From Trichoplax adhaerens (Eukaryota > Animalia > Placozoa): DNA of 64,000 nucleotides. The stretch's first letter is position 1. Each line of letters begins with the position of its first letter. The stretch lies in NCBI RefSeq assembly GCF_000150275.1, contig NW_002060950.1, positions 2,282,106 to 2,346,105 of the forward strand, in the 5' to 3' direction. The translations under genes were made by a program, and so were the position numbers. Of the stretch, positions 1 to 64,000 are shown one piece after another. Under the pieces are notes generated by a model. The model did no database searches and had not been told where the DNA came from. It worked only from the letters and a program-made list of their open reading frames with translations.

Positions 1-136
1 GAACGCTTATTAATCTTTTGAGCGAGCAATAGAACCAAAAAATAGTTAAAGTGAGGCCAGCGTCAAACTTGAATAGCTGAAGTATGTTTATAGCTTCATA
101 CATAGAATTGTTTAATAATACATAAAATATACTTAC

Positions 137-1063
137 AATACTTAGCATGTGTAGCTTCTTTTCATAATCGTTATCCGAGCACTGACCATCATCATGTACT
201 AATCCCACATTATCAATACCTTTACAGTTACTATCGGGTTCATCCTGCTTCTTCAAGAGTTTTAATATAAGGTGTCCGAATAGTTGTATATCTTTCTCTA
301 CTTGTGTACCATTATCAACATTTGTTGCCAAAGTAAAATTATATAAAATTGCAGTTTTAGGTCCCTGTAGAAATGAAGTTTGAAGTTTAGTGAAATTATC
401 TTCTTAACATATACTAACAGTAGTCAAATTGGAATAAGCTGAAATAGTTATGTTCGTTTCCATATGCCTAGGGTAAATCCGCTTGTTAGAGTATACATAC
501 CTTTGGTGTTCTAGATCCATATAAAATTGAGTCGTCCTCTAATAGATTAATAGCTATGTTTTTTTGATGAATATAGACTAGTGCTTCCAATATATCCAGA
601 GTGATGTCGTATAGGTTACCGATGCTAAGCGATTGAGAATTGGTTTTCATGACTTTGCAAAGCATTTCACCGTAAATTAGCTCGGTGCATATAACTCTGT
701 AAAGCATTAAAAATTTATTATTTTATTTAGAGTTCTGTTTACTATAAATTATTAGTAAATAATAGTTCTTAATTTAATGTAGTAGTGCCAAAAACCTACA
801 ATATGCAATTATGCAGTGAAGACTTACAGTTGCAAAAGAATATCGTTTACATTTTCACCCGGTGAACAGGTATATCGAAGTTCAGAGTAGGAAGATAACC
901 AAAGAAATTTGACAATTCCTTCTGGCTTACCTGACTCTTTCGATAATAGTCTTAATATTCTAGCTTCATTAGCCCACATATTGCGCTCTTTGTTACTGAA
1001 TGATTTCAACATACCAAATACTTTATCGCTTTTCCAGTTCAGCCAAGCTGCCATAATAAGAAA
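137..1063 (-). CDS. Three exons encoding a protein-kinase-fold (pseudokinase) domain
   Basis: Spliced translation: [22 protein letters not shown]...[11 protein letters not shown]...IVKFLW...[13 protein letters not shown]...[26 protein letters not shown]...AILYNFTLA...[15 protein letters not shown]. This matches kinase subdomains II, III, IV, V, VIa/b, VII and IX in order. Donors and acceptors are canonical with matching phases (0, 2, 0). Confidence 0.8.
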
Positions 1064-4000
1064 CTACAGAAGGAAGAGAAGAAGTGTCAATAAGAAAATG
1101 GAAAATATACTAACATGCAATAGTTATGTGTTATGTTTATTGTAAATTAATAAAGAAGTTTTAGAGCAAAAGAATAAAATTACATAGCTGTAATTTATAG
1201 AAATACGGTTAACACAGATCCAATATTATATGCTTATCGAAGTACTAGGTGCCTATTTAAATATTGCGATATTGAAGATCTGCCATGAAGCGTAAATCGC
1301 TTAATAGTTGTGTAGCTATGCAAATTGACACGTAGGAATATTTAAGAAAAAAGGAGATCATTATCTCAGTGGTGCTGATTATGCACACATATTTGAGTGT
1401 AGGAATAGTATACTTTTTATGATTCTGTTACGAACATAGATGAAAGGATCTTAAGGTATATACTGCACTGTTGGTGTATAGGACATTATTTAAATTTTGC
1501 TAGGTACTTTTAGATTGCTTATAAACATAAACGAGCTAGACAAAATGGCTACTAAGCAATTTATTTGTTCGTTACAAAAGCAACATTATATACCGGCCAA
1601 GCTCCTTATATACGTATTATCATTAAATTTAATACCTGTCCTTCTTTTAGCTGGCCACATTTTCTAATATTTACAATTGGCGGTTTATCAGCGGTTTCTA
1701 GATGGATTGATGAAATCAGTTTAGAACACCATATATTTATATATTCCATTAATTGAATGCTGGTATCTAATAAATGACTCTGTGTTCGATACTTACTTTT
1801 CATGGCTTCAAGTGGAACTGTGGGCGTAAAATTTCTAATGGTCCTTCTTGTGCTGTTAATAGTTGTATTGCTAGCTGAACTGGTGGAATAAACTTGTGAT
1901 TTAGTGGCAGATGTTCGCCGAGAGCTGGCCCATGACCTCATTAATCTTTCTTTAAAACTTTTTGTCGTCGCTGTGTATAGTATCGGATTAATTGCTGAAT
2001 TAATAGGTAAGCCTAGTACGGCGTAGTACGAAAATGTTCGAGCACCAATATTGACACCGAAAAATGTTAATATTGCTAAAACAATAGCTGGTAACCAGCA
2101 GGCAAGATCAGTAAATACGATCAGCATCATTTGAATCATAATTCGGCGTTGATTGAGAGCATCAGTTGATTGAACAGCTTGATTTGTTCGTTTAATTACG
2201 ATGAACATATTTAAATATAATGTAAGTATAATGATAAAAATAACTGTATTGCAAAATATAAATAAGCATAAAGTGTACAGCCAAGCGGTATTACGAGCTG
2301 GCGATAAGCTGAAGGGTAGACATACGCTAGACGAGGAGTAAAATCCACTGAAGTAGGGCATTAATTGTGAAAATGCTGGTGCTAAAAAGATCAGTAATGT
2401 CGTAGGCCAAGCACAAAACATAATGAATTTGGCTTTTCTTATTCCCAGTTTGTTGATAGAAAATGGATAAACAATCCATAAATAACGATCTATAGTCATA
2501 TTTAATAGGGTAAAAACCGACATTTCACTTGATATTGAGCTTATTATTCCGCAAATTTTGCAATATGGGCTATGTAGCCATGTTTTCTCTTCTTTAGCAT
2601 ATCTACCTTGCATATAGCGATCAGCTATACCAATTGATATTAAATAAACTCCCATCATAAAATCAGCGAAAGCTAAGTTTAAGATTAAAAAGCTTGGAAC
2701 GCTTTTCTGTTCTATTTTAACGTTCCAGCGATATAGTAATACTACAAGATTACATAGAATTGCGAATACACCCATAACCCAAACCATAACTTTCAAGACT
2801 TTATCAGCAAGCATATCTTGACATGATGATAATACATCTAAAGCGGGGTAGCACTGTTTAATGCCAGGCTTCAAGCAACAGAAATATGTACTGCTTGAAC
2901 GTCTGAAAATTGAAGATAAGAGTATCAAATGAAATTGAAGACTGAAAATGCTAGCAATATTTACTTCAATTACTGCTTTTGTTATTCTAGTGAGATCAAT
3001 ATAGGGTTAGTGAGTGCTTCCGAAGATTAAATAATTCCATTGGCCTAAGAGGATTGCATTACTCTTAACTGTAAGTAATATATCGGTAACGATCAGAAAT
3101 AGCTATGCCGCCTGGCAAATTTTAGTAATAATAAATGAAAGTAATCATAAGGTAAATACATACATACAAGTAAATAATAGAACAGGTATGGGTCCTTAAA
3201 ATTATAGTAGCTTGAAATAATTTGTACTCGTTTACAGAATTTTAAATTTACAAGCTATTCTATTATTAAGCTTTCTACTGTTATCGTAACTCAGATTTAC
3301 TTGCTCTACGACCTCTAATATTAATTTTTAGTCGTTTGACTATTACATATATGTATATATGTATATATACTTTTATATATACTTACAGATAGTGCAAATG
3401 AGTAAGATATTGAAACGTATTTTCAGCGATTAATCCAAGATCAAAAGGGTTATTTGATATTGTCCTAGATATTAGATAAAGTATTAAGCTCAATAAAATT
3501 ATGCTAGCTTAGATCTTTTAATCCTCTTCAAATGCGATCTGACTTACAATTCTGAAAGACTATTCATTCCAAAGAATACATCTGAGCTAATTGATTTCAA
3601 TTGATTATTCTGTAATAATCTATTTAGTGAAATTGATAGTGATAGTTTGAATAAATATTATTATAATACAGATAGATATATAATATTATGAGCAAGCTAG
3701 TACTATATGTATGTATTTATGCCTCTTTCAGTGAAAGCAGCTAGTAATTAAAATGACTTACAATGTTTTTAATTGAGCTAAATCTTGAAATGAGCCGCTT
3801 TCAATGAATTCTATCCAATTATAACTTAAATCGCTATTGGAAATAAATACCAAGTGATTACAAAGATTACTTAATATTTTGTTGATATTAAAAGTAAACA
3901 TACAGCAATTCTAAGTTCATCAAGCCATCGAAGGCTAAAGCAGAAATATTTTTTAAACTATTCTGTGCCAGATTCCTATAAATTTAAAGATGGTAAAATC

Positions 4001-7000
4001 AGCATAATTCTAGAAATGATAAAATATAAGAGAGAAATAGCAATGCGGCTACAACTTACAAGACAGTTAAATTGAAACACTGAGAAAAGGATCGATGAAT
4101 GGTAGATAGCTGTTGGTTGCTTAGATTGCTACAGATGTAATAAGAGATCGATAAATTTTTGAAATTCGGTCAATATGATTAAATTAATAATAGATACATT
4201 TAATAGATTCACTATGTGTACGAGAAAATTATTGTATGGAGAAGATAGTACTAACAGAATTCGAAGTTCTGCACATTCAGAAAAAGCTCCAGATTCAATT
4301 TCTTGTACGTAATTTCCTTGAATATACCTAAATAATGTAAGAAAATTTAGCTGCGCTATTTGTTCATTATTAAACTAAATTATTTTGACGTGGAAAATAT
4401 ATAGTCAGTTTTCATTAAAAGATTAATGTGTTCCTAAGCACAAATTTACACACGAAACAGAATTACTAACAGAGAACGTAGCCTTTTAACATTTTGAAGA
4501 AAATGTTGTGGAATGATCGTCATGTTATTGTAGCTTAGATCCCTAATCGATTCGAAAAATATTCAAAATGCAGTAATTAAGATGAATAATTGTTAAATAT
4601 TGAATAAGACATCATCATATTAATAGTTCAACATACAGAGCATAAAGACGAATCAAGCCTTTTAGGAATTCATTACTGCTTCCATCGTGGAATAAATGGT
4701 TATGGCTTAAATCGCTAAAAGAGATTACAATCCATGCTTTAGCTTTGATATAAAGATTGCTCGATTTTAATGTAGTAGTAGTTGAAGTTGAGATTAACGT
4801 TACGACTTACAGGAATCCTACATCAGATAATTTTGAAAACGGCTGGGCTGGCAATGTCTCAAATTGATTATGCGATAAGTATCTACAGTAAACCAATATA
4901 AGTTGTTATGCAGCGTATTATATAACTAAAATTGCAGCATGTGGTAAAATTTTATTGACTAAAGCAAGACAATATAAGAAATTTTTAATTTCAATTGATT
5001 AATGGTGCAAGCTATCCTTTAACATTTCAAAATATCATTTTAAACGACTATGCACATAGGAATAGAGATGAATTAAATATATTAGCTAACATGGCGGTAA
5101 GATCAACATTGAGGGGGCTTGGCAAAATTTGTAGTTTTCTGTTTCGGCAGTCTAATGAGGTGCTATTGCAAATGCAAGCGTTTGGACAAGTAATATTGGC
5201 TATATGAAGTATGGATAAGTATATATTTATGATGTTATAATATAGACGTAGAATTAATGATTCAAATTAATCTCTGAAGCATTGTAGATAGTCTCTATGA
5301 TACAACCCTATTAGATTCCAATATTTACCGCAATGAAGTTCATCTGATCCATCTTGGCAATCTATAACGTGATTACACAATGTTTCCCATTTACGACATT
5401 TAGTCCACCGACAAACTGGACATGCTGATTGCCCTGTTAGAGAAATTTTTTTTTACATAGAATTGAATTTAGGTCGGAATATGGTTTTGCTAAATAAGAG
5501 CTAGAAAGTATATCCTCATAATTTTTCTACCACATGCAATCTGTTGCGAGTTATCCTTGCATTTATATCCATTGTTGCATTTGTAATCATTTTGCACACA
5601 TTGGCCATCGTTACATTTAAAATCATTACTCCAACACGCCGTTACGTTAGCTATTTAAGTTCATGTCCAATTTGGTCGAATAGATATAAAAAGTAAATAA
5701 GCATGAAATATAATTAACAAAGTTTAAAAATATTATGATAACATATTACTGGCTACTTCTAATAAGTAATTACTTTTTTATACTATAAAATAAAAGCCAT
5801 TTGCAGATTTAATGATCGATTATAAGAGAAGTACCGTACTATAGCATAGTATTTATTAGAAGTTTTAGTTACTAATTCTTTGAAGTGAGCCTGATTTCAA
5901 TCAAAGATGTAGTTACATTTAATTTATTTCAAACTTACGGCAAAAAATTTCATCAGAATGATCGAGACAATTATTAATGTTGTCGCATGTATTTGCAAGC
6001 TGAATACAGCTGCCATCGTAACATTGAAATTGATTTTCATTGCAAGTTGATAAATCTATTGAGGAATGGAGATATTAGTTAATACTTGAGCAAACTAAGG
6101 TATATCGATTTCATTATTGTTTAAGAAAATGGATAGTAATTTATGCTGTATTACTTGAATTATTTCTATAGAATAGGCTAAATCCTCCTCCTTGATTAAA
6201 ATGGTTTATGACCACCAATTTCAGGTACAACACGTTGCCAACGAAAGTCATTTTCTCTGGACTTTGGCTACCGCAGTATCGCCTGGTTGTATCTAGTCTT
6301 TCATATTCAGTTGATATAGTTAAATAGTTTTGCTGGCAATCGTAACGACTATTAGGTAGGTAAAAACGACTAAATTGTAGTGTGATTTCCGATATATTTC
6401 CAGACGGTTGTATAGTATAGATGCACTGAGATTGATTGGATGGCAGTTGTGGGAACCTGTATGAACTAATTTTATCGGATTTAGCGTGGTAAATTTCATC
6501 ACATTTCGAAGCATTCCTTCCTATAAGGCAAAGGAGAGGACATAATATCAGTATATGGGTTTAAGTTACTCAAAACTTAGCTAAATTCATCAACTAAGAT
6601 GTAGTTATCATACCACAGAAACTCCAGTGAGAATTATCTTGGCAATAATGAGATGAATACTTGCAAACTTGGTGTTTATTTTCGCACTGGCCGTTACTGC
6701 ATTGGAATTCTGATGGCCAGCACGATTGAACTAGTAATAAAAATCATGATAGAATAATGTTAGAATAGAATATATGCGTATAAGGAGATATTTAGGCGAA
6801 ATGTTAAGAAACCTGTACGATGTTAGCTTACTCTCTACTGGTATAAAAGATGTATTTATATGATGAAACTAAAGCAGTATTTTATGGTAGCATATTCGAT
6901 AGTGATAAACGAAAAATTTAAACCAGCATGGTACCGTTAGTAACTCAAATCTATTTAAAAACTCATGTAATAAATAAATCTCGACGTGTAAAAGAATTTT

Positions 7001-10000
7001 TTGCTGTTGAAGAAAATCTATGAAAGTTTCTGTGCTGAAATTCTACCGCAATAACTTGGTAGACATTTAAGCAAATGATCACTCAAATGGGCATATTTCA
7101 TATTTCATAACTATAGTAAAACCCTTACGTGCAGTCTTATTTCCGCATAGGTATTCATCTGAATGATCAGAGCAAGCGAATTCACCGTTGCATCTTTCTG
7201 TTGCATCTACACATTCTCCATTTTGGCATTGAAAACTATCTTTAGGGCAAGGTGTATAGTCTAAAATAAAAATTTATTTATATCAATACGTACTTATAGC
7301 CTAAATATAATCGACACATCACGAATTCTAAAGCACACATTATGCATACCGTATTAAAAATGAGAAAATAGTAAAAGATGAAGAGATATATCAGCTAATG
7401 TTGCACAATTTACTGATTTTCTCACAGCTTACATGATAAAGATTGATAGAATGCAAAAAATCCACCCCCGTTCTTAGGTAGTTCCAATAGACTTGCGGAA
7501 CTGCTAATTCTCAATTGGATCAGTAACGATGATGAAGAAGAAATCATTACCGGAGGTATAGCCGAACCACAATATACACCTTGATAAATTCTTCGTGCGG
7601 CTAAGGTGTTACCGTCTCGAACAACGAGATAATCTTCTTTACAGTTTATAGATGGTCTCAGATAGAATCTTTTAAACGTTAAGACTACTCTGCTATTGGG
7701 ATCCTTTAGCTGAATGTGATATAAGCATTCTGTCCCAATGTGATATCGCGATGGATAACCAAAAGACTGAATAATTCCATGATTGGAATTGTAATTGAAA
7801 TTACAACCAGAGCTGTTTGTTACTGTTAATTGATTAAGAATTACTTTAAGTTAATAAAATTATTTATTCTTAAATTAATAATTATATTTGCAATACGTTA
7901 ATAGTTTCAAAGAGCGAAATTATAATTTTAATTACCGCAATTATATTCGTCTGATTCATCGATGCAGTCAATAACGGAATTGCATCTATAGGTATCGGGA
8001 AAAGCTAACATAGGTAGACATAGGCCGTCGCTGCATCTATATTCTCCTGGTATACACCCTATGTTTTTATCTTAAATAATTAATTTGAGGAGAGGAAATA
8101 CTTTAGTGGAGTTGGAATCATAAAATAATGAAAAATCTGACGTGAAAAATTAGATAGCATGATGACTATTGACGACATATAAATTTGTATTGGTTCGCCT
8201 AGTCTTATACTATAAATAGTACAAGTGCGTCGTTTCATCCTCTTAGCCACCTTACGTACTACAATTAGCTGAAATTATTACAAAATTCATCAGATGAAAT
8301 CATCTAAGATGCGAAAGGATCTTAAAAAATTGAGGGGATAATATATCGTAACGACTGAAGCAGATTTAGTAACTACCACAAGTAAGTAATAAATTCATGA
8401 AATTGTCGCACTGAGGCACTATTATTTAAAATGATTCTGCAAGTTTAATGCAGTGGTTTGTTAAACTTACCAAATTGCATTTGGTAGGTAATATTTACAA
8501 CATATTGGTGATCAAATACTCCATAGGGATTGTACTGAAAATTGAGCATAGCTATAGTTGCGTTAATTCCGTTTATTAGCCGTTGGAATGTATTCGAGGT
8601 ATGAATGCCACATTGAGAGTTTGAGACTAGTCCGTCTTGAAAGTTCTTCAAACTGTCTAGTTGAATAGCTGCTTTAGAACAGACAACTTGATCTTGATTA
8701 CCAATATTAACTCCTAAATGAAACATATTGTAGGTAAAATGGATGCCAACACCTTGCCTGTGATTAATTATAAAGCAGTATGTTGCCAGCTTATATGTAA
8801 GAGTTGATGGAATTGGAAGAATCATTGTTCTTTTTAATGCTGTCTCTGTAAAATCGCAATTACCGCTTTTAATACCTATAAAAATTTAGGTAAGTGAAAT
8901 AATTGAATCAGAAACAGTATCGGAAAATGTTTTAAGTTTACCCCCAAAAATAAATTTTATACCTAATTGAGTATTGGAATCGACAATGTACGCTCTAAAT
9001 CCAAAATTTCTCGTGTTATTACCAATTTGAATCCCAGTCGCATTCCATTTGTAAAGCAGATATAACGTCGATCCAGGTGTAATTTCCATACTTGGCGATT
9101 TTTGACCGCAATATCGACCAAGTAAAGTGCCTTGAGAACTATCACCTACTCGAATTTCTAAATAATTTTCCGCACAATGCTTGGAATTTCTATCACCGAT
9201 GTTGAAATTAATAAAAATTAACTTCAAAAAGCGATCACGACCTTGTAGTTGGTAAGTACAGAAATTATCGCTAGCTACGGTTTTAATAGAAGAATCAAAT
9301 GTTGGTGATTGAAAGAAACTAGACGATGAATCGGATGTCACTTTTTGATGACAGCTAGAACCTAATGGAAATAAAATTAAAAGTGGTATAGGTTAGGAGT
9401 TTATTAGGTAGGAAAGAAGAATAAAAATATCTGATAATAGCGTTACCTAATGAATAGTGGACAGGGTGGGTACATAGACTATTGCGTATCTCCATGTATC
9501 CAATATCTACGGTATTTAGACTAGTACCGTATCCTCCACTTGATATGATTAATTCAATCTATCTCAGAATGTTAATTATTATTTATAATTAATTAAACTG
9601 ATGTGGAAATAAATTGGAATTTAATGTACTTATCTAGGTATCACATAAGCATAGAAACTAGATTTATTAGTAATCCATAAAGCTTTAACCTGTACAACTT
9701 TCGTGAGAGCAATAGGAATAGTTTGAACTCTCCACTGGTTATCTACAGGATGCGTAGATAGCCATACCAGGATTGGCTTACTGTCGTTGATGGTAGTATA
9801 TTTTATTTGTAAATTAATACTTGACTCAATTGGGAATTTATACCATAAGATCATGCATAAACCATTTGTAGTACTGGAGATATAAGGGCTCTTTAGTGAA
9901 ATCGTTGTTGGCTTGTTGGCTAATTGGAACCTGTATATACTTCTAAACTGGCCTGAACGATTATGAAGAAGCTGTGCTAAGTAGCTAGTATGGTATTAAG

Positions 10001-13000
10001 TAAAGGATATGATTTGATAAAATAATGTGCCGTATACGAGTAGTTTATAGAAGACTTTCAATTGTATATCTATGATGTCATATAATACTCAGATCTTTGA
10101 GACTACTAGAAATCTATTAATATTACGTTCTAATAGTAAGTTATCTTTCATTTATCGGTTGTAAACTGTTACCTATACACCAAATAAGTTGATATACTTA
10201 TAGACTATCGCTAACTGATGCAAATGTTATGCGATAAAGATAAATTAGCTGAAGTTTCATAACATACGATATAAACCGTAGCAACAGATGCTACCAGTAC
10301 CTGATCCTTTCGTTATCCAATAATTTTTTGCAGACTCAGTATGCCAGTAGCTAATGTTACGGTCTGGATTAAATTGTGTAACTTGGCCTAATGCTGAAGC
10401 TAGCACATGAATAACAATTATTATACAGCAGATAAGCTCGATCTAAAGAATTGATTACTATTACAGGAACATATCAACGAAGATAAAATTTACCGATTAT
10501 TTTCCCAACAGTTATCCAAGATACATTGACTGAAAGAGCCAGCGAAGATTTTTGCAATAGTGTTGATGATTTAGTTATATATTGCATGTCAACTTGATTG
10601 CTAGATGCTTCTAGAGAGAAAGGCATCAGTGACAGATCAATTGTGCTAAGTGTTGGCGAAAAGGCTTTAATTGCGTCTTTAATATCTATTTTATGAGACT
10701 TTAAATCGGTTAATTCACTGCTGTTGAGTAGTTCAAGGCCATCAATTTGGATATTCAAGGCAATAACTCCATCATCCTGGCTTCGAATACTGTAAGTGCA
10801 ATTCTTAGTTAAGTCAATCTCCAGCGAACCTTTGGATGTTGTATAAACTCTCGAACAGCTAGCTTGCCGATCTGAAAAAGAAATTGACCGTCATTTATAA
10901 TTACATCGAAGTAATCATGATAAGAATTAGATCAATAACAAACTACGAGAAGGTTTTCCAAATATCGTAATTTTAACGATTCTAGCGTTAAGATAGCTTC
11001 AGTAAGAAGTAATAACTATTGCGATTCAATAAGTTAGAGTTATTTCGAATATTTAAAAGTAATGATACGATACGTTTATATAGGCGAAATTAAACATTTA
11101 GCGAATGGAAGAGTTCTAGGCTGGTGCGATTAGCTATGTATCATGGTGTAATACTTTCAATGCTACTATGCTTAAGGTTAATGTTTTATGAAATTTCAGA
11201 TAGTCTTTGACAAAATTGTTTAATACTTACTAAATCTACTGGCCACGGCCTTAAATCCCTTCTCTACTTTTGAATACCGAAGCCGGTTAGAATGAAATTT
11301 AACCCATAACCAATTTGATGTAGCCACCATGACAATTTTGACATCTTTACATAATTTTCCAATTAATTCTGAGGTGGATAAGGCTCCATCTCTTACTTCT
11401 AGGTAATCGTTGTCTTCCGTACAATCGTCATCTAGTGGTAGGCGAAAATGATCAAACTTCAAGTCTTGTATATCAATTTGAATGCGGTGCCCGGGATCGA
11501 TAGTTAATTTGTAAGTAAAATCACTTATGAGCGGATATGGCAATGGATAATTTGGTGATGTAAATTCTATAACGTCAGTGACCTTTTTTAGACGGATAAT
11601 TTGTTCTTTTTGCTGCGTCTGAGCTGTAATTTGAAATAAATAATTGCAAATCCACTTAATTTATCTTTATACAAGATGATTCAGATTGTAAATATCTATC
11701 GATCGATTACTTTTTAAATATTGTTAATTTAACGAGAGTACATAAAAGTAAAGCTAAATGAATTTTAATAACAAAACTACCATGTAAAATAAAAATAAAA
11801 ATTAAATATTTTACCTAAAAAATTTTCCAAGTGAAACTTGTATTTTACTTCGATATTTTTTTCGTAAAATGAATTAAGAATTTGCATCGGAGTCTTGGTA
11901 TTTATAGCTATTATTTGATCCGGATAGTCATTCGGACATAAATTTATTCGTGTATTAGTATCAATTTTCATTTGCAAATAATTGATCGCGCATTGGATTA
12001 ATGGTCGATTAGTTGTATAGTCCACAAGTTTGAGTCTTATATAAAAGCTGTTGATTTGTTTTGGAATGGAGAGAAGGGTTGTACACTGCATTGTATAAGG
12101 CGAAAAAAATGGATACCAGGGTGATTGAAAATATATCTGCCCATTGCTATCGTATACTTTAGCTTGCATATTAGCTTGTTTTGGACAATCTAAGTTTTCA
12201 ATAATAAAAATTAACAACATAACTAACATTAGAGAGCTGGAAAGTGGGAATATATGATAATCAAGAAATATCGTGGAGATATACTAAAAGTACGGTAGAG
12301 GCTATCTTGGATTTATATCTTTAACTGAGCTAACCAATTTTTTTCATTCGGATTACAGCGCATAATAGAACAGCTAAAGAAATTTTAATTTTCATAGCTA
12401 TATACTTTACCTGTGTTATTAAGATTACAGTTTAGACACACTATAATATCATCGATTGCTAAAGAATCTGTCGGTTTTTCTTGCCAGACTCTAATATTTA
12501 GCTAAGTGAAATAAAATTGGAATGAATAGTCTGGTTAGTGATATTTTATTATCTAAAATCTCGTAATGGTCATAACATTAACGTCAATTTACATTTGGAT
12601 GCCATTGCTACTAACTTTCTGATAAATACATGCAGACAATATTATAAACTCTGCATTCTATGCAATACCATATACATACTATAAAATGAACTTACATTTA
12701 TACCGGCTATTCCTTTGCTTAACTTGGGTATATTCAGTATAGGAAATTGAACGAATGACCAATCAGCAATTAATTTAAATTGCAAGCAATACTTTGTAGA
12801 ATTGACTGGTTGTGTAACGCCTAGTATTGAATAGGTAAGGTATATTCTGATCGGGAAATTTGATCCATGAAAGAGCCAGAAGCCGACATGAACTTGGCTA
12901 GAGCCTGGAATGGTGACAGTGGTAGAAATAGAGGCATTGGTTGCAGGCGTAAATTGATTGAGAGGATTTAGAACCAAATAATGCCCTAAGTATTAAAAAT

Positions 13001-16000
13001 TTAATTTCATATTTTTGTATTTTGCCTATGTATGTAATATCATTACATAGATTATTACGTGAAAATTACCTTGACCATCTCGGCCCTTTGTATGATCACG
13101 ATTTAATAATCCAATCTCAGCAGCACCAATAACTTTGTCAGAGGCATTCTTCGCAGAGAGAATTCGCCACCAACGATGACCATCTATGTTATCAACCTGC
13201 CACAGACATGGTATTTCAAATGAACATCTATATTTTGAGCCCGACCAAAATTCTTCTGATTCTAGGATTATTATTACCATAGAAACGTAAAGAAATTAAA
13301 GACTTAGTAGGACTTTATGTAAGAAGATAGTTGTTAAATCGTTTGACTATGTATGTCAAGACTAGATCCTAACATTACGATAGGCTATGAAAAGAAATTC
13401 ATATACACATGGTATACTAGTATAATATCAGATTGTACAAATTAAACAGAACTTACTAATATACGAAATCTTCAAACTAAAAAGCTTCTTTCTCTTATGA
13501 ATTGCCTGATAAGCAACGCTTCCAAACGATATTTCAAAGCTTAAGCCGCTGTTAGTTGTTGACAAAGACTTGGGCAATTCTTGGTTTAGTAAGCAATAAT
13601 GATCAGGATATGCCGTTATTAGCTTATCATTTCCGTCATGTATGGTTATAGTCGAAGAACACGCCAAAACATTCGATGAAAATTCAGGATCAACAGTCAG
13701 CTGTGCCTGTAAGGTTCCACTGTCTTCTGGTTGTCTAAGAATTGTAAAGCGGCATTGACTATTAAAAAAGGTTGGAGTAATTGGATTCCATCCTACTGTA
13801 TCTGACTGCGAACCAAAGTTAGCTAGTTGATTGCTGACATTGCAAATTCCTATAAGATTAATGAGGATACGAGTCAGTGATGACTATAAAATACCCGAGA
13901 AAATTTATTCTATAATACTCATAAAGGTATTACCAGCTGTTCCCTTCTGCAGATCTGGTTGTTGGACAGAGATTGCAGTAGCTTTAAATCCTGGATAAGT
14001 TGAAGGTTTCTTACGTTTTTGAGTGACAAAAATCACCTGCAATCGATCTCCTCTGGACGCAATAGACGTAATTAAATTAGGTTGACATAAATGCGCTAAA
14101 CTTTGACGATGATCACGTATTTCAACGTAATCGTAGCATTGTTCAGGATTACCCACAGGCAGAGGTAGAGAAATGGTCGAGAAACTCATATATATATGAT
14201 TTAATGAGGATGTTGTTTGTAGAGAATAGACATAAATTCCGTCAGACGGATACCCATTTGGAAAATTCGGTGATTCAAAGGTAGTGCTTTTCTTGACGTG
14301 GATGGGTGTAAATTGTGTTATTTCTAATGTAAAAGCATAGTACACAGATAATAGTTAATGTTTGATATTAAGTCATAGAGAAGAGCTAAGGTACTACTTA
14401 GGATTTCTGTAAATTCGCTGTCGTTTCGATGACATGATTTGTTATGTTAACATAGCACGTATTTAGGATACAATAAAATGTTTCTGGCGAACTAAAGGAC
14501 GGCCTAATTTCTGTTACTATTCTACGCTATACTTATCATTAGAAATGTTGTAAATGATATTTGTTACTATTAGCAATACGCATACTTAGCCAAATAAAAT
14601 TGTAATCATTTACTATAATTGTTAGGAGAAAAATAAATATCTAAATGAAGAATATTTTGAAGGTGTTTTTATTACCTATTCCTAATAGATTTAGTGAGAT
14701 TGCTATTAGATTTATCAATAGTACTAATACCAACGGTAGAATGTTACCTTTGTAGCTGATGGTAATAGTTTCACCAAATTTAAGTTCTTTCATGTTAACA
14801 GATATGAAAAATCTTGAAGAAATGGAAATTACGCTAGCTGAATGTGGTAATTGACTTGCTAAATCTAATCGATGGGTGGTGTTGGTCAAATTTAAATACT
14901 GATTTAAATTTACATTCGTTTTACTGATAGTGGTTGTAATTCGAAAATAAACTTGAGTGGCAGACTTTAGCTGAATTTGGAACCAGCATGGTCTGTTATA
15001 CTGTATACCAGCAGGGAAACGAGGAGTCGTTAGAGTTTCCTCTAATGAGGACCAAGTTGAATTGCATCGATCTAGTTCGAGTTTATGCAGGCAAATTTTA
15101 ATAAGTTATATATGGTCAAGTTTTGGTTAGAATAATGCAATCATAGTTTTTACTAGCTCTAATAGATAAAACTGCATATATAATATACAGGCTTTTAGAG
15201 CATAAAATTACCTTCATAGCTTGAATATTGCAGCTGAAATCGAATTTGATTTTTTAATAGGATGCTACTTGGCACTAATTCTAACTTGATGATATTCTCT
15301 GGTGAAATAATCGTCATATTAGGCGTTTTCTGGCAGAAATGAAATGCTGGTACGCGATCTGTAGTCGAACTGAAGTATATATTCAAGGCATGAACGCAGC
15401 CAATTCCTTCAAGATACCGTGATGGATGATCTTGAGCAGAGAGAGCAATGAAAGGTATATGGTTTGCTGTACTCGCAGTCTGGATGGAATAAGTATATGT
15501 CCGTATGGGTTGATAATTTTTAGGATAATATAACGTTGAGAGCAAATTAGCATCAGGCTGGATTACAGTATTGATGAGCTTGCCTTGTGAACTCGCTAAA
15601 TTAACATAAAAGGATAATGATGATTTAAGATCAGAAATACTGGAGGTAGAAAGGTATAGACAGAGATGGAAATTTTAGTCATGACAACGAGCAATTAAGA
15701 AATTTTATGACAATTATACTATAAAGGTGATTAAATCATTATGCTAAAATAGTGATAGATCGGAAAGTAGGGAGTAAATGTATAGTTAAGAATTTACTCA
15801 GTCACATGATTTTATTGCTTTACTAACTAAAGAAGGTTTAGGAATATTTAAATAAAACATATGGACATAGATATCGGGTCCGTTAAATTTGACACAGTAC
15901 CTAGTTTTGTATTCGCAATGCAGTGGCCACTAAATCCAATGGATGCTCGATTATCATGAATGGATTTTACAATAAGTCGTACAGTAGTGATATCGCTATT

Positions 16001-19000
16001 ATTGACAATGATCTTATCAATTTGTGGTGAGTTATGGTATAATTTTGCAATTAAAACTGTTTTGGATTGGCGTTGGCTAGTAATTTCTAAATAATTAGCA
16101 TATTTCCTATTCAAATATATCTGATTTGATTGATTCTCTACAGTTGAGAGGGTAAGACTGTCGAAGAAAAGTTCTGAAAATGCTGTTTTGCTTTTCGATT
16201 TAATAGTTACGACATATTCCGAATTTGATCCGTTGGCAAGTAGCTGTATTGATTGACCGACACAATAATTATCAACTTCCGTTGGTGCTACGTAAAAGGA
16301 CGTAGTAATTTATGTTATTATGGTGAAAACTGCTAATAAGTAAAATATTTTGAAAGATCACATTAATTACCTAATATTGGTGATGATTTGAAGCTTGATT
16401 GTAAATGAAACGAACGGTCTGTATTAGACGGATTCCACTTTCTTACTACAACTACGGTCATGATACTCATTGATGATGTGATGGTATAATTAAGTCCTTG
16501 ATCATCAATTTGCTGGCATATTCTAATTATTAGATTATCCAGTGTAGCTTCTTTGCCATCAAAGATCTCAATGTAATCGTCGCTTGTAGCGCACTGGCCG
16601 CTAGATCGGGATGAAAGAAATTTATTTATGGATAAAACGATAGTTTCGTTAGACTTTGTGGCCATAAGCTGGTATATACAACTCCTATTTGTTGGTATTG
16701 ACATATCTATACTTGAGATGTTTATATTCCCTTGGCCGGATAATGTTTTGTGGCACGTTTCAACTGCAAAATTATGTACATCAAGAACATTCATTATGTT
16801 AATCTGATGCCAGATCTCTTCATCAAGAGCTATAAAATATGTTTAGATGAGATTTGATATGATTGATGAAATATATGACCAGTACGTAAATATTGCTTAC
16901 TTACCGTAATAATATTTCGCTGTAAATCCAACTCCAGTATATAAGCCATTACTGTGAAATCTTACATTTAGACTAGAATTTGATTGGAAAGGTATTCCGA
17001 CAGCGGTGGAACTACAAATAGGACCGGCTACGTAGTCCACTTGATTTTGATAAAGATAAATTCTATCACCTAAGCAGCTCGCATCACTAATATCGAGCTC
17101 AATCAAATCAAATTTTAAAATAATTGTCTTATTTGGACGGGCTGGAAAGTGATAGATACAATTCAAATTAACACTGTAGTTATGTGGATAATTTGGGCTA
17201 GTTATGATACCAGAATCATCGATGATTGTTCTGTTGCAGACGAGCTCTAAGGACATAAATAGACAAAGGAAATGGGATTTGAAATTATTATAATTTTTAT
17301 TATTAGTGCTGACCAGTTCGCAAATTATTTAACAGGCGATATGGTACCGTGATCCTAATTGGTAGTTATATATATCTAATATTGATCGTCTATTAAAAAT
17401 TTCTACCTTTCTTGCAGATATAGCCTAATCGATCAGTAAAATTTTTAGCTCTCCATTTTCCATTTTCTAATGTAATTGGTCCAGAAACTTGAGATTCGCT
17501 CTCTTTTGCCCAATTTGTGTAATTAACGTTATTTACATTATCAGGAAACCAGCGGAATCCTGGGTAATCGTTTTGATCTAAACTAAAACTACTTATATGA
17601 ATACCCAACCAGATTGGTCGAAACAGTATTGATGCCAAATATTGGTTTTCTTCTTGATTTTTAATTGATACTAGATGTGCTTGATATTGAAGACATTGCT
17701 CTTCAGCTGTAGCATAACTTTGCTGATAGTAAATAAACATGAAGTTATACAAGTTACTGCCAAATAGACTCCATGCTGATCCTATAATACAATCCAAAAA
17801 CAACAAATGATGCAAAATTTCTATTGAAAAATGTTAGAAATAAATTTTCGTGGGCAGTATTTACCTGCTTTATATTTAATGTTCACGATGAAGTGATACC
17901 GATTGCGAATATAGATTGTTAGATAAGTTATAGGCCCTATGTTGATAAATCGGTTGTGCAGTTTAAAATCGCAAATTGAATAGGTTTTAGCAATGGTCGG
18001 TAGGAATAGATCGATGGTATTTTGACATTTCCTGCCAATTTGATCGAAATCAACAGATTTAAATTCTAATTCTGTTGTATGATGTACTGGCAATGTTATT
18101 TTTATGTTGTACTGCCAACAATGGCTCGGATAACTTTGATTACCACGAATTTGAATAGAACCTGATGACTGATTAAAGACTAGATTGCAATTGGATGTCG
18201 AACCTGTAGAGAAATTGGAGAACGTAAAATTTATTATATGTATAAAGGGTTTCAAACTTTAAACGCAATATAGATAATGATGAATACTGTGCTTTTTCTT
18301 TATTAATAGTGAAAGCTACTACATAGGAGCTAATCTTTATTATTAATTTTTCAGTAATTTTATATTGCCTTGCTATATTACAAACTAAATTAGTGATTGT
18401 TGGTAATTGCGTTGCATTTCAGTTTTGGAAACTGGAAAAGCAGCTGCTCTACTATTTTTCTTCCCATTTAAGGTGACTATATGATACTAAGCAAGTATTT
18501 TATAAGTATTCGTTGAATTATAGTGATCTTCTAAAAGTCACTTATTTCATCTATTCAATGTAACCTTATGCGATATCGGTATTTAAGCTTATGAATGGAA
18601 TTTATTTATAAAATTTACATTAATTACATATCTTGGTCTACTGTTTTTTACACTAAAAAATAACTTTATTAACCAGGTTCATCTTACAATTGCCTACAGA
18701 GATAATAACTCAAACACGAGGCAGTTAATTTCTATTTTGGTGTTGTAAGATTTTGAAGCAATGTAGTGATAATAACTGTCGATACAACTCATATTGTAAA
18801 TAGTTGTTATTGCGATGATCGTTACGGTACTTGAATGGTTCGTATAAGCATTTCGTATACCAGCGGTACTTTAAGATCTAATTTTATGAAATTAATTTTT
18901 TATGCCTGTATTATCTGAAATATTTATCAAGCTAGTAATGATGACTAAATTGAAAGTGTGATTATGTAAGTACTCTAGCATTGTATGAGATATAGCAATC

Positions 19001-22000
19001 TTTACCGCAATTCAATTCATCACTCCAGTCTGGACAGTCATATTTGCCATCGCAAACTTTGTTAGATTGTATACATTGTCCATAACTACAATTAAAATGT
19101 TGAGAAGGACATGTCGTAGCTGCAGAATTGACAAATTAGATATAAATTAGTTAATTATACAATTCGATAATGGAAGCATACCAATAAAATTGTGTCCTTA
19201 ATGGTAACATACCTTGTTCTATGGCTTTGTATTTCAAGCTAAATCCATAGTATTTCGATTGTTGTCGATAGGTTGCATTAGTAAGTAATGTCAGTTCGAC
19301 AACGTTGCCACACGAAATATAAGGTAATGGAATAGATTTACCACAATATCTTCTCATATTTACTGTTTTGCTTGTTGAGCATTTTACATCTTTAATAAGT
19401 AAGCTTTCACATCCACATGCGTCACAAGATGCAATCTCGATGTCTTCAAATGTAATAATAATGAAATATTTAGGATCAACAGAAATAGTATAATGACATG
19501 TATTCCTATTTTGATATGTTTTTGGATAACCAATCGATCTGATACTGCCTGATGTTGCAGTAAAATATTTATTGCAGCTTTTGGGATTAACTAAAAATAG
19601 GAATAAGATTGAAAAAATATTATCTAGACCATTTTTGATATTCGATCGAGTTAGGATCATGCGACATATATATTTTTCATCTTAATTTCTTGCTATACTG
19701 ATAGAAATGTCAGCTACATTTATATACTAGTAAATTAGCACACGCGGTTAATACGAAAAAGAAATCTTACAGTTTGTGCTAAAAAAGCTTATTATTACCG
19801 CAATTTAATCCATTACTATCCATACAATCGTGGATATTTTGACATTGTTTCTGTTTATCAACACAACGATGAAAATGGCAGCTAAAATTGCCATAAGAAC
19901 ATGTTTTCAGTCCTGAAAATAAATATGTAAAATATTATTAATGTATAGTATCAATATTTATTAATAAACAGCTTTATTACTATAATTTCTTTTCCGTTTC
20001 AAACATGAATTAATATAATCTACAATATACCGCAATATTGTTCGTCGTCACCGTCAAAGCAATCCTGATAACCATCGCAGACGCTTTTTATATTGATGCA
20101 CTGTCCATTGGAACATGCTGCTTCCGATTGACTGCTGCATTGTCGATATGCTACGATTAATTAATAGAAACCAAAATGAAGAGAATATGGTATGTGAAAT
20201 CTTTTATCTTACAAGAAGCTTATTAATTTTATTAAAAAAAGTTTAATTTGGGCCCTATAGTGATTACAAATTTAAATTTCGATAATTAATTGATTTTGCC
20301 GTGGTCATACTAAATAATTGTTCGAAATTATTAGTAAGCACATTTTTTAAGGTTTAAAAGTAAAACAGTCTTTCTGCTATACCGAAAACGATCTCAGAAA
20401 TTAAATAGCTAAATATGCGAAATATCATTTTGTACTAAAAATTACTATGATCCAGTAAGTAGCTAACATTAATCAAAAGTTTTCTGTGCACTCTGTATGT
20501 TATGCTCTATACACTCTAAGATGGCAATTCAAAATTTTTATGGCTTGAAGTGAGCTGGTGTCACGGTACGCCGTTACTAATTAAGTAACTGTCGATTAAT
20601 GAATGCTTATGAATAGATAAGATAAGGTTATTTGCTATGTTTTAATGCGCTTGTAGCTGATAATAGGATGGTAGAAATGAGATAAAAACAGAAGTTGTTA
20701 GCAGTTAATTTACTGTAGGTTTATAAGGTGTGTTAATCTCTAAAAATTAAGCTGTATGAGGACGAAGGCTAAGCGTCTTAACACCTGATAGCTTGTAGCT
20801 ATCTAAGTCTGAGAATATCGACATGTATATTTAGTAATGGTATTATACTAATTAATGTAACTTGTAAAGCATGAATTCTCACTCGTTAATATTGGAATTC
20901 ACTGTAGAAACCTATTTAAGCGCGTGTGTTTGTAGAATAAAGTAAGTAATTGCTCAAGAAACGGCAAGACTCATATCGTGAAGAATAGTGTAATAATTAG
21001 TCAGTTGTCTGTGGAGATCAGCCGAGAAATCGAGTTCTCAAATACTTCTCTCATAGAAACTGAAAGTACTGGGAGAAATAGCCCAAGTTTTAAGTAACTA
21101 CACTAGAGTTCTTTACTTTCCTTTGCCACAAGTGAGGGTTGTGACAGCTGGTAATACACTTATGTAGTTTGATCGCGTTGTTAAACTAACATACTTATGA
21201 GAATCTCATTTCAACGTAATACTGTGAATCGAACATTAGATGCATATTATACTGATCGTGTATTATTCTTCGTAAAATATTTTATTAACAAGAGTAACAT
21301 ATTGACTAATTATTGTATTACTTATACTAAAAGTAACTACTTGAACAATCGATAGTTACTGAAACAAAGATCATTATTCTTCGTTGAGAAAATCGCAGGT
21401 GCATCTATATTGAAAACTATTTAATTACTCATTATTTGGCTATCAATGTGAGCGTAATTACCGTTTACTCATAAACAATTGTATTAAATGTGGCTTGTCA
21501 AATGTTCAATAAAAAAATGAATACTACATGTTACACCAGCTTGAAAAGAGTTTTAATATAACTTTGAAAAATCTTTAATGTAGAATGAGCTTTTGACTTG
21601 GTTTATCCTTAGCTATTAGATCGTATTACCGATATTTCATTTTAAATTCGAACACGCTGAAATGAATACTATCTTCTTATAAAATGACTAGAAATGAAAA
21701 GACTAAGCCTTGCATATTGTTTATTACAATCTAGCTTCCATTTACTTATCACTAGTCTTACCATGTAATTAAAGTAATAATTGGAAAATAGATTGTTAAT
21801 ATTTTGTACGAGGCACATAATTTGGGAAATAAATAATATTATTATCGTCTAATATGACATGAATGTTTTATGTCATCTGGCTTGATCTTTCTAGAGTATA
21901 ATTTTTAACTAGCTATTATAATTTATGTAGAAATTGACTGCCCAAATTTCCGTTGACATGTTAAAGAAATTCCGTAAATGAATCGATTGCAAATACAGTA

Positions 22001-25000
22001 TTTCATTAATGCTGTTGTCTAACTTTGCTTATGTATCATAAAAATTGATTAGCAACCAATGGCAGGTAAAAAAATTTCTTTTTCTTAAAATATAAATGTT
22101 ACTAATACCGTATTCTTATTATTACATGAAAAATCATAATCGTTGCTAATGGTACTTCGTACTATTATAAAATAGTTTTAGCGAAGAAGTTTTAATAAAG
22201 AAATCAAAGGGTTATTATTGACAACTGTCATACATATTATAAGTTGATGATTTAAATGAATTAGTGATGTGAGATATTTGCTTCAGTCGTTTCTACAACT
22301 CAATAATAGCTCATAATGTTCTTTTTTCCAAAATTTACAAGGTTAAAACTATAGTATTTTGAGTACTAGTCATTTTCATTTTATTATAATCGAAACTACT
22401 ACTCCCTAGAGATTTATGGCGTAAGATTACGTCTGTAGGCATAATAGGATTGCATAATATGCCTAAATTGTTTATGTATTAGACTTGTTTATGAATTAAG
22501 TTTGAAAATAGAGATGAAATAAGATTCAAAAACTGCAATACATGGATTTATAGTTGAGTTAGAAAGTGTTCACACGGTATATTTAACGAATAATTTTTCT
22601 CTCGTGACACTTTTTCTTGCCATACGTACATAATGACAGTACTGTATTAGTTTTAGTTAGCACTGAAAGTTATAATTAAGTTATCGATAATATAGTATTA
22701 GTGTGTGCAAAAATTTCATGAAATTTAGAAACATGGTTCGATTCAACTATAGAAAGCGTAACAAATAGAACTTTTCATACATTTATTTGGTAAAAAGATG
22801 AGTTTTGCTATTTCAGAAGCAAGTAAATTGGTGTTAGGTTTGGTTATGTTTATAATTTCGGCTAAATGAATTTTCTCAGATTGTTTTTGCTTGCTTGTGA
22901 GGCTTTTAAATAATTTCTGTATAAGTCAGCATCAAACTGTTTTGGATGCTATTCTCTTAATTGTGAATGCAGTTATTAGTTATGATCTAGTAGTTTATTT
23001 TTGACTTACCACACCATTGCTCATCTGAATTATCGCCGCAATCGTTTTGATGATTACACCAATGAATATTAGGAATGCATTTGTTGTTGTTACATCGAAA
23101 TCGACCAGGATAACATTGTTGAATGTCTATATATAAAAAGTAAGGTAATATAAATATAAAATATTCCTTTATTAAGAATCGTACTCGATAGCTGTCCCCA
23201 TAATCTAATAGCAACATTTATTTAATGTTAGATTCAGTACATATCAGTAACAGCATGTATGTGCAATAGTTAAATTGCAATAATAAGTATGACAGGATAG
23301 AATTCCTGTGTCAAAGGGTAGTATAATATAGCTATATATTAATCTTTGTTGTTGATTTTTGCAAAATTTTTTAAAACTAGCAGATATAAGATATAAATGT
23401 AATATGAATCGAGAGGTAAATTTTGGTAATTGGATATGTTAAGCTCCGTTAAAAAGTAAAGAAGTTAGTTGTTCTGCTAGGATTTATTTAGTTGTCTTAA
23501 GCGCTACTGCTGCGTGTAACATAGGCAATAATAGCTGCATTAATAAATCGTAATTCTTCGGATACCTAAATCTATGAATCGTACTTGGTAGTACGATGAT
23601 CATTAAATTACTTAAATGCTTGATTAACGAGATTTATGCTACCGAATTTGAAGCTGACTATAACTCTATTTCAATATGCGCCTGAAATGACTACTGCAAT
23701 ATTGAAGAATTAATATAAATTGTAATCATATTCGCATTAATTCAGTCAATTATAGATAGCTTTCGAATGTTATTATTCAATAAGGGGTAATAATACAATT
23801 GATAAGTCAAAGACAGAGTACTTATCGAGAATTATAGAAAGTATGGCTAAGGTACTCGTAGATGCTTGATACTTCATTTAAAAGTTTCGAAATGATAACT
23901 TTTATCAATTTACTTCAAGAAAAGTATAAGGAATACACGTATAATTTTTTACCTGTAAGTGTCTTACTTTTAGCTATTTACGTCCATTCCTTATTAAAAG
24001 CATTTTCTACAGCTACAGTAGTTCTCATAGGTTGTTACATATACCTTTCGAATTTCTATTTCTAGCAATCCTGCGATAAAGTAAGTAGATACTCTACTGC
24101 CTTAACTCGCTACTTTAAACATCTTTTCCATTTTCTTTCCTTAATAGCTTAATTACCATTCACATAAATTACTTATTTTATTAAATACTGATATGTTCAT
24201 TAGGATGCTCTCTTTCTACGTAAGGTATATTTTAGTATAGACTTCACAATCTAGCTTTATGTTCAATCGATCTTAAAATGATAAAATTCTCGAAAGTTTT
24301 TTATCGGAATATTATCAGAAATTCTATATTTAAATATCGTCTTTGCTAGTATATGCATCTTGGCAAGAATTAATATAAGGGGTACCGTATATTTTTATTA
24401 TAATAGTCTGAGCAGTAAATTTATATGAGTTAAGTAAATGGTAAGCATTAGCTTGTTAAAATGATGTTAAATCTATATCTGTTATCGTAGATGATGAGAG
24501 ACATATAGAATTTAATAAACTTCAATTATTTGTTTTAAAATAGACTGTTCATAGAGTTGATAAATTTAGAAATATTCCGCTACAATTCACGTATCATATA
24601 TTAGTAATCTATGCTGATGATAATTTAGAAATGCTTTGTTAAATAGTAAGTAAAAACTTAAAAAAATTTTGTATAATGGTAATGATGAAGATTTTTTGCC
24701 TAATCGATACTGAGATAGAGGTTCTGAATTTTTTATGATAACTCTTTAAAGCACATGAATGTTTAAGTAGTTGTATGTCTATTTCCACGTAACGTTGGAT
24801 ATATATACAGTTAGTACGTATGAATGATAGGCCTTACGTTATCGTAATATTAGTTAGTGTATTGGAGATTTCGAAATGAAAATAGAATTAAGTATCCGAT
24901 AAGGTTTTAAATTAAAACATAGCATCTGCTGAGCTGTCAATGAGTTAGAACGAATGTGATAAATCGATATCTACGATAGCTTGGGACCATCTATTCTTGT

Positions 25001-25778
25001 TAATGCTCGAAAACTTACCACAATTTTTTTCGTCTTCTCCAAATGGAAGATCAAAATGGTGATCACATAATATTTTAGCTGTCTGGATGGTTTGTCCATT
25101 ATTGCTACTCTTGACTTCTAATAGAAATATAAGAAATACGATTATAGTAAGCGGACTTTATAGCTTTAGTAGAAAAGCTTGATGTCGCAGCACAGCGTTA
25201 AAGCAATATAGCAATGCACTTTAATTTATATATGTTAAAATCATCTCTGAAAGAAATCAAGGATGTATTAAAGTTGCAACGATTCATTTAAGTAGCGTCA
25301 GTTTACGTTCATGTAAGACAATCATGTAATCGTGGAAGTAAAGGTATTAACCCTATTCAGTCAGATAAATTAGTATAGTACACTTTGAGATATAATAAGT
25401 CAATTTTAGATCTGCGCTAAAGTCTTAAGTTGTGATAAATAAGATAGAGTTGTCATCATAAATCATCTTATAAAATAGATTTAAAAAAAGAATTGTTTTT
25501 CTGCGATGAAATTATCTAAAGCTTTGCAGTAAAGGACAAACAGCTTTGATAGCTGTGTTGCCAGAAAATTGAAATATAGACATTATGAGTTAGCGATAAT
25601 ATACTAAATCCGAAATTTTAAATTAAAAAGGGATGACAAAGATGAAGAGGTATTTAAGCGTTTGAAAAATCAGTTCATAACTTTAATTAATAATTCATGG
25701 CGTAAACTTTATAATAATTCATTTACCTTGACATGAATATGCAGCCATACATAATAATATTAAGATTGTAAATTGCAT
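137..25778 (-). CDS. Multi-exon giant LGR (GRL101/RXFP-like, type C) receptor: SP-LDLa/CUB/CTLD/MAM ectodomain-LRR-7TM-pseudokinase; 3' end not resolved within the window
   Basis: More than 40 GT-AG exons, phase-compatible at the junctions checked by hand. Exon 1 25727-25778 = [17 protein letters not shown] (signal peptide). Mostly phase-1 domain exons follow, then phase-2 LRR exons, the 7TM exon 1636-2902 and kinase-like exons 828-1063, 501-696 and 137-364. Confidence 0.85.
1636..2902 (-). CDS. LGR hinge + rhodopsin-type 7TM + Ser/Thr-rich C-tail exon
   Basis: FCC...C.P..D..SSC.D.L hinge, [30 protein letters not shown] and [11 protein letters not shown] motifs typical of GRL101/RXFP-type LGRs (ORF 1606..2928). 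Acceptor ttttcag precedes 2902; donor CAG|GTATTA follows 1636. Confidence 0.95.
3387..5199 (-). CDS. LRRNT exon plus nine single-LRR exons
   Basis: LRRNT 5091-5199 ([20 protein letters not shown]). Phase-2 exons of 69-78 nt at 4811-4882, 4637-4714, 4471-4542, 4256-4327, 4060-4128, 3904-3975, 3762-3833, 3548-3619 and 3387-3464, with an LxxNxL/I...F..L pattern (e.g. [18 protein letters not shown]). Confidence 0.9.
5328..8058 (-). CDS. Membrane-proximal ectodomain block: six LDLa exons and two CUB exons
   Basis: LDLa-type exons near 5328-5432, 5531-5650, 5939-6055, 6614-6731, 7129-7261 and 7937-8058 (C..F.C..G.CI....C....DC.D.SDE..C pattern). CUB exons near 6155-6520 (KCDEIY...QCIYTI...RRYCGSQSP) and 7433-7822 (GCNF...GYPSRY...ECLYHI...DYLVVRDG...YCG). 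Confidence 0.85.
8491..18203 (-). CDS. Central ectodomain block: ~13 CUB/CUB-like exons, two split MAM-like domains, one C-type lectin domain
   Basis: The ORF track shows canonical CUBs (16897..17256 [10 protein letters not shown], 13905..14345, 11220..11543, 8886..9341, 16363..16794) and divergent ones. MAM-like CSFEIPCLW...DHT...G lies at 12411-13262, with a second at ~9447-10395. CTLD at ~17408-17800 (AEEQC...HLVSI...EN...WLG...YICKK). Confidence 0.8.
19006..25117 (-). CDS. N-terminal ectodomain block: four LDLa exons (first degenerate), CUB, LDLa
   Basis: LDLa exons at 25019-25117, 23010-23126 ([15 protein letters not shown]...[16 protein letters not shown]), 20031-20150, 19799-19912 and 19006-19120. 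CUB exon ~19213-19590. The LDLa exons translated by hand are phase 1. Confidence 0.88.
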
Positions 25779-28700
25779 AGCTAAATAGAGTTATAGCCGA
25801 TATCTATTCAGTGTCTATATGTCCTTGCCAAGAAGTTGAGAATGTTTTAATTTTTCAAGCTATAGTCAAGGGTTTATGCGTCACCGCCAAGTTTTTGGTC
25901 GACAATAATGTATAAAGATGAAATGGTTTAAGATATAATATTATTTTAATGATAATTAAATCGTGTTTGTGCTCTCATTATCGAAAAGACTTATTGAAGA
26001 ATAATATAACGAAATGATTTTGTAACATGATGGAAGAATACTATCCAACTCTTAGATAAAATGAATCTAACCCCCAGGCTACTGACGTCATGGCTAAACT
26101 AGATCGAATTAAACTGATAATAATGAAGGTAGATGAAAGAGAAAATTTTCTATTTATTCATATTTCAATGGAGGCGATAGCGCAGGTAATTGCAGTTGTA
26201 TCCATTGATGTTATGTATTCGATAGATTCGCATTGATTGTCTTGTAACCAAAATAACAAAGAAAGACAGACAGTAAATACAATCAACTAGGCTGGATACT
26301 AATGGATTAAGGGTTGAAATTAATGAGAGTAACAATATTTTTTTTTCCTTGCAAGTTGATATTGTTTGTATATCCTCTTCGGCTAATGATTCAATACTAA
26401 TTTACACCTGCCAAAATGAGATAATACTGATACAGATAGTCTATCAATAGAAGGATCATATCGATGTTGAGTTTTATCTTTCATCATTCTTGACATCTGA
26501 TAGCGGTAAGAATTAGAAAGCCTTTATCATAACACTAACGTTTAAGTTGCTATAGCCGTTGCTTTATCAAGATATAGTCGAGGAGAAACTAAAATCATCC
26601 ACATTTGTATGTTTGTAAGGTCCAAAAACTGTAAGCTTAATTCTTTTTTAGTGAAAGTATCATAAATTCTTTACTATGTTGTCACTCATACATTACAACT
26701 AGGCAGAGAAAGTGCTAGGTGATCCTGAGTCTGGAAGGCTTAGAGTAACAACGGCCATCGTCGTTTCCACTAATGATAGGTGCGATGGTAGTAAGCGTAT
26801 AGGGTTGAATTACTGTTTGACATGATGTCATGTAGAATTATTTTTCTCAATTATAACTGAAATGACAGACGCTTCATTTTGAAAGCTTAACAGATTTACC
26901 GTAATTACTACGATTATATTGATCATGGCCGTGGATATGCTATTATCTATCTTGTTCGCTGATTTCTATCTATATTTACGTCAGATTTAAATCCAGAGAA
27001 GCAGCGGCTTCATTTATGATAACAGGAATATATTAGAAGTCATTTATATGATTGTAATTACTATTCTTACTAGATACAGATGTATTAATACTTCCTGCTT
27101 TGTCTACAGTTTAATAAGATATTTATTAGAATTATTCTCTAGAGATTAGCCAATGAGATATACGCGTAAAATGCCGTACTCTTTCTTTGTCTTCCTTGTA
27201 AAACCTACGACTACTTTAATGACTTGTTATGCTTACTGAATCAGGTGGCAGCTAAAGCGGTTATTTATTAAAATATTACAAGTAAGATATCGCTTAGTTG
27301 GTTATAAATTTTTCTTAGTTTCCGCAAAGATCGATATCGATAGTTAGAACCATATCAAAGCTTGTAAATTAGCTATACTAGTATATACTGTATATATATT
27401 TGGTCATCATGTAAGGTAATTTTATATCCAACATCCAAGTTTACGTTAACTAGAGAATTTAACGATGATACGAGACATTATTCTAGCAATTTTCAAACTT
27501 TGAAGTGCTGTTAACTTTCCATACTTGCGATATGAATGGAGATGGATGAAATAAACAGCGCCAGTTATGATTTATTTTACTGTTGATTGTATTTGCTATC
27601 GTACATTGTTGTAGATACTAATATTTAGTTGAAGATAGTCTATAAACTAGATTTCGCCGAAATCCATAATAACAACTAAGGCATATATATGTTCCTCGAA
27701 TTATTAATGATAGGAAATAAGTAGACTAGAATTAAACAATTCGTTTCTCTATGAAATACTTCCAATGACACAAATACAAATTTTGAATTACTTGGAATTT
27801 TAAAGAATAAAGTTATGGCCTTTTCACAAAGCGGCATAGATAATCTAATATATTTTAACATTTTGTAGCAAAATTTTAAAACTACAGTTGCTCTCATAGG
27901 TGAGGAAATTTATTGGTTTTCATACGGAATATAAACGGAACGGTGTTTATGTCAATATACTTGCTATCACTTAGCCTGCCATTATCGTATCGGTACTGAA
28001 ATAATTATAGACAGAGACCTAACTAATATTAATAAAATAGCCTGGTTTTAATACTGTACATCTCTATCAGACGGAATTGCATTTTTGAATGGAGATTAAA
28101 TGGTGTCATGGTACGAACCACTGTGAAGAGTAAATGACTAAATTTAGTAGTTGACATTTATATATGGAGATAACTAATAATGACTTTCAGCCAGAACTAC
28201 GGTAGTTATTATTTTATTACAGTAAATTATGCTGTACTGTCGTAAGAGTTCTTATAAGGTAACTAATGTTAATTAATCGATTATAGTGTTATATCTCGTA
28301 ACGCTTGTGATGAATATCCTGAAGATATTCAATTATAGATGAAACAGATGATACTATGAATAATTCTATGCATGGATATACTGTAATGCAATTATCTAGA
28401 ATCGTTCTGAACGTGTCTAAGGTTATGAACAATTTCTGTATCAATTTAGCGATCCAATATGAACTAAAATTCATGAATTGTTATGACTTCTACATGATAG
28501 CTGCTGCCGAAGGGTATTTAAGTTCGTCAGATAGTTGAATAAAAGAAGAGTTCTATAGTTGTTTAAAGTAGAAGTAAAGGCATCTAAATTCTTGTGATAT
28601 AGTTAAGGGATACTGAATCCCGGAGACTATAGTAATTTAGAAACTTTTTTATGCTATCTTTGTTAAGGAGTTGGTTTGTGACAGGTGTATACTGTACTGT

Positions 28701-31700
28701 CTACAGTTTTTTAATTTAATCATCAACTAAGGTAACTACAATTACAGATATAAATATCGATATGAAGATTTCGAAGAAAAATACTATTTATTGTATCATG
28801 TATAGCATGCTTGAATGAACAATGCAGGTTTATTGTATGTGTATAAAACTTTAGAATGACAGGTGCAACTGAATTTAGAAACAAATTGTTAATTTTAAGC
28901 TCACTAAGGGCCTATTTGCAGTTTGATAGATGTAGTAGATTGGAAATCTGTCTTCTGCACTGTCTACAGATTCCCATTTACGAACAAATTCTGGGAAAAA
29001 TTTAAGTGTAGAGTAATTGCTTCTACTCGTTGGAGTATAAAAACAGTAATTACTGAAGAAAGATCGGTAGGTTATCAGTAGCGAATTATAATTGTACTGT
29101 TTGAGACGTAGTCTTAGTAATAAAAGGTGAGATATTAATTTATCCCTGTCCCTTTGATTAGAGTGCTGATTCAATTCGACTGACAGCATTGATAAATTTT
29201 CTACCTTAATTATGATATAACCAGGTTCTGCAAGGAAGGATGAAATGCTGCGAACGGCTATTAGACCATTTAATGAATATTGTGTAAACAATCGATCCGT
29301 TGATCTTTGAATTGTGCTCAATGGCGTAATGAGTATCTACATGACATTGCCACTAGACAAATGATAAATTATTCCTCCTGTGAATTCTAACAGTAAGAGA
29401 GATGAATAACTGCTGCCTAGCTGTGATAATTATTTACGGTGATTTCCTTCAAAGATTAATTAATTAAATATGAGCAATAAGTAAAATTTTATTTATTGTG
29501 TCTCGATATAAATCGTCAAAAGAAGTACCTCGTTGGAGTCCATTATATGCTTGAAATGGTCGATAAGAATTAAAAGCTAAGAACTTTTAATGCTAAAATG
29601 TTCTCCTACTGTGATTGAAAGCAATTAAGTTATGTAAATGAATAAATTCTATTCTAGCGCTATATCAATGAATTATTGGAGTGAAGCCAACTTAAGAAAT
29701 ATTGTTTACGATGATGAAATAATCGGAGTTAACTAGTATCTATGATATTTGCTATAATAAAACGATTAGATGCAACTTTTAACTCGCAAATCTCTTTGGT
29801 TAAAAAATACCTATAAGTATATAGCGAGCCGAATTGAACTGTTGAAATGAGATTCTTGATTGTATTAAAATCGGCCGTTTACGTGTACCTCAGCACTTTA
29901 ATTATATCTGCTTTTAATTCTAACTCGCTTCATGACAATGTAGTTGCCTAATTCATATTGAACGCGCCTATAAACTTTCTTTGATTAAGGCGCAGATTTT
30001 GAGCGACGGGCTAACTGATCTAGCCTTATTGCAGTATTACTGACTGATTATAAAACGTGTTCATGTAATTCTCTTCAGAAAAAATCTGCTCGGATGTTAA
30101 TTCATTCATTTTCAGGATATAAATTAGTTACCGTACTGAAAAAATTATTAAATATTCGCATAATGAATTCTTGAATATCGGTAGTAATTACAAAAAATAG
30201 ATAAGGATTTAAATTAGCAAAGAATAGAAATTAATTTTTATTGTGATCTTTTAGTGAATTTACGAGGAATTTATAATGTTTAACTTTATGTTATTATGGA
30301 CTGAGTACGAGAGTATCATGCTACAAAAATAAAATGAGATGATAATTTAACATATTTATTGGCCAGCTGCTTGTAAGGCCTATAAGGGAATAAAACGTCA
30401 AAATTGTTTAAAGGTAAATTACAAGTTTATTTGTCATTAAATTTGATCATTAATGATACCTGCACCTGTCGAATTTTTCGGTTACAAAATAGAGCTAAAC
30501 AGGTCTATTAATTTTTGCAGTGATGATTACTGACATTATTTATTTATATAAACTTTAAAATTGAATGCCATAATTGCATCAGTCTGAGTTTAATCACTTA
30601 ATGGACTGTTACAGTGTTATATACTGTATTACAGTAGAAATATCAATGTTAGGATAATTCTATTAGACTATCCTTATTTAGTTAACTTCTAATTTGGATA
30701 TACTGTATTTTAATATAGCACTGACTTTTTATGACAGTGACACTTATACACATACTGAAATTAATAGTTATAATAGGGAATGCAAATCATCTGCTTACAG
30801 TTCGAATCATTGTGATTGTAATTTACTTATGGTAGACTGTAAATTATCTTGGAAATGTTCCGTGATAGGACATATCGTAATCTGACTATTCTGTATTAGT
30901 CATTATATGTCTATGTTCGTAAATACTGTTGTCTGCATTAAGGGAGCAGTAGCTAAAATTAATATCTAATTCAGTAAATGATTCTAATGTTGATTGTATT
31001 AACTATGACTCATGATCTATTGAGGATTAGTATATAAATGCAGTATATCGTGAAATAAAGAAGAATTGTCCAACTTAGTGTTTAACGTAAATACGAGGCA
31101 TTTAAGTCTTTGTGTAATCTGCTAGTAGAGCAAAAGTGTTTGTGATAGTACAGATATCGTTACTTGATACGTGGTTCAAGGAATTGACTTATTGATCGTA
31201 TATTGCGTTATCTTGTTGCAAAGCTGTTTTGTAACATGGACTGATTAAAGTAATATTTTATGATTGTTCAGTAATGTCTTTAGAACGCAGACGATTAATA
31301 ATTATATTGAATAGGAGTTCATTTGCTTTTAGTTAACGTTAACAAAATAGAAACATCTTTAAACACGTAGCGTTTCAGTGCAGAATTATAAGGTTATAAT
31401 TTCGAATAACTATTCATAGTTCGATAATCCTTTAAGCTCAGACGTCAGAATTTACTTCCATTCTAGCAGCATGAATTAGGTATTTAGTTAACTGCTAAGA
31501 GTAAATCCATAAATTGAAATGGAAATCCATGGAAGTAATTCTCTTTAAAGAAGGTCTGAAATACAAAGAAACAGAAACTAATTTACAATACTTTCACATA
31601 AGTTAAAACGAATAGATATTGCTATCATTGTAAATCAAAATTGAGGGATGGCATGTTTAAATAATATATCTTAGGAAATTAACTATAAGCTTATTCACTC

Positions 31701-34700
31701 CAGAAGGATAACATAAATAAGAGCGAAAGATGATAAGCTTTAAATAGTCAGTAGCTATAATAAAGATGTGTAATTAATGAATTAGTTTGGAACCTTAGAA
31801 ATTTTTAAAAACGTTAGAATATCGCAGTACTCAGATTACTTCAGATCCTTATTTATGGTAAACTTAGTAGATTTCGTAGTGTAGTGTATGTTAGCTTTAC
31901 TCTTAAGCGATTACGCACGGTAAATTCTTAATCTCTGTTATCTGGGTTTACACTAAAATTTAAGCTGATTGTAGATGAACGTCATGATGTGGTTAGGATA
32001 GTATACGACTGCAAAAATCTTCTATGATTGATCGCAATATTTCTTATAAGTAGGATTAATTTCATTAATAGGCCTGCTAACTCACGCATATCCAATTATT
32101 TGTTGCTATGGTACTATTAACATAAGACGTAATGGGGTTATCGGAAGATTTCATCAAAATGAAATCATAATTATGCTATTTAATCTTATGAAAAGAAATA
32201 CAATGAAGCAGGAACTAATATCGAAAAAGATTATTTTGGTTGATTATAAATTAGGTACAGAATAACATCTCGTCTTATATCTAAACCTTGAATCCAAAAT
32301 GAATAAGTCAGTAAGGATAAGATGAATATTTAATTCTGAAAAAACAACTAAGGCTGGTAAGATTGGTTATCCAGATAATGCTTTACATTCATTATTTAAG
32401 TTCGAAATAAATTAAAATTTCTGATGAATCCTGCCGTGCTTGTAGCCTTTAATTTTAATTTTTGCTTTCTATGATTACTCGCTGAACGGATATAATAACT
32501 GTGTATTTTCTTAAATGACAGCATGAAATTGTTCATTATTTTTATTTCTTATTGGAACCTAATATTAAAGTATAAATGTATAATCTTCACGGGAAACCTG
32601 AATGTTATAATTTGAGATATACAAAAAAATTTACAAAGTCGCTTAATACGTTTGGTAACCATATAGTAGTAACTGTGGTCTTTCAAAAAAATTTCATTGC
32701 AAACTTTACAATCCGTAATATAATATATTCATTTACGCAATGAAACACATTTCTGATAATATAAATTTTACTGTAATATATCTAACAATTACACGGCACA
32801 ATCAATATGGCTTAATTCTTTAAATAAATACCGGTATATAGTTTATTTTGTAATAGAGTGATACGTACTGTATATTCACTTATTTTACGTGGTATCGAAC
32901 GCACATATATTTTATATTGCCCTTTTTTGGCTCCAAAATCCAGCGAACACATGTTTTAATATATTACTACAGTAGCTCGAGAGACATACAATAGCTAGAG
33001 CTATCGTACTCTATAAGTCATTTCCTAAACGAAATAGATCCTGTATTGTCGACTTACGCGTGTATAAGACAGTGTAATATTGTATTGTAAGTTGATGATA
33101 CATTTAGTAATGTCTACCGTAGGTATTGTGTTCAACATGTGATCGATATTCTCGTTAGAGGCTTAAGTATTAAATATTGCTAGCTTAGTAACTGTAATCC
33201 TTTTGAAGAGGAGCGCTACAGTGCTCACACTAGAGCTTCACATGAAAGGTGTAAACTATCCTGTATTTGAGATGCTAATACTGAAGTGTATAGTAAGTAA
33301 GGCGCTAAGACTGTAAACGCGGAAAAGTATATAAGCGAGTAGTTTAGTATTTAGGTAATTCTTTCTCGTTAGAGGTCCACAGCTAATCGATTACGTTGTA
33401 TCTTCGTAAACGAGGTTATGTTCAATAAATCTTAATTTTCTAAAGTTTTGAAGATTCTAGATCTATCAACCTCACAGCGTGGTAATTATGATTGGCGTCT
33501 AAGGTGCCAATAAAGCCTTAAAGCAATCAATTTCTGCTTAATTTGCTGATTTAAGAGGTTTTATTGCTGTAACTAATTTAAACTTTATTGAAGAAATAAA
33601 TCCTTGTATTCTAAAATCAGAAAAACTTTTAATTAACTGCATATCGAAAAATTATAGTAATGAGTAATTTTCGAATGATATCGTATGCAGAAGGTTTCTA
33701 ATGACACTAGATCATACTGAATGGGGTAATTCCAAGAAATTGCTTCATGATGATGATGGACAAAATAAAATCATCAAACTATTTTTCAGTAAAATATGCA
33801 CCGTCTATGTAGTACTCATGATGAACAATACATATTGAGATCTTTTCGTCAAGGGAACGCGATGACAGCTGTCTAGACTAATTTATGAATAGTCTATCTA
33901 CTTACATGGTATCACAATTTCAATTCTGTGACAAGTTAACCTAGAACAAAAGTCTATAAGTAGCTTCTGATTAAACACCCTTTTATTTAACGTTAAATAC
34001 ATACAAAAAACACCGTAAAGGCATAACTTTTATTAGCAAAAATACATCTACAACTTTTCGCCACAGCACTCAACTCAAATGTTCCTGTTTATTTAGGAGC
34101 CATCTTATTTGTGAACAACAACTGTAGTATTATTGTACCATACTAGGAGCAACATTTCGAACTGAGATGTTCCTTACATAGCTTTTCTAACAGTATATAT
34201 TTGAATCTCATACTCGCACTTAATCTTAATCTAAGCACTAGGTTATCCAATTCAACTGTCATCAACTAGAGCTTGAATTATCTTACTACTTTCTATCACA
34301 CAATAACAATCGATATCAAATATGTAATGAACTATTTACAAACAACATCCACATGTTAAGGCATTACTTATCTTACCTAGAACTACAAATATGGATATTT
34401 CCCATATTAGCTACTAGTGTATTTATTAAAATATCCTAACGGTAAGGCAATACCGTAATACACGGGAACGAAGATGTTTGCATTGAGAGCTTAATTTGCT
34501 CAAACACAATTCTTATTCTAACATCTGCTGATATTTTGAGGGCACCAAGTGTAGTAAGGATAACTTTTTCACTAAACGGATGCAATTTTAGCATCGATCT
34601 TTTTAACTCTAAAGAAAACTAGAATGATTAAGTCCGATATTGTACGATTGCTGTATATGTTCAGTACAAGAGCGATAGTCTTAATTTTTAGATTATAAAT

Positions 34701-35119
34701 AAATATGATTGCTTTAACACATGCTGAGAGAATTCTATTTTTAAGTTATTACTCATTTAGGCAACCTTTCTGTCACTATCAGTCGCGGCTTAGATTGACC
34801 TATTACCGTATTTAAGAGATAGAACTTATATCTGACCCTATCTATCATCTACTAATTTGGAAATCTTATCTGAATGTAAAATTTTTATCAAAAAGAGAAC
34901 AGAATCTTTTAATTTGAAACACCTTGACCATTCCACAAATTAATAGATACATACTTTAATAGATAATATGCAAGGTGAAGTTACTGATATTCGCTGATGT
35001 CTTTAGCTTTAAATTTGGTAATTGCTTACTTGTACATGAATATATTTAAAACCAACGCACTTGTGCTGCAGTAAATATAAAATAGATTCATCGGATAAAT
35101 TCTAAACACCTTGTAATGT

Positions 35120-35515
35120 AACTTAGTATTGTGATTGTAGACTGTTAGCCATGTGTAGTATAATGTACGGTAGATATTTATCCTAAGAGATATTTGGTAG
35201 CTGTAACTATAGACTGTAGTGGTAGAGACTCTATGCTAGAGTACAGATGACTATATACAGTAAGCTGTTGAGTTACTAATATGGCTATAGGTAAAAATAG
35301 AACTATAAATCATATATTAGGATATGGTTAATTCATTGTACTTTGGCTGGTGTGAATAATGTCTACGTAAGTACTGTAGTCGTGTCCATATTGGATTAAT
35401 GATGGTCCGCAGTAGAATAGTCTTACTAAGAATAATTTAACTATATGTAAAATAAGGTAAAAGGTTGCCATGCGGATTGTAGCTGCGAATGCTACGGAAA
35501 ATATAAAAGCATGCA
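35120..35515. repeat. Copy 1 of a diverged ~400 bp direct duplication
   Basis: Shares colinear blocks with 44610-45030 (atgtacggtag, ctatgctag, gtaaaaatag, taaatcatatattaggatat, atattggattaatga, gaatgctacg). Confidence 0.8.
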
Positions 35516-38500
35516 ACTTTAGATTATTCTGTTAGTTCGTTCTAGAAGTCTTTAGTAGTAGTATTCGGCTAGAGTAGAGCTGTGTAGTTAATCTTTGTAT
35601 AAGATTCAATAAAGCTTTTATTTTTCTAAAATTTGGAATTTCGTGATTGGTATATATCACACACCTATATAGCTTACGATCATAAGTTATGTTTGACGTT
35701 ACAGAACCAAAGTTTATCCAATAAAATTTTAGCTCGTATAATTCGCATTTCAAAATCATCAACACAGATTGAATTTCTACTTCATTCTAAGCCTATTTGT
35801 GAGGCATAAACACATCTAAAAGTAATCTTAGCACGTGAAATCTAGTACATTAATTACTTTTAATGGTAACATCTGGATTGTATGTTAGTCATCGATTTAT
35901 TGTTAAAATTAATAAATTCTAGAGTAAGCCATTGTTCTTAACTCTTAAGAAGTAAAGGGATAATTAATTACTAAAAATCTTGCGAACAGATATTAAGTAG
36001 CTGAAGTTTCAAAGTTTATGGATATAGTCAACCATAAATTCAGGAAATATAAACTGTAAAATATAAAATTCTGTTCCATACATCAATTAATTAGTTATAA
36101 TGCTATTCTGTTATAGGTATCAGTTGTGGAGTAACAAATTGCACCTCTTTGGTGTAATAATTAAATTGTTACAACTCAAGGGCTAAATGCTATTTCATAA
36201 TAGTAAGAGAAGATGAATTAATTAATTTTAAATATAAGCATGATATTAAAGTCAAACTGAATCTTATACAAGAAGGGTTACCGTATTGGATAGATTGCTA
36301 TCGCTAGTTTTCAATCAAATATGAGCAAGACCAATTTGCAACTTTACGCTTTCAGTTCGTATAATGCTGCAAATTTAATTATTTTTCTTTCACTATAACT
36401 CTAAATTTCTTTAATCCCTACGTATTTGCTAACGCAACTGCTATGTTGTACGCATATGTAGTTATAAAGTGAGGTACTGATGAGATCTCTAATTTGAGGT
36501 TAACATAGTTTTTAAATTCACTAAAAAATTTATTTCACTGTTGATAAACCAATAGAGTTTTCTTAGTTTAAATAAAGAATTAATTATTCGCTTTCATATA
36601 CTTGATGAAATTTTACGACATTGATTAAGATTAGCAACCGAATATTGATAAGATTCAATTTTCAACTAAATAAAGTGAAACAATATCATAATAAATTGCT
36701 TAAGGCTTTAATCTCTTAATTGTTCTATACTTTCCGGTTCTTTTTCTGGTATTGATAGTAACCATAAGCATAAATTTTTTAAATATATATAGCATTATAT
36801 TATGAGTAGATAGCTTGAATTAAACATATACGGACATTAGAAGAAATTTTAAAAATTTTGATAACATCATGAGAAATAATGTAGTTTTAGTGTTGTGGAA
36901 AAACATCTTATCGTTGATAGCTAGTTATGAACCCTTATGATGGCGTTACTGCTAATAGCCATTCTTTTTCATTTAGGTATACTTTCGAGACCGCTGCAAC
37001 TGCCAATCGTCATAAAAATCGTACATCCCCTTTTTTAATTAAATCAAATAATAATAATTGTTCGTTTTTGTTTGCTATATAATGAGATCTACCAGATAAT
37101 TGATCATTGCTTTATCGATTAAGTTCGGTTTAAATTTATTCGGAGTTCCTCACCCATTGGAAAAGAATACTTATAAATTCTATATTGACGTACAATGTAT
37201 TATTCTCCAATAACGGTTATTTGTTTGGGTACAAGCTAAATGTTCTTTTATTATATGATAATTAATTAATAGCTGTAAGAGATTGAATGTTTAAAAGTAG
37301 AATGATGAAATGATGTCGTAAATGATTAAATATAAGTTTAAATCAGAAGATTGATAATACAACGATTAATTTCTTACGTATAGAAGATCAAAGTATATAA
37401 CTGAACTCAATCATTTGGGATTACCTTCGGTATAAAAGCCAATGACATCTACCGTATTTGAAGATATCATTTAAAATTAATGGGTATAAAATAATTATTG
37501 TATGTTAGCGTGATCACACAAAATAGTATTATTCATATCAGAATTAGGTTGAAATTGTATAGCGCCAGCAGCTTAGGAATCAAGGATAAAATGGTATAAT
37601 ATAGCAACTAATGCCTCAGTAAACTGAAAGAAAGAAATATTACTATTAGATAGTAATTAACAAGATTAATAATGATTATAATTACTATAGACATCAGAGA
37701 ATTTAAAATTTCTTACCCGAGTTATCATCATTAAGATAAAGAGTAGATGTAGATTCTAGTCTATCATTTAAGCAAAAGTATGAAAGAATGACTTATGCCA
37801 AGAACATAATGAAGAAAGAACTTAACATAGAAACGACCATCGTTACTTGCTTTCGGAAGTTAAAGAATGAAGAAAAAATAGTGTTTAAGTCTTGACTACA
37901 GTATAAGTACTATTGCACTAAGTGCGTTACAATTGAATCAAATGAAGAAGTAATGACGAATAGAATTAGTTAAGAAACCGGAGGAAAGTCTTTTTGCCAG
38001 TTGTCTAGAAATTATCTGAAAGATCTTGGATCAGTTTTAACATTAAAATTTCTAGCTGGAATAAGCAAGAAAGTGATAAATGAATGCGATCTATAGCATT
38101 TCTTGATCCGAGAACGCTCAATCTAAATTTAATTTTAGGAATCAAATATATGCTATACTAGACGCTTCTTCTTTGATACAACAGACCAATTACGTTTTCA
38201 ATTAACGCTTGGAATTGCACGCGACTGTATCAATTAGATGATCAATCTGAGAAGGTTAATAAAGTCCATCAGTCCATACCCTATACTGACTATGGCTATT
38301 GTTTTGTTATTTATTTCGTGTTTTCTCTGGTTCAATTTCTTATACAATTAAATTGGGTGATCATAATAATACATATAAGAGCTATGGAGTCGAAATGGAG
38401 AACGGTGCCAGTAGTCTCTTGCTTAATTATTTTGCTATGAATTGCAGCAGTATTAGGAAATATTTATCGTTCTCGGCGAAGAATAAGAATGAAAATTTTA

Positions 38501-39693
38501 GTGAATGTATGTAACTCTTAAATAATAATTGTAATCAGTGAGAATATACGAGGACAAGAATGACATCATAGAATTTTTTAAAGAATCTCTCAAATAAAGT
38601 CTATTGAAGCAATATCGAAACATTGACGTGAGAGTTTATCCAAAGAAGTATCGATATTCTTAAATTATATAAGAACCCATTAATAAGACGAGTTTAAAGT
38701 GGTATAGTGAAACTTATTGCAGACTTCATCATTAAAAGAAGTAATGATATGATCGCGAGATTCGTATGTAGAATTTAAATTACCAGTATTAAATGATATC
38801 CAAGGATTGGTATGGTCCAGGTAAAGAAATGTTGAAGTGAAATCGTTAGAATGATAGGAATGTACATTAAAAGAAGGAGCTTGAAGTAATCATTTTAGAA
38901 ATAAAGTCGCACGATAGACTTGTAATGAAATTTCGTGTAATGTGGCCAAATTTATTAAAATTCGCAATTATAAGAAAGACTACTTTTCAGGTAAATTTAG
39001 TATTACTTAAGATTGTTTTTATTAAACTCTAACAAGAATTATATTAACGATAGAATCTACCGCAGAAAATGTATACGAATCCAATTTTCCGGTTTTATCA
39101 AAACTGCTCATTAAATCAATTAATTTGCGGATGAATTGGGGATTTTTTAATATAAAATAATCTTACTACAGTGTATGGTCCACATTTAGCCATCTAGTAC
39201 GGTATTATATGAATATGTATCAGAGTGGAAGAAAGAGTTTTTCTGAAAGTTAAAATGCCTTTAAATGGAATTTACCGGTGAAAAAGCTATAAGTCTTTAT
39301 TCAGATTGCATCAGTTTAGATTAGTGATAAGCATTATCAGTGATAATGTTGATATCAACATTTACTAAATGAGCTTACTACAGTATCCTTACTTTAAAAT
39401 CGTTGCCAAACCCTTTATATGCACTGATATACTGAAGTAAATATGAACTCCTTCCATATTCTGGCTTGAAAAGTTCTTTATCTTTCATTTATTATTACAA
39501 TGAATCTATTGTAGTTTTAATGATTTACCGCTATGCCTTAAACATGGGCACAAAATCGGGAGAGGCTTACTAACCTTAAATTAGCAGCAAATGGATATTT
39601 TTACCGCATTAGAAAGAAGGAAATAGTAGACTGCATAAATTCCGAGGTATATGGTTGCTAATTCCTTAAAGATTTGGCTGACTGTGATTAGAA

Positions 39694-40698
39694 TTAATAC
39701 GTAGGGTTAACTTTTCCTCTTGAAAATCGCACAGTAGACGCCAAATAAGCAGATGCTTTAGTATTAGTTGAATCTCCAATATTAGCATCATAACGTTGGC
39801 GGCGTAGTATACTAATAGTTAATCGTCGTTGCCCTTTCATTAAAGCTTGCTGAACTTCGTGTTTCAATGAACCAGTAAATAAGGTATAAAATATTGGATT
39901 CAAGGCTGTGTGAATGTAAGGTAATATTCGTAAACCAATTTGAATGGCTTCTTTAACTTTTGAAGGTAGCAATATCGATGATCGAATCATGTAATAGATA
40001 CAGAAAGGTAACCAACATATCAAATAGAAACTAGTGATCAATACCACCTGATAATAAGCACGATTATTTTTACGTACAGTTGTGGTTAGTTGTTTTGCTG
40101 TCTTGCTGTAGCTAACAACGAGGTATAAAATCCACATATAGAGGGAGAGTGTAATAATACATGGTATAAAATACATAAATAAGAATAGTAACCACTGAAC
40201 GGCTAAAATCCCACTTGGCGATTGATCGAGGATATACCAAACTTTGATCAGAAGGAATGAAGCAATAAAGGGGATTAACCATGCGATGATATTAATAGAT
40301 ACGATAATAGTAGTAGTCATAATTCGTTTATATTTTAATGGAATATAGACTCGCAGAAAGCGATGAACAGTTAGCATGGTGATTTGCCAATTAAATGCTC
40401 CTACAAATGCATTTTGCACTGCTAAGGCAGATAGCATATCTATTTTCAATTGGGCTATCAGAATTAGATGAATAATTCCTGTTCCAATACTGGAAGTAAA
40501 TATATTGCTAATGAATGTAACTTCACGATTTCTTAATGTTTTGTGAAATAAAACAAAACTTAGGCCCAAAAAATTAATTGCAATAACTATTATAGCGATG
40601 ATCAAGGTTATTGTATTTTCGATGGCTAAAACTTGAGCGGCAACAGACAGTGTCTCATCCAGTGTTTGATTGTTTTGCGAAGAATTAGTACTAGCCAT
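39694..40698 (-). CDS. Single-exon orphan rhodopsin-family (class A) GPCR, 334 aa
   Basis: Seven hydrophobic segments, N-terminal N-glycosylation sequons (NSS, NQT), TVHRF (DRY-equivalent), W4.50, FIP...Y in TM5, CWLPF and ALNPIFY. Confidence 0.92.
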   Translation of the reverse strand: MASTNSSQNNQTLDETLSVAAQVLAIENTITLIIAIIVIAINFLGLSFVLFHKTLRNREVTFISNIFTSSIGTGIIHLILIAQLKIDMLSALAVQNAFVGAFNWQITMLTVHRFLRVYIPLKYKRIMTTTIIVSINIIAWLIPFIASFLLIKVWYILDQSPSGILAVQWLLFLFMYFIPCIITLSLYMWILYLVVSYSKTAKQLTTTVRKNNRAYYQVVLITSFYLICWLPFCIYYMIRSSILLPSKVKEAIQIGLRILPYIHTALNPIFYTLFTGSLKHEVQQALMKGQRRLTISILRRQRYDANIGDSTNTKASAYLASTVRFSRGKVNPTY

Positions 40699-43600
40699 GA
40701 TAGATAAAGATGAGAATTAAAATGGATCCAAACCGAAAATCCTGCTTTTTAATGAAAAGCGGTAGATGAATAATATGATAAGTTCGTAAGGATATTCTTT
40801 ATAATTACTTTGCAATTATAAAATCATCAAGACTACAACAAAATAGATTTCCAAATTCTATTCACCACCATCGAGTGCAGTTATTTCAAAAATGGTAAGT
40901 GAAGGTAACAGAGAGCAGTTAATTATGAGTAATCTTAATTTATCTCACTAAATAATATGAATTATTAAAAGTGAAAAGAGGTGTCTAGTTTAGTGTTAAA
41001 TATCCAGATGCTGGAGCCTTTGTTTGAATAATTTTTTTGTAGTATACAATAATAACAGTTAGACACAAAGCAAGGCAAAAAGTTACATAATAAATTCGTG
41101 ATTCAGTTATTTGATTTTAGAATTAGCTTAGTGATAATCAAGTGATCGCTTCCTTTCATTAATTTTCAATTTATTATACTATTATATATTTTATTGATCT
41201 AGTTTTTGACGTAAGGACTATGATATAACATTGTATCTTGCTACGATTTTATTAGCCCAGAAAATATAATTGTAGTCAAAGTACTGTAAATAATTATTCA
41301 TGGTAGATATATTCGAACTTGACCGAGTATTTTAACTCCAGTGGATTACATTTACGAATCAATAAACCAACACAACATGTTGATGGCACCAATATCAGCC
41401 CACACACTACCGTCGAGAATATCCGCTATTTTGTTTATAAAATTAATCTTTAATTGTATATTGTTTCGTGCCCTTGATCCTCTTATACTATTCTGATAAC
41501 CGGTAACCAAAATAATACTTTTCAATCACTGTGAATAAGATTAGCTTCAAATTTTTAATCCTAATATAGCCTAAGGATACAAAAAAATGATTATGAAATT
41601 GACTCATTTATTTGATGATCAGTTCTGTTGGCTAATTGTAACAAGGCTATATAGCAGAATATTGGGGGAAAAAAATAGCAATTGGATATATTTTATAATT
41701 TAAGTAAGAGTCATTCATACAAGCAGTATGAAGTTGACATATGTTGCAATAGATTTTTCTGCTCACTGTTATTAAGTTTCCTTAGCAAAATTATCAATGA
41801 GAAATATTCTTCTACATTGCTATCAACATTAATATCAGCACACTACGGCAGAAATAACTGCAATAGCCATGAAAGAAGTTGAATTAGATCATTATTTACC
41901 CAAGTATCTGCTATCAAAAACAAAAGATGGAAATTTTCGTAAAAATTGGTCGTATTCTGCTTTCTTCTTTATAGTATTACCTTACATAAAATTAGATTTA
42001 TTTAGAGCACATTTATTAGTACGTATAGTTTATAGTGCTTTGATATATTCCAACTGTGATGTCCTACTATGTATTGTTATTATTTTTTTAGATTTATTAG
42101 TGTAAGTCTTTTGATAGGTTTACTAACTGAATTAGAATTATACTGCAATAAATGTAAGCTACCCTGCATTTTCAAGCCTTTTTGATCTTACTTTCTTGAA
42201 TATACTATAACAAAATTATTACATCTAGTAACTATTATGAAACTTTTATAAGCACTTCATTATCTTGGAAATGTTGGTCTTTCGTATCTTATTGTTTTTA
42301 ACTGCTAAGGGACAGCGAAAATTATTGCCCTTCTCGAATACGCTTATCCTAATGTATTTATTACCGATATTGAATAGTGCATGGAGGCTATTTTCGCCTT
42401 TAAATATTGGCAAATTTCTGTAATAATTTTCTGGGTTACCGTATACCACTTTAGAATGCTATCTACCTTTCATTACCTTTCATTTCCTTGGAAATTGTAG
42501 ACTACTATGATAATTTTACTGCTGAATAGTATTTAAATTGCCGTTTTAGAAATATTGCGTTTTTACTCTATGTTTCTTTGTCGAGTATATTTTGCCTTGC
42601 CTTAAAGTTACTCACACTACATTAGTGAGTAAATTTTATCATACCTATATCTTCCGACTACAATTTTACGAAATTAATTATCTTGCGGAAGTGATCGTTT
42701 TATTCATCATATTTCCGTCCAGTTACGTTCTATTTACCAAGAAAATATGCACTATATTTTTTTGACATCGTTTATGTTATTTTTATGCTATACTTTATTT
42801 TTGGTATTATCTTGTGATTACTTTCGTGATTTTCAGGTCAGGTTGACCTTAGGATCTCGAGAAAACACACTCGTAAATCTAATTTAAGGATAGAATCTTG
42901 TAATTTTCGTCTAAATAAATATATAATTGCTTTCAATGTTCTCCTATAATGAATATTGTTGGTGAATAAAATCTCGTTGTTAGTAAAATTGGGTATTCTT
43001 GCTTACAGTTTTCTTATACGTATAAAGAATTGAATCCCTCCCTGTCTATGGTACGATATGTATCTCTATCAGGTATTGCACAAAGTCGGGAGTCAAAGTT
43101 CTACCTAATGATACTGACAGAGACTTTGCGATTACTACAAATGATACTTTAAAAGCTATTATGTTCAAATAGAATGATACGTTGAAATAGATTATTTATA
43201 AATTTAAATAGTTCTGCTTATTTATGAGCATTTAATTATGATGAAACCATAATATTTATTTTAAAGCTATCATTAATTAATTAATTACTATTGGTTTCCT
43301 AGCTACGACTACATTCACCTTTTGGATCAAATGGATAAAAACTTTGAATATACAAGATTCTACTGTAAGATATTAATATCCTACAAATCCAGTTTTGTTG
43401 CACTCATAAGAGGCTGATTTTGATATAATTTCCTAATGTTAGCAAGGGTAAATAACTGGAGCCATTAGGTAATCGTCAAATTATCATCTTTTCATAAATT
43501 ATAGTTAAAGACTTAGAATAAATTCCGTAAAATTCAGACGATGTTTATATAAAACGTGTTTATTTACTGTCTACAGGAACTAAGGCTAATAACAATGTAA

Positions 43601-44609
43601 ATTTTACTAGTAGAATTAGCTAGTCGTTATTACAACTATTAAGTACAATAATAATTTCTTTGCACGCTTCAATTTGATATTAATATACTAAAAATGAATT
43701 CGTACACAACGAAATTTTGTTTCAACTCTATTTCACATATATAAAGCGATACTGAGTTCTACTAGCCTTGAATTCTAACCTCGATTTTTTAATCTGAAAT
43801 GATCCTTTGTAATATGTGAATAATTTTATAGTAAATTGAAATTTGCACCTTTACATACTATGCTCTGGGAGGGTAGAGCGGATTTTAAGGTTTCTTTAAA
43901 CACGACATGGCACTAAAATGCGCAATAAAATGGCTTGATGTTGGAGTATTTCAATTCTAATGTAAACAAATATCAACTAATAAGACTAGTAAGTAATTAA
44001 GTCTATTCCATGTATTCGTAAGTACGATACGTACTGCATATGAATTTCTTAACTTTAATGGAGCCTACGTTAGCTTTGACAACGGAAGATCATTTACACA
44101 GGCTAGATCTATGTACAAATTTATTGGCCACTAAATTTCTTTGTTACTTCAATCATGATATAATCGCGCTATAGAAATGAGATTTGTAATATTTATTTTG
44201 CATTGCTATAATAGAAATGAATATGTTCAACCCTGCATCATCATACCGATGACATTACAATCTCCAGTACCTGTGATAGAAACAAATTTCAAATCAATGA
44301 GGCTTCCACATTTCTGTTACCTTCAGCAAGTTTTACGTATAAGAAACATATGTAATTATTAATAATAATGCTATATTTTATACGGACGAATAAGCCTAGG
44401 GTTAAGAACCTATACACTAAGCAGATCATTGATAATTTTCGCATGTCACAAACCGTTACCGATACTTACAGTATAAAATAATTAAAGAAATAATGTTAAT
44501 AATGCAAATAAAGAATGTCAAACTCTTATGTTCTTGTAAGTAGCATTCAGAATCAAAAAAGTGATGGATATATTAAATTAATAAAGGTAATAGAACAGTG
44601 CAACGTAAA

Positions 44610-45030
44610 TTAGTATTGAAATTGCAGACTATTAGCTATGTTTAGTATGATGTACGGTAGCGTGACTTTTTATATTTATCTTAATACATGGTTAGTAGCA
44701 TGGCTGTGCAGTAGACTGCAAATGGAAGATTCTATGCTAGATTATAGATGAAAGTATACTGTACACTGTACAATAAGGGGTCGAGTTAATATTAAGGTTA
44801 GAAGTAAAAATAGATTTGTAAATCATATATTAGGATATACCTAGTTCATCGTACTCTGACTGGTAGAAATAATGTCGACGTGAATACAGTAGTAGTTTCT
44901 ATATTGGATTAATGACAGTCCGCTATAAAATGTTGTTACTAATAATAATCTGAATATGTGTAAAATATGGTAGAATATTACTATGCTGATAATTATAGCA
45001 GTGAATGCTACGAAATGTATATAAGCTGAC
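44610..45030. repeat. Copy 2 of the diverged ~400 bp direct duplication
   Basis: Colinear similarity to 35120-35515. ORFs 35328..35516 and 44841..45131 give alignable peptides ending SQSTMN*. Confidence 0.8.
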
Positions 45031-47755
45031 AATATAAACTTGGGATCTATGCCATTGCATGAAAATTTCCGAGCTTCAATAATAGTTGCGATTAGCGAAA
45101 GTAGATTGTCTTTCAAGATTTCATATATCATATTGGTAGTGTACGTAAATACAGAAATTTATGAAAGTATAAAATCTGTACAAAATCTCCTGCTTTTCAG
45201 TGAATGTTATAACTTGCTGTATTCTTATATATTCGATTCTTACAAACCGCTATTTTTGTTATAATAATTGTCTGAAGACATCCTTAGCTATTGCATGAAC
45301 TATTCATAAAAGCGACAACTATAGCTATTATACATATAAAACTTTAGTAAGTTCAATCAATAAATTATTTGCAAAAATAGAGAGGTAACACTAAATTTGT
45401 AAGGTACAATAAAATAAAGTCATACTAGGATATTTCCTAAAGGTGGATCGATCTCAGATTTTATATCTAATTGGTGAAGATTTAAGCGAAATGATTAATA
45501 TCAAAGTGAATTAGATATTATACTATTGATTAATTGACTGTTCTGTGAAGCGATTGATGATAAAGATTTTGAAGTTTGATTAATTAATAATAAAGGCCTG
45601 ATAAAGGATGATGTAAATAGTAATCTAGGGTCAATTACTTTATGAATTAATGTCGAAAAGGTAGGAAATCAATTAATTAGCCTGTCTATGTATCTTCATT
45701 ATGCTCTCTTAGCAGAACATAGAAGCACGTTTTATTCCATTTAAACATATTTAACTTTTAAAATACAACTTTATTCTTCTGTTTCAATAAAAATGGTTAC
45801 TTTTAGTTTATGATACAAAAAGGTTCAATAGGAAGTATATTAGCCAAAATGCTTGGATCAATTAATCGATATTTAAAGCTAGCTAATTGTTAGGTAAGAT
45901 ATAACCGGAACTATACTGGCAATGATTTCATTGCACTTTTTCTACTGACTCTATTACAACAAATTATTTTAACTAATGTACTAATTTCGTTTATAGTGGA
46001 TTTATCAGTTGCAAAATATCATCTTATTATAATTTACATCCACAATGCAAAGCGGAAATAAAGATTATAATTATTGATATAACATAATAAATTATGAGTG
46101 TATCCGTCAATTTAAGGAAGATTAACACTTTAGATAGAGCTCTAGACTTTAGTGAATGAGTTAAGTATTATTAGCGATCACAAATGTCTAGTTGTAGCAA
46201 CGAACAATATTTAAAATTTCTGCTTGACAGCTTGTTACATGAGAGCATAGCCCGTCTTTAATATATTTGTTACACTGCCCAAGGTGAATAGCTTATCGTG
46301 AGAATTCGTTGTACAAGTATTTCAACTACAGGTGCACTAAACAGGTAATTTACGTAACACTGGTACATCGTATTCCGTTGTTGACAGGTGATATATTCGT
46401 ACTACATGTTTTTAACTTGTCCTGCAATATTATCGAAATTATGTACTCAATCATTAAATAGGAAGGAGCTTATGCTCTCAGTCTTCATGAATATAGCCAC
46501 AGTATCTGAAATACGAGACTAAAATTCATCCATGTTAACTTAGGTTAGTCATGAAATTTTATGATCGTTCCTACGTATACATTGGCATTAGAAATGACTT
46601 GTAAAGTTTAGGCCTTCAGTACTAAATCAGTTATTTATTACTGTCCTATTTCCGTTTCGTTTTAGTTAGTTATCCGCGTATGGAGTAATATTGAGATTTT
46701 GATATTTAGTTAAATCCCAAAGGATGCCAATGCCAATTTTACTACAGTATTCTGTTTTGCTGCAGAAAATACCGAACTGCTAAGATATTACTGATACGTA
46801 TTCTCGTTTAATTAATTCTTTTTTTTGCCGTAAGAATGGACTTTTTTTTCTTATAGTTCATGCCGCAACTGCCCGTAAGTAATTTATGAGATAGGTCTAC
46901 GAATGCAAGCAGCTACATGATGTTGTTGGAAATATGGAATAAATTTGTTACGCCATTTTATTTGCATTGTCGCGCTCAAAGAATAAATAAAAAAATATCG
47001 CCTAGTTGTTTTCGGTGTCAGACCAGCATGGCTAATTATAAAATAATTATACATGCTAGTATTATTGATTTACTCTATTATAATTATTATCATGAAACCG
47101 TTAGGAGTAACAGAAAAAAAATTTGGCTGTAACTTTAATAAATGAGAGTACTACGGTACTATCAAGTTTATGTGACGGTTGTCTTATAAAAGGTACGATA
47201 CTGCAATTACATGTTAGCTTTATTGAAAAGAGGAATTCTTGCCTCAAAGAGATCACATATCATTTAAATCATTTGATGATAACAAGTCAGAAAAATAATG
47301 TCCAAATAGCTTGTTTAAATTGATAGCTGAACTTGGCTATAAGGTTGATCGAGACATACAGTAATAATTTTATAAATACGGCTACATCAATAAGTGGCCA
47401 AGGCTGTGTAAACCAGAAATTCGAAATTTAAAGCATCATATCAAAGAAATAATAATCGAAAAGTTAAGCGGACAACATTAAATACAGATAGGTGGACGCT
47501 ATCAATTCACAGTGACTTCTGAGTCACATTAATGTTATTACTAGTACATACTCGTACAAGGTTCATCAGTCTGCCATTTTCTGTATAGTATTTGATATAA
47601 TACAGGTCAGATAACATTCAACGATCAAACAATGCCTGAGTTTAAGACTAATTACTACAGATTTAATCGTGGTGTTTGCTCATTGTAGCAGTAACGAAAG
47701 AATGAGTCTTCAAGATATATAACATACTGCGAAATACTGTAGATAAAAAATATAT

Positions 47756-50749
47756 TTATGTTAAACTGAACTGCATAATAAATAACGGATAAGCGTAACA
47801 GTCACCATTTATCACATACATAGAGGGACTTGCTTTATCGTCTACCACGCTACTATAACAACATCTGGGAGCTTCTGGTAAATATGGCAGTACCATTTCA
47901 TCTTTTCGAGGTTCGGTAGATAATCCAGTTAAAACTTTCGCACAAACTAAAATGATATCTTTATCTGCGGGGTGAATATGATGATTGTACATCGCAACTT
48001 TAACGGCCTTCTTTGCAGTGACCGCAAAAGTAGTACCGAACGAATATTTAACTGCATGAGAATATCAAAAAGAAACTTATTACTGCCTTTAATCCAATTG
48101 TTAATACCATGCACTGTGTTGTATTTGTATATCAAACGATAATTTAAACTATGTATTATTCTCACCAGTGTCTGATCCAGTAAATTCTCTTTTAAATCCA
48201 CTAATAATGATTCTTCGAGCACCTTCAACATTAGTAGCATAAAAGAGAATTCTTTCTATTGGCGACTTTTGTATATCTGAAAATCGGGCTACCAATGCAG
48301 ATACATAACGTTTTTGAATGTCGTATTGTTCATATAGGATCTGATTTTCTACTTCAAAGAGGTTCACAACATCATACTCCAAATTACTAATAGTTGCAAG
48401 TAGCTTCTCGCCAATACTAGAGTCCGGTAAGATTGTATATATGCACGGTTCAGTTTTTATATCAGTAAATTCATTCACATCATCGGAGACTGTTCTATCT
48501 TTTATTGGCGTAGGAACTTTTAGCAAGTTCGCTTTTTTGATTGCATCTTCAGTGCCTGATGCTTCGCGGCTGTCTTCATGTGAAATGATATAATCTCGAT
48601 AAGAAGCGTGTATACCATCCCGTAAATTATTACGATTACTACTATTGCCATAGTCTGCTGATGACATCAATGGTGGTAGCGTTCGGATCATATCACTTAC
48701 GAGGGTCTGATCGTTTACTGTTATAACTAATCGTATGTCACGATAGGCATGGTGACGATGCCGGAATAAATATTCCGACAAAATTTTAAGTAAGCGTAAA
48801 GGTGCAACTTTGATGTCCATGAAATAGCTCCAGTTATTATCGATACGTATAGCAATAGATTTCAGATTGCAAACGTCTGCGTCTTCAAAACACTTTGCTA
48901 TCTGGAAATTCAATTCCAGAAGCATTCGACTATGGCGATTTTCTTCAGCCATGTAATAGGTTGTGACGGGTATATGATAAATGTATTGACAGTGCAAACT
49001 GCTGCCGTCAGTTTTATAAAAGGAACCTTTTTTCAATTTGGATAATTCGTTTTGGTGTTTCTTACCATAACGCGTTTCATCAGATAAATTAATACGAGCT
49101 GTATCTTCCTCTAAATTATCTTCGTAATTTAAGATAATTATTCCGTCAACCTAAATAATTAATTTATGCGTTCCATCATAATTATAGCGTTAATTGAAGA
49201 TTAATTTTGAAGGAAATGGAAAGTTATATTATGACAAAATTTCAGTTATAGCTTATTTAGCATTATTTGGCTACTGATTATAATAGTACAGTATAATATT
49301 GTAGCATACTTATACGTGAGAGCAGAACTTACCTTTTGATCTTTAACTTTACCAGAAAGAACACTTATTTGTACACCATTTACTATCTGACTGTATATTT
49401 CATTAGCATCACTGAGGTCAACTAATTTATGCGAGTGATCAGGTGAAGTCGGACAATTACTCAGCGAAATATTATCACTAAATTGACAATTTTTGTTATT
49501 CCTAATAGCTTTATCCGAGACAGAAGAAGCTAGTGAAGAAACTTCGGTAGTATTCTGAACGCTTGGGCTAGTGATCATGTCTTCTGTAATTAGCTGATCG
49601 GAGGTAAGAGGGTGATCATTTAAAATGATGCAACTTTTAAATGTTTTCAAAAACTCAGTATAAAATTCTTGCTGATAGATGATCCATCGGATTTCACGTA
49701 AAAAGTTGCTACCGCGCTTTTGCTCGCAATATGCTATAACCATTTGACTAAAAGCTTTAGCAACGGCAGTGACCGATAGACGTAAATTACCAGTGCCAAT
49801 AGATGGTATGGCTATCGAAGACATTTTATAGGTATTGGCTAACAAGAGGCATTTGTATAGTTCATCAGCCATCGTCTAATGAAAGTTTTTACGGACATTA
49901 GCAGCTTGCAATTGTAGTTTGATGGGTTACATAGAAGTTTAAAAGTTACGCAATATTATGATTACAGCAAAGATCTTCCGAAACTGTAATAACTATGCCA
50001 GCTTAGGTCCTCTTACCTTTATTCTAGTTGCTTCATTCGGATGCGAGTAGTGAATGAATGGAATGAAATATACTGACTTGCATGGCAATGTTTCTCCTTT
50101 TACCATGTAGACAGATCCCCAGTGGAGATCATTTACTTTTTTTGCAGCCAGAGTAAATTGGGGTCCACCAAGATTACATAATTTCTTCAATAAAGCGCCA
50201 CCCTCCATCTTGCTTGAGCACGAGCAAATGATGACATCCACCTTCGGTAAGAGTTGATGAATGGGCGTTCATATTTTAGTAGTTTATGGTTTCCATTTCA
50301 GAATAAAAGTAACAAAAATCTCTTTACGACAACTACGATTGTAACACAAACGACTATAGCAACACTACAGCTCTATTCCTACTCCAATTATTCAAGAATG
50401 AAATCAGAAGCCTTTCACTTAGCTAGCCTAGCTAGCTAGGAGATCCAGTAAAACAATCTTTCACGTTAAAGACTGGACAGTAACAATCATATAATTGCTT
50501 TATGGCTGCAAAGATTCACATTGAAGTAGTACAGTACTGATTGTGATTTATTATAATTAGCAGTGTCCAATTTATTCGTACTAGCGTTTAATAAATTATA
50601 TTTACAGCGCTCCAAAAGCAATTGTTGTCAGGTAAGGCTAGATCTACATCATCAACGCAGGATTTATTCTAGTATACCTTCTGCTGGGTAAGATCTCCAA
50701 GTACAATTTGCACCTTTATGCCATTATAGACAATCGTATACATTGCCAT
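47756..50749 (-). CDS. Macrodomain-containing PARP (PARP14/15/9-like): macro-macro-ART domain, catalytic motif degenerate
   Basis: Exons ~50678-50749, 50017-50241, 49333-49875, 48166-49150 and 47756-48051. Macro motifs GDLTQQKVDVII and SSIAIPSIGTGNL; second divergent macro (SGKVKDQKVDGII). PARP-fold motifs ERILFYAT, GF.R, KVLTG, YSSVVD and AYPLFIMQF. An upstream exon is possible. Confidence 0.85.
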
Positions 50750-51779
50750 CTTATTCTTTGTCACACGCTCGTTTGAATCAGTCTGAAAGATATGTAGAAA
50801 TGAATGGATTAATTCATTTATTTCTCCTATCGGTAAGGATATTCGCTGTCGTAGATTACAAGAAGAGAGCAAATTGCTTATTCCAATACGTCGAAGACTG
50901 CAGTTGTGATTTCTCCTAGTAGGAGTTATTTCGTAGAATGTGATAAGCAAGAATGAATTTAAAATATTTTCATCGTCCGGCTCATGACTGGAATTAAGTG
51001 TTTTACCTGTTACTGTTTTAGCCAGATATCACAGTGAATTCGATGATGGAATTTATGATACTGTACAAGTGTACAGTCTGTTATCGCTTAATAAGCTAGG
51101 AAATTGACATTAATTAAAACATTGCAGTAAGTACATTAGGCCTAGTGTCTATGTACGCGTATGCTTCTGATTTCAGAATTAGCAATCGATTGAGTAGAAT
51201 ATTATTAATTAAAAAAGGGTTGTAAACATCCACTTCTCACTGTAGTGCAGAAGCAATACTGGTCGATGTCGATGGTGTGAGCTCGTATTGTGCAGTACTG
51301 TACGACTACTACAGTTAACTAGTATTACTTTATGCTGTACTACGTGGATCGATTAGCAGCATTAGCTTTTGATCTTCTTTATTTTTTTTGATTGATTTAT
51401 TTATTTATTTATGCCATCTTTGATCACTTCATTTCTTTGGTATTTGTTCGATTAAAATTAATTCAATCATAAACAAAAATCTTATCGTAGATGAAAATTG
51501 TGATATGGTAGCTTGATCGATCACTTTTCTAGGAAAGTACCTGGTCAATCTTCATCGTAACGTTGATCAAGACTCAATCGATTTGCCATTTACCCATGAA
51601 GTGCGTGATGCTATTGGCAAGGACTAAGCAAGCACCTCCACATGATGGTGATAATTAATCGTCGGAAGCAAAGATTCCGTTTCTCCTATAGCACCGCACG
51701 AATGCCCGAAGTCTCTCTTCATCGGCAGTACATCAGATGGTTGCAGTTGCCATGGCGTTACTTTACTCCTATAGGTAGC

Positions 51780-52580
51780 AAGCTACAGTATTGTACTGCA
51801 AACATGCCTACAGTACTAACATGGTCTACGGTACTGTCGTGTACGCTACTACAGTACAGTACACTCACACACGAGTCACAAGTGAGTCGAGTCGTGTACA
51901 GTACGCTGTACTGTAGGTTTCCCCGCAAACTCGTAAATCTAGTCAAATCCTGTTAAGAAAGTACTGTAGAATGGGTAGCATAGTTTATTGAAACTTTTTG
52001 ATTTTAAAGCTTAATATCTCGAAAAGTACAAAACCTACAGCTTTCAAGTTTTCAGATTATGATAGGTTATTGATTACTCTACATTTCGGTACATTTTTGG
52101 CAAATTACTGCTCTATTTAGCAATACTAATTTTAAATTTGTGCGCTGGGGTAATTTTTGGACACCCTGATGTATGCCATGGAGTGATGGAGAATTCCATT
52201 AAGTGATTGTAGGATAATAGTATTTAGTATTTAGTGCTGTAAGTCCATGACTGTACTATCACGGACTGTTCAGTACTAGAAGATCATGCAGTAGTAGTCT
52301 ATGCTACGGTACTGTCAACTGGGCGTCAAAATGGAAATAGAAATTGATTCAGAGATGTACTGTACTGTACACTGTACAGTACAGTACAATAGAGGAAAGT
52401 TTCCTTTATAACGTACTACAGTGTACAGTACGGTAATCAAGGAATCTTGTACTGTACACTGTACAGTACAAGACCTGAGAAAGGTTCGGTTCGGTTCAAA
52501 CCGTTATGATCTATATCACAGTACCGTACACACGGTATAGTGTACTACTGTATGATAGTACTGTCCATACTGTACAGTAC
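51780..52580. repeat. Cluster of TACAG/CTGTA-based low-complexity palindromes
   Basis: Perfect inverted repeats at 52356-52388 (16 bp arms, 1 nt spacer) and 52445-52473 (14 bp arms, 1 nt spacer), with many gtactgta/tacagtac motifs around them. Confidence 0.8.
52010..52168. mobile_element. Possible single end of a Tc1/mariner-type non-autonomous element
   Basis: Ends in tttttggacaccctg (reverse complement CAGGGTGTCCAAAAA), resembling Tc1/mariner-type TIR termini, with aatatctcgaaaa upstream. No partner TIR and no clean TA target duplication seen. Confidence 0.3.
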
Positions 52581-54677
52581 ACTAATAAGATTGAGTTGGC
52601 TTGAAGCTGACTCGTATCTCCAAGTTCAATCATCTCGTCCATGGATGCTCTATCAATTGGATAGAAAGTGATGTCATGGCGACCGATCACTTACCCATAT
52701 TGCCTATCTCACGTAACTGGAACGAATGGTAGTATAATATTTTATCAGGGTACGTTAAATAATATGGAGGTATCGTAAAATTGGTTTATAAAATTGAATT
52801 GATGCATGCAAACTCTATGTTGTATTTCGAAAGAGAGCAAGCCGGTTGCAAAGTATCCAAATTCCAATAGCCAAATAATTCTGTTCGTGTTTTGTTCCTT
52901 CTAGCAGGAATGTTCTTTAGCTTGCTCTGTATTCTATGAATTCAAAAATACCGTAGTAATTCATCTTCATCTCTTGCTCGTTTGCAGTCTTGATGCTCCG
53001 TGATACGTCTTTGGATAATTTCTTATTGAACCAGATTGACCATGTAGGTCAAAGCTAGACGTAGTCCTTGTATCCAATAGATAGGAATAAGAACGATACT
53101 GAATTTTGCCTCATTGGGTTATCACTTTGATACGGTCGTAAGTGACAGCAAGTACAATAAATAGTTGTAAAGGTATATACCATACTCACCTTCGTACAGA
53201 GTCAAGATTTCTACAATGCCAGTAATCTGATCATGGATGCACGTTGATATACCTATAGTTAGTGAGACTAAAATGTTGTTTCTAGACTGTAATAAGCAAG
53301 AAGTAGATGGCGCAAGATTTCAGATTGTATTATTTCTGGCATTTTCAACTATTTCAAATACTAGACTTTAAATAGTTATGTAGAACGCTGATTTGATTGC
53401 AGTTATTATTGGCAATGATCAAAATTACAGTAGTGTACTACCGTAATAAAATCAATCACTACGATTAGCATACAATTAATTGCAACAACAACTGCAATTA
53501 TAATTATGATACTGAGGAGAATACCATTCGATAACATATTAAGATTTTTCTTACCATTATTTGATAACGTCATCGAGCTACAGTAAAATTCGTATATCTC
53601 ATGCGAGTATGGCAATTGCAGAGTACATAATATACCTCGGTAATAATTTAATTCGATTTCCTAACGTGTACATTAAACCAAACAATTTACTGTCTTTTAT
53701 TCTACGGTAATAATAGTTATTTACCTCCTAAGTGGAAAGAATAAACGCATGATTAAATTTAGGATAGTCTCTAAAAGTTGATAATGTACTTTACAGTTAG
53801 ATGAATTATAGCAGTACGCGCTGTAGAGACCTTAAAAATGGATTAGTTAGTGCAATGTAATAGTGGGTCCTATTTTAAGGTAGCCATTATTGATTAACAT
53901 ATCAATCTAAATCATCATAGCCGATAGCTTTTCCTTTTGCCTATAGGATCATTGGCTTTCTAGTTTCTTTTTCACATTACTGTAATGATGTTAATGAATT
54001 GCTTTGATTTGAAACACAGATAAAAAGTTTAAAGGTACTTTCCTATACGTACTGTACTGTAATATTGTATTTATTGATTAATTTATTGCTAATCCTGGTG
54101 TAACCAAGGCCTTTCTGCAAACGCTTCTCCTGACTTTAACATACGCGTATATTTCATTAAAGATGAGATTAATGAGCTACAACAATGTTTGTCCTAAAGT
54201 GATTTATTGGAAACTGTTTATAATGATAGGAGTTCGAATTTACTATTAAATCTTACCCTTTCTTACTTCCGATGTACTCGTACAGAATCTCCGTTTTCGG
54301 TCGTATGTACGTATTTACCTGTTGTTTTGAATTTCAGTAGCTAATGAACTTTCTTACTTTCACAAGATTTTCATAATCTGTAATGACACGATTTTGAACG
54401 TGTGAAAGATAAATTAATTTTAAGTAACCCCTAAAATTGATGAAGTACTGTATTACCGAGTACATCTTAGTAATAGTAAATACACATTAAAACAGAACCC
54501 TACCACTATTCTATTATGGTATTGTCGCTATTTTCATTTATTGTATGTACAGTATATAGACTGGCTGATTGAAATTCATGCAGTAGTTGATTTTTTTATT
54601 TATCAAGTTCATTAATCTCTTACTCCTGTAGTCCGCCATAACTTTTACTTTCACATTGAAGTCTGCTGTCTTATCTG

Positions 54678-55430
54678 ATGAAAAAATCACCGTCGAATAA
54701 AGTTTTTCCTGGAGACGCTTTAGTCAACAATTATTTAACTGCTGATAAGGAAGCTGATGTACATGATAACTTTCGTGATAGTATGACTAATTCAAGCCTA
54801 TATGCGACTACAACTTTACCAAGTGTGACCAGAAATCAAGCTGTATTCATTCAACATGGTAGCCACATGCAGGCTCTATTGGGCTTAAAAGATACTGAGA
54901 AGGCTACATTCTACTATAAAGAAAGTTGTAATCAACTAGAAGTAACTGCGATGAAAAAGGATCTAGGTGGTGTCCTTATACAGTTAAACGAAATTATTGG
55001 AAATATCAAACAAAAAGATCACCATTTACCCGAATTATTATGCTCCTACTTTCGTTCAGACTTAGCAAGAATTTATAAGTTTAATGATATATTAAGAAAT
55101 AGTAATATTGATGCTGTGGGAACAATTTCTGAGGGAGAACGTTTCCATGTATTGTCCCTAACTTTGGAAGACTTAAGTAAGGCCTCGCAGTTACTATGCG
55201 ATAAGTATTCTTCGGTATGTTTAGAAGTAAAAGGTAATATTTCGCATTCAGTCTATAGCAGCAATGTAACTGTAGAATTTGAACATTGCTATCGGATAAA
55301 GATAGAATTTGAACATTATAATGGAAATCCTGCAAATACAACTGATATAAAGATGGCTGGTTACATTGATGATATTTTGCATGCATCACAAAATATTTAT
55401 GCATTGGTAGAGAAATTGAAGGGTAGCTGA
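54678..55430 (+). CDS. Hypothetical protein, 250 aa, single exon, no recognised domain
   Basis: 753 bp uninterrupted ORF in ~70% AT DNA with a globular, soluble-like composition. Confidence 0.65.
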   Translation: MKKSPSNKVFPGDALVNNYLTADKEADVHDNFRDSMTNSSLYATTTLPSVTRNQAVFIQHGSHMQALLGLKDTEKATFYYKESCNQLEVTAMKKDLGGVLIQLNEIIGNIKQKDHHLPELLCSYFRSDLARIYKFNDILRNSNIDAVGTISEGERFHVLSLTLEDLSKASQLLCDKYSSVCLEVKGNISHSVYSSNVTVEFEHCYRIKIEFEHYNGNPANTTDIKMAGYIDDILHASQNIYALVEKLKGS

Positions 55431-56112
55431 AGTATAGATGAAAAAAGAAGGGTCATTACCTTTATCATACATTAATATTTAGAATGTCTTTTGCGCGTTT
55501 TAATAAAATTATACACTTTTAGTCATCTATCTGACTTAAATCCTTTTTCCTCTTATGTTTTCGTTAATATGATCATAAAACTCTGCTATAAATGAGCTGC
55601 TATTTAAAAAATTTTCTGTAGAATAGCTATTGTATATCCGTATAAAGATTTATATCTTGAGAGTTTCCGTTAGTTTTTCTTCGCTTGACTATGTTGAACC
55701 TTTAAATACTTTCCTCCGTCTACGACTACACCAAGGCAAAATTAAATTTATTACATAGCTATATATGGATAATCATCTAATATTTGATAGTAATGTAATC
55801 TGCACATATCGTAGAATATACTATCATTATAAAGCTGAAGTGAATGTTGTATGTAAAATTGACCAAAAAAATATCAAATTCTGAATTGTTGATTTCATTA
55901 AATTAAAATCGTAACTACAAGAATTCTAGATATCCAAGAATTAGATGCAGCGCCCGGAATAGGGGAATTGTGGCAACTTTTGTCGTAAAAAATATATTGG
56001 ATAATCAATAGATAACATAGAGAATACATAGTATATAACAAACAGCACACTATACTACTTATTTCGAATTGATCATATCAAATCTTATTTTAAAACTTAG
56101 AGTAAACGTGTT

Positions 56113-59100
56113 TTATTTCGAATTGCTCTTTAATATTGTATTAGTTGCTGCTGTTTTACAGCCACCAACTTTTCGAAATTTAGCAATAAAGAATCCTATG
56201 GTATCCGACGCTAATTGATAAACTTTATCTTCATCGTTCATATCTTTCGAAAGTGTACAGGTAGAGTCTATAGCAGAAGAATATATATCAACCGAGGCTA
56301 GCAAATTATATGGTGCAATTTTAAAATTAACTTTTAAATTTCATTGAGTAAGTACATTCTGACCTAAAATACTCACCAGGTGATTCGTGGTATCGCAATA
56401 TTGAATCTGCAATGTTGATAGGATCAAATCGTTGCAATGAATTAGCCTGATCTTTGTTTAACCCTTCAACTTGAATTCCAGGGCAACCAAGATAGGGACT
56501 CTATCAAGATAAAGACATAAAAAAATTCTTATTACATTTCTGCACCTTTAATGTAATTTATTATATGGCTGAATGACTGACCTGATTGCAAAGTTCCAGT
56601 TCAGGATAATTCGATAATGCCCAAGAAATATTTCTTTCATTTTCAGACAAGGTTAAAGTACACGTACAGTATACTAAAATGCCTCCAACTTTCAAAAGCT
56701 GGAATGCCTAAAATTTGAATTTGTATGCGATTGCGTACACTGACTGTTATTCTCAGACAGCAGAGATAGAATCAATCGCATTTGTTACCTGAGATAATAA
56801 CTTCCGTTGATAACAAGAATAAGAACGCAGTTCTTTTGCTGACATTTTATAGGCTAAACAAGGCCTTTGCCCCATCCCGCTGCAGGGAGGGTCTAATAAG
56901 ATACGATCGAAGCTTTCAAGTGCAAAGGGCGGACAACGTAGGCCTAAGTATAGAAAATTTTTAATATTTTAAGTATAAAAGTTTCCTTTTAAATTAAGCA
57001 TGTAAAAAAAGGAAAAAACAGTTTTCGATCAAAATATTCAATGCACCGTTAAAGAGTTAATTACCTTCCTGACATTGACAGATATCGGCGACTGCTTTAG
57101 TACTATCGAACGCAAATACTTCAATGCAAGATAAATTTAATCTTTCTGCATTAGATTTAATTTTATGCAACTTTGATTTACTTTTATCCAAGGCTATAAT
57201 AGTGCCCTATAAAATGATGTAAAAGGATGTATAGCGTAGTAAGACGGTAGTAGCAAACTACTTGAAAGTGGGCGTCAAAAGAGTTGATGCTGAAAGTTAC
57301 CTTATTTTTCATTAACGTAGCGATATGAGTCGCTTTGCCTCCTGCGTAGAGAATTATAAATAAGAAATTTATAATTGAAAATTAATCGAAATTCGACGAA
57401 AGAAAATATCACGACTAGGTCATTGCTGTAAAGATATTAGCGTAATGTATGCGTATATTACTTTGCCTACCTGGGGCAGAACACATATCTAGAATAGTAT
57501 CTCCTTCATGAGGATTAAGGACATGACTAGCAACGACAGATGGTAAGTTTTGCAAAAATACGAATTCATCCCCAATTCCGTTTAAAGCTGGAAATAGATA
57601 GAGGGGTTCCGAAACTTCTACAGCGATTCCTCTAATGCGTTCCAATCGCACATTATAAAATAAGATTACCTGTCTCAAAGCAAGTGTTCTTTCACTTTAT
57701 TACGATAGTTACCTTGGCTTATTATTGCCTTTGAATAATTCTCGGCGACTAATCTTTGCTATGCCATTTCCGACAAATAATTTTTCCTCAGTAAACTTTG
57801 CGGTAGTACCATCGCGGCAGATATCATGAATATCTGCGTAAACTGAAACTGTATCACCTATTTGAATATCTGGGATAGATGTTGTGGCAATAGCTAATTA
57901 GCCAGCAGTTCGTGCAAAAATTTGAAATATCACTCACTTGGATCAGCTCCTCTAATTCCGATAGCAAAAACATTAGCTCCTCTTAAAACTGACATGCCAC
58001 ATTGAGATCCAACTATAACTTCCTTGCCAACTACAGTGATATCGTTATTAATCTGGGCAGGGATCATTAAGACATCAGGAATCACAGGGTGGCGAAGAAT
58101 TTGTAAGTTAGCCAACTTACGTTCAGCTCGCTACATTTTAATCACATATACGAGCGCATTATATAAGAATACATATGTGTATGTGTTCGATCTCGCTTAC
58201 TTCAATCTGATTCAATTTGATTTATTTAACTAATATCATGGATAAAATTGCAATTAGCGTACCTTTTCTATGATATCTCTTAACATTTTTTCTGCTTCAT
58301 CAATAGTAAAATGTACCGTGTTCACCCTTAAAATTGTTAACAATGGAGGATATGCCAAAATTTTCTGTAGATGCTTGACTTTAGATTGTATTTGAAAAGC
58401 TTTGTGGTTCGTACTCTAAATTTTAGAGTAGAAGCAATAATCTTCAATATTACTTAAAGAAATTATAGATGGCTAGATTGTTATTAGTCAAATTAATAGA
58501 TTTTAGTATTTATCGCAAGTGTTATTATTATTGCAGTTTTTTTTATTATATTATTAATAGTAAATGAAAGCCGTGCACTGTACTTGAGAGTGTACTTTTA
58601 CTAGTATCTGGAATTCTGGATGGCTACAGGTACATCTTGTGCTTTAGTTTTAATTATACAGTAGGTATGTAATGGAAGCGCAAGTATAAAAAATCCTTCC
58701 ACAACGTGCCACTTAATGTCCGATAGCAGATCATATCGTTCAATGTTTACGTTTTAAGCTTACCTTATTCTAATCTAACGTAAAAAGATTAGCTTTCGTA
58801 CACAAATGCTACGTTAACCGAATTTACAGCACTGTACAGTGTACAGTGTACAATACAGCGACGTAGTATATTCGTTAAGATAGTATACAGTACAGTAGTA
58901 CTGTATATCATCAATAGTATAGATAGTTATAAGACAATAGATTGCAAAGATATCATCTTTGCAATCGATAAACGGCGTATAAAAAAGGCGTTACATTGGT
59001 TTATAGACCTACAGTTGATCAAAGTTTCTTGTATTAATTCAAGCCGCGCAGGTAACAGCTTACTGCAGCATTTACCAATAAATGATAATACGGTATACAG

Positions 59101-59242
59101 CATGTAAAAAGTATTACTTTGTTTTAGATTTACATTGCCTAACCGTAATCAGCGTATAGTCTTGCATGAGGAGTTCCTTGACATCATCTGAGAATCGACA
59201 GTGCATCATTTGCTCAAGCTCAGCTCGCTCCAGCTTAGCCAT
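56113..59242 (-). CDS. NSUN6: tRNA (cytosine-C5)-methyltransferase NSUN6-like, with PUA domain
   Basis: About 11 exons: 59144-59242 (MAKL...FSDDVKELL), 58263-58415 (PPLLTILRVNT), 57938-58130 (VLRGANVFAIGI), then QNLPSVVASHVLNP...ILDMCSAPG|GGKATHIA, FDRILLDPPCSGMGQRP, GGILVYCTCT...ENE and DTIGFFIAKFRK. Both catalytic cysteines are present. Confidence 0.92.
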
Positions 59243-59818
59243 CTCTGTGAATTCCCGATTCAAAGAAGGCTTAGTAAATTACTACAGTTCACCTTGCCGT
59301 ACTGGCGTATACCATGTATTTCTAACGCCACAGTTCGATGTACTTTTGGACAATTTGCTGGATAATATCTAGTGCAATACACGTCCTCTTACAGTATGCT
59401 AAGAATTTGATTATGTTAGTTTAGAGTACAGCATACAGGGTAATAACAGCCTATAGTTTAGAAGATGAGCAGAATAAGCACTTGGATTAGCTAGAACTAC
59501 AGTACTCTACATACTATAATTTGGATCGATAAAGTGAAGACTTATCCGATGCAAATCCATTCGCTCGCTAGTCTACCCCTTAAGTGAAGACTTTTCCTTT
59601 ACGCTTGCAAGTTGCAACAATCAACGCTACTGCAGTACTCGTTCGCTGCATTTAGGATAGTCTAAAAGCCAAGAAATAAATTACTCGGGTACCCATTTAC
59701 TCGGCGAACTGTACTCGTCCATTATTCCATAACTGCGCATGTACATTGTAAAGTACTCTACAATATGCAATATTCGATCCATTTTCATGTTCATATCGTA
59801 TCAGCTCACTGCACTATA

Positions 59819-60455
59819 ACGTAAGCTACTAAAAATTTATAATACTATCTATGACTATATTTTTATGTAAGGCTATTATATTTGTATAAGTTTATGCGAT
59901 AGCATGGTTATACAGAATATGTGCTCTACTATCTGTACCTGGGTGATAACTAGTAAAACGTATTAATAACCATATATCATAACGCCAACTTAAAGATATC
60001 TTTGTGCTGAGTAACGAGCGTAAGCTACTAAAAATTAATAATATGCGATAGCATGGTTATACAGTATATGTGCTCTACTATCTGTACCTGGTGATAACTA
60101 GTAAAACATATTAATAATCATATATCATAACGCCAACTTAAAGACATCTTTCTGCTGAGTAAGGAGCGTAAGCTACTAAAAATTAATAATATACGATAGC
60201 GTGATTATACAGTATATGTGCTCTACTATCTGTACCTGGTGATAACTAGTAAAACATATTAATAATATATCATAACGCCAACTGAAAGATATCTTTGTAC
60301 TGAGTAAGGAGCGTAAGCTACTAAAAATTAATAATATACGATAGCGTGATTATACAGTATATGTGCTCTACTATCTGTACCTGGGTGATAACTAGTAAAA
60401 CATATTAATAATGTATCATAACGCCAACTTAAAGATATCTTTGCGCAGAATAATG
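59819..60455. repeat. Tandem repeat, ~4 copies of a ~145-148 bp unit (first copy ~199 bp)
   Basis: gtaagctactaaaaatt recurs at 59821, 60020, 60168 and 60313. Each unit has tgtgctctactatctgtacctg(g)gtgataactagtaaaac and atcataacgccaact. Confidence 0.95.
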
Positions 60456-61633
60456 AGCATATTAAGATGGTAAATAAATATAAATTAAAATAACTATAAA
60501 CAACGGCAGTATTTCCATCGTGAGAATCATTACTGGTTCGTAATAAGAGGGCATTATACGTGTATTTGACTGCCAGATAAAAGAAATAAATAATGAATCT
60601 ATATATATTTGTAGATATGCCTTCGCATCCCGGAGTAGATTATAAAAAGTTGCAACTTAAGATTTCTGTATTGACGCTGTACTCGATTAACATTGCAACA
60701 TGAAGTAACGCAGGTACTGTTAAGTTCACACTTAATTCAATTTGTAGCGGATAACAAGGTCATAGAATACTTACCGCGGCAGCACTTTATATTGTTGTAA
60801 TTACCGGTTATAAAGAAACAGAGTATGGATCTAATCTAGTAAAGAGATAATATTGCAATATAAATGGAAATTTGTGTTGAACGAAAGTACGCATATATAT
60901 ATATGCAATTATATACATTCGCTTTTAGTATGTTGCCAGTTAAATTATAACATCTACGATGCGTAACATGACTTCTATACAATGTCTCATAGCCTTCTTT
61001 TAAGACGACCAACTATCTGAATTATAATGGTAATTTCGTTATCTACCATTTAATGTAGCATTGCCACCATGACCATATGGCAATGGATTGTTGCGTACAT
61101 AGTACAGCAGATACACGTGATCAAATAATGTTATGGAATGGCTTGCTAACGGACTATTACGTAGCTCTTACTAAAATAATTCCTCACTTTTAAAGAGTAG
61201 GAAACTGTAGACTGAAAGATTGAATCATTATAAATATAATATTGGCTCTTTCGTCTGCAAATTTCCACAAATCCCTATTTACTATTACGAATACGCGCAC
61301 ATCTATTTCCATTCTAGAGTACAGTATATTAGTTTAATGGTACTATAAACTCTCTAACTGGTTCAGTTGTCTCATTTTTGCTTCCCCAAAACAAGCTACT
61401 AACTGAAATTTTTTAAACTATATTGGTGTATATTATCAATACAGGATTAGGAACATTTCAGCTATTTTTATCGGCATTACTAGTCCGAATGTACATATAT
61501 GCGTATATACTTAATATTTTAGTAAAATTCCTATAGGGTAAAAAAAGTTTGTCGTTATACAGTATATACTCAACTTCAGAAAAAGTATCTCTAAATAAGA
61601 TCAAGAAACCTGCAGGGCAAATTCAACGGCAAA

Positions 61634-64000
61634 ATGGACGGAGAGAAGCGGAAGAATTCATCGAAAGCGATTAAAGAGGAAAAGCAGAAGATCCTACTAG
61701 GAAGGAATGAGGAGCAGCAGAAAAATCTGTTAGAAAAGGAGAAAATGGAGAAACAGAAGAATTCATTAGAAAAGGGCGATGAAAAACGGGAAAATTCATC
61801 AGGATTAGAGAAAGATGAAAAGCATCAAAATTCGTTGGAAAAAGATGAAGAGAAACAGAAGAATCCATTAGAAATAGATGAAGAGCACAAGCAGAAGAAT
61901 TCGTTCGACACAGACCAAGAGGAGAAACCAAAGAAACCACTAGTAATTGGTGAAGAAGAGAAGAAAAAGACTCCCTTAAATCAACCGAGCAATCTTGAAG
62001 ATTCAACAGATAAGGAAGAAAACACTACCGAAGAAGCTGACAACCACTTTCTATCTCCACAGGCTTGCTCGGCTTATCTTAAGCTTTGTGCAACTATACT
62101 TTGGAAATTATATCCAAATAACATGTAAGTTATATTAAAAATAAATAAAAGCTTTGCTCAAGTCTTTCTTTTTATTCTAATTGTGCGCATGTTGCGGTAT
62201 ACCTTTTAAGTTTAACTAATTAGAAGGATTTTAAAAAAAATTGTTGAAGTTGTGTTATGATTGCTATAAATAATCTTGAAAGAATCTGGACGGTTTACTT
62301 TCGAATGTAGGACCTGGTGTAAAAATATCACTGCCGAGTTAAGTCAGCGTCTTAATATTTCGTCATCAGGTACGAGAGGAAACATTTTAAAATTACACCG
62401 AATGGATATTTACTAGCTTCTTTAGTATAGCTGTGACTTTCAATCATTAAATCTGTGAAAAATCACGCTGTTTTATTGACATTTCATTCTTTTGCATGCA
62501 TGTAACTTACAGAAATAGATTCTATATATATGGCTTTAGAAAGTAAGGAGTCTACTGAACCAGAAGAGTCTTTGATCAAAACTTTGCAAGCTGATAATAT
62601 CGTTAAAGACAACCTTGGGATAGTTATCCAGGTTTTAGCATATGCTATTTCATTCAATACGAGTCAAAAATCGGATACTAGTTTGATAGTTACGGCAACT
62701 TACTGAATGATTTCTCGTGAATAGCAATAATATGAAATTTGATCTATTGAAGATATTAGTAATCAATTTATCGTATCCTTTCTGCAGGATTTGATTGGAT
62801 TTGGTTTGCAAACTGGTAAAGATTAAAGTTTTACCTTATTCCTTGACGTATTATTCTATGCCTATACTACACCCCTTTTATTTTTTTAGCATTTGTGACG
62901 ATAATTAATAATTTGCATGCCTTTAAAATATATATTTCATACTTGATAGGACGTTACGATGCTAGATTTCGGGTTTTTGTTAGGCAGCTCTCTTGGACCT
63001 TTATGATTCCGTGGTTTGAGATTGAATTATTTGAAGAGAGTTGTTTGCAGAAAATTATAGAGTTTACTGAAGCAGAGTTAGTTGAAATAAGTGATATTTT
63101 TTAATGTTAATTAATTATGCTGACTGGAGTTGATAAGATTTGTGCAAAAATATACGCGTACAAGTGATTACTTTCAGTTATTTCTTTAGATAAGCTTGTA
63201 ATATCCGCCTATTTAAAAGTATATTTTAGTATTTAACTGTAACTCGGTCACTCCTAGGGAAGAAGAAAAGCTGGAACTAAGAAATAAAGCATCCGGAAAG
63301 GCGAGAAAATATTGGATAATAGGAGTTGCAGGTGTCGGTGGAGGTTTTGCTATGGCATTAACAGGTGGTTTAGCTGCTCCGCTTATTGCAGCTGGTGGTG
63401 GAGCACTATTAGCGTCTGCAAGTGCGCCAGTAATCAGTCCAAACTTCGGTACTAGTTTACTGACTAAGTTATTTGGAATCCAAGAAAATCATTTAGCGTA
63501 TTTTAAAACTGAAAGGCATTTTGGCCGTTCAAGTAATTGCGAATTTGACGTCTTAACTTCTGGACAGGAGTTACATTTCACAATTGCTATTTCTGGTTAC
63601 TTGACTAGAAATTCTGATAGCGACTTCTACAAACAATGGTCGATGCTTTACCTCAGCAAAGAACAATATATCCTTAAATGGGAAAGACGTCATTTAGCTA
63701 ATTTTGGTACGATCATTGAAGATATACTAAAAGAATTAGTTGTTGAGGAAGGATCAGGAATTTTACAGCAAACGGCTATACCGGGCCTTCATTCACTAAT
63801 ATCTTTGCCTGCACAACTTTCAAAAGCAGCTTATAAGCTAGAAAAACCCTGGAGTACTTGCGTCAAATATGCCAAAAAGGTTGGTAAACAATTAGCAACC
63901 GTCTTAATGAAAAGAATGGGAGGCTCGAGACCTGTTAGTCTGATTGGTTTCAGTCTTGGTGCAAGTGTTATATATTATTGCTTAGAAGAATTACAAAAAC
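61634..64000 (+). CDS. TMCO4: TMCO4-like (DUF726, alpha/beta-hydrolase-like) protein, 3' truncated by window
   Basis: Exons ~61634-62124, 62311-62369, 62513-62631, 62789-62816, 62951-63076 and 63258->64000 with matching phases. Motifs GRYDARFRV, KYWIIGVAGVGGGFAMALTGGLAAP and RPVSLIGFSLGASVIYYCLEEL. Could be a paralog rather than the ortholog. Confidence 0.82.
61645..61980 (+). repeat. Coding tandem repeat, ~10 units of 11-12 aa (EKQKNSLEKDE-like)
   Basis: Repeats in ORF 61634..62128: EKRKNSS, EKQKILL, EQQKNLL, EKQKNSL, EKRENSS, EKHQNSL, EKQKNPL, HKQKNSF, EKPKKPL, EKKKTPL. Confidence 0.8.

Follow-up and report, generated by a model that had tools for sequence, protein, structure and literature searches.

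A GRL101-like leucine-rich-repeat GPCR of Trichoplax adhaerens with a predicted cytoplasmic pseudokinase tail

Textbooks present animal class A GPCRs as receptors that have no signalling domain of their own in the cytoplasm. Descriptions of GRL101 and other leucine-rich-repeat GPCRs (LGRs) show no cytoplasmic domain (PMC4079206, PMC8286064). GRL101 of Lymnaea stagnalis is still an orphan, with IGF proposed as its ligand, and is reported absent in vertebrates and holometabolous insects; a dual use of insulin-like peptides by LGRs and RTKs has also been proposed (PMC8286064). Fusions of GPCRs to kinases include the GPCR-TK and GPCR-TKL proteins with intact kinase domains of choanoflagellates, sponges and oomycetes (PMC12716839) and the GPCR-TKL and GPCR-PIPK 'bigrams' of oomycetes and amoebae (PMC12716839, PMC5784254, PMC10463195). 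Among animals, such fusions are said in a recent survey to be sponge-only (PMC12716839), and brief mentions exist for sponges (PMC12716839) and, as 'GPCR-TMKs', for sea urchins (PMC10463195).

The Trichoplax receptor described here can be compared with each of these. Like GRL101 and the type-C LGRs (RXFP1/2, arthropod LGR3-5), it has a rhodopsin-class 7TM region after the LRRs and multiple LDLa modules; unlike them, it has a far larger, CUB-rich ectodomain and a predicted cytoplasmic pseudokinase of ~275 aa. With the GPCR-TK/TKL/K, GPCR-PIPK and GPCR-TMK proteins it shares the union of a 7TM region and a kinase-type C-terminal domain within a single polypeptide, but theirs are Pfam-detectable, apparently intact kinases or lipid kinases attached to other 7TM types, whereas here an LGR 7TM is joined to an apparently dead kinase. 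An LGR 7TM is unreported in the descriptions of the GPCR-TK/TKL/K families (PMC12716839). In having a kinase fold without catalytic residues, the tail is comparable to JAK JH2, KSR1/2, HER3, ROR/RYK/PTK7 and the kinase-homology domain of receptor guanylyl cyclases, a likeness at the level of fold and profile alone. Receptor-tethered and regulatory pseudokinases serve as allosteric or scaffolding modules; to our knowledge, those of the JAK JH2, KSR, HER3, ROR/RYK/PTK7 and receptor guanylyl cyclase types are single-pass or soluble proteins, none of them fused to a GPCR.

The DNA analysed is a 64,000-nucleotide stretch of Trichoplax adhaerens contig NW_002060950.1 (hereafter the window), of which one minus-strand gene occupies positions 1 to ~25,118 and continues for ~450 nt past the left edge. 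Its product is orthologous to RDD41659.1 of Trichoplax sp. H2 (P0159 here), a protein of 3850 aa with an identical exon chain for which the only name given is 'GRL101-like'. The window exon chain matches the C-terminus of this protein with 97-100% identity, and with the gene start near 25,118 a product of ~3850 aa is predicted. The T. adhaerens and H2 sequences are 99.4% identical over 3.5 kb (19 differences), for which reason dN/dS between them is uninformative. The encoded layout is a CUB/LDLa mosaic ectodomain, LRRs, 7TM region, ~60-aa linker and ~275-aa cytoplasmic kinase fold, the last distributed over five small exons; every exon is open and the splice phases are compatible along the minus strand.

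The ectodomain exons, with alternating LDLa and CUB(-like) modules, lie at 5267..25118 and correspond to approximately residues 7-2945 of the H2 orthologue. The tblastn matches of P0159 to this part of the window are collinear, with 87-100% identity, and LDLa and CUB signatures are present in its open segments. Pfam searches on P0159 recover CUB (1e-106), Ldl_recept_a (3e-56, eight stretches) and LRR_8 (5.8e-41). A reading of raw motifs had also offered MAM and C-type lectin exons, which were rejected as neither is found by Pfam on P0159 at E<=0.1. The LDLa modules are N-terminal to the LRRs, which are encoded between 3387 and 5266 by an LRRNT exon and nine LRR exons of ~72 nt each. These are delimited by RNA contig joints at 3387-3463, 3547-3619, 3762-3833, 3904-3974, 4059-4128, 4256-4325, 4469-4541, 4636-4714, 4811-4882 and from 5091 onwards, and in the contigs they are joined to the 7TM exon, placing the LRRs directly N-terminal of the 7TM region. 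The hinge, the rhodopsin-class 7TM region and the start of the cytoplasmic tail are encoded at 1797..2902 (contig piece L006 2597-3702), in an exon ending in a phase-1 donor (AAAA/GTAAGT). The 7tm_1 profile (PF00001) matches with E=1.2e-28 over positions 2-260 of 260. All 30 names looked up among the best 150 of 6230 matches are GRL101-like, relaxin-receptor-like or uncharacterised, and in a FastTree phylogeny the receptor falls within a clade of 65 rows with support 97. Together, domain content and phylogeny identify the gene as one predicted to encode a type-C (GRL101/relaxin-receptor-like) LGR.

The original prediction placed the 7TM region and a Gly-loop-like strand of a kinase fold in one open exon, joined in phase 0 from 1636 to 1063. 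The joint itself is borne out exactly: it occurs with GT..AG ends (L006 1863->2436) in RNA contigs of four runs from four studies (X5, X8, X9 and X10), and removes an intron of 572 nt (1064..1635). The exon end at 1636 has the donor GGA CAG/GTATTA and the exon start at 1063 the acceptor ttctcttccttctgtag/TTT, both phase 0, and the joined peptide, continuing as FLIMAAW after the junction, is identical to residues 3590-3604 of P0159. The 7TM exon has to be redrawn. A 99-nt GT..AG intron at 1698..1796, lying within an apparently continuous ORF, is spliced out in the contigs of all four runs (L006 2497->2597), and its sequence is missing from P0159. Hence the 7TM exon is 2902-1797, and the strand in question, beta1 with the Gly-loop-like stretch of the kinase-like N-lobe, sits in a separate 62-nt mini-exon (1636..1697) seen in both the RNA contigs and P0159. 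As the 99-nt intron is in frame, its retention would add 33 aa.

These data bear directly on the alternative that two adjoining genes are involved, namely an LGR whose coding sequence stops at 1606 and, from the ATG at 1054, a separate small kinase-like gene, with occasional read-through or chimeric transcripts giving rise to the junction. Such an arrangement could draw on the in-frame read-through stop (1606-1608, inside the 572-nt intron) that follows the unspliced ORF, on the ATG four codons into the exon starting at 1063 and on the public reference model P0001, which covers the 7TM region only. Against this, the spliced form is found in all four runs, contig depth is zero at ~1201-1600 (L006 2001-2400), and a kinase-like product begun at 1054 would be without beta1. 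Furthermore, the fusion recurs with equal intron positions in Nematostella and Ptychodera, in the H2 model and at no fewer than seven paralogous loci, making the two-gene arrangement exceedingly unlikely. A single polypeptide combining an LGR 7TM region with a kinase fold that runs across several exon junctions, as first proposed, is what the RNA contigs, P0159 and the profile matches indicate. The contigs of the four runs contain every junction along the chain of LRR exons, 7TM exon, mini-exon and four kinase-like exons into the 3' UTR, and one of them, from X10, has 12,040 nt and matches an 11.5-kb ORF plus UTR in size; the contigs being assemblies rather than single molecules, the single 12-kb RNA is pieced together from overlapping junction-spanning segments.

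Downstream of the mini-exon, the exon at 828..1063, with a phase-2 donor, encodes the predicted beta2, beta3 (FGMLK), alphaC (NEARIL), beta4 and beta5 of the N-lobe, as read from its translation. The exon at 501..696 would supply the hinge, alphaD, alphaE and a catalytic-loop remnant (Pkinase and profile matches), and that at 137..364 (contig piece L006 937-1163) beta8, a DFG remnant (ILYNFT), an alphaF-like stretch and an acidic insert with DNDYEK, according to the family HMM alignment. The gene, initially taken to end at 137, has a further intron that starts at 136 and reaches 350 nt past the window edge (1..136 within the window; joint L006 449->937 in all four runs). A last exon of 33 codons outside the window (L002 7649-7551, or 7649-7548 with the stop; CEEIIRPPSDEEF...NWIRNF and stop; CEEII...NWIRNF) contributes an alphaH/alphaI-like segment and the stop codon, and equals residues 3818-3850 of P0159, in which the kinase-like tail as a whole comprises residues 3576-3850. 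A candidate alphaF helix in the frame continuing past the donor at 137 (LFKFDAGLTL...) was rejected, the RNA contigs skipping this stretch.

The profile evidence argues firmly that the tail is kinase-derived. Exon 501-696 alone matches Pkinase with E=0.0066 over profile positions 75-120, at 16.3 bits versus a Pfam cut-off of 31.7, and all the single-sequence Pfam kinase matches on the window's own exons are similarly under the gathering score. It is this last fact that could favour an unrelated helical domain with a chance likeness to the alphaE/catalytic-loop region. Yet a three-species profile of the same exon (A1, 64 positions) retrieves 440 solved kinases at E<=1, led by JAK1 JH2 (2.3e-6) and KSR1 (4e-6), with nothing but kinases at the top. 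Likewise, weak Pkinase or PK_Tyr_Ser-Thr matches are obtained with eight homologues (P0004, P0046, P0160, P0013, P0057, P0049, P0149 and P0112) at equal profile coordinates, in the common region of positions ~44-163, and one of them, P0057, at 24.4 bits exceeds the Pfam cut-off of 23.1. The N-lobe and C-lobe elements of the tail are collinear with those of a true Trichoplax tyrosine kinase in an alignment, and an independent language-model search concurs, the features of the Ptychodera tail scoring 0.97 against Pkinase clusters. A chance likeness is therefore very unlikely. The N-lobe signal is fainter: the three-species profile of exon 828-1063 (A2) gives weak PDB matches (E 0.14-0.5), with protein kinases making up 30 of the 34 among the matches listed, aligned at about chain residues 30-100 in the N-lobe, and the tentative assignment of this region to alphaC-beta4 is statistically weak by itself. 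The mini-exon aligns collinearly to IKLIEKLGQGAFG of the true Trichoplax tyrosine kinase, a stretch that is not significant alone.

The kinase-derived fold of the original prediction hence stands, while its enzyme-like character does not. In the window protein the Gly-loop-equivalent stretch has no GxGxxG, and the catalytic-loop remnant, which aligns to ...IHRDLAARN (HRDLAARN being that of the real Trichoplax tyrosine kinase) and ...VHKDLKSKN, has I-N-L in place of HRD (Asp to Leu) and Ser for the catalytic-loop Asn. DFG is replaced by YNF, and an alphaF-like stretch follows ~12 residues later, leaving almost no activation segment or APE. Lacking a Gly-loop, the Asp residues of HRD and DFG, the catalytic Asn and an activation segment, the tail is classified from its sequence as a pseudokinase predicted to be incapable of phosphorylation. 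A working enzyme, that is, a true GPCR-receptor-kinase hybrid phosphorylating substrates, might be sought in the candidate beta3 Lys (K of FGMLKSF) and alphaC Glu (E of NEARIL), in a part of the alignment that is weak, both of which have counterparts in Nematostella; GPCR-TK and GPCR-TKL proteins with intact kinases are moreover known in choanoflagellates, sponges and oomycetes (PMC12716839). With every one of the above catalytic elements lost in the window protein, and the HRD Asp also absent in the Nematostella and hemichordate orthologues, this idea is hardly tenable.

The pseudokinase tail is more widespread than this one gene. Among 147 scored LGR proteins with a near-complete 7TM region, 35 carry it at their very C-terminal end (38 sequences if further cluster members are counted), the named carriers being RefSeq or GenBank models from Placozoa, Cnidaria, Hemichordata, Echinodermata, Mollusca, Nemertea and Chelicerata. 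At the level of sequence databases, the premise that animal LGRs have no cytoplasmic enzyme-like domain is contradicted by these models from seven phyla. In echinoderms, molluscs, nemerteans and chelicerates, GRL101-like receptors terminate in a shortened C-lobe version of ~95 aa, with the consensus ...L..LH..giVHG... followed by DI..FG.L..LL. The tails of Nematostella and Ptychodera are also split, over 5-7 exons, and share intron positions and phases with that of Trichoplax, including the phase-0 intron after the mini-exon and the conserved phase-2 intron after the N-lobe exon (828-1063). The equivalent tails with matching introns in Nematostella and hemichordates argue that the arrangement is old. 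In T. adhaerens itself, a three-species profile search of the genome located at least seven other loci with 7TM and kinase-like exons on the same strand; single-exon queries against the same genome had found no close paralogues. Two further searches carry little weight: no RNA-derived protein fragment with the tail was matched by a query made from the unspliced-ORF tail region, and the tail region of P0159, which is probably not a cluster representative, gave no match.

Alternatively, the tail could be what is left of an ancient kinase fusion, without function and on its way to being lost, in a receptor that works as an ordinary LGR. The domain is extremely degenerate: many lineages have half the fold, in most no more than ~95 aa of C-lobe sequence is retained, and a tail is absent from many close 7TM relatives. 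The tree requires at least 12 gains or losses. Conversely, the motifs LH..iVHG, DI..FG.L..LL and DNDYEK are kept together with the intron phases across lineages as far apart as placozoans, cnidarians and bilaterians, and the tail persists in at least eight paralogues within a single compact genome. Neither is expected of a relic, and we regard this reading as improbable. As to novelty, no paper describing an LGR with a pseudokinase tail was found in the searchable literature, and to this extent the suggestion of an undescribed receptor class holds. It belongs however to a known family, and RDD41659.1 already makes the full fused ORF public; given this and the tail-bearing models of seven phyla, comparison of the sequences identifies the tail as an unannotated ancient feature of the known GRL101-like family rather than the mark of a wholly new receptor class.

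We consider it highly probable that the locus produces a fused transcript for a receptor with CUB/LDLa modules, LRRs, a 7TM region and a degenerate kinase tail. A scaffold or regulatory role for this tail we infer entirely, by analogy. Ligand binding by the ectodomain would switch the 7TM bundle, after which the tethered pseudokinase would serve, without catalysis, as an output or regulatory element. One possibility is a docking and allosteric scaffold by which a partner, for instance an active kinase, is recruited or activated, in the manner of JAK JH2, KSR, HER3 and the kinase-homology domains that receptor guanylyl cyclases carry; alternatively, it could gate the access of G proteins, GRKs or arrestins to the receptor core. 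A wider proposal, which we offer tentatively as a possibility that is rather less than probable, is that GPCR/receptor-kinase hybrids signalling via a tethered pseudokinase make up an old class of rhodopsin-type hormone receptors, dating back at least to the placozoan-cnidarian-bilaterian ancestor, with the half-kinase tails being functional.

For Trichoplax, the immediate consequence is a corrected reference annotation: the public model P0001, a 280-aa protein 100% identical to the 7TM exon, is a fragment of a ~3850-aa gene. More generally, there is now an RNA-supported LGR with a predicted kinase-fold domain; this tail, degenerate enough to escape routine Pfam annotation, recurs in GRL101-like receptors of seven phyla and in at least eight Trichoplax paralogues. 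If the wider proposal is true, the tail of GRL101-like LGRs would recruit partners from kinase pathways and physically connect the signalling of LGRs with that of receptor kinases, for example in the proposed use of insulin-like peptides by both LGRs and RTKs (PMC8286064), and the ~95-aa 'half-kinase' tails known from echinoderms, molluscs, nemerteans and chelicerates would represent the smallest functional form of the module. The finding of the tail also prompts one to ask why a receptor of this kind would then be missing from vertebrates and holometabolous insects, which are reported to be without GRL101 (PMC8286064). The conserved pseudokinase tail may offer a handle on the intracellular partners of the orphan receptor GRL101.

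The rhodopsin-class 7TM domain (PF00001, E=1.2e-28) lies inside a minus-strand open reading frame (2928..1606), downstream of which are three more open exons with GT..AG borders and compatible phases. The original prediction had joined the donor GGACAG/GTATTA (exon end 1636) to the acceptor ttctgtag/TTT (exon start 1063), both phase 0 and on the minus strand. This junction is real: Logan contigs from four runs of four different studies (one a declared RNA-Seq library), placed on a 6-kb genomic stretch (L006, window -799..5200), contain it as a spliced GT..AG joint in 4/4 runs. The spliced contigs of all four define, on the minus strand, the 7TM exon (2902..1797), an in-frame 99-nt GT..AG intron (1796..1698), a 62-nt mini-exon with the Gly-loop-like strand (1697..1636), the intron 1635..1064, three kinase-like exons with open frames (1063..828, 696..501 and 364..137), a last GT..AG intron (136 to 350 nt past the window edge) and a last exon (7649-7551 of the genomic stretch L002, outside the window) encoding CEEIIRPPSDEEFIKSYNSTEVLAMMKNWIRNF up to the stop codon, followed by the 3' UTR. 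Two details of the prediction are thereby corrected. The 7TM frame had been taken as a single exon containing the Gly-loop-like strand; the 99-nt intron, a multiple of three without a stop, leaves the unspliced reading open across 1698-1796, and hence the mini-exon was not set apart. The gene also extends beyond 137, where it had been thought to end.

No contig in the four runs covers about 1201-1600, so that neither retention of the intron 1635..1064 nor a transcript ending past the stop at 1606 was observed. Retention of the smaller intron (1698-1796) would add 33 residues (ending SSIHLE) to the linker with the frame intact, and only the spliced form occurs in 4/4 runs. The reading frame runs on past the donor at 137 for another 65 codons (VSIFYVLL...LFKFDAGLTLTIFWFYCSLKRL...EEVP and a stop; window 1-136 and L002 7942-8136, minus strand), a stretch skipped by the RNA contigs; one low-depth contig of 167 nt from run X5 lies within the last intron (window -220..-54). 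RNA continues for at least 349 nt past the stop codon and, in run X8, for a further 537 nt (L006 1-449 and beyond). Two readings fit: a 3' UTR almost 0.9 kb long, or overlap with the convergent neighbor seen in the Trichoplax sp. H2 locus (L009 31495-32144).

When 1.84 billion representatives were scanned by HMMER with the 7TM exon as the query, a 280-aa, 7TM-only model of the same locus was recovered (P0001, 100% identity); its 90% cluster includes RDD41659.1 (P0159), a 3850-aa 'GRL101-like protein [Trichoplax sp. H2]'. The final 273 residues of the latter match the exon chain of the window exon by exon at 97-100% identity, and the entire protein is collinear with the window between about 25,118 and 137. 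A 12,040-nt contig from run X10 spans the 3' UTR and every LRR exon and continues upstream. On the combined evidence of the RNA contigs and the H2 orthologue, the true gene at the P0001 locus is about 26 kb long and encodes about 3850 aa. Searches with the window used its exons one at a time, and whole-protein steps used the public orthologue P0159. Pfam detects CUB (1e-106), LDLa (3e-56), LRR_8 (6e-41) and 7tm_1 domains in P0159, and no kinase domain in the whole protein.

The exon 696-501 alone matches Pkinase at E=0.0066 (profile positions 75-120). Homologous exons were located by mapping RefSeq models on the Nematostella (L007) and Ptychodera (L008) loci, and at E<=1 a profile of the three translations retrieved 440 solved kinase sequences, all distinct, with alignments running from hinge to catalytic loop; the best matches are the JAK1 JH2 pseudokinase (2.3e-6) and KSR1 (4e-6). 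The profile of the preceding exon (1063-828) is weak (E 0.14-0.5); kinases account for 30/34 listed matches, around chain residues 30-100, a region we place at alphaC-beta4. Whole-protein Pfam scans give Pkinase/PK_Tyr_Ser-Thr matches (profile positions about 44-163) in eight homologues: Ptychodera P0004 (5e-5), Nematostella P0046 (1.5e-4), Glandiceps P0160 (2e-5), P0013, P0049, P0149, P0112 and P0057 (24.4 bits, above the 23.1 cut-off). By language-model features the Ptychodera tail is nearest to Pkinase clusters (score 0.97). The family HMM is collinear with a genuine Trichoplax tyrosine kinase: a tail strand aligns with IKLIEKLGQGAFG, FGMLK and the part following it with a segment that includes KEAAIMKKL, and the catalytic-loop stretch with YIHRDLAARN, the N-lobe part not being significant alone. 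The tail domain lacks the Gly-rich loop, the catalytic Asp, the catalytic-loop Asn, the DFG Asp and the activation segment and is therefore, judged by its sequence, a pseudokinase.

The phase 0 intron after the beta1 strand, the phase 2 intron before the hinge and the phase 0 intron before the DFG remnant are common to Trichoplax, Nematostella and Ptychodera; the phase 0 intron before the last helices is shared by the first two, the Ptychodera model ending before that point. Such sharing is difficult to account for without a fused gene already present in the common ancestor of the three. The Ptychodera model P0004 ends 8 residues past the DFG-like FDF (L008 55464-55523), and the Glandiceps orthologue P0160 goes on for about 110 aa beyond that point with alphaF to alphaI-like helices; P0004 probably represents a truncated model or an alternative isoform. 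In Nematostella the last tail exon is preceded by an intron that apparently uses a GC donor (TACGAG/gcaagt, L007 42682/42683).

An HMM of the tail module, iterated on the retrieved LGR proteins, places it at the very C-terminal end of 38 sequences; when just the proteins whose 7TM is near-complete are counted, the figure is 35 of 147. Among named proteins these come from Placozoa, Cnidaria, Hemichordata (Ptychodera, Glandiceps, Saccoglossus), Echinodermata (six genera), Mollusca (six genera), Nemertea and Chelicerata (mites, a tick and spiders). The N-lobe is kept only in the Trichoplax, Nematostella, Ptychodera and Glandiceps proteins, whereas what the other tail-bearing ones keep is about 95 aa, covering alphaD through alphaF. 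One such 'half-kinase' tail, in P0149 of Holothuria leucospilota, lacks the N-lobe and reads HGDVSEN (residues about 590-610), with the HRD-type Asp and catalytic-loop Asn kept. Proteins with the tail cluster in the 7TM tree (0/500 shuffles as low) and are not monophyletic, requiring at least 12 changes, a pattern suggesting that the tail was lost repeatedly, that models are truncated, or both.

In the T. adhaerens genome the exon profile has 22 matches. At seven of them (L031, L035, L036, L042, L045, L046 and L048) an LGR-type 7TM exon precedes the match by 1-3 kb on the same strand, and the seven sequences share a ..SLH..iVHG.. motif. No 7TM was found within the DNA stretches examined at three other family matches (L033, L034 and L040). 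One Trichoplax family locus has HRH instead of HRD. These predicted exon pairs make up a multigene family of LGR-pseudokinase receptors in Trichoplax.

GPCR-kinase fusions have been reviewed (PMC12716839, 2025), sea urchin GPCR-type transmembrane kinases are mentioned in one sentence of PMC10463195, and papers on GRL101 and LGR evolution (PMC4079206, PMC8286064) mention no cytoplasmic domain. Our search of the literature outside subscription journals returned nothing relevant on GRL101 or LGR together with a pseudokinase or kinase domain.

In the segment that separates the alphaF-like helix from the last helices, the tails share a short acidic Tyr motif, which reads DNDYEK in Trichoplax (P0159 3800-3806) and in Glandiceps and HDAYE in Nematostella; that it might be a docking or phosphorylation site is speculation. 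As had been predicted, the 7TM and the kinase-like tail are encoded as one polypeptide: one transcript and one open reading frame, the exon chain of which corresponds to the C-terminus of P0159, combine an LGR ectodomain and 7TM with a dead, deeply conserved kinase fold. Analogy with JAK JH2, KSR, HER3 and the kinase-homology domain of receptor guanylyl cyclases leads to the proposal that the tail would act as a non-catalytic scaffold or allosteric module linking the activated 7TM bundle to a partner; alternatively, it may control access to the receptor core.
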